Below are positions 1 through 64,000 of a DNA stretch of 64,000 nt, in pieces. The stretch comes from Protoeuglena noctilucae. Its lineage: Eukaryota. The stretch covers positions 682,001 to 746,000 of the forward strand of contig OY253680.1 in assembly GCA_958009085.1 (NCBI GenBank). The letters are read 5' to 3'. Numbering within the stretch: position 1 is the first letter of the stretch; each line of letters begins with the position of its first letter. The translations under genes and the position numbers were made by a program. A model generated the notes under the pieces. That model was not told the DNA's origin, ran no database searches, and was given only the letters and a program-made list of their open reading frames with translations.

Positions 1-428
1 CGCCAGGCCCAGGAGCGCCTGCGATGGAAGAAACAAACACGCTGTCAGCATCTCGCGACTGTGCAACGCGGCCATCGCGGCGCGGGCTGCCAAGCGCACT
101 CACCAAGCATTCTTGTGATGCACAGACGAGAACGGGGTCGTTGAGCGGAACTGGATGGCATCTGGAGTAGCAGAAGCCTCGGACCGTGCGCGAAGTGTGC
201 GCATCGGGGCCCAGGGGCTCCGTCGGGAGCGCTCGAAGCGACACGTTGTCGAAGACGAGGCTCTCCAGCGTCCCCATAGTTCCCCGAGGGCCGCCGGCCT
301 GCCGATGCAATGCAAGCTTTAAGTACCTCCGAGTGCAAGCCTCAGCCGGTGGGTGCGGCGCAAGAAGAGGGGTCGCAAAGTCGCAACGCACAGCGGGCAA
401 AAGCCCGCAATGGCGATGCCGGTACGGG

Positions 429-2102
429 CTACTGCACGATCTTCAGCGCCCCTGGGAAAGTCCGGATGCGGAAGGGCGCGTGGCCGAGGACATCCCCCTC
501 GAGCTCGATGAGCACGCCCGCCGACTCCGCTGGACGGCGGCAAATGACCTCGATGTCGCGACTCCGGAAGTACCGCGCGCGATCAGGGTACGTCCTGCGC
601 GCGAGTCCGACGTGCGTTTGTCGTGCAGTCGAGCACAGCACGATGCCATCTTCTGGCGGGCCAGCGAGCGACTCGTGCCCTCACGCAGTGGCGTAGTCGA
701 GGTATGAGCCGTCCTTGATCATCGGGAGGACGCGGATGAAATCGTAAGCGCCGAAGCTGTCCAGGGAGATGACGTCGAGCAGCCCGTCCCTTGGGTCGGC
801 GCGGGGGCAGATGCGCATGCCGCTCCCGAAGCACTGCCCGACGCCGAAGGCCGTGAGAGTCGCGGCACGCAGCGGAACCTCCTCGCCCAGGTCCACCAGG
901 CGGAGCGTGAGCGGGGCGCCTCTGCAGCCACGACGTGACTCCGCATCAGAACGCTGCCCTGCACTGGTCTCCGTCACTCCTCGCCTGCCAGACCCAATGA
1001 GCGCCTCGCCTCTTGGTCAGGAGGACAATGACGGAGGCGACGTCGTACGCGAGCTTCGATCCCAGCGACTTGAGCACCCGGCTACGGTTGACGAGGTCGG
1101 CCGTGGATGCGGAGATGCCGCAGCTGGCCACGTTCACGAACGCCCGAGTCCTCCGCTCCCCAGTCGCCCCGTCTACAGCCCTGCAGCCAAGATGCACGGG
1201 TCACTTCCACATGCGACGGAAGTGACAGCACGACTACCACGTTGCTGCATTGCGATACCCACTCTACTCACGTCACCACCCCCGCATCGACGGCCGCCTC
1301 CTGACCCTCGAAAACGCGTCGCACGGCGTCCTTGACCGTCTCCAATCCGCTCGCCCACCCAAACGTTTTCACGTAATCGGACCCGGTACCCAGAGGCACG
1401 ATGCCGAGCACCGTCGTCGCCGGCGTGAAATTCCCCTCCTGCGTTGCGCATGTAGCGCCCAGTCACACCGCGCTGCCGCCATGTACTGCCGCAAGGTGAG
1501 TCAGATGTGCCGTCACGCACCTGGTCGACAGACAGCAGTCCGTTGGCCACCTCGTTGATGGACCCATCCCCGCCCACGGCGACCACGACGTCGTATCCGG
1601 CGAGCTGACACTCCCTCGCGATCTCCGCAGCGTGTCCAGGGAACTCGGTGAGCCTTTGCTCTGCAATGGCCCCCGCCTGTTGCGCCTGCTCTTCAACGTA
1701 CGGCCAGAGCTCCCCCCACTGCCGGCCTGCACGCCCTAAGGCCCCCTTGGGATTCACAACGAAGACGTATCTGCGCGAACAAAGCACATCGGCGCAACAT
1801 CGGCCCGGATGTCGAGCAAAGATTGCGGGTATCGTGTCGAGGTCGCGCTGGCCCCTTATGGCAGCGTTATATTGCCGAAAACACATCCCGATGTGGCAGG
1901 CAGGCAATAATATTCCTCGCCTCCTGGCGCCGCGTCCTCCATCCGCAGATAAAGCGCACGAAGTGCAGCTGGTGTAGCTCCCGTCTCTCAGGGGCGTCCC
2001 GGGGGACCCGGGAGACATTCGGGGGATCGCCTGACGTTGTTGAGACCGTGATAATGACGATGAGATGCCCTCAGCTCGCGGAGATGTGACGACGGGGCCC
2101 AT
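429..2102 (-). CDS. Diacylglycerol kinase catalytic-domain (YegS / sphingoid long-chain base kinase-like) lipid kinase, multi-exon
   Basis: Exons encode VFVVNPKG, VVAVGGDGSINEVANGLL, FVNVASCGISA, FGSGMRICPRADPRDGLLDV and IELEGDVLGHAP. TAG stop at 429-431. Start codon is uncertain. Confidence 0.88.
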
Positions 2103-2174
2103 GATCGCAACGCTGTCGTTCGGCACGCACTGGAGTTGAGAGGAAGGGCCGTTGGCTTGCAAGTCTGTGGCCCC

Positions 2175-2183
2175 TATTTAAAT
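2175..2183. promoter_or_regulatory. AT-rich TATA-like element (TATTTAAAT) between the divergent kinase and TDP1 genes
   Basis: Only AT-rich island in the ~100 bp between the presumed ATGs at 2102(-) and 2205(+). The core ATTTAAAT is palindromic. Confidence 0.3.
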
Positions 2184-2204
2184 CTGGTTCTGCTCTTGGC
2201 GCGC

Positions 2205-5200
2205 ATGGGGTGGCAACGACTGGATAGCGCCGCCAAGAGGCCGCACCTGGCGTTGCAGGCATGCGCAAGCCTCGCTGGCGTTTCTGCTCGTTGTTGGAGG
2301 ATGCAATTGCGTATCTATCCGACAGCTGTTCGGGACAAGGCAGTGCTTTGGCGGCGTGGATATGCAGCAGCGCGCGTGAGAGATGCAGCTCGAGATTGTT
2401 GGGGTGGGGGAGACGATTAGCAAACTACCGCTGACCAGGTGGGTATCGGTGTGTTGGGGAGCTGCTCGGCTGCTAGGACCAAGCCCGCTTTACCCGCATC
2501 GTGTCCCTGCCGCTGTGCAGCGAAGGCCCTACGACGGTCCAGGACGGGTCGTGGCGACTTGACCCAATAGCGGGCGTGGACGACGCTGTCTTACTGACCT
2601 TCACCGGCCAAGGCTGCGGGATTGTGGAGGCGTTGTGCCAAGAGGGCGCGCCGGGGGCATCGGCAGCGGGCTCAGCGCAGGGCGGAGCCCAGTGGCGCGT
2701 GATCGATGCGCTCGATCGCGCCCAGCCGTCCACGGTCGTCCATGAAGGTCATATGTTCTACCTGGAGGGCCGGCGGGACGAGCAGGCGTGGGAGGTCCGC
2801 AGGAGCGTGCCAACAAGAGAAGGGCGCTGTCCCACCGACCCGCCGGCGCGCGCCGAGGCCGCGAACGGCGTGAGCGACGATGAGATTGAGATCATTATTG
2901 CGCAGTCAACCAAGCGCGCGCGTATGGACGCGCCACAAACGACCGATGGCCCCAGCACCTCCGGCAGCGCTCCCTTTGGCCTGGTGAGCACTCCAGCCTC
3001 ATGCGCGCGCCGAGCACGGCACACTGCGGCGTTTCTCATCTCTGATCTGACCATCCGTTCTCCGCAGATGTGGGTCCAGGGCCTCCCGCACCGCTTCAAC
3101 TCGGGCTGCCTGGGCGTTCGGCTGCGTGACGTTGTGCGTGGGGACATGCGGGCCTGCTTGGCGTCTAATTACATGGTGGAGTTGCCGTGGCTCATTGAGG
3201 AATGCCCGGAGCTCCTCAAGTGCCCGCGCTTCGCCCTCGTTCACGGAGAGCGGGACGCCACGTTTGCTGCCCAGGCCATGGCACAGGGCAGGTGGGTGAC
3301 GAGGGTGCTTCTATGCAGGAGAATGCTCACAGCCACCGAAAGCCCACAGTGACAGCCAACTGGACCTTGCAGTCACAGTCAGCTGGCGCCCACAGCTTGG
3401 CAGCACCTCTATCGCCGTCAGCGATCCGTGTCACGTCGTGACCACGCAGGGAGCTTGGCTTGAGCCCCGACCGCTTCTCCCTCCACTCCCCGCCCTTACC
3501 CATCCCCTACGGCACCCACCATTCCAAGTTCTTCCTTATTCTCTACGAACGCGGCATACGCGTCGCCATCCACACCGCCAACCTCCTCCACCGCGACTGC
3601 ACCTACAAGACACAGGCGAGGGAGCGCGAGCAACGTGCTGTGCTACTCTATCCTGTGGATGCTCAGACAGCCGCGAGATGTGAACCCCTCATGCTGGGAG
3701 TGGGTCACACCTGCGTGTCTTTTGAGCAACGCAGGGCATCTATGTCCAGGACTTTCCACGCAAGTCAGGCAGCGCTAGCGATGGCGACTGCGCGCCGTTC
3801 GAGTCGGATCTGGTCGAGTACCTAGAGAAGTTGCATTTGCCGCGGCCGTGGGGGCCGGAGATTCTGGCGTCGGTGCGTGACCACGACTACTCGTCCGCCC
3901 GGGTGCAACTGGTGGCCAGGTGTGAGACGGCAGGCATCGTTTGGGATGAGATTGTCAGCCATACCGCAGCTAGCCGCAGCTAGTATCAAGGGCGTGACAG
4001 CCCCCGACACGCACCTGCTACCAGGCCTGGCCTGTCGCTCGCAGTGTCCCTGGCTACCACCGCGGTGGGGACGTCGACCGCTGGGGCCACGCCAAGCTGA
4101 GGAGGGTCCTGGCCGCCGAGTCATTCGACGACGACTTCACGTGAGCTATGAATGGCGCATTTGCAACGCATCAAGCCCTAAGGGCAACCCCCCTTGCATG
4201 GTAACAAGCACGACCGCACCAACACACCGTGGTGCTGGTAAACACGTGCAGGGACGGCCCCGTGGCGTACCAGTTCAGCTCCCTGGGGTCCCTGGACGAG
4301 AAGTGGGTTTGGGGGGAGTTTGCGGCGTCCATGTCCGCGGGGCGCAGTCGGTCGGGGCAGCCCCTGGGGCCGTTGCGGCGGGGTGCGGCGGGGCTGCAGC
4401 TGGTGTGGCCGATGCGGGAGGAGGTCCGGGACTCGATGGAGGGGTGGGCGGCGGGGTGCTCGGTGCCGGGGACGCTGGCCAACGTGGACCGGCCCTTCCT
4501 CAAACCCTTATGGTGAGCGGTGGTGTGGTGGGGAGAGACACGGTGGCGTGCGTCACTGTCAGAGGACATTGGGGTTGACGTTTACATTTGCCTTCCAGCA
4601 TGATTGATGGCTGGTAGCTGTCGACGCACGCTCGCAGGCACCGGTGGGACGGTAGCCCGGCCGGGCGCCAGGCCGCCTGCCCTCACATCAAGTCCATGAT
4701 GCGGTACAGCAGGTGCCCAGATGATTGATACAGCGATAGATACTGTATTTGGCCTGCCTGCGCATGCGTTGGTGCCGCCTCACCCGTGACAGACACTTGC
4801 AGTGCCTCTGTTGACCCCCAGGTCCGCGTCGCCAGCAAATGGCGGTGCAGTCTCCCTGGCGTGGTTCCTCCTGGGCTCGCACAACATGAGCAAGGCGGCG
4901 TGGGGCGTGTACCAGAAGAAGGAGACGCAGCTCATGGTCCGCTCCTACGAGCTCGGGTGCGCACGCTGCCATCCTGCCATGTGCGGCAGTATGGGGTGTG
5001 GGGCATGGCACCTGGGATTGGCCATGCTAGATCTGCTGTCACCCCCTTCCCACATCACGACCCCGGTGCTCGCAGAGCTGTGTTCCTGCCGCGCCTGGAG
5101 GAGGCCTACCGCGCCCACCCGCACGCCGCTTTCACATGCACGCCAGAGCGGCCGGCGGTGAGGATGCAAGGGACGCGACGCGGGGCGGGGTTGCTCTTGG

Positions 5201-5441
5201 CAGTCGGCAGCCTCCGATCCGCCCTCGCGTGCAGTACCGGGCCCCGTCGGCGGCGCAGGGGGTCGGCGGTCAGCTGCGCTTGGTGGCGAGCGTGGCGGAG
5301 GCAGGCGTGGGGCCCGGGGAGGTGTGGATGCCCGTGCCGTACCCGCTGCCGCCCGTGCCGTACCGCGGAGACGACGCGCCGTGGGCGGTGGACGTGCCGC
5401 AGCGCGAGCCCGACGCCCTGGGGTACACTTTCCGCACATGA
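2205..5441 (+). CDS. TDP1: Tyrosyl-DNA phosphodiesterase 1, multi-exon
   Basis: Both HxK motifs are present (YGTHHSKF...IHTANL and PHIKS). Other family motifs: [62 protein letters not shown]. The 5' end is approximate. Confidence 0.95.
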
Positions 5442-5948
5442 CCGGACGTGTCAGACCGCCACCGCCGTGTAGTCATCTGCCCGACTGAGCGCGGAGAACA
5501 CAGGACATCGGGCCTTGTGACGCACGAGTGCACGAGTTCACTTTTGGCAATGGTAGCTCGCGCGGTTCCCGTCCCTTTAATCGACTCAGCGACTGAGGGG
5601 TGGCGAGGAGATGGAAGTGGAGCGGCGAGGTGCGCGAGGCAGGCTCAGCGCAGCGGACGCCCGCGTCTGCGAATACTAAGCTCCGGTGGGGGTCGATTGC
5701 GCGGCATCGGCCCTCCATCGGCGCAAACGGCCGAGTGCGGCTGCACGCGACTGCACAGCGGGTTCGCAACGCGTGGGCGAGCGACGCGGCAGGGTCACAC
5801 GTCCCATACTTGGGCTATCGGGTGCATCGAAGACGCACGCCGTCGCAGCGGGGGCGCGGAGGCCCCGACGGCCTTGCGGAGGGACTCGGGGCCCCCCCGC
5901 GCGTCGACGGTCTCGCCTGCAGGCGTGTAGCCGTCTTGAGTTTGAGGC

Positions 5949-8900
5949 ATGCCCGCGCCGCTGCGCCTCGCAGGGCCGACGCTCGACGCTGGGTTTCCAA
6001 GGGGGCGACCTGTCACCCAGCAGCCCGAGCAGGCCGGGGCTGAGGCCGCGTCCCCTACCAAGGACGACGCCCCTTCTCTCTCCACGGTCATGCACACGGC
6101 GCAGGCGGCCGCCCGGGAGGGCCCTCTGCCGCACGCGGTGCCCTCGGCAGGCGACACGGTTGGTGCCTCCGGCCCCCAGAGGCTCACGGTGATTGCCACG
6201 GAGACCCCGCAGCACACGTGGAACATGAGGTGCGAGTGCAGTTCTCGGCCAGGTTTCCGCGCGGTCCGGGCGCTCGGTCGCGTGCAGCGGGGCTCCTGGA
6301 GACTGTGCTGCAAACCACCTCTCGCCTGCAGCCTGGCCGTGGACGGGGCGCACGTGCACCTCGAGCACGTCTTTGGGATTGAGGACGTCGTCATGGCGGC
6401 GCAGTTACTCCGCGCGGCGGCCTTCGACGACGGGCAGCTGCTGCCCGACCTCGGCAGGTGAGTGTGTGGGATGAGGAGGTCTCTGGGGACCGCGGAGTCG
6501 CGATGCGCGGCCGCTGCGTTAGGACGTGACTGCGCGGCTCGTTCGCGCACGCCGAGCACGCTCGCGCCGCTCGCAGGTGCTTCAAGGATGCCGGTCTCGG
6601 CAGCCCTCCCCAGCCATATGCGGCGCTGCGCGAGTGGCCTCTCCTGCGCGCCGTCATCGACGTGCAGACCCTGGATGTGACTCTGGGCGCGCTGCTGGCG
6701 GGTGAGCGGAGCGCGGCGGGGCGCGGCGGGACCAGCTGCATCGCTGCGCAGCCCAACGAAGCGCAGCCCGGTCCGCAGGCAAAGGCGCGGACTCCTTCGA
6801 GCTGCACAACCTCTGCCCGAAATTCATGCTCGATGTCCTGGCCCACTGCGTGGCGCGCTGCTCCCACGGGCTTGCTGGCTCGCGTGCGGCACGGCTGGAC
6901 CCCAAGGGGGCGCTGCAGCTGACGCGCGCGCTCCTGCAGCCCGGCATGGAGAGCATTCTCGGGTGCGTGGTGCATGCGCGACGCTCGGCGGGGCTGTATG
7001 GTGGGCAGCGCCTGTCTTGAGCCGACTTGAATAACAATTTCTCACGAAGCTTCTTCGGCGCCCGCAGAGCCCTTCTGAACCTCGTGCGAGACACGGACGA
7101 CAGCCCTGCCAGGTCTCGGGACGTGACCGGGTGAGGCAGCAAGCGGGTGCATGCGGCGCTGACGTGCAGGACAGCGTACAGCACATTGTCAGCCTAACCG
7201 CCATCCTCTCGCGGCCATTTGCAGGCTCACGGGACCCTTGCGTCGCCTGAGCGCGGACCTGTCCTCCCAGGATGTGCGGGCGCCGCGTCGGCCTGGCCGC
7301 CCCATGCTTCCCCGCGCCCTTATCACGGGCGGCTGCGTGGTGCAGTGCTCCAACGGGCAGGCCTGGGAGGCCCGCTGCAGCATCGCGGGACAGCAGTGCT
7401 ACCTCTTCCGTCGGTCGGACCCCATCGTCTGCAAGTGCGTCGCTGTGGCTGACGCCGCACAAACATCGTGGTGCCCACAGGCCATTTCTGTTTCATCACA
7501 GCACGTCTCTATTACTCAATCGCTCAATTCTATCGACGCTCACGCAGGGCAGACCTGGACAGCTTCGTGGACGAGTTCAAGGCACTGGCGGCGTCAGAAA
7601 CGTCGCCGGTGGAGGCCCGGGCGGCGCTGCTGGCGAAGTACCGGGCCAAGGGCGCCAGGGGTGGACACGGCGCGGGCGGCGGTGCGATCGGGGCGTCTCG
7701 TGTTCTCCGCTCGACCCCGTCACCGGGCCCGGGGCCCCGGGAGGACGGCCACAGCGACCCTCGCAAAGCCAAGGCGAGTATCGGGGTAATGGGGGTGATG
7801 GGGCACTGGCATGTGCGTGAAATCGTCTGCTGTCTTGGCAACAGCTGGCCTGGATACCCCGTTAGGACGCCGCGCTTGCATAGTAGGGCTGCTCTGTGCT
7901 TGTTGTACTATGGTGGTTACTCAATGGTGCAAGCCTGCGTGTCCCTGCAGCGGCCGCGCTCCATCGATGAGAGCGATGCGGAGGGGGAGGAGAAGGCCGA
8001 GAGGGACGACGTGGTGTTGGCGCTGCTCATGATGAGCCAGGACGTGTGCCGCGGCAAGCCCGGGCAGCAGGTGCGACGATCGTGGCGACTCAACACACTT
8101 GTATGCTGCACACTAGAAGACCTTCAGAAGCATCGCTTGGTCAATCTCATCTTTTTCACAATGTGAGTGCCCTTACTCACCCCAGCACCACCCTGCCCAC
8201 GCAGCCTGCCCCCGTGTCCCCGCCCCTCCCCGCCACGCACGTCCGGGCGCCAACCACCCCGCCAGCCACGGCGTTCACCAACCCGGCCTCGCCACCCGCG
8301 GACTACGCACCTACCTCTCCTCTCGCGGCCCCACTCACCCCCGAGCCTCTGCAAGCCCCCAGGCACATCTTCCACACCAACAGTCCTATGCGCATCGACA
8401 GCACGCCTGGGCCCTTCTCGCAGCCCCCTCTGCCCGCACGCACGTTACCGCGCTCCCCAGTCGCGCGGCCCATCGCACCCAGCGAGGCCTGGGCAGCGCA
8501 GGCGCAGATGCGAGCAACGGGGCCCGTTGCCAGCCGGCCTGGAGCGTACCCTGCCGCACCTGCCAGCCTGGGTGCCCGGCCAAGCGAGCTTGGCCCTACG
8601 CAGGCCGTGCACGCTGGTCTCGGCATGGACTGGCAGAGTCATGTAGCCCATGCACCCCAGCAGGGAGGCCGTCACATGGGCGCCACCAGCCAGGCAGGGG
8701 TGGGCGCATGGGCACCGATACAGCAGGGGTTTACGGGCAACGGCACTGCGGGGGGCGCTCGCGCGAGGGAGGTGCAGGGAGTGGCGATGGGTGGTACCGC
8801 AGAGCTCCGCTGGTCGCAGCCTCAGCCCCACTCGCGACGGTCGCCGTCGCTCGCCGGCCCTCGCGCCACGTCCCTCTCAGCGCCCTTAACGATGCACGGC

Positions 8901-10445
8901 GGCGTGGCGGTGCCTGCTGAGTGGCAGAGGGCCCCTGTGCGCATGCAGTCATGGCCCCACGCGGGGCCGGGCGGGAGTGGCATGGGGCAGCAGGGCGCGC
9001 ATGTGCTGGCGGTGCCTCAGAGCACCCGAGCTGCGCCCGCTGCTGGCGCCGGGCCGGGATGGGGTGCGGCCGCGAGCGCTCGCCCGGGAGCGGCCGCTGT
9101 GCCGATGGGAGGAGGCCGTGGGGTGGCCTCTGCACAGGGGGGCGCCTTCCCGGCAACTGCGGGCTATGGGGCGGGCGGCGCGGTCAGCGGGGCGCCTGCC
9201 GGGGCTTCTCCTGCAGCTTTTGGCGATGCGAGGCTGTCGCATCCGCGCCCGGCGGTGCTGGGCAGCGGGGCTGGTGCACGGGAGGGGCAGCGGTTGCTGG
9301 GCAGCAGGGCGCCGCCCAGCTCCCATGTCCTGCCCACGTTAACCATCCATCCGGTGCGGGTGGTGCCGGAGCGACCGCGGGGGGCTTATGGGGAGACTGC
9401 GGCTGCCGGGGCGGGTCCTGGCACCCCGGGGGTTGTCTATGGCGCGCCAGGTGTTGCGCAAGGTGTTGCCAATGGCGCCCCCAGCGTCATCATGCAAGGC
9501 ACCCCAATCGCAGCCAATGGCACCCCAGTTGTCGCCAACGGCGGTGCCCCAGGCACTGCCAATGGCGCCCCCATTCTCGCCCACCCCGGGCCTCTCTCTT
9601 CCGATCCCAATCCCAGCCATGCCCCCACGGCCCGGGGCAGCGCCGTGGAAGGTCACATGGGCATGCAACCCATCGCCGCCGTCATCAGCACCGCACCTGT
9701 GCCTGCGCCTGCGCCTGGGCCCGGGGCAGGGGAGTGTGTGCAGGACTCGCAGGCAGCGGTGGGGCAGGGCGCTGTTGGCGTTCCTGCCAAGTCACCGATG
9801 GAGAACTGCTTGTGGAGGCAGGAGGGGCCTGAGGGCGTGTGGACGGCGTGGTGAGTCGCAACGAGGGGTGCAGCTGGCCTCGACAGCTTGACTGCCTTGC
9901 TTGCGTGGGAAGGCTGGCCTTACCACCGCCTGCACCGCTCGCACCGTGCTGCTAAGCTCGGCAGCTCATCATATGTGCTCGTCTGCCCCGAGCTTAACAG
10001 TTCAAACCCTGTACACACTGTGCTCTATGCTCAGCAGTTCTGTACGACTTGCGCTGCAGGTGCCACAAGTACGGCACGTCGTGGCGCATCTCGGAGCACC
10101 CGAGCCTCCAGAACTGCGAGAGGGACCTGAGGCGATTCCGGGAGATCCACGGGGGAGCGAGGGCCGCGGGGATCGGGGACGACGAGGCCTTCGCCATCGC
10201 ACTCTGCCAGGTGAGTGCATGCTAGCAGTAGCGAGTGTACTGGGGTAGCAGAGTTAAGGTGGCACTGTGCCATTGCACTCCGCTAAGTTAGCAGTAGAAA
10301 CGCTTATTGCACAAGTCGCCAATGGACTGTTCGATGCGATGCCTTTTGTCGCCTCCCTGTGTCGCAGACGGCTCCTGGCGAGGGTCTGGCCAAGACCGCC
10401 CCGCAGCCAGGCCCTCAGCCCCCCGCGCTGGGTCAGGGGGCGTGA
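5949..10445 (+). CDS. Hypothetical multi-exon protein with a long Pro/Ala/Gly low-complexity middle
   Basis: Chain of GC3-rich in-phase exons, including a ~1.6-kb exon at ~8200-9850. Last exons are 10060-10210 and 10368-10445 (TGA). No family recognised with confidence. Confidence 0.6.
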
Positions 10446-11155
10446 GCTGCGCATGGCTAGCTCGCATGGTACAACAGATGGCTGCTGGGTCATATGTCCT
10501 GTCCTACCCCCTGTGCGTTGTCCCAAGGCATGCTTTGGTTGGCATGCCATGCTTACCAGTACCACTTGCTTTCCACCCCCCTCGGAGCCCTCTCGCACGC
10601 TCCCAGCTCCAGTCTGCATGGGGGCTGGGGCTGGGGCCCACACGCACGGCTCGCCCGTTCAGGGCGGCACCCCGGACTCTGACACGCCTGCTCTGGCATT
10701 GTGCCCCGCTGGGTCAGGCGCCCTGTGGTCTGTCTATGCAGTGGTGGGTGCGCGCACCCTAGGCCCGCCCCAGCGGTCCCATGATTGGCGCGTGGCTGTC
10801 CATGGCACGATATTGCCCACGGCACGATGCTGTACATGTCGCGTTGCTATCCACCTCACGATGCGCCACGGCTGGCTCATCCCGCGCCCCGCTGCTGCCG
10901 GGCAGGCATGGCGACAGCATCTCGCCGGCCTGCACACTTGAACAGCTGCTTGAGACGATCCAACATGAACGCACGGCGCCACTCGCCAGCCAATGCACAC
11001 CACCGGCACAGTGCACGAACACAGCAGCTCTAGCGCACCAGCACACCGGCACGGCTACCTGCACTGAACATACCCGGCCCAGATATGCGATCGATATGCA
11101 TGCGCCCTGCACAATCACGTGGACAACCCCCAACTGATGGCGACCATCACCACGG

Positions 11156-14089
11156 TCACCTCCCCTGCTTGTAGAAGTCGTCCACTTCCTTGTATTGGTC
11201 CATGATGGTCTCCGCACGCAGTCGCCTGGCCATGTCGGTGGCCACGCCCACCAGGATGAGCACCGAGGTGCCCGCGAAGCCACGGAAGGCCTGCGAGGGC
11301 AACGAGGGTACCAGGAGAGATGGGCACAAGACCCAACCCACTCACATACCCCTCTCATCCACCCCTTGGCTTCCCTTGGCTTCTCTCTCACATCAGCCAT
11401 GCTCACCATCTACCCCCACTCTCACCCAACACCCACCCATCTGTCCATCCACTCGCCTGGAGGTGCGTGACGGCCTCCACGAGCGCAGGCGCGGCCGCCA
11501 GTGCCCCCAGGAACGCCGACCCCAGCACCGACATCCGCGCGAGGGTGTCTGTGATGAAGTCCGCCGTGTTCTTGCCGGGGCGGATGCCTGGGGAGGAATG
11601 GCAGCATTTGATGCTGATAAGTACATGTTACTACTATTATACTTGGCAACAAGTTAGTACTAGAACCCTAACACAGCGATGCTCATCGATGCAAGACGGG
11701 GCGGGTGCGACGCGCTTGCTGTCAGGTGACTGGTCTCTGTGGGCTCTCTAAACACTCCATGCGTCACATCCAGATGAGACCCTCACCAGCCAGGGACGCC
11801 CCCTGCCTCTTCAGCTGGTCTGCCACGTCGCTGGGCTCGAATTGCAAAAAGGTGTAGTAGTAGTTGAACATGACGATCAGGGCGATGTTGAAGGGGAGGT
11901 ACAGGGAGCCGGAGGGGGTGAAGGCGGCAGCCGCGGACTCAATCGTGGGGTTGTCTGCAAGAACAGTGCGGGTGGGGTGGGTTGAGATGTGAGGGGTTAC
12001 ATCAGATTGGGTGCGAGAGGTGAGGTGTGGTGAGCGTCATGGATGTGACGGACGAAAGGTGACAATGAGCAAGGTGAGAAGTAGGCATGCGTTGCGCTGC
12101 TTTGCTCACTGGAGAACCGCGCGAGGGACGCCGGGAGCGCCAGGAGGGAGGTGGAGAAGATGACCGGCATGACGCCCGTTGCATTGACCTGCAAGGGACA
12201 GACAGAGAGGCATAGAAACCAGTCACATGACATGTAAATGACACTAACTGTCTAGATGGCAGCAGCCGTGCGCTGTGTCGATAACTTGCGAACGATGACA
12301 TCCCACACGGCATCTCAGTCGGTCACACCACGCAACGTGCCGTGCCATACCCCTGCACCCTCTTGTACCCTTAACCAAGCCTCTCACCTTGAACGGCAGG
12401 AACGCGTTCTTCCCGATGGAGAACCCCGCCCTGCCCTGGTACTGGCTGGCGTAGTTGATGGGGATGCGGCGCTCGGCCTCCTGCACATACACGATGCCCA
12501 AACACGTGGCCAGAAAGGCACCCAGGAACACCCCGACGCTGCCCCAGCCCTGCTCCGCGGCCTGCTGGAGGGTGGCGCCCAGGGAGGTGGGCAGGGCGGA
12601 CACGATCGACACGAAGATGAGGATGGAGGTGCCGTTGCCCAGCTTGAGCTTGGTGATCTCGTCGGCGATCCACACCAGCGCCATGGCGCCGCCCGTGAGC
12701 AGCAGCGCGTTGCCCGCCAGCCACTCCAGCGTGAAGTCGTCCACGAAGGGCCTGCGAATGGGTGGAGGTGGAGGTGTTGGTGATATGTGTGGTGGTGCAG
12801 TGAACTACATATGTGCAGTAATGGAGCTGCCTGATAGACTGACTGTGCAATAACAGAGCTGCCCCGCCAGGCCCAACCGCCATGCCACACGGTGTTCCAC
12901 TGCACCCTCGCTTGAGGTAATTGAAAAGCCACTCAGCTGCCTGCCCTGTCAACACATGCCCACCCTGCCCACTCTGCTACTCTGCCCTCGCTTGAGGTAG
13001 TTGAGCTGCCCTATCAACCATTGCCCACCCTGCCCCTCCCACCCTCGCCTGAGGTAGTTGAGTTGCCCAATGGCCTGCGCCAGGGCGAACACCACCGCCG
13101 CGTATTTTTGGTAGTCCTGGAACTTCTTCCTCCCCACGGGTCCCTCGCGCTGCATCTCCTTGAGCTCCGGGAAGGCCGTGGAGAGCAGCTGGAACACGAT
13201 CGACGCGTTGATGTAGGGCACAATGCCGAGCGTGAAGACCCCCACGCGCGAGATGGACCCGCCCGTCAACGCGTCCACGTAGGAGAGGACGCCCGCGGCG
13301 CCGTCCGTGCCGCCCTGGAGCGCCGCGGCGAAGGCCTCGCGGTCCACCCCAGAGATGGGGATGTAGACGCCGATGCGCGAGATGAGCACCAGCAGGAGGA
13401 GCTTCGCCAGCTTGCCGCCCACCGTCTCCGGAGCGTCACCGCCGCCCGCGGACATCCCGCCGCGGTTCCGGTCGCCCGCGATCGTCCCCACCGGGGCGGT
13501 CAGGCCCCGCAGCGCGAGGGACAGGCGCTCAAAGGCCACCCCGGCCGACTGCGGGCGCGAACGAGCGCCGTGAGCGATGCGGCGGATGCAATGTGGGTCG
13601 TACGAAACATCGCGCTCGCGAGGGCTCACCGGCGCGGAGAAGACGCCCAGCGGGTCACGCTCCACGGGCGGTGGCAGCGCGAGGGTCCCCGCCCCCGACG
13701 CGTGGACCTGCGGAGGGCCCGACCAGTCGATGCGGGAATTGACACAGCAGTGCATGACGGGAGCGAGATCCTAGGCGGCGAGGCGAGCGACGCGCGCGGC
13801 GCGGAGCTCTGGATAACGGGCGCCGGCGGTCCGCCCCGCGCACTCGATGAGCGGGAGCACGTGCAGACGCACATATCGATGCATCTACATAACAAGATGT
13901 TCAGGACAGCAGCATCCGGCCCAGGTCCTCGCATCGGCGACGGGGGGGCACGCGGCCCACCTGGACATTTCGTGACGCCCGCAGCAAGAGCCCGGACACG
14001 CGACGATGTGCTTGCGTCAGCCTCTTCCGCCCACTCAACGATGCCGCGGCCGAGCCGGGCACTGTCCCTGCAGAACTTGCGCCCAGCAT
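11156..14089 (-). CDS. secY: Plastid preprotein translocase SecY (thylakoid SCY1 type)
   Basis: RIGVYIPISGVD, SISRVGVFTLGIVPYINASIVFQLL, WIADEITKLKLGNGTSILIF, AERRIPINYA, KVNATGVMPVIF, GTSVLILVGVATD. First exon resembles a transit peptide (MLGASSAG...RASRNVQ). Confidence 0.96.
12905..13075. repeat. Three copies of the SecY exon end and splice donor (QLNYLR / GCGAGGG)
   Basis: CCCTCGCYTGAGGTARTTGA at 12905, 12985 and 13042. The copy at 13042 is the inferred real junction. Confidence 0.85.
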
Positions 14090-14503
14090 GGCTGGCTTCC
14101 ACACTGCCCCGCCTGCTCGGCAATGCCCTGGCGCAAGCGAACGATGCAAGCCGGCTCTTGATGGGCTAAGCCGATGCGACGATCTAGATGCGGCTACTGG
14201 GCCGGTTTGGGGGCTTAGAGGCAACTCGCGAGCGGCAGCTACGTAGGGGCTGCTTGGGTCTGCCCGGCCACGATGGGACACTGCCGATGCTAAGGGGGGC
14301 CAGTAGCACGACATCTATTGGCGTTAAACCGGTCTGGCGACTGGAAGCCGCAGCAGACGTCTAATCTGACACTTTTTCCTCGCCCGTTTCGCGCCCGGAG
14401 CGATTTGCTGCTGTCCAGCGATCGCACGCCGTAAAGTGAGACGAACGCGGACTAGAAAACCTGCTCGTTTCATTCCTTGTCGCTTGTGGGAAGCCCAGAG
14501 AGC

Positions 14504-15577
14504 ATGCAGGCCGTCCGCCTTTCCACGGCCCCCGCCAAGGCCCCCGTGGGTGAGTTTGAGCACATTGCTGATACCTGACCCCTCGGCGTCCCCGTTGATC
14601 GCCTGTCGTGTTCGTTGGATGAATCCGAACCGGCTCGGCGCCCCTTCTCGATCGTCGAGGGAGCCTCGGCGAGCGCCTCGTGTCTCTATGAGCCGCGACG
14701 GCATTGTGCGATCTACATCTGGGCCGGCGGCCTTCCCCGCCCCCTCACGGCGTCGGCCGCGCCGGGATTTCCTCCCCCAGCAAGAGCGCCCGCCCGGCGA
14801 TCGCTTGGGGCGCCGGACGGGACGCTGCGGGCTTTGCTGTGGGTTTCGGTCGCACATTTGCAGATCCGGACGCCGCGGGCGTCTGGAGCGCTTTCATCCA
14901 GCTGACCAGCCTCGCACATGCCTGCGCGGGCGTGATCCTCCGCGCCTGCGACGCTGCGGCCCGCGCCGCGCCGCAATCGGGCCCGATTGCGAGTCTTTGC
15001 CTATCAACCTGCACCTGCCCCCCTTCCCCGCAGCGCGCGCGTCGGTGGTGGCGCACGCTGCCCCCGTCGACCGCCGGGCCGCCCTCGGGGTTCTCTCCGG
15101 CCTGCTGGCCGCGACGATCGCCGGCCGCGCCGACGCGTACGTGAACGCGGCGCAGGAGTCGATGGGCGGCCTGGGCCGGGCCACGGGCGGCCGCGGCTCG
15201 CTCCCCAAGAACACGTCGTACGCCAGCATGTCCAACTACAGCCTCGAGTCTGGCATCAAGAAGGCCTCCGCCGTGAGCCCCAAGCGCCGCCGGGAGCTGC
15301 TCGCCAAGGTGAGATGTAACCTGAGGCTGTGCCTTGTTAACATGCGGTACCCACGCACCCTCCAATGCACGCACCCGTATCCCACTCCTCGTGGCCCCAC
15401 TGCCCGTGGTCACGTCATGCATGCCCGTCATGCATGCCAAGCCACGCACCCAAGCATCTTGCTCGTATCACCACACCCTTGCTCAATTCGTCTCCCCCAC
15501 AGACAAAGGCCGAGCTGGTGGCCCTGGGGAACAAGAAGGCCCCCGCGGCCCCGGCCCCCAAGGACAAGAAGAAGTAA
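14504..15577 (+). CDS. Small basic thylakoid-lumen protein with a bipartite twin-arginine (Tat) transit peptide
   Basis: Exons ~14504-14549, 15034-15308 and 15502-15577. Sequence MQAVRLSTAPAKAPV...VDRRAALGVLSGLLAATIAGRADA|YVNAAQ shows RR, a hydrophobic core and an AxA site. Lys-rich C-terminus, TAA stop. Confidence 0.8.
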
Positions 15578-16319
15578 AGCACGAAAGCACAAGAAGCACA
15601 GAGCACGATGAGTCCATGTGGCTGCACCGGGACTCTGCTCTGCTGCTAAGAGAGAGTTGGGGGTGACTTGCAGCAGGGTGCCCTTGGGTGGGTTGGGTGT
15701 GCCTCTGGCATGGTGTAGCTGCGGTGCGAAGGTGACAGCCTTGCGCGTCCTGACTAGCTGTGGAGTGAGCGAGCTTTTTCGAAACACATTCAAGATGCGA
15801 TGTTGTTGACGCGCGGGCGCCCCGGAGAGAGCCGCGCTTGGGACGGGAACGTGACAGCGTGACAGCATGTGGGGGGCTGGTAACAGGCACTCACGCTGGC
15901 AGCGAGAGTGGGGCGCAAGCAAAGACGGGCCCGCTCAGGCACAAGGATGCCCTGTCCCGGGCTACTGAGCAGCAGGCAGGAACACTGTAGGCGGGCGTGT
16001 TGCCAACTCTGACAAGTAACACGTCACCCATCACTTTCACCATCACCATCACCAACACCTCTGCAGCTGCCGGGAGCTGCACTAAGCTGTCACCGTCACT
16101 GGTCACCCGTCACCGCTGCAGCTGCCGGGAGCTGGTCTGTGGCAGGAGGCTCCGCACACTGACCCCTCCCTGAGGCGGCACGGCAGCGCGGGAGCCGGAG
16201 ACGGTCGCGGTGGCCGCACTGCCGGTGCCTGACGCGGGGCCTGCGACAGTGCCCGTGGCTGATCCGGAGATGGACAGGCCCGCGATGCCCAGGGGCCCCG
16301 AGAGGTGGGCGTGGAGCAG

Positions 16320-19300
16320 CTAGGGGCCGCGCTTGAGGGGGGGGTCGGAGCCGTCGCCTCCCTGTGCGGGTGGGTGTGAGGGTGAGGGTGGGGGTGGGGG
16401 TGGGGGTGAGGGTGAGGGTGGGGTGAGGGTGGCAGTAGGGGTGGCGTTGAGGGTGGCAGTGGGGGTGGCAGTGAGGGTGAGGGTGGTTGGCACAGAGAGC
16501 AGAGTTGCGAACACATGAACAGACAACATCGCTTGCTGCACCACCCCCAAACACTCCCCCGCCACGTCGCCTCACCGGCACGTACACGGCCGCGGGCATC
16601 TCCCTCCCGTCGATCGTCATCGTCTGCAGCCTCACGGGCAGCTTGGCACCCGGGGGCAACCCCTGCTGCGCCTGGGCCTGCTGCTGCTGGAAGAACTCCT
16701 GTTGGGCGACCAATGCATCGGCCGCGTCTCGCTCTTCGGGCTCCACGGGGCGGCCGTCCAGGAGGGCCAATGAGGGGACCACGGCCAGCACGTGGACCTG
16801 TGTTGGGGGTGGGGGAGATGGGGGGGTGTGAGAGGTGAGAGGGTGTGGGAGATGGGGGTGTGGGAGGTGAGAGGGAGTGTGAGGTGAGGGTGGCAGGAAG
16901 TACACCACATGGTGCTTGGGTCTTATCCTAATCACTCACTGCCCTCTCGCCCTCTCCCTCACTACTACTCCCCTCCCCCACAACCCCCCACACCCAGTGC
17001 GTACACAACAATCACTCACAACCCTCTCTCCCTCACTACTCCTCTCTTGTTCCCTCCACAACCCCCCCAACTCACCCGATGCGTGGCGCGCCGGGCGATG
17101 GGGTTGGCCGCCATGTCCAGGTCCCTCAGCGCCGTGAGCCCCACGAGCCTCTCCACCTCCCCTGTCTCCATAATGCGATTGTGACTCAGATTAACCTTAG
17201 CCAGCGTCTGCATGCCCGACAGGCCGGGCACGGTGCGGACCAGGTTGCGCTCTAATGAGAGGATGCGCAGTCGGCGCAGGCCGTGCAGGCCCCCTCTGTC
17301 CACGGTCTTGATCTTGTTGCCGTCCAGGAAGAGCTCCTGGGGGGAGTGGGGGTGGGGGTGCGGGGGGGGGGGTGAGAGGGGTGGGTGACTGGGTGAGGGT
17401 GGCTATGTGTCGGTGGGATGGGTGTTGGATCAGGTTAAAGCAGCATGGGTGGGTGCAAGTGCACCGCATGCTACAATCAACAAACGATCAACTTTCGCAA
17501 TCAACTTGTGTGTGCATTACCATGTGCATAACCAAGCAAGTAACGCATGCCCTTCACCTCGAGCGCGGACAGCCCCTGCAGCCCCTCAATGGCACTGATC
17601 TCGTTGTTGCTGAGCTTGAGCACCTTGAGCTGGGGGGAGAGGTAAGAAGGGAGGAGTCTGGAGATGGAAAGGAGCCCTATGCCATGCTCACCCTACCCTC
17701 ACTCTACTCCTCCCCCCCACCCCTCCCTCACCTGGCTGAGCGCCCTCAGCTGCAGCGATGCGACGCTCTGCACCGCGTTGCCCCCCAGCTCCAATGCTTC
17801 CAAACACGCAAATGGCCTCGGCGCCACCATCACCCCCGGCAGCGACGGCGACGGCCCCTGGTCTTGTATGGCGAATGACGCGCTCGCCATTCGGTTGTCG
17901 TTCAGGCACAGCGTGCGCAGCGATGGGAGCCACGCGAAGGGCGACGCGGATGTGATGGCGTTGGCGTTTAGGGATAACACCGCAAGGCATGCGAAGTCCT
18001 CGGTTGGGAATACTTGAGATACGTCTCTGACGCGCATTCTGGAGATGTCGAGCTCTCGGATGCGGGAGAAGCTGCGGTGGCCCACTTGCTCCTCCAGAAA
18101 GTCGACTGGGGGAAGGGGGGGGGGAAGGGAGGGGAGTGGGGGTGGGGGTGTGGGGGTGAGTGGGGAAGTGCAGTGACTGATGGGTGAGGGTAGCAACGGT
18201 CATCGTATCAGTAGTGTATATAATCATCATGCTGTCATGCAGTGAATGGTTATTGCAGATGCATGACAGATGCACTCACCGGTGAGTCTCCCGCTGTACT
18301 CCTGCCTGGCGGCCGCTTGCTCGGCGGGCTCCACGGGGCGGCCATCCAGCACCTGGGGTGGGGGTGGAGGTGATGTGATGTGATGTGATGTAACAGCCAT
18401 ATATCTGCACCCATACATGCATTCAAACCATAAGAATCGCCACCCCCCTCACCTTGAGTCTCCGGACATGGTATACGGTAAACAGTCGGTAGTCGTCGCT
18501 CTTGGTCATGGGATTATCGGACAGATCGAGGATGATGAGGTGGGGGAGGTCTTTGAGGTGAAGCACCTCGCGGGGAGCCTCGATGCGGTTGCCGGAACTG
18601 AGAAGGGGGAGAGAGGGGGGATGAGGTTTGTGAGTGAGATTGACTTGCTAATGTTACCATGACCAATCGATGCGGTTGCCGGAACTGGGGGGGGGAGGTG
18701 AGATGGATCGGTTGATAGTGTAACGCCACACTCATATGATTGATTAGAGTCACACCTCGATGCGGTTGCCGGAACTGAGAGAAAGAAGGGTGGGTGGGAC
18801 TGTCGGTTAAAAACAACAATGCTGCACGACTGATCGATGCGGTTGCCGGAACTGACAGGGGAAGGGTGGGTGAGATTGGTTGATCGTTTCGATTCTACAC
18901 AGCAACACTTGGATTAACCACCCCTCGCATCCCACCCCACACCTGACCAGTTTACACCCCCCACCCCCCCATGCTACCCTCACCAGTACAGCTCCATGAG
19001 CGACGTGAGGGACGCCAGCCCCTGCAGCGAGGTGAGCAGGTTGTCGTCCACGCTCAGGTGCGTGAGGTTCCCCAGGGGACGCAGTCCCGTCAAGCTCTGC
19101 AGGAGATTGGCGTCGACTTCCAGCTTCCGCAGCTGCGGCACGTCTCTGACGCCGTCGACGTCAGAAACGCAGTTGTCGCCTAAGTGCAGCTCCTCCAAGC
19201 GACTGAGGCCCGCTAGGTTCTCGATGCGCGTGATCTCGTTGTCGCGCAAGGACAGGCGCTGCAGGGATGTGAGGCCGTCCAGGCTGTGAATGCGGCTGCG

Positions 19301-22300
19301 GGGAGAGGGGGGAGGGGGGTAGCGGTGTGGGTGTGGGTGTGGGTGTGGGTGTGGGTGTGGGTGGCAGTCAACAAGTGGCGCTGAGGAGAGGATTGGGTTG
19401 TCTTACTAGCAATCAGCACTGCAAGAGGCAAGCGGATGGCTGCGGATGACATGGGGAGTGTCGGTTGAATGAAACAATAACAACCACATGTGTCCCTCAC
19501 CGCACTCGCTTCCCCTCGATGACCACCTCCTCGACTGCCCCACGCCAGTCGCTGTTACTGGCACTGGCATTGGCACTGGCAGCAGTGGTGGTGGTGGCTG
19601 TGTCTGCAGTCGCTGCGAGGGGCGCCCCGGACTCCCACACCGTGCGGCGGTAGCTGCGGGGACAGAGAGGGGGAAGGAGAGTGAGTGAGTGAGTGAGTGA
19701 GTGGACTGACTGAGAGGGGAGATGTGAACAGGACAAGCATCGACATGGTTGCCGTGTCGAGATGTGATGATGGGTCTATCACATCACACGTCGGGAACAT
19801 CGGCTTGCACTTGGTATAGCAATACCGATACTAGCATTGGCATTACTACCATCACCACCACTCATCAGCTGCCCCGTCACTCTCACCTGTACGCGTGCTG
19901 CTTGACCACCGTGGGGGTGAGGGCGCTGCTGCCCGTACCCTCGAACTCCTGCCGCCTGGATGGGGGGAGTATTGCACCTGTCAAAACACATGTATGATAC
20001 TATATGGTACTATATCGATGTACATGTATAGGACTAGATGCAAGTGACGTCGACCGACACAAGTCACGTGCCCACCAGTCACGACTCATGTACCATCACC
20101 ATTCATGACTTATAAAACACTGCCATATCGCCTCGCGTCTCCTCACCTGACGGGCGCCCCATCAAGCATTGTTAACATCGCCAGCCGCCGCACAGCGAGG
20201 GCCTTGTAGGGCTTGGCCTCTGCCACGGGGTTGCCACGCAAGTCGAGTTTGGTCAAATCCGGGCAGTACTTGCGAAGCAAATTGATGTCCTCCAGTCCCC
20301 ATATGGAGTTTCCGGACAGGTCGAGGTTGGTCTGGAGGGAGGGGAAGAGGGTGGGGGAGAGGGGATGTGGGATGTGGGGTGGGTGCATACAAGAGGGTCA
20401 CTGGAGAGTCACTGACACTCATAAGCATCCTGTTGCAATCACATCCTGTCACTATCACGGCCACTCACCAGCCCCGCCTGCCCCTTTGAGCCCCTCCATG
20501 CAGTTACCGTCACTATCACAGTCACTATCACGGCCCCTCACCAGTCCTGCCTGCCCCTTAAGCCCCTCCACGCGGTGGATGCGATTATGCGACAGATCCA
20601 GCACTCTCAGCCCCGTCAGGCACTCCAGTCCCTCAATGCGCGACAGGTGATTCCACGACAGCACCAGCTGAGTCAGGGCCGGGAGGGGAGCCAGAAACTC
20701 CACGCGCGCCACTGCGTTGCCGTGCAGGGACAGGAAGGTCAGGTCGTCGAGGGTGGGGGAGGTCCAGCCGAGCACCTCGCGAATGGTGGACTCTGGGGGG
20801 GAGTGCGAGGGGGGGTGGGGGATGGCAAGAATGTCCACTACTACAACAACTAGTGCAGCACTTACAGCACCTCTACTACCGCCCCGGTTGTCAACACACC
20901 ATAATCACCCCATCCCACCCTCACCGTTGAGCACGGTGACGGGCTGCCGTGGCTTCGACACCGGCGGCATGGCCAGCAGTCGGGCGTCCGCGTCGGCCGT
21001 GAATGCCTCCGGTCTTGTCGCGTCGGGGTAGGTGAGGGAGAGGAAGGGGAGCAGGCCGCGGGCCACGGGCTGAACTTCGCGGGGGAGGGACTGGGGGGCG
21101 AGAGAAGGGGGGGGTGTGTGGTGGGGATGGGAGTGGATGGGTGGGGTGAGAGTGGGGGGTGGGGTGGTGTGGGGTTGGCAGTGCACAGTGACAGGCAAGC
21201 AATCAAGCAAGTAAGGGTGAGGTAAGTGCTGTACCATGACGATGTTTCTTTAGCGTACATCTCTCTATGCACCTACTGCGTACTGTACAACTCCCAACTA
21301 CTATACACGACCCCCTGCTGAACCACACCTGCAGGTACTCCTGGTCCCTCTGCGTGACCTTGGGCCCGAACGTCCCCCCATTGGCCGTGGTGTATTCGAA
21401 CTCCACCAGGTACTCTGGCAGCAGCAGTGTGTCGCTGAGGGCGTACCACACCTTGGCCTTGGCGTTGCCCTGCACCACGCGACAGACCGTGTCGTACTGG
21501 GGGAAGAGGGACTTCTGTGGAGAGGGGGGAGAGTTAGTAACGGGGCTTATAAAAGAGAAAGGCAGGGAAGCAAGGGTGCCGAGAGGGATGGGGAGATTAG
21601 CTGACTGACTCCATATAACACCCACCCACCCCACCCCCTCACCCGTATGGGCCCCAGCCCCTTCCCCGCCCCCGCAGGCACGGGAACCACATACTGCTCC
21701 GTGTGCTGCCGACAGTGACCGGTGAGAGTCTTAACCAACAGCATGCGACCCTTCAACGCGCCCCTCCCCTCCCCCACTCTGCCCGCCTCCGCGCACCGTG
21801 GCAGGTCGGCCACCCCTGTCGCGTTGGTGAGGGGGATGGCGCCATCCAGGCCAAGCGCGGCGTACTCGGAGGGGTCCCTGGAGATTGAAGATGGGATGAG
21901 GGGAATGATGATGGGTCACTGGCACATGAGCGATAACCGATTGCGTTTGGTGCGGGGAGCGCGAGTGCATGGCTGTCAGTGCATGGCGGTGTGAACAAAC
22001 CGCACCCATCGCAACTCCACGCATCCTACTACCCATAACCCCAGTGATCCCCCCTTAATTCACCTGAACCCCTCCTCCGCGATCCTTATCAGCTCCGCCT
22101 CCCCGCCCCCCATCCTCGGATCCACTCCGTAAAACAGGTACTCAACGGGGGACCTGCCACTCCCACCCTGAGGCAGCGCCCCGGCCTTGGCCATGCGAGC
22201 CGCCACTGCGTCCGATTCCCTCTCAAACGCACCCCTTAGGTGCCGGTTGTGCACCCTAACCACGCGGGTGACGGCGACGGAAGCGATGCGCAGGCCGGGG

Positions 22301-25091
22301 ACGCATGTGGCTAGGGCGTCGTAGTCGGATGCTTGGAATCGGGAAGTCACCAAATCGCTGCATGACTGGTACCAGAGGTCGTCGGGGGAGCCCTCCTCCA
22401 AGCGCACGTTGCCGCCGCTCTGGGGGTGGTGGGTGTGGGGCGGGTGTGGGGGATTGGCGTTATGAGCACACTGAGCTGTGGCAGTAGTACCAGGCTCCCT
22501 TACATAACCATCCTCGTTGCAATCACCCCCTTGCACTCTCCCCCTCACCTCCAGCTCCAAGTCGAGCCTCCTCTCGTACTCAGTCACTACCACCATGCTC
22601 ACTCCCTCACTCCCCCCCCCATCAATCAACTCACCTCCAGCTCCAGGTCGAGCCTCCTCTCGTTCTCCATAGCCACCCCCGCCGCCTCGGCCACCACCGC
22701 CCGCAGCTCCTCCCCCGACCTCCGCATCATCGCCTCTTTTATCTCCAATGCGCGCGTCAACTCACGCACTTTGGCGTTCAACAGTCCCAGGGTGCTGGAG
22801 GGGCCCTCGTCGACGGCACCGCCGTACAGCCGGGCTTCGTGCATGTCACGCTGGGCGGACCTGGGGGGGGTTGGTGGAAGGGGAGGGGTGGGGAGGTGTG
22901 GGTGGGGGTGTGGGGGAGAGGATGTGGGGTTGTGGAGGGTGGTGTGTGCGGCGCGGTGTGGTGTGGTGTGGTGTGGGGTTGGTAGCGGTGGTGAGGGGCG
23001 GATGGTGCGATGAGAGGCAGGTGGTGTGATGTGACTGGGCTGTGGAGGCGATGCAACTATGCGACTGAGCTGTCATGGCTCGCTGTGATGGCCATGCCAC
23101 CACATCGCACTCGCCTGACTTCCCGGTGCATGGCGTCAATGCTCTTGGCCAGGGGGTCCGTCTTGAGCACCAGCCCCTCCCTGGCACGGCGCATCAAAGC
23201 ACGGCACGTGCGGCGCAGCGTCTTGATGCGCATGTTGTAGTACATGCGCTGCGAGGGAGATGTGAAGGGGGGTTGAGCCATACGAGAGATGCGTATATTA
23301 TGTGCATGCCGTGTAGCACGTGCCTTGTGACGCGAGAGCGACAACAGTGTCAGCCATCACAACCTCTATCCCTTCAACCACACGGTGTGTAAGCCAGCTA
23401 TCATGCAATCAACCATCGACCCCTCGCCTTCTTTAGAAACGTGGCCTCCGCCAGTTGCTGCGTGTCGGGTGGGATGTCCATGGCGTCGAGGCTTTGAATG
23501 AGGGGGAGGACGTAGAGGGCGTAGGTCTGGTAGTTGGAGAGCTGGGCCACGGGACAGGGGCCCCTGGGGGGACGATGGGAGCGGGTGCTTAGTACTAGGA
23601 GGGGGGTGGGAAGGGGCCAGGTGTGGGCAAGCGAGGCAAGTGGGGCAAGCGAAGAGGTGGGCAGGGGGGTGAGGGGAGGTGCGGAGAGGCCAGGGAAGGG
23701 CAAGAGGGGCAAGCGGGGCAAACGAGGTGGGGCAGGAGGGGAGGTGGGCAGAGGGGTGAGAAGGGAAGCGCATGTACAGGGTGTGAGATGCAACAGCAGT
23801 GCGCGGCGTGCTGCGATGCGCGATGACTCACCAATGGGGGTCGGCCAGGGCGAGGTGCGTGAGGTTGGGCATGTGCGCCAGGTTGGCTGCGGGGGCGGGG
23901 TATGGATGCTTGAGGTAAGGTGAGGAGAGGGGGGAGTCGATGACTGCAATGACGCTGCGTTTACAGCGGGTAACAATGTCAATAATTGACACCACTTGGT
24001 GCCTATGTGAGCCCTCACCAATCTCGCGGAAGGAGCCGATGAGGTTCTTGGACAGGTTGAGCTTGGTGATGCCCGGGTTGGGGTCCAGCGAGTGGCCCAG
24101 GCTACGGATCCTGCGGCGCGCGCGCGAGTTCCGGGTCTTCACAGGCGCAATAGGCCACAGGGGGCACTTCCCCATCGCGCTGACATCGGCTCTCCGCGCC
24201 CCCTCCGCTCGCCTGTTCCCCGCCAGGTTGAGTTCCTTGAGGTTCTTGAGCGCAGCAATGTTCTCGATGACCGCAATCTGGTTGTCGTTCAGCCACAGCA
24301 CCTCCAGCCCCGCCAAAGCGTCGAGGTTCTCAATGCGGCGGATCTGGTTGCCCCAGAGGAAGAGACGCCTGCGGAAATATTGGAAAATATTCGTTGAATT
24401 TGCAGTTACTCGGAGTCGCACCACTCAACCCCGGCACAGGTGCAGGTGACAACCTGTGCGCCTCACCGCAGCTTGACGCACGCCTGCAGTCCCTGGATGC
24501 GCTCGATGTTGTTCTCCACAAGCCACAGGGATTCCAGGTGCGGGAGGTGCTCGAGGGACTCGATCTTCGTGAAGGTCTGCTGCGCCAGCTGGAGCATGGT
24601 TAACTGCAGTGGGCGGAGACGTGGGCCAGGGTCAAGGATTGCCCCGTAGCTCCTTGCTGGCGGGGCCAAGGAGGGCCGAGTGACCCGCGATGCGTTGCAG
24701 CTGCAAAGACATTGCGGCAGGGCGCCTCGTTAGGAAAGCGCGCGGCAACGGCGCTCGCCTGGGAGAAGAACCGAATGCACGACATGCTGGGGAAGTTGTG
24801 CATGAACATCTCCAGGCGCTTGATGCCGCACTGGCCGCGGATGACCTGCAAAGGCGGAGAACAAGGATCAAGTCCGTTCGGCATCGCGCGGGCGATGCGC
24901 GGGGACGCTGGGCATCGGCCTTCCCTGTCGACGAGCGCTGCGAGCTACGACCGGCCGCTCCTCGCCTGGTCCAATGACAGGCCATTGCATTCGCAAACGT
25001 CCTCCAGGATCTCCATCTCCGCCGCGGTCGGAGGCCCCGAGTCGCCCTGCCCGGGGGCCACGAGGCCCGGGCTTGAAGGCTGGCGCTGCAT
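16320..25091 (-). CDS. LRRC9: Leucine-rich repeat protein 9-like ciliary protein (SDS22-type LRRs flanking a PARP-like domain), roughly 25-30 exons
   Basis: Many LxxLxLxxNxIxxIEGL repeats and LRRcap motifs (LDGRPV). N-terminus EILEDVCECNGL...LEMF. Central region RVVRVHNRHLR, EYLFYG, LLLPEYLVEFEY. Confidence 0.88.
16370..16485. repeat. Intronic hexamer microsatellite (GGTGAG/GGTGGG/GGTGGC)n
   Basis: Visible directly in the last LRRC9 intron. Confidence 0.8.
18580..18854. repeat. Four identical 21-bp copies of an LRRC9 splice acceptor plus exon start
   Basis: TCGATGCGGTTGCCGGAACTG at 18580, 18667, 18757 and 18834 (periods 87, 90 and 77 bp). Confidence 0.92.
19325..19362. repeat. (GTGTGG)n microsatellite in an LRRC9 intron
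   Basis: About six perfect hexamer units. Confidence 0.85.
19678..19702. repeat. (GAGT)n microsatellite in an LRRC9 intron
   Basis: About six tetramer units. Confidence 0.85.
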
Positions 25092-25693
25092 GCTGGGCCG
25101 CAGCGGGAGCCCCGGGCCGCGCGGGCGCTCCGAAAGCCTCCTCTTCGCTAGTTCCAAAGGTCACGAGGAATCGCGATCCAAATGGCGTCGTCAAACACCG
25201 GTGGGACCCCTCGACGCCATGCCGGACATGGCCAGTGGACTTTGGACCCACGTTCGCGATGCTAGGGATTGCGCACCAAAGACAGATAGTCCTATCACTG
25301 CGCATAGAATGCACGGACATCGCGCGCGAGGCTCGCGAGACCAAACGCACGGTCTGGCGTGTGAGCGACAACAGACCCGCGCGGTGTCAAGCCCCGGCAC
25401 AGGCGCTCAAGCCACGCGAGACATGAGAACGTGTGCATCATTCACCCGGAGTGCTGGAACGCTGCATCGTGCCTCCATCGCGGCCATCGGGGGGAGCTCT
25501 TGGCCTCGGCGTGGCCAGCGCCGGCCGCAAAGCCTGACGAGCCCGTTTGGCGCCTCTGATGTGTGTTTCGTCACCTTCGGGACGCGTGGCTATCGTAGGA
25601 ACACCTTCTGGGAGGATTGCGGCTCCCCGCTGGCGGTGCGCTCCGTCGACGCGTGCTAAGGGCCCTCCGCCGCGCGGGCGCTGTCGGTGCGGC

Positions 25694-27359
25694 ATGTCTG
25701 CATCGGCGATGCAAAGACTGGAGGGAGATGGGGCAATTCGCCTTGAAACATCGGGCGCATCGCCGACGACCAGCTCATTCCACGTGCTGAACCCGGCCGG
25801 TGAGTGCCCTGCCCCGCGCGCGCGCTGCCTGCGGCGGTCCTGCCCCGACTGCAATCTCAACGCGCACCGGGTGCTCCCAGGCGAGAGGCTGGCCTGCGTG
25901 ATGCACGAGGCGCCCAGCCATCGCGTCTGCATCCTTTGCCACGGTTACGCGGAGACGAAAAACTGGCCCATTCTCGTCGAAATGGCCGAGGAGCTCGCCC
26001 GGTGAGAACAATGAATTGTCAGTGAGATATAACAGCAACAATTGTTGCTTTCCAACCATAACCGCTGTCACAACAAGGCCGCAGGAGGGGGTGGAACGCG
26101 GTTCGCTTTGATTTCCGCGGAAACGGCGACTCCGAGGGTCATTTCTCTTTCGCGAATTACATGAAGGAGGTCGAGGACGTCCGTGCTGTCGCTGAGCACT
26201 TGCGGGGACGAGGCATGGAGGTGCTGTCCTGGGCTATGCGTGTGCGCTGGGCCGATGCTGCGGGTATGTCCGCAGTATAACAGCACTGACACCCTTGCCT
26301 GGCCTGGCCGCAGGTGACGGGACTGCTGGGCCACAGCAAGGGCGGCGACGTGGTGCTGCTGTACGCATCGAAGCACGACGACATCCCACGGGTCGTCAAC
26401 GTGGCCGGCCGATTCCACATGAAGGTCAGGCGCATGTATGTTATGCATATGCATTTGAATTGCTGGATGTCAAGTTCAGTTTCGTTTTCTCCATCATGGC
26501 TTGTTTGGTTGGTTACCATGGTATCCATGGTATATGGTGATGATGGACTGCACCTATCGTTGCGTGGATGCCATGCATGCGCAGGAGGGCGTGGTGCAGC
26601 GGTTCGGGCAGGGTATCATCGACCAGGTGCTGCAGGAGGGGAGCGCCACTGTGCGGGGGAAGAAGGGCTCGTGGGTGCTGACCAGGTGAGTGGGGATGAG
26701 GAGCGGTGGGTACACGACATGAGGCGTTGGTTGGCGTAACTCACCCAGACACTGTCGGGATGGCTGCACCTCGTAGCGCACTGCGCCATGTCGTGTTATG
26801 GTTGGTGACTGATAGTGTCAATTGGCTGCATGTTGCGGTCGCTGATGCTGGGCAACATTTGACATGTGCTGTATCGCATCTTGTTTCGTTTGCAACGAAG
26901 GGAGAGCTATGAGGAGAGGATGAGCACAGACATGGCGTCCGCCGCGTGTGCCATCCGCACGTCGCGCGTGATGACCGTGCATGAGACGGGAGACCGAGTG
27001 ATACCGGTGCAGGTGATTGGGTGGTTGGGGTGTTATAGGTCATGCCATATCATGTCTCGTCATGGGTGGGTGCGTGTTTATTGTAATGCCTGCTTGGTAC
27101 TGACGAGTACCGATGCACTATCGCTGCCCGCTTTGCCTGTGGCAATCGCTCATTTTCCCAAGACATGGTGCTGTTGTTACCTGCCTGCCTTGTTGTGACA
27201 ATCTCTCTTCTCTCGCAATCGCAGGACGCGCATGAGTTCGACTCCCGCATCCCCAACCACCGACTGGTGCTCATCGATGGCGCGTCGCATCTCTTCCACG
27301 AGCCAGACCATCGGCAGCAGCTGTGTGATGCAGCTATTGATTTTCTCACTGCTCCGTAG
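25694..27359 (+). CDS. Alpha/beta-fold serine hydrolase (Hydrolase_4-like), multi-exon
   Basis: CILCHGY, RFDFRGNGDSEG, nucleophile motif GHSKGG, NVAGRF, TVHETGDRVIP (Asp) and IDGASH (His). TAG stop at 27357-27359. Confidence 0.9.
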
Positions 27360-27641
27360 CTGTGCTGCAGACTGCCGTTGCAGGACTCGCGATGCTGTGC
27401 TGAGCACGACGGCCATGCCGCTCCAGGTGATGGGTGTCGCAAGTTGCAGTGCGAGACATTCAGACAACGGGGTGCGCGTTGATCACGATGCGTGAACAAG
27501 GAGGTATCACGGCGGAACGCATCCGCAAAGAAAGGCTTGGGGTTGCTTGATGCACCCCCCCGTCCTTGCCACACCACAACACAACATCCATGGCTGCTCC
27601 CATCCTTAGGCCCCATGCCTCTATCTCCGCTCTCCCTCTCT

Positions 27642-30600
27642 TCACAGCAGCGCCACGGCCACTGCCATCGCCGCGCAGACCAAAGCCGCCAGCGACAGCC
27701 CAGCCGCACTCGACCCTCCCTGTGTGGCATCGGAACGGGGCTCGCAATGTCACACCAGCAGCAAAAGGCAGCGCACTGATGGGATGGCGATGCATGATAC
27801 GAGATGCGCATAATGAAAGGACACAGATTGCACGCACCAACTCAACACCCCCGGGCCATCGCCACTTGCCTGGTGCGCCGGTGTGCTGGTGGGTGTGCTT
27901 GTAACAGGGGCAGTCGTGGCCAAGGGCGTTGACCCAGCCGCTCCCTGTGTCGCGGACTGCCCACCGGGCGTCGCGGGCCCTGCCACGTTGCGCTGGCTGG
28001 TGTCTGTGACGTGGCCACCCGTGCTGCTGACCGGGGTAGTGGTGGGTGATGGCCCTGCAGATGCGGACGGTGTCGCTGTGGCGCCTCCCGCGGGCGTCGG
28101 GCTGCCCTGGGCGGTTGCGGTGGACGCAGGAGTCGCGGATTGGTCGGCAGAGGGCGGGACGGAAGCGGGAATGACCGGCGATGCGGTCGCGGGGGCAGGG
28201 GTGTTGGTGGGCGTGTTGGTGGGCGTGGCGGTGCTTTGGCTGGGAGGCGACGGCGTCGGCGTGGCAGTCGAGGGAGCGGGCGTCGCGGTGGTCGCGGGTG
28301 TGGCGGTGGGAGTTGGCGACGGGGTGGTGGTGTCGGTGGGTGTTGGGGTGGGGGTGGCATCGGCTGCGGTCGTGGCCAGTGTCGCCGTTGCTTGTCCCGC
28401 GGGCGTGGATGCTGTAGGGGTGGCTGCCTGCGTAGAGACCGTAGCAGCGGGCGTGGCTGCTCCTGAAGGCGTCGGGCTCTGCGTCGGGCTGGGCTGGGGC
28501 GGCAGCGCGATGACGGTCGTGGTGGACGCGGGCGTGGGCGAGGGGGTGGCCGCAGTGGTCGGACTGCCCACGAAGCCACGCGCCGGGATGGGAGTAGGCG
28601 ACGATGTCGGGGATGCAGTGGTAGTGGCAGTGGCAGTGGCAGTGGGGGTGGTGGTGGCACTGCCGGGTGTTGGTGTTGGTGGTGGCGTGGTGGTGACCGG
28701 GTCGGACTTTTGCGTGTACTCGAGCTGTGCGGCCGTCTTGCCAGTGACTTGCATGAGCACGGCGTCGCAGTTGATGCCCTGGGGGCTGATGTAGGGCAGG
28801 GCGTAGGAGAGGTGGAGGGTCTCCACCAGGCAGTACGCCACTTGCCGGTCCGTCCACACCCCCGTGATGGTCGTCTGAGACAGGCTGCGGCCCAGGAGCC
28901 TCTGCGTGGGTGGAAGTGGGTGTTAGGTTTATTAATAGCACAAATTCAGGTTGGTACCCTCGCAGTGCTAGGTGAGGCAGCGGGGGCGGGTCTGGGGTTC
29001 AGAAGTTGGGTCAGTCGATAGTGATGTGTAACATGATATCATAAGCTAACAATCTTCCAGTACACGCAACAGTCGCGTTCAGCATCTCTGGACTCTCGCC
29101 TGTGCCCGGGTGGCGAAGGTGGGGCTGAGCTTGGACAGCGTCCCGGTGATGCCCTGCCCCCGCATGGCCATGACCTCTGAGACCTGACTGGCGGGGATGC
29201 ACTGCGGTTGGGGGTGAAAGCGAATGGGCAAGGGAGTCAGCTGGTACCAGACCACTCAGCTAGTATGATGAGAGCGGAAGAGGTGATGGCAGTTGGCATG
29301 CATGCTTGTAGTGGCACTGCGCATGAGCCGCATCGCAGTCACAGCGTCGCAGCGGCCGTGGCTCACTTGAGAGGGACTGCTGGCGCCGGGGAGGGGCGTG
29401 ACGGTCCCGGCAGGGCAGGGGACGCAGGAGGTGCCATCAGGGGCGCTGAACGTGTCCCTGCGTACGAGAATCACGATACTGTATGTCACATTGCAAGCGA
29501 GTCATGGCAGTCGCGGCACAGTACATCTACTACCTCTAACATGCCATGCCACGCAGCATTACTTCCTTCCTTTTCTGATATAATAGTAAAAGTGCTAGTG
29601 ACACTCGCCTGGGGCAGGTGATGCAGGACGCACTCCCCGCCGCGCTCTGCTGCCGGCCGGGGGGGCAGGGCGTGCAGTGGTCGCTGTTGGGGAGGTAGCT
29701 GAAGGTACCGGGTGCGCAGGGGGTGCACCCCACCACCGCGTCCTGCAACCAAAGGCGGCAAGTGATGTCGTGATTGTGACGGCGGGGTCACCACTGTCGC
29801 CCTCACTGTCACCGTCACCAGTGGTGACAGTGCCCCGTCCACTGTCACCCCACGCTCGTGCACATGCACAACCCCGCACGCTGCCCCATGCTCAGCTCAA
29901 CTCAGTTAACAGGGCCCCTCTCACAACACACGTCGCCCCTTCCCCTCTCAGCACACAACGCTCGCCTGGTAATGCCCGACGGGACAGAACGCAGACGCCA
30001 GCGCGCGCCTCCACTGAACGCCATCATCGGCATAGTACTCGTACTCATAGTAATAGTCATCCCCCGGGTAGTAGTTGTAGTAATCCCCGTCATAGTAACC
30101 CCCGTAGTAGTCGTAGTTAGCGTAGGCGTCGTCGTAGCCATACGCAGCGCCAAAGGATGCTGCTGGGTCGCCCCATCCACCGCTCAGTGCCTGGTACAGC
30201 TCGATGTCCTCTGCGCCACCCGTGGCGGCAGTGTAAACGTCCATGGGAAGCGTCACGGTCCCGGGGCCTGCGAAGCACGCAGCATGGCCAGAGCGTCAAT
30301 GAGGTGTGCAGCCAGGAAACAGTATAATAAGAATTTGATGCAAGAGTTAGACAAACGTTTTACCCGATTTCGAACCAGGCACACATCCCCCACACCCCCG
30401 CCTGCACACCCGCGCCCCTCACCGTACCCCGACCTCAGCGCATACCCCCCCGCCTGCACGCCCCTCAGCGCCAGGTCCACGGTGGCCACCACGTCCTCAA
30501 TCGGGACTTGCATTTCGTAATCGGCCCACGACGCCCCCGGCACCGTCACCATCCAGTAGTCCTGGCCCAGCGCCTGGGCGTTATTCCAGAACATGAGCGG

Positions 30601-33104
30601 CGGGGACTCGAGCGTTTGAAACTCCACCACCGCAGCGCCTGGGAGCAGAATGGTGTGTGTTGGTGAGAGTGGCATGAGTCACAGTGCGAACGCGACATGT
30701 TGATAGTACTATGGAAAGGATTGGCTGACTGGCTGATCGAACATGGCCTGACACTATCGACTGCACCGCACAGTGGGCTGACCCCCTCCTCATGAGATCA
30801 TATCAGATGGGCTCACCGGGTCCCGAGAAGATGTGGTGGGTCATTCCCGCACCATGTGGGCCCACCACCATCTTGGCGCCGCTGAAGGTGTCCATGAGAA
30901 CCTGCACGGGGTCAGCAGAGCCATAACGTCATAAGCGCAACAAGTGCACTTTCTGGGGTCAATCAAAGGCAAGCAGCAACTCCTTCATGATCCTTCATGA
31001 ATGGGAATGGATTAGCTAGTAATACGCACTGAGTGCCTTCCGTCATACAACCGCGAGTAAGGCATCGCCCCTGCCCATAGTGCTATGCTTCCCCACATGC
31101 CCATGCGCACCGGGAGGCTCTCCGTGCCGTCCACGACCACGAACGACTCATCCGGGAAGGCGAGCCTCAGGGACGAGACGAGGAAGTTCTCATTGGCAAC
31201 TTTCCTGAAAGGAGATAGAATGGAGGGATGAGGACGGTTGCGGTGGTGAGCTGCGTAGTCACGGTGAGGCATAGCACAGCACAGCGCACGTGCCAGGTGC
31301 AAAGCCATTCACACAGGTGTAACAGGAGTCACCTGGTGTCTGCGTTGGCTCGTGACACGTACACGATGTGGTCCATGGAGCTGCTCTGCGGAGGCGGGCA
31401 GTGTGGCAAGGAGTGCAGGCAATCACACGTGGCTATGGTATGGTGAGCAGCTGAGCTGTCTGTTGCTATCATCCAAAGCACTGTCGTTATGCCGCATGCG
31501 CTAAGCCAGGTGCTGCTCACCATGGACTGAGCCAAGCCGCCATGCCAACTTACCTTACTGCGCTGTTGACCAACCCAGGGTGCCAGTCACTCACTCACCA
31601 TGGGTGCTCCCAGGGACTCGAGTGCCAGGCCGAGCGCCTCGGGAGGCGGGGTCATGACTGGGAAGGACGCGGGCACGATCACTTGGTCGGCGCAGTAGGC
31701 GACGGTGGGGTCGAACGCCACGACCGCGTCATGGGGAATGCCCAGGGCTTGCAGGTACTGCTCCTCGTGGGGCATCCCCCACATGAGGATCTGCAAGGAT
31801 CAGATACGAGGCTGGTTGGTGTGACTACCTACCAGAGGCATCTGTATTGCAAAGGTGAGGGTCACACAGTGCGACACTGGGTTGACTGGTGTTGTCGTAA
31901 TCAAACATCAGACATCCGACGCTTGCCTTGGTGTCGGCGTCGAGGTGGTCCTTGAGCAGCGCCAGCCGCGGCACCGTGTCGGCCACGAAGTGGTAGTACA
32001 TGTGCCCGTACCTCTGCACCACCGAGGCCATGCGCTGGCCCACCCACGTGCACGAGGCGGGGGTGTCAGAAACCACCTCCACTGGCACGTAGATGGCGTC
32101 AAGCGTGTCAGAATCCCCGTCAGTCGTTGAAGGGACCTGGCCAGTGGGGTCAGTTGTGGTTGTTTGGCTCGTAGTGGGGTCGCCTGCTGACACGGCGCCT
32201 GCGTCGGGCGTGCTCTGCAAAGGCCCACTGGCGCTGCCCCCAGCGGACCCTGGGGTGCCCATGTCAGACGGCTGCCCGGCAGTCGACGGCGGGGTCGCCG
32301 TCCCCGCAGAGTCCCCGGGGCCGGGCACCCCAGTGGTCCCCTCGCCAAACCCCCCGTCTGGCGTGGCGGTTGTCAGAGGGGGGGTGCCAGTGGGCCCGGC
32401 AGAGCCCGGACTGAGCGCATCAGCACCCGCGCCTGCATCGCCGGTGGCCTGGGCCTGCCCCTGCCCGGTGGGAGTGCTGCTGGCGATGGAGGTGCCAGTC
32501 CCGGTGCCAGAGTCGGCGGTCGTTCCTGCTGCTGTGGCCTTGGCGCTGGCCCACATCTCCTGAGCCTCTTCAGGGCTCAGCGGCGGCACAGGGGTCGCTC
32601 CTCCCCCGCCCGCTGCAGAGTTGGGGAGGCTGCCCTGGGGGACGTACAGTCGCCCGTCGGGTGTCAGCACGAAGCCCTCCTCGCCAATCACCACGCCCCC
32701 GTCGGGCAGCAAGGCCACCCAAGCCTCCGCGGCGTCCGCGTAGGGCGTGTCCCCTGCAACGAACCATCAATGGATGGATCACGATTTCAGTAACGCTGCG
32801 GGTGCGCGCGATGCAAAGTCTGGTCCGGAGACTGGCGCCGCGCGACGCGGTTCTCGCCTGTGGGATCCACATCCTGCAACTCGTTCAGGGAGCGGCGGAA
32901 GCGCAGCAGATCCATGGAATGCAGCGACCGGGGGGGCCGTCTCGAGAAGCCCGCGCCCCAGACGCCCCACGAGTCCAGGGCCTGCAGCCCCGCCTCGCTC
33001 GGGTTCCGCCAGCTCATCCAGTCGCTGCTCGCGTCCGCGGCCGCGTGCGCCAGCCTCCAGGAGGCCAGCGCCAGGGCGCAGAACGGCAGCGCATGCCGCC
33101 ACAT
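27642..33104 (-). CDS. Secreted, putatively GPI-anchored protein: GT61 (DUF563) glycosyltransferase domain, Tyr-rich tract, GCC2/GCC3 (ephrin-receptor-like) Cys repeats and a Thr/Pro/Ala mucin-like stalk
   Basis: Signal peptide MWRHALPFCALALASWRLAHA. GT61 motifs YYHFVADTVPRL, IVYVSR, VVGPHGAGMTH and AVVEF. Cys repeats CTPCAPGTFS..CTPCPPG..CITCP..CVPCPAG. Last exon 27719-27642 encodes GGSSAAGLSLAALVCAAMAVAVALL*. Confidence 0.85.
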
Positions 33105-33518
33105 CTTTCCCGATCGGCCCGCGCGCGCGGGCTGCATCAGCATGTCTTGATCGCTAAAACAGCAAAAAAAATCGAGCCGAGGCGTCTTCTGCGCACCTTC
33201 GTCGCGGCCGAGGCCACTGCGAGAGTGCAGGCGGGGCCGACGAGACGGACAGGAGCGCGGAACGAAAACGCACGGAGTTTCCAAACCTGATTCAACAAAG
33301 AAAGCCCGAGTCGCTGCGGGCGCGATCGAGAACGGTCCGGCGGGCGTGCATCTAATGGAGTCTGGAGAGTCTGGAGGCCTACCTCGCATGCAAACAGCGG
33401 CCTCATCCGCTGCAAAGGTTGTCGAGAGTCTTGTGTATCCGTCTTCGCCACCGCAAGTCGTGGCCTGCCTCAGGCGCGGATCGAGGCCGTCCCGAAGAGG
33501 GGCGACCCAAACGTGAGC

Positions 33519-35546
33519 TCAGTGGGAGTCGCCGTGCACAGGCGCTTGGCGGCAGCAGCCACGGTGGATGTGTGGCTCCTGCAGGGAGGAGAAGGGGATG
33601 GCTAATTGGTCAGAGAGGGCGGTGCGGGCGACGCACGCCCATCACCAAGCGCACCAGCCACACTGTGGTGGCCCCAACCCACGCCGTGCTATCCGGTGAG
33701 CCACTCACCAGATGCCGATGTCTTGCGCAGTGGTGCGGGTCAGGTCGAACCTGCGGGGCCCAGAGGCGAGTATGTTACGGAACGGCGCAGTACGACAGGC
33801 AGGCACGACCCCGCTGCGCTCGCGTCCTCACCTGGGTGCGGTCATCGCGGCCTCGATCTGAATCTGGTGCTCCTTGAAGTTGCGCAGGATGCTGCACAGC
33901 TCCTCGATCGCCGCACCCTGGCGCTGCGAGGAGCGAGGCGCACGCAGCAGGGCATGGGTGCGGCTGTACACACACCCGTCTCAGGCGCAGCTCTCGCATC
34001 GTCTCGCATGTCACCTGCACCTGCTCCTTCAGCGCCGCGACCTCCCCCGACGTCTCCGCAGCTGCGCCGAGGAGGGCGCGCGTGGCGCAGTGCATGGCCC
34101 CCGCCACGAGGACAACAGAGCACGACCAGGCGGCAGCCTCAGCCAGGCGAGGGCTCGGGAGAGCCGCCAGGTCTCGGCGGACCGTGCGGGCGACGGCGCA
34201 CGCGCTGGCCCACTGCGCGCGGGCCTCGCTGCAGGCGGCATGCCAGAGGCGGGAAGCCAGGGCGGCGCACCCGCGGGCGAGGGTCGCCGAAGCACGGGCG
34301 GTCCCCGACACGGCCCCGCACGCCCCGCCCCAGGCCGCGAGCACCGTGGTGCCCGTGACAGTGGCCACGCCCAGCGCTGCGTCGCCGACCACGTCGACGG
34401 CACGGGTGACGAAGGGCGCAAGGACCGACGACACCGAGTGGGTCGCGGCGGACGTGCAGGTGGATGCCCGGAGCGAGAGGGTCGAGAGACCTGCGGGGGT
34501 AAGGTGCGGGTGGGCGGGCGGCGTCACACTCCCACCGACGACTGTGACGGACTCGACTCTGGTGGGAGGGGCTTGCTGGCTCTCATGCTCTCACGCCACG
34601 GTCGTGTTACATCGACAATACCCAATGAGCGCTCGCCTTGGGTCCAGTCCTTGACGGTGAGCTTCATGATGACGGTGCCAGAGCGAGCGACGCGCCTGCA
34701 GAAGTCCAGCAGAGTCTCAGAGAGCAGGAGGGCGAGCGAGACGGGCATGCGGACCTGAGACGCAAGTGCAGACACCACACAGGATGGTTCAGAGCTCGCA
34801 GACCTTGCGCAAGGCTGCAAACGCGGACGCTCGTCTCACGCGCGGGCAGCCGGGCCGCACCAGCCACAGGGAGGTGACGTGGACCCACGCCGAGCGCCGG
34901 CTGACCACAGGCGCCCTCGCTGGCTTCGCGGGACGCGAGAGGCGGCGCTCGTTTGCTAAGCGACCGCTCGCGCGCCCCTCAGAGTCTCCCTCTCCCTCGG
35001 TGCCCAGGTGCGGCACGTCCCCTGCATCCACCAGCGCACCCATGTGCTGCGCCGACTCGGACACCGGCAGGCTGTCCGACATGGAGCGCCGGGACAGCCT
35101 GGGGCCGTCCTCGCTCCGGCTACGCAGGCGCGCTGGCTCTAGCGATGGGTCGGGATGGTCCAGGAGATGGTCATAGGAGCCCGCCACGGAGCCGGTCGCA
35201 GACGGGGAGCCGGGGCCGGACACCAGGTTGACCCAGGAGCCGCTGCGGCGAGGGCGAGAGCGCGGGGGGTGGGAAGGGGTCCTACGTTGCAAGGGAGCAT
35301 GGCGCGCGGTGTGGCGCTGCAATTTCACCCGCAGGAGGACGTCCGCGAGTGCTGTCCCGACCGCGCCGCGGCCCGGGCGTTGTTGCGGCGCATGAGGTGC
35401 TCGGCCAGGGCGTGGTGGCTCCTGCGCCGGAAAAAGACGGTTGGCGAGGGTTGGTTGGGAGGCTGCGCGCCGCGCGAGGGATCCGGCGGGCGCCGTGTGC
35501 GGGCGCAAAAGAGAGCTGAGAGTTCCACGACTCGCCTGCGCTCCAT
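33519..35546 (-). CDS. Hypothetical multi-exon protein with hydrophobic segments and a C-terminal coiled-coil-like stretch
   Basis: In-phase exons can be joined with canonical junctions (…GEVAALKEQVQ/RQGAAIEELCSILRNFKEHQ…RFDLTRTTAQDIGIW…TPT*). The 5' end is uncertain. Confidence 0.55.
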
Positions 35547-36259
35547 TTCGCTCGTCAGGGAGTTCCAGACGGGGTCGGCGGGGGCCGCAGGGCGTGGCGA
35601 CGGGGGATGGTCCGGAGCCGCCTTGGGGTCGCGTCCACGAAGACCCTTGAGGCCGATTCGGTACAGCCACATTCCCCCGCGCCACCGAGTCGCCTCTCGC
35701 CCAAGAAGCAGGCGTCCTCCGGTGCGCCCACCGGAGAAACCCTACCAGGGCCTGCGCGCGTAGGGCGGGGGCGCCGTGCATCGCTCGACCATTTCACCGA
35801 GTCGGAAATCGATCAAATAAGCACGGCGAGGAGCCACGGCGCGCGGGATGGCGCCAGGAGCCCGAGGCGCGAAACCCAAATTGGATTCCCGCGCGTTTCT
35901 CGGTCCAGCAGGCTAGTGCGCTTGCAAGCGAGCACCACGCGTGAATTCGGGCCCTCGCGACCCGCGCGGGCGACTCACGGCGGGCCGGCGCGCGCGGTCT
36001 GGCGTGCTCCGCGGTCTGCCAAATATCGTGCCCAGCCGGTCGGGTTCCACGCACCCACCTCGCCCCGAGCCAGGTTTGCGGGGCGGCACGGGGACGGAGC
36101 GCGCTTCTGGCCGCATGTCTGGCCGCGTTTTCTAGCATCTGTCTGACACGTGCTCGTTAAGCCCCAACCGCTCTTTTGCTCTCCAAGGGGCGACATTTGG
36201 CATATATGCAATTCCAGGCGGCAACTGGAGACCCCAGTGGTGGTGTGTGCTGAGCGACA

Positions 36260-36484
36260 ATGGGTATATATCGATCGTTTGCGCAGTTTCTGTACAATCA
36301 GCCGCTTCACATGGTGATTATCGACGGGTTCTTGCTCGGGGCGGCGGCAGAGGTGGCCTTGCACGCGCACTGGAACACTCTGAAATCCAACGAGCACCGC
36401 TCCACGAGCATCAGGCGAGAAATAGAGCTAGACATGCTCTGCAACTCTGCAGCCAGGGCTTGCGCCGAACCCACCGCACGATAG
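36260..36484 (+). CDS. Possible 74-aa single-exon protein with one hydrophobic segment
   Basis: ATG to TAG ORF with a hydrophobic stretch MVIIDGFLLGAAAEVAL. It fills the gap between two genes. No homology recognised. Confidence 0.35.
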   Translation: MGIYRSFAQFLYNQPLHMVIIDGFLLGAAAEVALHAHWNTLKSNEHRSTSIRREIELDMLCNSAARACAEPTAR

Positions 36485-36815
36485 AGCATCGGATTCATGA
36501 ACACTTGCATTCACGACTCACATCCACCCACATGAACTCACACGAGCTCTATCTGCCCGCGCCTGCAGTGTTTTCGGGCACACGTTCGCAACGGGGACGA
36601 GCAGCGGCACAGCGTCCGAGTGATGGCGCCAGGACCACGGGACAGGTAACGCGCGAGACACCTGTCGCGAGGCGGGCCATCGCAGAGGCACGGGCGCCAG
36701 GCGTTAAAGCACCGCGACAATGAGTGGAACAGCACCCCGGGCCCCTCCGCGCAGGCGCGCAGGTGGCTACGTACATCCCGAAGAACGTGCTGAGCCTGCC
36801 CTGGATAACTCGCCC

Positions 36816-38049
36816 TCAAGTCACGTCGCCCGCCCCGCGCATAGGTCCCACAGAGTCCTTCGGGTTATCCGGTTGCGTCCCCTTTCCTAGCGTCTCGAGC
36901 CATCGCTCGGCCATCCCCAGGCACCTGCGCAGAGCATCGCGCACACTTCGCGTTCCGTGCGCCTGCACGCCAGCCGCTGCGCGCCATCAGATGAGCTGCC
37001 GTACCTCGCGACCTCCTCGCGTTCGAATCCGTAATGGTTGAGGTCCCGCACGAACACCTTGCTCGGGCAGTTGCCGATCCCCAGCAGCGTCGCCACCGCC
37101 TTCCTCCGCAACCCGGCCCGGTGCACCCCCGCCCCCTCGAGGTCCTTCACCTGCGCGTGAAGTTCACTCATTCGTATTCCTCATTCCCCATCTCGCTCTT
37201 GTAGCCCCTTCTACACCCACGCGCCCCACGCACCTTGGCCGACACGTCAAAGTCGTGCCCTCCCAGCCCCCATCGCTGCAAGTCTTCCCGCGTGAACTCC
37301 TCCCGCTCCATGTCCGCCCGCCGACTCCTCGCCAGCGCGCGCCGGATGGCGTCCGGGCGAGCGTGCTCGACCCCCAGCTCCCCCACCTCCGCGTCCCCCA
37401 CGGCCCTCCGCAGCACTGCGTCGTTCCCAGGCACGAACGCGTGCAGGCTCACCCCCGGCAGCTTCCGCTCGATCTGCCGCCGCATCTGCCGGCCCGCGTG
37501 GTCCGGGTCTAGCAACAGGATGGGCGTGCCCAGCATCGACACCGCCTTGGTCAGCCGAGACTCCTGGGCCGCGTCCAGAGCCTCGTTCGCTCCGCCCATC
37601 ACCAGCACGTGACCCGCCACGGACCTGCAAGCGCGGAGGAGGTCTGAGTCAGGGCAGGCGGAGAGGGGACACGCGTGCATCGTACAGCCTCGCCCCTCCC
37701 CGCCGCACCGGAGCGCCGCCATCGCGTCCTTGGTGCCCTCGACGACGACGAAGCCCGGCACGGGCGGGAGGCCCGTGTCCCGGCCAGCGTTCGAGAAGAC
37801 CTGGAGGCGTCCAAAGTCGCCCTTGCTCCGCGCAGCCAGCGCGCCCTTCCGGCTGCCGGGGCCCTGCTGCGGGCCCGCCACCTTGTCCCAGAACCTGTCC
37901 CCGTTCACTGCGTGCGCGGCCGGGCGTCGCCTCGGGTCCCGGTGCGGCGCGGGCGCTTGGGAGCTTGGCACAGGCGCGGATGCAGGTCTCCGCGGTCTCA
38001 CCGATGCTGCCCGTGTCGAGAGAGAGGACGTCAGCCCAGTTCCTGGCAT
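36816..38049 (-). CDS. rnmV: Ribonuclease M5 (TOPRIM nuclease, 5S rRNA maturase) with an N-terminal organelle-transit-like extension, intron-containing
   Basis: VVVEGTKD, ILLLDPDHAG, HAFVP, LGVEHA..AIRRAL, then C-terminal domain EDLQRWGLGG..RRKAVATLLGIGNCPSKVFVRDLNHYG. Motif order is colinear with Bacillus RnmV. GT-AG introns at ~37625-37705 and ~37151-37232. Both ends are approximate. Confidence 0.9.
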
Positions 38050-38676
38050 TTCCCGCAGTCCTCGCTCCCCCGCTGCCCCCCCCCGCCCTGGAGAGCGGCG
38101 CGGTTGCGGACGAAAGCGCCCTGCCGCCGTGCGGGGGCCGGAATCGCGGCGCCCCGGCCGGCCACCCTGCCAGCCAGCGCCGCGCCAAACACGCGCACAT
38201 CCCTCCCGCTGTCTCCGGCCAAAGCGTGCGACGCGACGGAGAACTCGGGGTGCCCCGCCAGTCAGACACGGTAAAGCACCGCCCGTGCCGCCAATCTGCG
38301 CCCCCGCACCCCCGAGGCGACCCGCTGTTCCGTATATCTGACGTCCCTGCCAATCTTTCCCTGTCGTGGTCCCCGCCATCGTGGACATCGGCGCCGAGAG
38401 TGTCGCCCAAGACTTTTTGAGACTGATTTGGTGCAGCGTGGCCCTCGCGACACCGACATGCGCATCGGTTTGAGTCGGGGCACCCACCCTTGCCTCTCCC
38501 CGGGCGGCCCGGGGCGACCAACGGGGGAAGGGAGTTTTTGACTGGCCCTCGGGCCGAGATTCCGTGCCGTAGGGGCTTGACGACGGCGGTCTGTGCCGTC
38601 TCGCACACGGAGGGCCGCCTGACGCCGCGCTCCCGGGACGCCTGCGCCGCTGCGGTGGCCAAGTGCCCGAGGCGCG

Positions 38677-41600
38677 ATGCTCGGATACCACGCCCCGGAT
38701 GCCTCCCGGGCCCTCGGGGGCAACGGGTACATCGATGATCAAATCAGCAGGCAGTTTAACGAGGACAAGTACGTTTCGCCCCCGGCAGCGAGGGAGGGCA
38801 ACGGTGCGTGCCCGCAAAGCGCCTCGGCCCCCCCGGTCGCCGCACTCGCTCCCCGCGGCCCTCCCGGCACCCTGGATCCATCTCGACACAACTCTTATGC
38901 CATCTCCCTCCGCCTCACGACCCCGCAGGCCACATCCAGCCCGGAGCGCCCGCGACTCCCGATGCCTCAGATGCGACGCCCGCCCAGGCCGCGCCCGACC
39001 CCGGGCCGGATCTGGCGCCCGCCGCCGATGCGGGCAAGGCGGCCGCTCAGCAAGTCAAGCTCGAGGTGCGTGGGGGGGTCCGCAGGGACGCGCGGCGGCG
39101 TGCAGCAGGGGCTCGACCCTCAACCGTAGGCGCGATGCGTTATACCCTGCCCCGCGACCTCGCAGGTCGAGGGGTGGCGCACATTGGAGCGGGTCACGCT
39201 GCAGGATGAGCTTCTGGCAGCGGACGAGAACGCCCACCTCTCCAGCCTGGACGCCAGCGCACGAGACCCGCTGCACCCCGACCGCCTCGTCTACCTCGCG
39301 GGGCTGGGCGCCACCGCCCGCAACGCGGACTTCTTGAGCATCGCGACGGTCATCGCGCCCCTCCTGCACGACCTGCGCGCGGACGAGTCGCAACAGGTGC
39401 GAGGCTGCGCTGTGATGCACGTTGAGCTTCCTCTGGAGTCGATTCGCGCGCCGTAGTTGAAGCTGCCCCCCGCCGGATTGCGCAGGTCCGCGAGGTCGTT
39501 GCTGCGGGCGTCGGGGATGTCGCGGAGGCCGCGGCGCAGGCCGCGGAGGCGGACGGGGACTACTGTGCCGAGCTGGGGATCGATCCGCGGACCGTGCCAA
39601 AGCTGCCCGAGGTCCTCTCGACCCTCGCGACGACATGCAGTGAGTGGCTGTAATCGCCGGGCTCGCCCCGGACCCGCTGTGCGTCGCTGAATGACGGCCA
39701 CATGGCGCGCCGTGCCTCAACACATTCCTGCCGCTAAATGCACCCGCCCGCGCCCCCGCTGCGCAGTGACGATGCTCGAGGACACGCGTCCGGAGGTCCA
39801 GGAGGCCGCCGCTGCCAGCGCTGGGCGCGTCGCGGCGCTGCTGCGGCCGGGTGCGCTGGGGGAGGCGGTGCTGCGGCCGCTGCTGACGCTGAGCCGGCAC
39901 GGGAGGGGCCAGACGCGCGCCGCCGCCATCTCCGCGCTCTTCGAGGCCGTTGGTTGCGTCTGCGAGGCGGCGGTCGAGCGCGGCGACGCGGCGGGCGCAG
40001 AGGAGGGGGGCTCGCCATGCGACGCTGAGGCGACGCTGTCGGCCGCGATTGAGGGCGGCTGGGACGCCGTCATGTCCGTCGCGCGCCGCGTCGCCGCCGA
40101 CCCGGAGCTCGAGGTGCAGATCGCGGCGGTGCAGGGGTTCGCGAAGGTGGCGCGCCACCTCCCCCTGGCACAGGCGGAGGGCGCGGGGGTGGCCGTGCTG
40201 CGCGAGGTGCGCGGGCGGGGGCCGCGAGACTGTCGATACTTATCGATACTTATAGTCATCTGCTTTGTGCTAAGCATATGTTATTCACATATGTTATTCA
40301 CGCATTCTCGCTCGCAGGCGGCGGACTCGAGCGTGTGGTCGGTGCGGAAGGCCGCTGCTCTGCTGACGCCGAGCCTGAGCGCGGCCGTGGGCCCCGAGTG
40401 CCGCCGGCAGGTCGTGATGCGCATCGTGGAGGAGCTGCAGGTGCGCGCGGATCTCGGTCGCAAGGGGGGCGGGATTCGCGAGCGTAACTGTGCGACGGGG
40501 ACGCCTGCGACACAATAACACAATGCTGTCGCTCATCGATCTCCACGTGAGCGCTTTTCGCTTCCGCAGTCCGACATGTCGGCGTGGGTGCGCAAGGCGG
40601 TGCAGGGCTGCATCGCCCAGGTGGTGGCCAGCTTAGCGTCGCAGGACGTGCCCCCAGCGCTTGTGAGCGAGTTCTGCCGCATGGCCTCCCATCACGACAA
40701 GGAGGTGCACGTGGCGTGTGCCCACGACTTCCCCGCCATGGTCGCCGTGCTGGGGCCCGAGCGGTGAGAGTTGGGTGGGGCAGCGACGCATCGGCTTGGG
40801 AGTGAGCGCCTGACGAAGGTGCTAGGGAGCGACAGTCACATGGGATGTCTCATGCGCTGACCTGATGTCGTTCGCATCGCGCTGCAGGTGGTCGGAGCTG
40901 GAGGCGCTCTTCTCGGAGCTCTGCGGTTCCGTGTACATAGAGGTGCGCACCAAGACGGGGACGTTCTTGCACGAGGTGGCACGGCTGCTGCTGCCTGGGG
41001 GAACTGCTACGGGTGGCGCTGAGGCTCGGGAGAGGCAGCGGCAGGTGGTGGAGGCGGCGGAGGCGCTGGTGGGCGACCCGGAGCCGGACGTCATCGCAGC
41101 GACGGCCAGGGGAGCGGGGAAGCTCCTGGGGTGTCTGGACGAGGGGGCGGCGAGGCAGGCGAGGGGCGCGATGAGTGGGTGTGGCATTGCAAGGGTGCTG
41201 TTTAGAGTGCCTTTGCCATTCGCTGCATGTCGAACTCTTTGGCAGAGCCATGGACTGTGTTGCACGTGACTGTTGCCTTTTCGCGTCGCCCTATCACATG
41301 CACCCTCACTACAACCACCCCCATCCACGTCTACCCACCCCAGGTGCTCAAGTGTCTCTTGGCGTCCCTGGCGGCCGGCACCCCGACCGACGCGACCTTC
41401 TGCGGCCCCTGGCGGATGCGCCAGGCCATCGTGGGGGCACTGGGTGAAGCGTCCAGCATCCTCCCGGAGCGTGACGTGGAGGGCGGGGTGGTGCCCGCTC
41501 TGCTGAGCGCCCTGGGGGACCCCGTGGCTGCGGTGCGGGAAGAGGCGGCGGGGCAGCTGGGCCGCGCGGTGTGCGTGGCTGCCATGGCGGGGGCGGCGGT

Positions 41601-43736
41601 GGGGGGCAGTCAGGCCGGGCTGTCGAGCGATGCAGGGAGCGAGGTTGGGGGAGCGAGGGGCGGGGCGGGAGAGGTGCGGGACGCGGGGGGTGCGGCGCTA
41701 GAGGGAGATCGGTGGGGGTTAGGGGTGTTCAGCCAGGGTACAGTGGTGGAACATGAGCCGGGCGAGGGGGCGGGGGTGCGGGGGGAGGGTGTGACGGAGG
41801 GTGAGGGTGAGGGTGGGAGAGAGGGTGCGGGGGAGGGTTTAGGAGAGGGTGGGGGAGCGGTTGAGCCGCCGGGGTCGCACGGGGTGGGGTTGGAGGAGGG
41901 CGGTTGGGGCGGCGTGGTGCAGGTGGCGCGTGAGAGGGGCGGGGAGAACAGTCGGTGGCTGTTGGAGGAGGGGAGCGAGGGGGCGGACGAGGATGCGGCG
42001 CTGGAGGAGCTGCTGGAGCTGGGGGAGAGGGAGGGGAACGCAGAGGTGAGGGCGGGGTGGGTGGTGGAGGCGAGCGGAGTGAGGGCACGATGAGGGCAGA
42101 AGGAATGCACGTGCCTATGGGTCCACATATGAACACTTGTTGCAAGTAACTGTTGTGCATAACACATCATTGTGGTTGTGTATGTTTCCAATGCGACCCT
42201 CTCCTCTCCTGCGTCTCTCGCAGCCCCACGGTGACGACGAGGCCGGCCCAGGGCTCCCCACCTCCCTCGCCATCCCCGCCGCCGCGCAGCCCCCGGGGAG
42301 GCAGGTCCGCTCGCATCCCTTCGCGCTGCTGGGGCGCCACGGCCACTCTCAGTCCACGGGGCATTTGGGCAGGGGCCCCAGGCACAGGCGGCACTGGGGG
42401 GGCCACGCGGCGGCAGGCGGGGGTGTGGGGCTGCACGGCAGCGCGTCGGCAAACGCCCTGGGGGCGGCGGGGGCGCTGCGGGGCAGCGGGGGCGCCGGGG
42501 GTGGGCATGGTGGGGGCCTGTACCGTGCGAGGGAGCACAGCCCTGCTCCGGAGGACGGGGAGATGTTTGCAGCGATGGCGGAGCAGGGGATGTCGGCAGA
42601 AGAGATGATGGAGGCGCTGAGGTGAGGAATGGGTGATGGGAGAAGTGGGTGTGTTAGTGGAGATGATGGAGGGGCTGAGGTGATGGTTAGGGGTGTCGTG
42701 CTGACAAGAGTGTGGTGTCTCATCACAACATGCCGATCACATTCCGCTCTTAGATCCGATCCTCTTGCTCTCTCACAACACATACCTGCCTTCATGAGTC
42801 ATATCCACCTCTCGCAGGGAGCACGTCCACCAGCAGTCCCTCCACCAGCTCCGCTCTCTGGAGGGCCTCTCCAGCACCTCCTTCCACTCCTCCCAAGTCG
42901 AGGGGCCCTTCCCAGGCACCTCACGCCCCGTCTCGCGCGCCGGTGAGGGGATGCAATGAGGCTTGTAATTGCCTGGTGGATGACGCACTCGGTTTCGTTA
43001 CTGAATGATATGTTCGACTGGTCGGCTGATCCCGATTGGCAACGTTGGGAACATGACAACGGGTTTCATCCCTTTCGACGTCTCACCACCACCCACACCC
43101 CCTCTCGACCATCATCACCACGCCCTCACACTTATGCCCTCTCCCCATCCACCCAGGCCCGGCCCAATCTTCGCGCGCCACGGAGTCCGAGGACTGGCCC
43201 GGCCCCGGCCGCTCCCCCATGGCTGCTCTGAAGGACGCCCTGCGGCAGTACCGCTCCTCCCACTTCCGCGACCGGCAGCTCACGGCGCTGCTCATCGCCA
43301 ACCTGGCCGACGCCGTCGCCGTCAACGCCGAGGTCGGGTGAGAAACGGGGTGGGGTGGAGTGGGATGGCGCGTGGCAGAGTGGGTGAGCTGCGCGGGGGT
43401 GTGCCATGGAGGCTGGGTGTGGCATGACGTGGGTGGGTCTAAAGTGGTCAAATTGTGCAGATGCGTGTTCCCATGCACAGCATCCCCTCGCCTGCCTCGC
43501 CCATGCATGCGGGTTGCCTTGCCTCGTCCCTTGTCCACCCACCATCCCTACACTGTCTCTGCAGCAAGCTCGTGCGCCCGGTGCTGCGTCGCCTGGCCCG
43601 GGACGCCGTGGCGTCGGTGAGGGAGTGCGCCCTGGCGGCATCAGACTGCCTGCCCACGACCATCCGGGACTCGAACGCTGTGAGGGACATGGGCAAGGGC
43701 AGCCAGGCTGAGGCAGCGGACAGGGCTCAGGCATGA
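38677..43736 (+). CDS. HEAT-repeat protein, PP4 regulatory subunit 1-like (PP2A A-subunit family)
   Basis: HEAT motifs LEDTRPEVQEAAA, DSSVWSVRKAAA, SDMSAWVRKA, CAHDFPAMVAVLGPERWSEL..EVR..FLHEVARLL, WRMRQAI, LGDPVAAVREEAA, SSHFRDRQ and LARDAVASVR. The 5' end is uncertain. Confidence 0.8.
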
Positions 43737-44445
43737 GAAGCCCCAGGACTGCAGAAGCCCCACTAACAGCGCTCGCTGACGCATGGAGTGGTGGTCGCTT
43801 GTGTTATCCTCCAGACACGTAAGGCCGCGCTTGTTGTCGACCATTTCCTATCAAGGCCGCTCGTGAGCCCCGGACCCGGACTCAGGGGCGGTTTGTGCTA
43901 TGGCGGTTCGCTTCCGGGGTGGTCTATCACACCCCACCGGTTTGAGCCGCTGTCTGCTTTGCTGCGACCGGTCTGCGCTCCATTGTCACGACTGGCACCT
44001 AGGCGACTGCACGGGTGCTGAGGATGCGAACCGTCACTCGGATTTCCCAGCCGTTGCCTTCGTAGTTCATATGCGTAAATGTTGGCTCATGAGAAGCTGC
44101 TTGTGTGAAGGCCGACGAGTGAGAGTTCATCTGTGCCATCCACACGACCAGTGACGTCATCTACTGCTGCTGCCGATCTAGCCACCACAACGAGGTCCCC
44201 CCTGCGGGACTAGAAGGAACACCGTGCACGGCCCACGCTAGACTGAAAGCCAGGCTGCAGAGGCGGGCTAGTGGACGCGTGGCCTGCGTGGGTGTCGGGG
44301 GCGCCCAGGGCACAGGCTGCAGACTGTGATGTCGCTGCCCTCTCACAGAGAGCGGCCCTTCCTAGCGTGTATGGAGCGTGGCCATGCAGGGCAGGATGAG
44401 GAAGTGAGATATCGATGGCGGCTCTTAGGGTGAGGGCAACAGGTG

Positions 44446-46425
44446 TCAGCGATTCGGAGGGTGGGCGTTGGGCATGCCCAGTTGCTGGGTGGCGATGTGA
44501 AGGGCCGGTATCAACGATTGCTCATTTACATGCCGGCGTACTTGTTCACAAACTGCCAGAAAGTTCCTACAAAAGCTTGCTGGTCTAAGCCACGGCGACT
44601 GAGGCTGGTACAGATGACACAACAGATGACTGCCCGGGGCGCAGTCGGGTCCATCACAGCGCTCGTACAACACGTCTACCATTGCTACCCCACGCGACCT
44701 GTCATGCTCAAGGACATCATTGACGCTCATTATCATCTCGACGCCGCTTCCTGGAGCCCGTGCTTGCTGACAACACAGCACTTGGAGCTGGCTCAGCCGC
44801 AGTCGTAACCTGCATTGACGCCTTGTTTGTTGGAAAAGACTTTGCACCCCGCGAGTGCCCGGGGGCCAGGACGTCCATCTCCTGGGACACCCATCCTCGC
44901 ACGCTCGCCCACTCCCTACCAGCATCGACTGCAGCCCTGCCAGGGACGGCCTGCTCGAGATCGGGCCCAGGCACTGCCGCAGGATCTCCCTGCGAAAACG
45001 CGAGCCTTGCACAGGTCAGCAGCTCTTGCGTTGCGCTGCGGGTGTCAGTCAATATGGCCGCAGCGGCACAGCTCGTCACCGCAGCTTGTCGTCAGGGACC
45101 TGGTCGAGGTTCATGTGCTGCAGCGTGCGCCCCATGGCGTGCTCGACCGCGACCATCGCCGGCGGGGTGTCGGCGAATGGCTTTTTCCCAGTCGCCAGCT
45201 CCGCAAGGGTCGCAGCGACCGAGTACACGTCCCACCGCGGGTCTGGGAGGGCGACAGTAGGCGAAGAGGACAGGATGAGGTGTGGCAGTTTGTACAAGCA
45301 TTGTCCGCCACATCATGGATGCCCACACTCAAGAGTCACCTGCCCTGCACCCCGGACCGGCCCGGGTAGACAGCTGCTCCAGGCAGCTGTAGGCCAGCGT
45401 GAAAGCCAGAGTTGACATCACAGTCTTCTCCAGCACCTGCGAGGAGCTCAAGGCCATGGATATTGATAACCACAGCGTTGCTGGAAGCGCACTCTTGGCC
45501 ATCACCACAGTGGCCGGGGTCTACAGGTCACACCACCTAACGCTCCCAGCATTGCGCCGACGCCCACACTCGCCTTGCTGCTCCCGAAGTCGCACAGCAC
45601 CACCGTGCCGTCCCCCCGCACCAGGCAGTTCTCGGGCTTGATGTCGCAGTGCACGATGCCGCAGGCGTGCAGCTGCGCCAGGCTTGTGCAGATGTCCAGC
45701 GCCACCTTGGCCAGCTGCCGCATCTCCATGCCTTTGCCCCCGTTGTTGTCAAGCCACCGCCCCAGGGATGTCTGGCACAGCTCCATCACCAGGTACACCA
45801 TCCCCTGCTGCTCCATGTACCCGTACACACGGCACACCGCGGGGCACTCCTAAGAGGCCAGCATGAACCTCCCCACCTCGCGCACAACCCGATCGCGGTA
45901 AGATCCCGCCATTGGCAGCTCCTTCACCGCTACGTCGACGGGCTGCTCGCCGGGCCTCTGCAGCTTCGCGCAGCGCACGACGGCTCTGCCCTCGGAGCCT
46001 CCGATGCATGGCCCGATGTCGGCTATCCAGCTGGGGTCGAGGCGGCCGACGAGATCCAGCTCCTCCGCCTGCCTCGCCGTGCGCTGTTCCGCGTCACCCG
46101 CCGGCAGCGTCTTGAGCTTGTCGACGTACGCCTCGGCGCCGTCCGGGCGCAGCGCCCGCATCTCTTCCGTCGGCTCGTGCAGGTCGCAGCACCGCGGCTG
46201 GAACGCCTCGCCGCTGCTTGAATTCGTCCCTTCCGTGCCGAGGTTGTTCAGCAGGCACTTCCGGCACAGCACGCACCCGCACGGCAGCTGCTTGGGCCTG
46301 TGCTCCCCACCATCATAGGCGCTTCCGCATGAAGTGCACTCTTGCAGCGCCTGCCCACCCGCCCCTGCGATCGGAGAACCGTGCTCTGCACTCGGGCCCC
46401 GTCCGGGCTTTCTGTCGCCGCGCAT
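44446..46425 (-). pseudogene. KEG-like RING-finger plus Ser/Thr kinase, interrupted by an in-frame TAG
   Basis: RING: CTSC..YD..EHRPKQLPCGCVLCRKC. Kinase: VAVKEL, FMLAS*ECPAVCRVYG (TAG at 45850-45852), LVMELC, HCDIKPEN, DFG, a degenerate APE (YSCLEQ) and DVYSVAATLAELATGKKPF. Confidence 0.8.
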
Positions 46426-46977
46426 GCAGCCAGCAGCAGATGCAGATCAAGTCCGAGTTTAGAAGACGAGCTTTGTGGGCCTGCCCACGCCCGGGACCCT
46501 CCCGGCGCGCGGATCTAGCCACGTCCTGCTGTCAGCCATGCGAAGCGAACCACGCGCGGGTCCGTGGCCCGGGTGGTCATCGCTCGCCTGATCCGGACGC
46601 CATTCCTCTTTCTCGATGCTCCGGTGAGTCCAGCGAGGCTGAGGGCTCCCGGGACTGGCCCCTGCCCAGCAAGGCACGTGTGGTCTCTGCGATGCAACTG
46701 ACCCTGGCCCCGATGCCTCGCACAGATGCACGTCAGGCAAGACGATACGCCCACACCACGCACGGGCCGCACAGCTGCTCGGGCCTCCATTTGAAATGTC
46801 TGGCATGACACGTCGGAGAAAGCCAGCTCTCGCCACCGCGGCATTCGCTAAACACACCTTGCTGCGATGCCAGCGCATCGGACGCTAGCGACGCTGACAG
46901 ACAGCCCGAGAGCCCGATCGTCCGGCCACGGGCATAGCTCCGCCACGACCCGTCGCCGGAGGTGGAGGAGCTGAAGA

Positions 46978-47085
46978 GGTCCCGGCCTGCACCCAATGCT
47001 TGCTCTGAAAAACGCCCTGCTGTAGTACCGGTCCTCGCACTTCCAGGACCGGCAGCTCACGGCGCTGTTCATCGCCAACCTGGCC
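46978..47085 (+). pseudogene. Diverged duplicate of a PP4R1-like exon (matches ~43200-43308) with a TAG
   Basis: GCTCTGAAAAACGCCCTGCTGTAGTACCGGTCCTCGCACTTCCAGGACCGGCAGCTCACGGCGCTGTTCATCGCCAACCTGGCC versus the intact exon GCTCTGAAGGACGCCCTGCGGCAGTACCGCTCCTCCCACTTCCGCGACCGGCAGCTCACGGCGCTGCTCATCGCCAACCTGGCC. Confidence 0.85.
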
Positions 47086-47221
47086 ATCCAGCACCCCCAT
47101 TCGCCCATGACTACTTTCAGAGCCGTACTGCAGTACCATCCCCGCGCTTCCCAAGTCCGCTAAGAGGCCTTATTACTGCATCCAGCAGAGCTTCAATCTT
47201 CAGCTGCACCGCATCACACCC

Positions 47222-49397
47222 TCAAACACCCTCCTCCCCACCCTGCGCCTCGTGGGTGGATGATGGTGATGCCTTCGCAATGCCCGTCTCCCGTAGCCAT
47301 GCCTCCATCATCGCCGCCACCTTGCCAGGGCGCTCGTCCATCGGGCTGCAAGGACCGACGGATACTGCTGATGAGACAATGAAAGAGCAATGGCTCTCCG
47401 CATCACCAACCTCTGCGCGATCACCCCACAGCAGCGCTCACCAGTGCCCAGTGCGTGGCAGGGGCGCGGGGGTCACGTCGGGCCTGTCCTCCGCGAGGCG
47501 CGCAAAGGACCTCCCCACGGCACCGGCGAGGGGCGTCCACGGGTCGCACTCTCCCCAGGGCAGCAGCATGGGCAGGGCCAGCGACCGCGAGAGGGGCTCG
47601 GGTCGAGGCCCCGGGTCGTTGCGCCACACGGCTGCAAAGGTGGCCCAGGCGCCCGAATGGGTCGCGGGGTCTCGGAGCACCGCGATGAGCTCCTCCGTCA
47701 CAAGGCTCTGCGAGATGCACTGAGCGCGCCTGTTGCGAGAGGGTGCCATGGCAGGCACACGAGACTCTCTGGCCCCACTCAACCACTCCCACTCAACCAC
47801 TCCTACTCATCACACCTCGTCGTAGTAGCACCCCGACAGCTCCTGTGCCCCGTCACTCTGGCCGTGGATGCCGTGCACTTTGGTAGGCATGCCACCGCTC
47901 AGGCGCATGGTCAGGGCGCGCCGGACTTGCTGCGTAAAGAGGTGGAAGAGAGAGGCGTGAGCAAGTGATGGATGCCTGGGTGTGGCAAGGTGTGTGCAAA
48001 TGCTTCATGCTGAGCACCTGTGGCTGTGAGAATCGGTCGAACATGGCCTTGGCGATGACGGGGTTGCCCAGGGCCAGCTCAAACGCCCAGAAGAAGGGGC
48101 GCAGGACACCTGACCACTGCCTGCGTTAGGCAAAGGGTGCCTGCAATCAGATACACCAGGAGGAGAGAGACACGAGGCAGTGCTCGTCCTGCCTGGTCGC
48201 GCTCTGACCCCTCACCGCAGTTCGTGCTCGTACATGCCACGCTGGTTCATGGCGCCCGGCACGTTCATCAGCACCAGTCCCTGCACCCGCGCACCCCCCG
48301 CGCCCTCCCTCGTGCCCTCCAAGCTCTGCGGGAAGACCAAAGCACAGCATGATAGCGACCATGAGATGTGAGCAACCCTGGATGCGATACAGCTGTGAGC
48401 GCAACGAGAGGCCCCAGCTGCACCAGCATCCGCTCTCTTACCTGCGCCACCATGAGCGCAACGAGAGACCCCAGCGAGTTGCCCACCAGCACGACGGGGC
48501 CCCCCACCACGGACCGCACAAACGCCTCCACCTGAGACGCCCACAGGCCGGGGCTGTAGGGCAAAGCCAGGTCCTTGGAGCTTGCACCGAAACTGCGAGT
48601 CGTTGAAAGATGAAGGAATGGCCATGGCACTGCGCTCAAGGACTCCAATCCCTGTCAGGCACACACGACCATTGCGCATGCCAGACACTGCGACTCTCAC
48701 CCAAGCAAGTCGATGGCATAGACCCTGGCGTGCAGGGACAGCTTGGCGACGAGCTTGCGAAAGTGCGCGGCGCTGGACCCGAAGCCGTGGATGAGGACCA
48801 GGGTGGGGCCTTGGGACCCAGCCACGCCTGAGAGGGACACGAGCCAGGTATAACATAGCTGCAGAGCGCCGGCGCAAGGCGACGGGACCCGTCGCACTCG
48901 TCCCCCTGCTCACCGTACGCCACCTCTTGGCCCTCCCAGCGCCACCGCTTGACCTCGTAGGGCAGCAGCCAGGTGTTGGGGCCGAAGTCCTTGGCCACGT
49001 CGGCCATGACGGCGAGCATATCGGTCCCCGCGACGTCCATCGTCAGCGTAACAGCCGGTCCCAGGGGCCGCGCCTCCAGCTGAGCCTCATCGATGCCCTC
49101 TCGCGTCGCGAGGAAGCCCCGCACGCGCTCCGCAGTTTCTTCATCACATACGCCACCGATGGAGACCGTCACGTGGCGGCGAGCAGAGTTCTCGTTCCGG
49201 TGCAGGCCCGGCAAAATGTGCCGGCCCCTCTCCCTGCGCCCCTCCGTGGTGTAGTATGCCGGCACGTGCCTCCGGGACCTTGCTGACGCGTCACTGTCAA
49301 GGCGATGCGCGAAGGCCGGGCTCCGAGGCGCGAGAGCGGGGCGCCGGCGAATGCGCGCACAACAGCCGGGGCACGGCGCCGTCGCGGCGAACGCCAT
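47222..49397 (-). CDS. Plastid-type alpha/beta hydrolase (pheophytinase-like family), multi-exon
   Basis: GPTLVLIHGFGSS, VYAIDLLGFGAS, VLVGNSLG, GLVLMN, LLPWGECDPWTP and GHCPMDERP. The N-terminus resembles a transit peptide. Confidence 0.88.
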
Positions 49398-49853
49398 CGC
49401 CGGTGCGGCCTCCTGGCTGGCGATATCGGTGGAATGAGTGTCGCTCCGACAAGGCCACAGGTCGAGAGGCGGCCCGTGGCAGCCAGGCGAGGGCCGTCCT
49501 CGTCAGCGAACTTTGCGGCCTTGCGGGTCCGCAACGGGCTCGAATGTGGCCGAGATAGCGCAGCTCGGGTTGCACACCGAAATGCACTGCCTAATGCGCG
49601 ATGTCGTGCGTGTCGAGAGGCGAATCCGGGGATGCAAGCGTGAAGCGTCAGGAGTGCACTTCTGGCGCCAGTGCCCAGCTCTCCGTCCAGGCTGCGCGAT
49701 CGGGCACATCCCCAGAACACGGACCCAATGTGCCCCCACGGCCTGGCATAGCGCGAGATCTCGGCGACCGTTCCAGAACCGCTCAAATCTGCGAGGCCCT
49801 TCGGGCGCAGCGTGGGGCCGCGACCCGGCTGGCGAGTAGCTAAAGGACTCGTC

Positions 49854-50434
49854 ATGGTGAGAGGGACAGCGACAGGCCGACGCGCGACTCTCCCGCTTTG
49901 GAGATGTGCGGGCTCACTGCCTCGCTCCGTCGCAGCGACGATGACGCGTCCACGGTCGCTCTCGTCGCGCATGCGCCGGTGCTACCTCTGCCCTCCTCTC
50001 TCGCGCAGACGGACAAGGCGAAGGAGGGCCCCAAGTCCACGGAGGAGCTGACGGCATTCGTCGACGACCTGCTGTCCCAAATGGCGAGTCGCTGCGACGC
50101 TCCTGCACCGCCACGGCCATAATGGCATGCTTCACATCGCACTTGTTCCTCACAAATGCAACTTTTCAATACGTCTGCAGCAAACCAAGTTCGAGCACAT
50201 GAGCGAGTCGATCGTGGGGAAGATCGACGATATGAACGCGCGAATCGATGACCTGGAGCGTTCCTTGGACTCGCTCATTCACCAGGCGATGCACGTGGGG
50301 CAGGTGCGTCCGGCTGCTGTCGATGCAGGGGTTGTGTGCGCAGCCAAAACCCAACTCTTGGCGGGAGCTGTCAACCCATATTCTGATCAACTGCTGCTCT
50401 GCTGCGATCGCAGGATACCAAGGAGAGCAAGTGA
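49854..50434 (+). CDS. HSBP1: Heat shock factor-binding protein 1
   Basis: STEELTAFVDDLLSQM/QTKFEHMSESIVGKIDDMNARIDDLERSLDSL. Exons 49854-49856, 50009-50083, 50181-50303 and 50414-50434. Confidence 0.92.
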
Positions 50435-50861
50435 TGCGGCGCCACCTAGCTTGACTGGTCGTATGCACGCAGATGGCCGCCCATTTTGTGTTCACTCGCT
50501 GGCATGAGTCATTCATGGCTTTTCTCGTTGCCCCATCTGGTGCCATCCGCCTGTCGGGAGCGCAGCAGGCTTCCCTGCTGTGACCATCTCTGCATGTGAT
50601 AGCGTGAGCGTGTGGCTCAAACCAGCCTCAGCACGCCTGCATTTCAACAAGAAAGCTCGCTGGCAACACAGCGGTCGGTTAACGCTGACCGTCGATCGTC
50701 CAAAAGGATCATCGCATCGACGAGGGCCAGCTGCAAGAATGAGGGTCCGCGGATGCCAGGATCGATGGCCCGCCCTCCACGCGACTCCTGCCCTGCTGGA
50801 CGTCGCGCCCGTTCACAGTCGATCGCCTTGGATCGCAGTCACCTCGATCCGTCGCTCGGAG

Positions 50862-51405
50862 ATGCCTCTGCCGGCGGCGGCGGTGCAGAGCGCAAACAAG
50901 GCACGGGTGATCCGCCGGAAGATCATCGGCATCCGGCACCTCTTCCGCGCGAACAGACAGGAGGTCAGGGACAGGAGGCTGGAGCGCATCGAGCACCTGT
51001 CCTGGTGAGGCGCGTGTTGGGATGGCCGTGTCTTCTGCGGGTCCTCTTGCTCACCACCGTCGCTCAGCACGCTCTGCAGGATTCCCCTTCTCTTCGCGGG
51101 TGGTCTCGTCTACTACGAGGTCAGCGCCAGCAACGAGAACTACAAGCGCTCCCTGGAGAAGGGCGGGTCCGTCTGGGACCACTTCCCTCGCCTCCCGCTT
51201 CCCAGGTGCGCCCGATGCGATGCGGCCCTGCTTCGTTCGTGCGTCAGCAGTCGTTGCTTATCTATCGAACCGTTCGATCCGGGATCGCCCTGGTCGCAGC
51301 GTGAGCCTGGACTCGGTCCGCGACGCCGTGCGCTCCGTCCTGAACCGCGTGGCGTACGGGCCGTCCCCTGCGCAGCGCACCGAGCAGGACAGGCCATCGA
51401 ACTGA
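50862..51405 (+). CDS. Small 124-aa protein with a basic N-terminus and one short hydrophobic segment, 3 exons
   Basis: Exons 50862-51004, 51080-51205 and 51300-51405 join in phase with canonical GT-AG junctions. Hydrophobic segment WIPLLFAGGLVYY. Confidence 0.7.
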
Positions 51406-51447
51406 GGATCGCGCGCGGCGGCAGGTGGATTCCGCGGCGGCGCGCCC

Positions 51448-51828
51448 ATGCAGGAGCCGGCGCTCGCGGGGCTGTTCGCGTTGCAGGGCGTGATCGCGGG
51501 GGCTTCGGAGCAGCTCCTCGCCATTGGTTCCATCGCTCACTCGAAGCGGTCCAAGTCCCGCGGGGGTCCCGCGGCCTCCCCGGGCCTCGCGGGCCTGCTG
51601 ACGAGCCCAGCGTTTGTGGCGGGGCAGCTGGGCATCCTCGTCGCCACGGCGCAGTACAACTGGCTCCTCCCCCTCTGGACGATGGCCAAGGCCGACCCAA
51701 TCAGCAAGGTCTTCTTCCTCCTCTCGTCCACGACCATCGAGCTTGCCCGTGGGGGCCACTACCGCTACTCCCTGCTGGTCCCCGGCCTGGCCCTCCTGAT
51801 CGCCGGCGCCGTCCTCTGCTCCCTCTGA
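51448..51828 (+). CDS. TMEM234-like (DMT/SMR-fold) small membrane protein, single exon
   Basis: 126 aa with about four hydrophobic helices. Layout resembles TMEM234 (LAGLLTSPAFVAG, ADPISK, PGLALLIAGAVLCS). Codons are strongly GC3. Confidence 0.7.
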   Translation: MQEPALAGLFALQGVIAGASEQLLAIGSIAHSKRSKSRGGPAASPGLAGLLTSPAFVAGQLGILVATAQYNWLLPLWTMAKADPISKVFFLLSSTTIELARGGHYRYSLLVPGLALLIAGAVLCSL

Positions 51829-51934
51829 CGCAACGCAGAGCACTCCAGACCTTCCGGCGCCTCTCTGAAGCGTGTCACGCTCGCACGGCGCTCCTGCAGT
51901 GGTGCTGTGGGGCGGACGCTGAGGAGCTCCCAGG

Positions 51935-54900
51935 ATGGCAGGGCCGCGGCAGGGTGCCGGACACGCCGGCGGGGACCTGCTCGAGTCGCTGGCGGGCGAC
52001 AGCGGGCTCACCCCCGACGAGCTGGTGCAGTGGCTGATGCTGGCGTCGCAGGCGGGTGGGGATGCGGCGGGTGTCGGTGACTCCCAGGCACAAGCAGACG
52101 AGGCCAGGCGCGCTTTGCAGGCGCGGCTGGCGAGTCTCGGGATGCCGGGCGGCGCGGAGTTGTCAGCGGGTGGAGTCTCGGGGATGGAGGGCGCATTGGG
52201 AGATGGAGCGATCGGCGCCGATGCCGGTATGGGTGTGCCAGATGCGCCATCGTGGGAAAATCCGGGCGATGGCGAGTTGCCGAGGGTCTGGGAACCTCCA
52301 GAGAACGGGGCGGAGTTGCTGGGCGAGGACTTTGGGCTTCCGACGGCGGGGGCGGGCGTGTGGGGGCGGGGCGGGGCCTTCCTGGAGGGTTCGGATGAGG
52401 CAGGGTCACTGCCTGATTACGTGGTGGCAATGGACAGGGTGCAGGTGAGTGGGATGGTGTTGGTGGCGGTGGACCCTGTGCGTGCTTGTAGAGTGCATGG
52501 TTTTTGGCAGTGAAACGTATTGCCAAGGACGTCCTTGCTCCCCATCTCTACTCGCAGCCCATGGTGCACCGCGTCTTGGACCCCTCCTCCACCCGTGAAA
52601 TCCTCTCGGCCTCTCTAAGCGACCTCAAGAGCTGCCTGGAGTCCTTTAGTCCCTCAGCCGCCCAGGCGTGCGCCAGCTACGTCGCATTGGGACTCGTCTT
52701 TCTCATCGACAACGCCACCGCCAAGACGTGAGTGGAGCAGTCACTGGTACACAGTCATCTTGGCAACCGATGCTGCAATCATTGCTGCGATTCACGCTTC
52801 AACTGTCATGTAGTCCCTGCCGTGCAGTCAGCCCCGCTTCAGTGCACCCTCGCAGGTCCGATCGCGAGCAAGCCAAGGCCAGACCGGGCCCGGCAGCGGT
52901 GGACGCGGCTCTGCAGTGCCTAGAGACGCTGTTCTGCAAAAGGTGGCGTGCTGAGGGTGCTGCGTCGACGCTCCTGCAGCGGCTGGGGGCCGTGATTGAG
53001 GCAGACAGGGACTGGCTGGGGGAGCACGCGCGCCTGGCTGCCCTGCGAGTGATGGCGGCGCTGCTGGGGGAGGGCCAGGGCGGTGGCACAGAGGGCGAGG
53101 GGCGCAGGGGTGCGGAAGAGGATCCGGGAGAGGTGCGGTGCAGCTCATGACATGCGGCTGCATATATCCGTTTCCTAGCTTTTCTTGGGACCAACTTTCA
53201 CCGCCCGTTCATCATGTGTACCACTGTCCCTCTCTTCTCTGCTCTCAGGACCTGTTAGACGTCCTCGCTGCCCCGCTGCAGTTCGGCAACGACGCTTTAG
53301 CCAGGCACGCCACCCCGTCCGCCCCGCTGTCCCTGGAGCTGACCACGGACAGCGCCATGCCGGTGGTGGGGTTCGCACTCTCAGGTGAGCTGAGAGGCAT
53401 ATTGATGAACGCTGGGGCTGGCTTGCTACGATCGGGGCATGGTCACTTGTTACGGGGCTCCGTCATCATCAGCACCCCTCCCTACCCTCTACCCAGCTCT
53501 TTTGTCAGTCTCCCACCCCTCATTCCCTCCTCCCACGCAGCGCTGTTGCAGTGCGCGGTGCAGGAGACGGAGTTGGGGCGCAGGGGCAGCCCAGAGGTGC
53601 GGAGGGCGTCCCTGCGAGTGGCACGGTGAGTGCAAGAGAGAAATGCCACAGGACATGTGCATGGACAGCCCTGCGACGGTCACCACAAAGCACACAGCAG
53701 CTGCCATATCGCCTCAGCGTCGCTAGTAGCGCTTCTACCGACTACGATAGGTGGACCCGAGTAAGTTGTAGAGTCATAGAATGTGGCGATGCCAACCACG
53801 ATCCCACCTTCCCTGTCCGCAGTCGTCTCATCGTCGCTGTGGACAGCGCGGACGTCACGGCGGCCTTCCTGCCCGGGACCGTGTCAGGTCTGACGCGTGT
53901 CATCGTGGCGGCCACGGGCGGAGTGCGCCCGAGCGCTGCGCCCGCCGAGTTGGTTGGGAAGGAGGCGGTGGCTGAGGCGAGTGAGCAGTGTGGATCAAAA
54001 AGGGTGTCTCTGTGTTGCATGGCACTGCGTTGTGCATACATGCTATTTGCCTCTGCTTTGCACCTCCACAGGCCCTCACCACGCTGTCCCGCGCCCTCAC
54101 CTGCACCCTTGGGTCTGAGGCCCTGCCGGGAGCCGTGCTGCGGGAAGTGTGGGAGCAGCGTGGCGAAGTGGCGGCATCTGGAGGGGCGAGCCAAGCAGCT
54201 GAGGGGATGAGGGGCGATGCACCAGGGCAGGAGGCGGGGGATGGGTCGATGGCAGCGGCTCTGCAGGCGCTGCAGGGGCTGGCGCTGGGAGAGGGGCGGG
54301 CGAAGGGGGTGGAAGGCTCGAGTGCTGCTGGGGAGGGGAGGAGTGAGCGGGGCGAGCGTGGGCGGGGCGATGCTGCCGGCGGGGATGGCAGCGGTGCGGG
54401 GCGCGGCAAGGACGGTGCAGCTTCGCTGGTGGTGACGCGGGACGCTAGTTGGGTCATGGAAACGACCAAGAGGATCGCGACGTGCCTGGGAATGGTGGTG
54501 CCGAGGGGGACAGGGCACCCGTCCCGACGCGTGCGCCGAGCGGCGGCCGAGATGTGCGGGGCACTGTTGCGGGTGCGTATTTGCAAGGCGGCTGCGGATG
54601 CCGGTGTTGGTAGCAATCGCAGTAATTGATTGATCTCAGGTTGCTCTCCCTCTCTTTCGCCTCCGCAGCAATGCCCCGTCACCCTGGCGCCCTCCGCGCC
54701 TCTCCTGCTGGGCGCCCTCCTGACACTGTGTTCTGACAGCGATGCGCCAGTGGCGGCAGCGGCCGCGGCAGCCGTCCGGGGCCTGAGGGTGTTTGAGGGC
54801 CAGCCGCATGAGGTGGCGGCGAAGGAGGAGCCGCGAGACAAAGAAGGGACCGGCGCTGGCGACGAGGACAACGAGTGGAGGGGCGGGGAGGTCGCGGGTG

Positions 54901-57900
54901 AGATGGAGTGTGATGAAGGAGTGATGATGCTGCCTCACTTCTTCTGCCTGACTCGTTGATGAGTGGACATGCTGAGTAGTCGACATGGATTGACTGACTG
55001 ACTGCCAGATAAATATTTGACAGGAGTTATAACCATCCAACACCGTCCCGCCTCGCACACAGATGTCCTGGCGGACGACGGCCTCTTCCCCGGACTTGAC
55101 TTCGACGTGAAGCAGCTACTGGCGGGGAGCGAGCCCGGAATCAAGGGCCACGGTGACAGCCAGGCATCCGGCAAGGACCCGGCAGATGCAGAGATCGACG
55201 TGGGTATGGACGGGGAGGTCGGTGTGCCCATGGCAGACAGGGAGGGCGACGAGGCGCTGGGTGCTTATGGCGCATACGAGGACATGGCGAGGGAGCTCTT
55301 GGGGGCCGGGGATGTTGACGGTGACGATGCTGAGCTGGGATGGGGCGCGGGCGACTCCGCTCTGGGCCACTCCGACAGGAAGCCTGGGGTTGGAGGGCCC
55401 CGTGCCAGCGATGCGCCTGTGCCCGTAGCTGCCGCGGCGAGCGCCAAGGGAGGGGCGGCGGCGTGGGGTGGGGTGGCGGGGCAGGCGGTGCCATGGCTGG
55501 TGCTGTGCGGGATGATGGAGGAGATGTGGGAGGCGATGCCAAAGGCGGCGTTGGGATCTGCGGATGCCGTCGAGAAGCTCTGCGGGAGACTCGCGGCGGC
55601 CATGCGGGTCGCGGGGGCCCGCCGCATCAGTGAGGCGTTTCTGGCGGACCCGGTCAGGGCTGGGAAGGTCCTGCGGGCCGTGGAGAGGACCCTGGTGAGC
55701 GGGACAGTGCATGGGGTGGTTGGTTGACTCACAAACACTGATTGGCTGACTGTGCTGGTCGGTTGCCCCACCATGGCATTACATTTGATCCGCCACGCTC
55801 CACTGCCCCACACAGGTCTTTGACGCCAGCACCGCCGCCCTCCTGCTCCACTCGACCCCCGACCCGGGTACCTGGGCCGCTCTGCGATCCGGCCACGCCG
55901 GGGATCGATTCCACACCGAAGGGGCCGATGCAGCGCCGCCCGCCACCGCCGGCGCCCCCCGCCTGCCCCGCATGCCCCCTGGGCTCCTCTACCTGCACAC
56001 CAAGTCGTCCTACGCGGCTCTCGCACACGTGCTGCGGTGTCTGGGGAGGGCAGGGGCCCTGGCAGCCCGCCCCGTGGGCCAGGCAAGGGGCGTGGGGCTC
56101 CCCAAGGCATTGCCGTCCTGTCGTAAAACACCAGCAAGTGCGGCGGGGTCGGAGGGCCTCGCAGCGCTTCACGACGCCTTGCTGACGAGGCTGTCGGGGG
56201 CCATGACCCGGGGACGGTCTCAGAGCGCGGACGTGGGCGGCCTGGCGGGTGGGGCGCCGTGGCAGTGTACGGCAGCGACGTGGGTGGTGGCGATGGCGGA
56301 GGTGATCCATGGGGCATCGGCTGCATGGGAAGAGGACACGGCTGTGCCTTGGAGCGACACGACGGGGATCGCAGGGGCGGGGGACGTGCATGGGGTCGAG
56401 AGGGTGCAAGTAAGCAGCGTGGGGTTGGAGGCAATGGGTGCGGCGTTCGTGGGTGCGATGTTTGGAGAGGACGGAGGGGTGCAGGAGTTGGCGACCAGTG
56501 CGGCTGGGCCAACAGAAGGAGAAACAGGCGAGGGCAGGCTTGAGTGGCAAAGCAGATGTACCTGCGTGGGTGATACCGAGCATGGATGCGCGTGGCAGAC
56601 ATGATGCTCACTTGCTCATGCGTTCTCCACCTGCAGATGACCCACCGCCCCCTCCGCTCTCGGCCCACGCCCTGGGCCTCAATGCCTTGGTCCTCCGCGT
56701 CTGCCTGGAGGCCTGCGGGGCCCTGGCGCGGTCGATCGGCCCCGCGTTCCTCTCCCACGCGAGGCTCTTGCCCGCCTGCCTCCTCCCCATGGTAGAGCGT
56801 ATCGACGACCCCTCCTCCGCCGTGGCGGGTGCTGCGAGGGCAGCGCTCGCCGCCGTCTGCGCCGCGGGCGGCCACGGGTCCCTCCGCGCCCTGCTCTCCG
56901 CCAACGCCGACTTTGTGGTGGACCGCGTCTGCGCCCGCATTCGCGCAGCTGCTGGAGGGGCCAGCCGCGGCCGCGCGGGTCCATCGCCGGCGCAGCTGCT
57001 GGCCTCGCTGCTGGGCGCTTCCGGCGCGGCGCCCGACCTGCTGCCGCTGCTGGCAGAGCCGGCGCAGGCGGCGATGCGGGGCGTGGCGGTGCGGATGCGG
57101 GCGGCGAGGTTCGAGGACGCTGCGTTGTACCTGGAGGCTCTGTTGCACGTGGCGAGGGGCGCAGAGGGGGAAGCGCGGCGGGTGCGGGAGGAGGCAGAGG
57201 GCGGCGACAAAGGACGCGGTGATGGGTCGAGTCTCGGGTCCCCTGACATGCCCAGCGGGGAGCGGGGTGGCGGAATCGGTGTCACCGGGTCGGTTCGCGT
57301 GGCAATGGCCCGGCGGCGGACCACGTGCGTGGCCTGCGCCAAGCTGGCGACGGCGGTGGTGGACGCCTGCGGGCCTTTGGCGGTGTCGACCTCACCGCGG
57401 ACGGCCGTGGCGGCCATGGAGGCCTGCGAGCACGCCTTGGCGGCGCTGTCGGACGCCGGGAGGGCGCACGCGGCAGATCGCGCGCGGCAGGAGTCGATGG
57501 TTGGGTCGCAAGAGCGGGGGCCGGAGGTGGTGGGACCGTCCGAGGAGGTCCCGCAGCTGCTGCCGAGCGTGCACGCGCTGTGGTACCCGCTGGCCCACGC
57601 GCTGCGGGGTCCCTCAGTCGCGGGCACCGAGCGCGCGCTGTCCTGCCTGGCCCATGCGGCGGCCGTGTCCGACGGTGCGTTTCTGGCACGGCGGATGGCC
57701 ACGGAGGCGTGGCCGGCGGTGCGGCACCTGCTCGCGCACGGCGCGCCTATGTCGGCGGGGGCGGGGCCGGCGGAGGTAGGTGCGGGGCTCGTGCGGGGTC
57801 CCCAATGGTCCTTCCCGGCCAAGCGCGGTGCCAAGAGCAGTCGGCAGTCGTTGCAAGGTGCTGGTGGTGGTCACACGACCCTGGAGTCTCTGGCGGTGAC

Positions 57901-59100
57901 AGACTCCTCGCTCAGCACCCGCCGAGACGGGGAGGGCTCCGGGCACAGCGCAGAGGGCCTCTCCACTGCGATGCGCGCACTGAGGGACGCGTACAAAGGC
58001 GCAGCAACGGCAAGCGCAGCACTGCCGGGGCACCCGGCCCCCGGGACTGCCCTGCGGCTGCGCGTGGCGGCGCTGCAGTGCCTGCGTTGCTTGGCCGAGG
58101 ACACCACCGCGCGCCCGGCGCTGCGGCACCTGGCCCCGCGGATCATCGACGAGGTGTCGCTGCTGCTGGACCCCTCGGGGCCGCCCCGGCTGCGCGAGGC
58201 GGCGGTGCCCGCGTGGCTGGCGGTCGCAAAGCTTGACCCGGACGCTGCCTGGGGGCTGCTGGCCGACGTGTGCATGGCAGTGGGGGAGGCGTTGCCGGGG
58301 GCGGCGCGGGGTGGGAAGGGGCCGGCGATGGCGGCGTGGGCGGGCGAGGGACGGTCGGTACCGACCCGCCAATGCTCCTCAGGCTTGGCGCGGGCCCTGG
58401 CGTTCCTGGACTGCGACTGGCGGTACGCATCCCACGCGGGGCGGGGCAGCAAGGGCAGGGCCTCTGCTCTGGCTGCCGCGGTAGTGGATCGGCGTAGTGC
58501 TGGGTCTAAGGCAGCGGGGTTGGCGGGGGTGGCGGGGGTGGGCGGGCTGCAGAGCGGCGACAGCAAGGGGGTGGATGGGGCTGACACGCATTGGGGTGAC
58601 GAGGGGCTGGGTGTGGAGGAGGATGAGAGGATGGCGGAGACGCTGCGACTGGCTGGGAAGGAGGAGCTGTTGCATGAGGACCCGTGGGAGTGGCCCGTGG
58701 CGAGGGGTGGCACGATGTGGCCGGCGCCTGTGGCAGCAGTGGCGGTGGCGCGGACGGGGCGGCTACTGCCGGAGGGGCGGGCGCTGCTGCCGAGGTTCAG
58801 GGCCGTGGGGGCAGGTGAGGGTTGAGTGCAGCTAGAGTCATCCAGGGCAGGTGAGGGGCAGCCATGCAGGACTCCTTGCTATGCTGACTGCGGTTCTTTG
58901 CCCATCTCGCTTGCACAGGGGATGCGTCTGAGGGCCGGGGTCTGTCCCAGCTGATCCGCCTGTGTGCCGAGCGTGGGGTGGCCAAGGTGGCGCCCGCGTT
59001 GGCGAAGAGAGTCGAGGAGTGGGTCGAGGCGCTGTGGGTGGCGAGCGTGGCGGTGGGCGATGAATGGGGGGATGCAGCGGCGGCTGGGGTTGGGGAGTAG
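51935..59100 (+). CDS. TTI1: TELO2-interacting protein 1 (TTT complex), multi-exon
   Basis: AAFLPGTVSGL, HPSRRVRRAAA, LLSANADFVVDRVC, LLPLLAEP, LLPSVHALWYPL, FLARRMATEAWP and KLDPDAAWGLL. Probable last exon 58918-59100. Confidence 0.85.
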
Positions 59101-59368
59101 CCTGGCAGAGACTGGGAGGCTTTGAAAGAATTGGCTGCAGCTTTGGCCAATCGCGCAGCCTGCATGCACCGAGCTGGGCAGCAAACAACAGAAGGCCCAA
59201 GCATGACTTTCAACTCGCTTTACTTGACTTCACTTGCACATTGCATCTCCGCCTGACTTCCTCTCGCACGGCGTGAAACCCGGCCCTGCTCATGCCTGGT
59301 AGGTCTGCGTCGTCGTGTCCTCCTGCGTCATGCATGGGAAGGTCACTTGGTAGCCACCCTTGCCACTG

Positions 59369-60804
59369 CTAGTGCAAGCGGACTCCGTGCCGCCAATGCC
59401 GGAACTCCAATCTCACCTGCAGCTCCCTTCCGTCCACCCTCACGCCTAGCGTCAACACCATTCCATGTCTGGTTTTCTCCACCCCCGGCCCCCCGCATCC
59501 CACGACCTCCACATTCTTCACCCATGCCCTTGCACAGATGCTGCAGAGAAGGCCCCCCACCTTGCACCCCTCAATGCGGCCCCCAGACATGACCAGGCAG
59601 CTGGTGTCATGCGTAACGCAAAGGCCCCAGCCATTGCATCCCTTGATTCCTGTGTCCAACACCTCGACTTTGCCGCTGTGTATGCAAGCGATGCCGCTGC
59701 CATGGCCGCCGACAATGTTTGAGCGACGGATCCTAATGCGGCCCCCGGCAAAGCACTTCACGCCACCCGTAAGGCATTTCTCGTCCGTTACTCCATCTAC
59801 GGCGACCCGGCCCTTGTGCGACACCACGCCGGGACCCCAGCAGTCTTTGATGGTAACTTCTCGAGGTGTGCACTGCCACCGGCTCTGCACTCTACCCCAC
59901 CACCTGCACACCGCTGAATGTGCCCCTCCTGTACTGCCAGCTTGCTGCCTGCTCCATTTACCCGCGCCCCCGGCCCTACACACCCGTCAATCTCCACCCC
60001 TGCTACCTCCGCCTCGCCACCGTCTGTGCAATACACGCCAGCTACTTTGCACTGCTCTATGCGCCCCTTCCGCACCACCAGCTTGCTCCCTGTTCCACGC
60101 GCTCGTGCCCCCTGCCCCTCGCACTCCACGATCTCCACCCCTGCTACCTCTGCCTCGCCACCCTCTTCGCAAGACACGCCAGCCATCTTGCACCGCTCAA
60201 TGCGCCCCTCCCGCACTGCCAGCTTGCTGCCTGCTCCCTTCGCGACTGCCCCGTTCCTCCGGCACTCCACGATCTCCACCCCTACCACCTCTGCTTCCCC
60301 GCCCTCCTCGCATGCCACTCCGTGACTGCCACACCCAACAACCCCTCCCTGGTACATCTGCAGCCGCGCCTTCTCACGTATCTGCACCCCACCACCCCTC
60401 GGCCGCACCCCCTGCAGCACCACACGCGTCCCCTCCCCTGCCACCCTCAGCAGCCACGGCCCCTCCCACGCCTTCCCCGCGACCAGCGTCCCCTTCCGCA
60501 GCGTCACGTTCCCTGCCTCCATCACCAGCGCATCCCCCAGCACCACCTCCGCACCCTTCAAATCGATTTCGAGGTCGCCCGGGCCCCCGGCTTTATGCAG
60601 CCCGAGCGCATCCTGCAGCCTTTCCTCGGTCTAGCCCTGCAAGCACATCTCACTCACATGAACCCCTTGCGCCTGCTCTCGGGAAAAAGCGCTGTCTCGT
60701 GTCATGACGCTAACAGTCAGCCTCACCGCTCCTCCCCCCAGTTCCCCTCCTGCGTCCATCGCCGCGCCCTGCCCGGGCAGGTCCGCACCGCTCGCCGACG
60801 CCAT
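59369..60804 (-). pseudogene. Right-handed parallel beta-helix (PbH1) repeat protein with an in-frame TAG and a frameshift; no introns seen
   Basis: Repeats such as GVSCEEGGEAEVAGVEIVEC..GARARGTGSKLVVRKGRIEQC. TAG at 60631-60633. Frame change near 59860 (AHLE to EVTIKDC). Confidence 0.78.
59900..60345. repeat. 141-bp (47-aa) coding tandem repeat, about 3 units
   Basis: ATCTCCACCCCT recurs at 59990, 60131 and 60272 with conserved flanks. Confidence 0.88.
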
Positions 60805-61488
60805 GGCTGCGAGCCCAACGGGTCGCGTGCGCTTGCCCTGCGGACGACAGGCAGCCAAATTGCAGGCAAGTGCGTCGCGCAAGCACGTCGCGGCGTGTCC
60901 CCTCGCGAGCCTGTCGCCGCACGAGCGCATAGTGCAGTCCAGAGCACGCAAGCCTTTCCCGCGCCCGCACTGGGCGTAGCGGCGCACTCGCGGCATGAGC
61001 ACACTTGCTTTGCAAATCTCAGCCGACATTGACAGACACTAGGCGGCGCTGGCCGCCATGGCCTTTGAAAGGGAGTCTCAACATCAGAACTCAAGAGTGC
61101 GGGCTCCCGACTGCCACGCAGGCTGCCACGGTACGATCGCACCCCTATCCAGTCACCTCTATGCAGATGTGGCTCCCGCAAATGGTCTCGATCAGACGCT
61201 GCCTGGGCAGAGCAGGAACAGCGAACCGGAAAAGACGCAACTCTGAGGAACCTGGCCGTCGCTGGCTGTGTGTCATTCAAGGCTGGATGGATGACGTTAG
61301 CATAGTATGGAAAGGAAGAGTGCATTGTGCGCATGCTCGTGAAACGCTTGGCTGGAAGGGTAAAGCCCGGCTGATGCTCGCTACACTTATGCGGAAAGCA
61401 TGTTATTAGTGTTCAGTCCTCCTCTTGAGCTAGCCGCATGATGTACCGGCTGTCATCGCGAGCTTCAGCCTGCATGCATTGACTCTGA

Positions 61489-61942
61489 TGTCAGCGGAGG
61501 GGCGCGGACTCGCCGCGCCTGACGGCGATTCTGGCAAAAATAATGCGTCTCGTCCGCTGGGCTCGCATGGCGATCGCACGGACCACGCCCCAGGGACGCC
61601 GTGGTGTGTCCTGTGCGGGCACGCATTCGAGGCGGATGGTGGCGATATCGAGCCCAGGCGGCTCCCGTGCGGATGCATTGCGTGCAAGGCATGCACGAGA
61701 CGGTGGCTGAGCCGGACGCTCCAGGCCAGGGGGACAGAGGGCGGGCCGCAATGCTCGATTGGCCAGGGTTCCGGGCCTCACTGCAGTGTGCGCTGGTCTG
61801 CAAGTTCTATGGGTTTGTCAAGCGCAGTCGTGCGCTGTTCATGATGATGGAGCGGTGCGAGGGGTCGTTGGCAGAGCGGCTGCGCGGTCTCGGCGGCAAG
61901 GGCCTCCCCGAGGGCGAGCTGGCGTGCGCCTCTCTGCTGTGA
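61489..61942 (+). pseudogene. Second, internally deleted KEG-like RING-kinase fragment
   Basis: CVLCGHAF..IEPRRLPCGCIACKAC, then in another frame FRASLQCALVCKFYGF..LFMMMERCEGSLAERL..GGKGL. The VAVK region and catalytic loop are missing. Confidence 0.72.
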
Positions 61943-62127
61943 TGGGCTGCGAACTACGCAGCCCACATGCTTTGCAATCGGTTGCATTTCAAGGCAAGCC
62001 GCGCCAAGTGAAGCTACTTGTAGGCAGCGGCATCACACGCTCCATCTACAGCACCTCGCTTTCATGCAACCCTACACATGCGACACACCGTCGTGCCTCT
62101 TCACATCTGGTGCCCGCTCGACCACTC

Positions 62128-63582
62128 TCACATCTCCAAGTCAACCAAGTCGTCTTCTTCCAATCCCAGCGACTCTGCCGTCTCGTCGTCACCAACCACA
62201 TCCCCGTCGAAGCGGAGGCGCGGGTGACCCTGCTGTGTGAGAGAGCACAACATGCGTTAAGTGAGATGGCTCTAGTTCTAAACATGTTCAGTAAAAGTTC
62301 CTGCACCGTAAACCTACAACGCCTTATGCTTTGATCCAGGCCCAATGCCTGCGTCATCATGGGTTCACAGACCCACCCACCTTGCTGCCCCCGCCAGTGC
62401 TCGCCAGCCCTTTGTCCCGAAACATCTGCAACATGACTGTCGCGTACGTCGCCAGCGGACGCTTGATGTCGACCAGAAACTTCAGCTTGTGCGCTTCCTT
62501 CCAGCACACCAGGCGGGCCACGATGGAGAGCTTTTTTGTCGAACAACCACCCTCGCCTTCGCCCTGATTCGAAACCCCGTCGACGCCCTCTGTTGCCTGC
62601 AGCCGGAATCATTGTTTTGATGTCCATTCCATGCACATAGACATGTGACACATGAGCCGTTACACCTGCTTCCTCCCGCAGCCACTGCTCACCTGCCCAT
62701 TCCTCGCCCGTGCCCCGCTCCCAGCCGCAGCTGCCGACCGCCCTGATGTTTCAGCACAGCTCACGCTCCCGCCGCCCTGTGTCCTGCACCAAACAGATGG
62801 GGTAGAGAGCATCGCATAGTCTGCCATGCACGCCATGCAATGCAGGCGTCTCAACACCCAAAGCCGCGTCAAGCACGCACCTATCTGGCACAGCAGACAC
62901 CGTGCCTCCCTCGCCAGCCCTCTCTGCGTTCTGCACCATCGCCCGCATCAGCAGGACGCGGGGGTCGGCAGCTGCGGGATCCCGGGCCGGCGTGGCCTGC
63001 AAGGAAAGCGGAGAAAGACACTTCGCCAATGCCATCCACGATTGCAACCCACCATCACCACAGCTGCACCCATGCACCTGTCCTTTGGCCCCGTCCCTCG
63101 CGCGTGCCCGTTTCCTGCCACCCCGGCCATCGCCAGCGGTCCCTGCCTCCGAGTCTGGCTGCGACTCCGGCTGCGACAAGATCATCACATCCGACTCCTC
63201 GTCTGAGTCCTGCGAGTGGCGCAAATGACATTGCCACCGTTGCACTTGCGAGGGTGCATATCACCCTTGCTGCGCTTGTGTGTGCGTACGCTCAGCGGTG
63301 CCGGCGCATCCCGGCCCACGACAGCCCATTACTCGCCGGTGTCTGCTCAGGTGGAAGGTCGGGCACGCCACGCGGCCTGCCGCGACCACGCCCCCGCCCG
63401 CGCCCCCTTCCTACGCCCGTGTGGTTATCAGGGGGTCCCGAAGACGACGGCAGCGCGCGTCGCTTCACCGTGTCCGAATAGTCGAACAGGTCGTCGTCAT
63501 CGTCGTCCACTGTGGCGGGGAGAGGGCGGGCGGATGGGTCGCTGGCCGGCCCACGTTCGGCAGCACAGCGTGCTGACCATGT
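62128..63582 (-). CDS. Protein with a C-terminal SUMO-like domain (Rad60/Esc2/NIP45-like)
   Basis: Last exon RLRFDGDVVGDDETAESLGLEEDDLVDLEM* has no di-Gly. The N-terminus is acidic and low-complexity with (GR)n and a SIM-like DVMILS. The start is uncertain. Confidence 0.7.
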
Positions 63583-63602
63583 TTCGTCGCCACGCACCGG
63601 TG

Positions 63603-64000
63603 ATGGCGACTGCGGGCGCCTTCTGCGATGCGCTGACCATCGTGCGAGATGGACGGGTCGTTGAAGTCATGTGTCCGCTCTCCAGGCGCGCGCGCGCGGG
63701 TCAATCCTGCATGAGAGCGGGATGGCATGGCTGGGTAACGACACCCGCCTCCGGTATGCACCTTCGACGACGGCTGCAAGTGGTTACGGACAACCCGAAC
63801 GCAGCCACCTACTCACATGCTGTGACAGGACCGGTTGGAGACGGCGGCACCTCGTCCAGTTGCGCCCGGAAACGAACGGTCCCTGCAGGGGGAGAGGCCT
63901 ACGAACGCCCGCCTGATCGCGATGCCGGTCTCTTGCGACTCGATGTGGATTGGTGACGGAGCGGCAGGTCGAAAGGGCACTCGAGTGGGCAGAAGACAGC
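63603..64000 (+). CDS. Possible 5' part of a gene running off the window
   Basis: ATG at 63603 followed by coding-like segments. No recognisable family. Confidence 0.25.

Follow-up and report, generated by a model that had tools for sequence, protein, structure and literature searches.

A nuclear, intron-containing RNase M5-like gene of Protoeuglena noctilucae is a candidate for plastid 5S rRNA maturation in green algae

Introduction

In 5S rRNA, it is chiefly the mature portion that RNase M5 recognises. The Bacillus enzyme is stimulated by L18, according to one report (PMC4419217), and another gives as the catalytic set a Glu of the Toprim domain, a DxD motif and E96 of B. subtilis (PMC6755086). 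Structures of the Toprim domain are available (6TG6, 6Z2B), and the two-domain enzyme, RnmV, has been solved on the ribosome in entry 6TPQ; the title attached to the chain used below, 6tpq_B, is 'RNase M5 bound to 50S ribosome with precursor 5S rRNA'. In sequence databases the bacterial enzyme is defined by the NCBIfam equivalog TIGR00334, with a curated cut-off of 110.65 bits. A review states that it has no homologue in cyanobacteria (PMC10989914).

In land plants, mature plastid 5S rRNA is reached by another route. As outlined in the part of PMC3017836 devoted to it, RNase P makes one cut, a second endonucleolytic cut is made, and RNR1 trims in the 3'-5' direction, possibly together with PNPase. 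The end product is the same as the one proposed here, but this route is multi-step, uses an exonuclease and, as described there, proceeds without RNase M5. A plastid can therefore manage without RNase M5 (PMC3017836), which counts against the proposal made below.

In green algae, attention had already been drawn to Cre12.g497101 of Chlamydomonas, which, like the gene studied here, is a nuclear chlorophyte gene for a candidate chloroplast nuclease, presumably of the same family; its orthology is assumed. Cavaiuolo et al. (2017) place it, in a one-sentence mention without experiment, among 'candidate chloroplast-targeted enzymes', and the role proposed in that sentence, the sole published proposal that we found, is general cleavage of dsRNA and not 5S maturation (PMC5737564). 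Searches of literature text for Cre12.g497101 returned nothing beyond this paper, and neither gene nor family is listed in the supplements of PMC5737564 and PMC11135702. Searches under DUF4093, the C-terminal domain of RNase M5, returned nothing, and ribonuclease M5 combined with Arabidopsis gave only an unrelated topoisomerase review. No functional study of the green-algal RNase M5-like family was found. The gene described here is a new member of an RNase M5-like family of eukaryotes that had been noticed before but is uncharacterised. A first-pass annotation of this DNA had proposed an undescribed rRNA maturation route, but the Chlamydomonas homologue was flagged in 2017 and relatives bear the name 'ribonuclease M5' in databases; the remark in that annotation that algal homologues might already be annotated agrees with this.

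Results

A five-exon gene, spliced and expressed

The window analysed is a stretch of 64,000 nucleotides of DNA from P. noctilucae, a marine green alga with a GC-rich genome. On its minus strand, between 36816 and 38200, lies a nuclear gene of five exons whose coding sequence runs from 38200 to 36816 and whose spliced model yields a product of 347 amino acids. Marine metatranscriptome contigs, from four RNA runs of one study, match the locus with 0 differing bases over the stretch compared, about 36500-38227. All four introns are GT-AG; full RNA joints back three of them, and the support for the other is a contig end of 11 bases.

Coding exon 1 (38002..38200) supplies residues 1-66, the beginning of a basic N-terminal extension rich in Ala, Arg, Gly, Ser and Pro, and RNA contigs cover it from 38002 to 38194. 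In the frame of this exon there is no ATG other than the one at 38200-38198, which is also the first to occur between 38260 and 38002 and is thus the likely translation start. We infer this start rather than observe it, because the RNA contigs end at 38194, 6 nt short of it. Intron 1 (38001-37908, 94 nt) was overlooked in the first-pass annotation, which had three introns. Its joint, 37907|38002, is nevertheless present in contigs of three of the four RNA runs, in which the shorter flank of the joint measures 164-193 nt, and a contig of run X1 crosses the intron unspliced. The first-pass annotation had started the protein at the ATG at 38049, with the N-terminus MPGTGLTSS... Removal of intron 1 puts this ATG out of frame: in the spliced mRNA it is followed by 16 codons (region 38002..38049) and then by a TGA across the exon junction, so that this N-terminus is not translated.

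Coding exon 2 (37709..37907), present in RNA contigs, carries the remainder of the extension and the first Toprim strand, including the catalytic Glu E123 (codon 37740-37738) and D127. The joint of intron 2 (37708-37625, 84 nt) is again seen in three of the four runs, and an X1 contig retains the intron. As this intron is in frame and has no stops, a naive ORF reads through it; the naive single ORF, the 246-aa gene call P0001, is prokaryote-like in look. Coding exon 3 (37234..37624) encodes the Toprim core, with the DPD, HAF and GVEHA motifs (D172 at 37509-37507, D174 at 37503-37501, E219 at 37368-37366); the first DUF4093 half also lies in this exon (about 37255-37377). The RNA support for intron 3 (37233-37151, 83 nt) is an X4 contig whose loose end agrees over 11 bases with the edge of the adjoining exon at 37234. 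Coding exon 4 (37005..37150), covered by RNA contigs, holds the second DUF4093 half (about 37010-37123). Intron 4 (37004-36925, 80 nt) is joined out in all four runs, and coding exon 5 (36816..36924) ends with the stop codon at 36818-36816. The 3' untranslated region, 36500..36815, measures at least 316 nt, the RNA contigs continuing to the edge of the compared stretch. The stop and the three introns that had been implied from the DNA letters (37708-37625, 37233-37151 and 37004-36925) were correct. These data establish the structure of the gene and its expression.

Within the window, the gene has as neighbours TTI1 and an intron-split SecY. TTI1 is a family not known outside eukaryotes. Both genes agree with a nuclear genome, as the first-pass annotation had argued, although their 'algal' character, also claimed there, is not evident from them. 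Pfam revealed no rival family in the nine ORFs, from both strands, that overlap the gene. Elsewhere in the window, Pfam scans of 47 and 84 long ORFs gave few matches, because exons are short and spurious ORFs are many in this GC-rich DNA.

The protein has the two domains and the catalytic residues of RNase M5

On the minus strand, the motifs follow each other as VVVEG..D, DPD, HAF and GVEHA, and then the C-terminal domain, which bears out the RNase M5 motif order noticed at first. In unspliced ORFs the C-terminal domain, DUF4093 (PF13331, cut-off 25 bits), is found in two pieces: profile positions 2-44 in the ORF at 37168-38049 (33.6 bits, E 5.7e-8) and positions 45-83 in the ORF at 36887-37180 (25.9 bits; 27.3 bits for exon 4 alone). 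The break between positions 44 and 45 falls exactly at intron 3, and the two halves become contiguous once spliced. A search of the spliced protein with a local HMM, built from 27 sequences of bacterial RNase M5, gave 126.2 bits (E 3.5e-39), with profile positions 9-180 aligned collinearly to residues 119-317. The read-through ORF already matches the solved enzyme 6tpq_B with an E value of 7.5e-9, and the profile of the algal clade described below matches it with an E value of 5e-38 along residues 2-181 of the 187-residue chain. The Toprim fold and acidic residues are shared by DnaG primase and by small proteins that consist of a Toprim domain alone (2FCJ, 2I5R, 1T6T), but these lack the DUF4093 domain.

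All residues invariant in the 44 bacterial RNase M5 sequences (44/44) are present in the P. noctilucae protein, namely E123, G124, D127, D172, P173, D174, G177, R181, G217, E219, A221, R279 and L286. The catalytic Toprim Glu, DxD and GVEHA Glu of the bacterial enzyme, the last being E96 in B. subtilis, are among them, and the columns of E123, D172/D174 and E219 are conserved in 49-55 of the 55 clade sequences. Compared by eye with the printed clade consensus, part of the C-terminal motif of the window protein deviates. Compared with the bacterial enzyme, the algal protein is some 110 residues longer at the N-terminus, and the alignment displays a lengthened loop from HAF to GVEHA as well as an insertion within the C-terminal domain. 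The gene differs further by its nuclear location and its four spliceosomal introns.

A predicted structure was examined for the nearest named relative, a Pedinophyceae protein (P0007) that is 42% identical to the window protein. The AF2 model of this relative (pLDDT 92) has bacterial RNase M5 as its best fold match in the PDB, 6tpq_B (E 4.9e-11, TM 0.75 by target, 209 columns).

Membership of the RNase M5 family, by Toprim plus DUF4093, is thus clear at the domain level, and given the intact residues the protein is very probably an active nuclease of this family. The picture is different for the equivalog: whereas the DUF4093 search suggested at the outset gave scores above cut-off, the partial read-through ORF scores 27.8 bits against TIGR00334, and none of 41 long or partial relatives reaches the cut-off (range 30-89, best 89.2 bits), compared with 19 of 20 short bacterial-type matches. 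By annotation rules, therefore, the same function is not implied.

A clade that spans Chlorophyta

The window protein falls in a clade that comprises 55 long proteins with N-terminal extensions. In two trees, unrooted, built by a 'quick' method and without resolution on the bacterial side, a branch with SH-aLRT 99 parts these 55 from 44 bacterial RNase M5 sequences, 17 of which came from genomes sampled around Heliobacterium mobile and Selenomonas massiliensis, both species included. The sister of the window protein is the protein of Pedinophyceae sp. YPF-701 mentioned above (SH-aLRT 95). Named members are all Chlorophyta (8/8), the genera or groups being Micromonas, Pedinophyceae, Picochlorum, Micractinium, Auxenochlorella and Neomeris. 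Since only eight carry names, the eukaryotic nature of the clade is drawn from these relatives, the N-terminal extensions and the taxa of Atlas clusters. In a word-indexed protein search, the window ORF retrieved its own gene call alone, and the clade alignment retrieved 7 proteins.

Database names vary among members: XP_002503540 of Micromonas commoda is a 'Ribonuclease M5 C-terminal domain-containing protein', that of Auxenochlorella a 'Toprim domain-containing protein', and those of Micractinium, Picochlorum and Pedinophyceae sp. YPF-701 are hypothetical proteins. They share the domain pair and an N-terminal extension with the window protein, to which chlorophyte relatives are at most 42% identical, and none is characterised. 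The family spans Chlorophyta and is not a peculiarity of P. noctilucae; any transfer must therefore be ancient. A recent transfer from a Firmicute to the alga was considered and found no support in these trees: the algal sequence is not nested in a Bacillota subclade, and all 44 bacterial sequences lie beyond the SH-aLRT 99 branch.

Search for the gene in cyanobacteria

Cyanobacterial and Bacillota genomes were reached through a 16S primer scan of genome contigs. In a sample of 401 genomes of the Trichodesmium phylum, DUF4093 was above cut-off in none, with one match at 21.4 bits, and the algal profile gave 3 matches only, all Toprim-only and inside ORFs of 633-1372 aa. In the positive control, DUF4093 was found in 32 of 151 genomes of the Heliobacterium phylum. 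A cyanobacterial, endosymbiotic origin finds no support in this count of 0/401 for an RNase M5-type gene, a count that holds for the sample and not for the whole phylum. The result therefore favours an ancient acquisition from outside cyanobacteria. The clade is Chlorophyta-wide, stands apart from bacterial RNase M5 and had no member among the cyanobacteria searched; most likely, therefore, green algae received the gene at an early stage of their evolution from a bacterium that was not a cyanobacterium. The lateral origin first proposed keeps its footing in this respect; the label 'Firmicute-type' goes beyond what the trees show, the clade lying outside the 44 bacterial sequences sampled.

The N-terminal extension

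In the window protein, a basic stretch of about 110 residues precedes the Toprim domain. The first 56 residues have a net charge of +8, and the first acidic residue, located by eye, is at position 57. The length before the Toprim domain has a median of 72 aa in the 55 long sequences versus -2 aa in the 44 bacterial ones, and an extension of at least 30 aa is present in 42/55 and 1/44, respectively. The clade extensions total 4,791 residues, with 781 R+K for 323 D+E, a 2.4-fold basic excess. Lengths spread between -7 and 255 aa, and errors in some of the gene models are possible. This composition suggests that the extension is a presequence for import into an organelle, which we consider fairly likely.

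Discussion

We propose that the gene encodes a plastid-imported, catalytically intact RNase M5-family enzyme that would mature plastid 5S rRNA, a reading to which, taken as a whole, we give an even chance. In such an enzyme, the Toprim Glu, the DxD motif and the second Glu would perform two-metal catalysis, next to DUF4093 as the C-terminal domain. The N-terminal extension would direct organelle import, and the mature enzyme would enter the plastid. There it would bind plastid pre-5S rRNA, as Bacillus RNase M5 does with uL18 on the RNA, and cut both strands of the terminal helix to leave mature 5S ends. We lean slightly towards 5S rRNA as the main substrate.

Substrate is where the best of the alternatives departs from this proposal: the protein could be a general dsRNA endonuclease of the plastid, clearing sense/antisense duplexes or other structured RNAs, with 5S not the main substrate. 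Such a role has been suggested for the Chlamydomonas homologue, in the sentence cited above (PMC5737564), and the long branch of the clade, together with scores under the equivalog cut-off, leaves room for a change of substrate. However, the full RNase M5 architecture, C-terminal domain included, is conserved in collinear order along about 175 positions, and the only solved structure of this domain is that of the enzyme on the 50S subunit with pre-5S rRNA (6tpq). Such conservation throughout Chlorophyta suggests one fixed structured partner, and we find a general dsRNA role unlikely.

The compartment is the second point at which readings diverge. A basic, acid-poor extension cannot separate mitochondrial from plastid import in green algae, and it suits the mitochondrion equally well, so an enzyme maturing mitochondrial 5S rRNA, or another mitochondrial RNA, has to be weighed. 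A homologue is nevertheless reported in Chlamydomonas, whose mitochondrial genome is not known to have a 5S rRNA gene. Moreover, the sentence of Cavaiuolo et al. on this homologue lists it among chloroplast candidates (PMC5737564). A mitochondrial enzyme thus appears improbable; if the protein is targeted to an organelle, the plastid is the likely one, and the protein probably works in the chloroplast.

The protein could also be a nuclease of the cytosol or nucleus that has taken on a new role, in which case its N-terminal region would be no presequence but a disordered appendage. The wide variation of the extension lengths (-7 to 255 aa), some of which may reflect faulty gene models, would fit this reading. 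Against it, no substrate is known in the eukaryotic cytosol for an rRNA maturase of bacterial type, and 42 of the 55 clade sequences have at least 30 extra N-terminal residues, with basic residues outnumbering acidic ones 2.4-fold; we rate it slightly below the mitochondrial enzyme. Contamination with bacterial DNA, or a transferred gene that survives as a dead relic, has in its favour the prokaryote-style look of P0001, but with four GT..AG introns (three removed in RNA contigs, the fourth with contig-end support), eukaryote-type neighbours, all catalytic residues intact and a reading frame that is open only once spliced, its probability is negligible. The first-pass annotation had held contamination unlikely for a nuclear, intron-containing gene; as the gene is also expressed, contamination is excluded.

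The corrected gene model, with one more intron, another start codon and another N-terminus, matters for targeting predictions and fusion constructs. Green-algal plastids have no established route for 5S end formation, and this RNase M5-type gene gives a concrete, testable candidate. Should 5S rRNA be a substrate of the algal enzyme, a double-strand cut by one enzyme would serve in chlorophytes in place of the multi-step route of land plants. We advance only tentatively the broader view that chlorophyte plastid 5S rRNA is matured by such a Bacillus-style cut, made by an RNase M5 that came from a non-cyanobacterial bacterium and was retargeted to the plastid. If true, the route would be one absent from cyanobacteria and apparently from land plants, and lateral gene transfer would have replaced a step of organellar rRNA processing. 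The family is likely a case in which an organellar RNA-processing function derives from an ancient bacterial gene that did not come from the endosymbiont.

Gene Structure and Transcripts

The RNase M5-like gene lies on the minus strand, from 36816 to about 38200, in a window where long spurious open reading frames (ORFs) are plentiful on both strands because of the 58–72% G+C content. The naive ORF 37168-38049 (minus strand) has the motifs FVVVEG..D, DPD, HAF and GVEHA, and the RNase M5 motif order claimed by the first-pass annotation (VEG..D, DPD, GVEHA) was thus found. This ORF matches positions 2-44 of the Pfam profile for the RNase M5 C-terminal domain, DUF4093 (33.6 bits, E 5.7e-8), and positions 45-83 are matched by the next ORF, 36887-37180, in a different frame (25.9 bits). 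As DUF4093 is cut precisely between the two frames at a GT..AG interval, the break reflects an intron and not chance. At a threshold of E 0.01, Pfam matched none of the nine other ORFs that overlap the locus on either strand. The RNase M5-like match at this locus is real, and well beyond chance.

The model drawn from sequence only, which is that of the first-pass annotation, had four exons, introns of 84, 83 and 80 nt, and a product of 328 aa. Among public sequencing runs, four marine metatranscriptomes of a single study contained 51–63% of the sampled words of the locus, and four further runs, of unstated kind, contained all of them. Contigs of the four RNA runs align to the locus with no differing base, and all three RNA joints read CT..AC on the plus strand, hence GT..AG on the minus strand, as expected of the nuclear, intron-containing gene that had been proposed. 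These joints confirm the 80 nt intron (36925-37004, four of four runs) and the 84 nt intron (37625-37708, three of four), and reveal a 94 nt intron (37908-38001, three of four) that the earlier model had missed. For the 83 nt intron, the RNA basis is a single contig end, with 11 bases matching the next exon.

Once the 94 nt intron is removed, the ATG at 38049, initially taken as the start, opens only 16 codons before a TGA spanning the junction. That start is therefore abandoned, and the N-terminal peptide quoted with it is not part of the spliced protein. The Toprim frame runs on into the upstream frame, in which the sole ATG, also the first one within 38260-38002, is at 38200; RNA contigs extend to 38194. 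Judging from the reading frame, translation probably starts at ATG 38200. The corrected model has five exons, 1044 coding nt and 347 aa.

Over 37542-38187 (minus strand), contigs of one RNA run, X1, were unspliced across the 94 nt and 84 nt introns, the spliced form being found in the other three runs. Intron retention, pre-mRNA or DNA could produce such contigs. Keeping the 94 nt intron would place ATG 38049 in the Toprim frame, and a minor isoform making the 328 aa protein could then in principle exist, but the simpler reading is that the library contained some DNA or pre-mRNA. A prokaryote-style public gene call at the locus (P0001, 246 aa) reads through the 84 nt intron and terminates within the 83 nt one, without the second half of DUF4093; it illustrates how such intron-bearing genes are mis-called by metagenome pipelines.

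The window holds another intron-containing gene, of the SecY family, at 12247-13770 (minus strand), its profile being divided over two frames (positions 2-62 in ORF 12952-13770, positions 73-174 in ORF 12247-12804). Domains of TELO2-interacting protein 1 (TTI1) are spread over 53985-58822 (plus strand): ORF 56414-58822 carries TTI1 and TPR_TTI1_C, and TPR_TTI1_N is matched weakly in ORF 53985-54626. To our knowledge, only eukaryotes have the TTI1 family, in keeping with a nuclear origin of the window. Further domain matches in long ORFs, at 1176-2177 (minus), 23831-24424 (minus), 39691-40518 (plus) and 59372-60630 (minus), were to a diacylglycerol kinase catalytic domain, leucine-rich repeats, a HEAT repeat and a right-handed beta-helix, the last matched in two adjacent frames.

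Membership in the RNase M5 Family

The HMM check suggested by the first-pass annotation gave a divided answer. TIGR00334, the NCBIfam RNase M5 model, matched the read-through ORF weakly (27.8 bits over profile 40-128, versus a cut-off of 110.65), whereas DUF4093 and a local bacterial HMM recognized the gene. This local HMM was built from 27 short bacterial-type matches of an exhaustive search, 18 of which were scanned and 17 of these pass TIGR00334. The spliced protein scored 126.2 bits against it (E 3.5e-39), aligning residues 119-317 with positions 9 to 180. No residue invariant across all 44 bacterial sequences is lost from the window's protein, which has E123, G124, D127, D172, P173, D174, G177, R181, G217, E219, A221, A229, R279 and L286. 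Among these, E123 (the Toprim Glu), D172 and D174 (the DxD pair) and E219 (equivalent to B. subtilis E96) correspond to the two-metal catalytic set described for the enzyme (PMC6755086).

Structural comparisons led to the same family. The read-through ORF matches a solved RNase M5 chain, 6tpq_B, at E 7.5e-9, and a profile of 36 clade sequences does so at E 5e-38, covering residues 2-181 of the 187 in the chain. The nearest named relative, P0007 from Pedinophyceae sp. YPF-701 (42% identical), was folded from a 50-row alignment as a stand-in for the window's protein (mean pLDDT 92, pTM 0.88). Its top PDB match was again 6tpq_B, 'RNase M5 bound to 50S ribosome with precursor 5S rRNA' (E 4.9e-11, TM 0.75 by target, 209 columns), and the next ones were RNase M5 Toprim structures. 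The window's gene is a nuclear RNase M5-family gene.

A Clade of Long Algal Proteins

The exhaustive HMMER search, among 1.84 billion representatives, yielded 164 proteins with E values up to 0.001, including 29 with values up to 1e-10, and the best 150 of the 164 were worked on. In an NCBIfam scan of 61 relatives, the short ones (178-224 aa) passed the RNase M5 cut-off in 19 cases out of 20, versus 0 out of 41 for long or partial ones (scores up to 89.2 bits). Most of these 41 match the model end to end, and two have no match at E 1e-5 or better. For the trees, which were quick maximum-likelihood ones, unrooted, with an unresolved comb on the bacterial side, the 82 of the 150 listed relatives that cover the profile were kept and 68 left out. 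In both trees, a branch with SH-aLRT 99 separates every long protein, including the window's, from every short bacterial one: 55 versus 27 among the listed matches in the first tree, and 55 versus 44 in the second, with 17 sequences added from genomes reached via Heliobacterium and Selenomonas. Both trees pair the window's protein with that of the Pedinophyceae as sisters (SH-aLRT 97 and 95).

All eight relatives with organism names are Chlorophyta (Micractinium tetrahymenae, Micractinium sp. CCAP 211/92, Auxenochlorella protothecoides, two Picochlorum records, one of them Picochlorum sp. BPE23, Pedinophyceae sp. YPF-701, Neomeris dumetosa and Micromonas commoda), and no streptophyte is among these eight. 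Three Atlas clusters nearest two clade members are 88–100% Eukaryota with Chlorophyta most common, and serve as leads only. From the named rows, which are not a census, the eukaryotic nature of the clade is well supported. The family is old and found across Chlorophyta, the window's gene being one member.

Some clade members are far longer than the domain pair requires, such as P0055 (538 aa), P0173 (623 aa) and the Neomeris proteins P0019 and P0154 (463 and 492 aa). The stretch before the Toprim domain reaches 255 aa in the clade, and some members have long C-terminal tails. Extra domains, gene-model fusions or low-complexity tails could account for the excess.

Relatives bear automated names such as 'ribonuclease M5', '5S rRNA maturation endonuclease' and 'Ribonuclease M5 C-terminal domain-containing protein'; the first-pass annotation had foreseen that algal homologues might already be annotated. 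In the parts of the literature searched, the sole mention of a eukaryotic RNase M5 homologue was one sentence (Cavaiuolo et al. 2017, PMC5737564). The same search returned no functional study of eukaryotic RNase M5-like proteins, in agreement with the first-pass annotation, which knew of no characterised eukaryotic member. The window's gene thus belongs to a known, uncharacterised family noticed before.

Origin of the Gene

Nearest by score among the named bacterial matches (10 looked up, three with names) were an Anaerovoracaceae MAG and a Desulfosarcinaceae MAG, and the top-scoring bacterial match, P0049, has a near-identical counterpart in a Heliobacterium-phylum genome. An endosymbiotic origin was tested on 401 genomes from the Trichodesmium erythraeum phylum, reached with a cyanobacterial 16S primer. 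DUF4093 exceeded its cut-off in none of the 401 (one match of 21.4 bits, in a 402 aa ORF), and the algal profile matched at E 1e-5 or better in three of them, by the first Toprim part only (profile 47-117) and inside ORFs of 633-1372 aa. In positive controls, 32 of 151 Heliobacterium-phylum genomes scored above the DUF4093 cut-off, and TIGR00334 exceeded its own in Heliobacterium mobile, Selenomonas massiliensis, B. subtilis and L. lactis. A review, in the part consulted, lists RNase M5 among enzymes without a cyanobacterial homologue (PMC10989914).

A non-cyanobacterial gene is favoured. Since it was not found where an endosymbiont-derived gene is expected, ancient acquisition from a bacterium other than cyanobacteria is the simplest reading; the alternative is that modern cyanobacteria have lost it. 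The lateral acquisition first proposed is thus favoured, but the 'Firmicute-type' label finds no support in the trees, where the clade is apart from all 44 bacterial rows (SH-aLRT 99). RNase M5 is patchy even within the Heliobacterium mobile phylum, as far as genomes of unstated completeness can tell.

Targeting and Possible Role

All parts of the bacterial RNase M5 machinery are retained in the algal protein, whose Toprim domain is preceded by an extra stretch of about 110 residues with much Gly, Ala, Arg, Ser and Pro. Acidic residues appear only from position 57 onwards, and the net charge of the first 56 residues is +8. At least 30 residues precede the Toprim domain in 42 of the 55 clade rows (median 72), versus one of the 44 bacterial rows, and the clade extensions total 781 basic versus 323 acidic residues. 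By composition, they look like organelle presequences. We know of no 5S rRNA gene in Chlamydomonas mitochondria. The Chlamydomonas homologue was placed among chloroplast candidates (Cavaiuolo et al. 2017, PMC5737564). For these two reasons, the plastid is favoured over the mitochondrion.

Plastid 5S rRNA of land plants is described as maturing through endonucleolytic cuts and subsequent trimming by RNR1 (PMC3017836), and in a review from 2023 on RNA maturation in plant organelles the four passages mentioning 5S rRNA do not name RNase M5 (PMC10226603). RNase M5 of low-GC Gram-positives generates both mature ends by cleaving pre-5S rRNA in a double-stranded region (PMC10989914), a reaction stimulated by ribosomal protein L18 and inhibited by L5 (PMC10989914; PMC4419217). 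The rival carrying most weight is a general plastid dsRNA nuclease instead of a 5S rRNA maturase, and this is the role proposed in print for the Chlamydomonas homologue (Cavaiuolo et al. 2017, PMC5737564). In the reading preferred here, that of a 5S rRNA maturase, the algal protein would be imported into the plastid and its presequence removed; the mature enzyme would then bind pre-5S rRNA and make a two-metal double-strand cut at its terminal helix.
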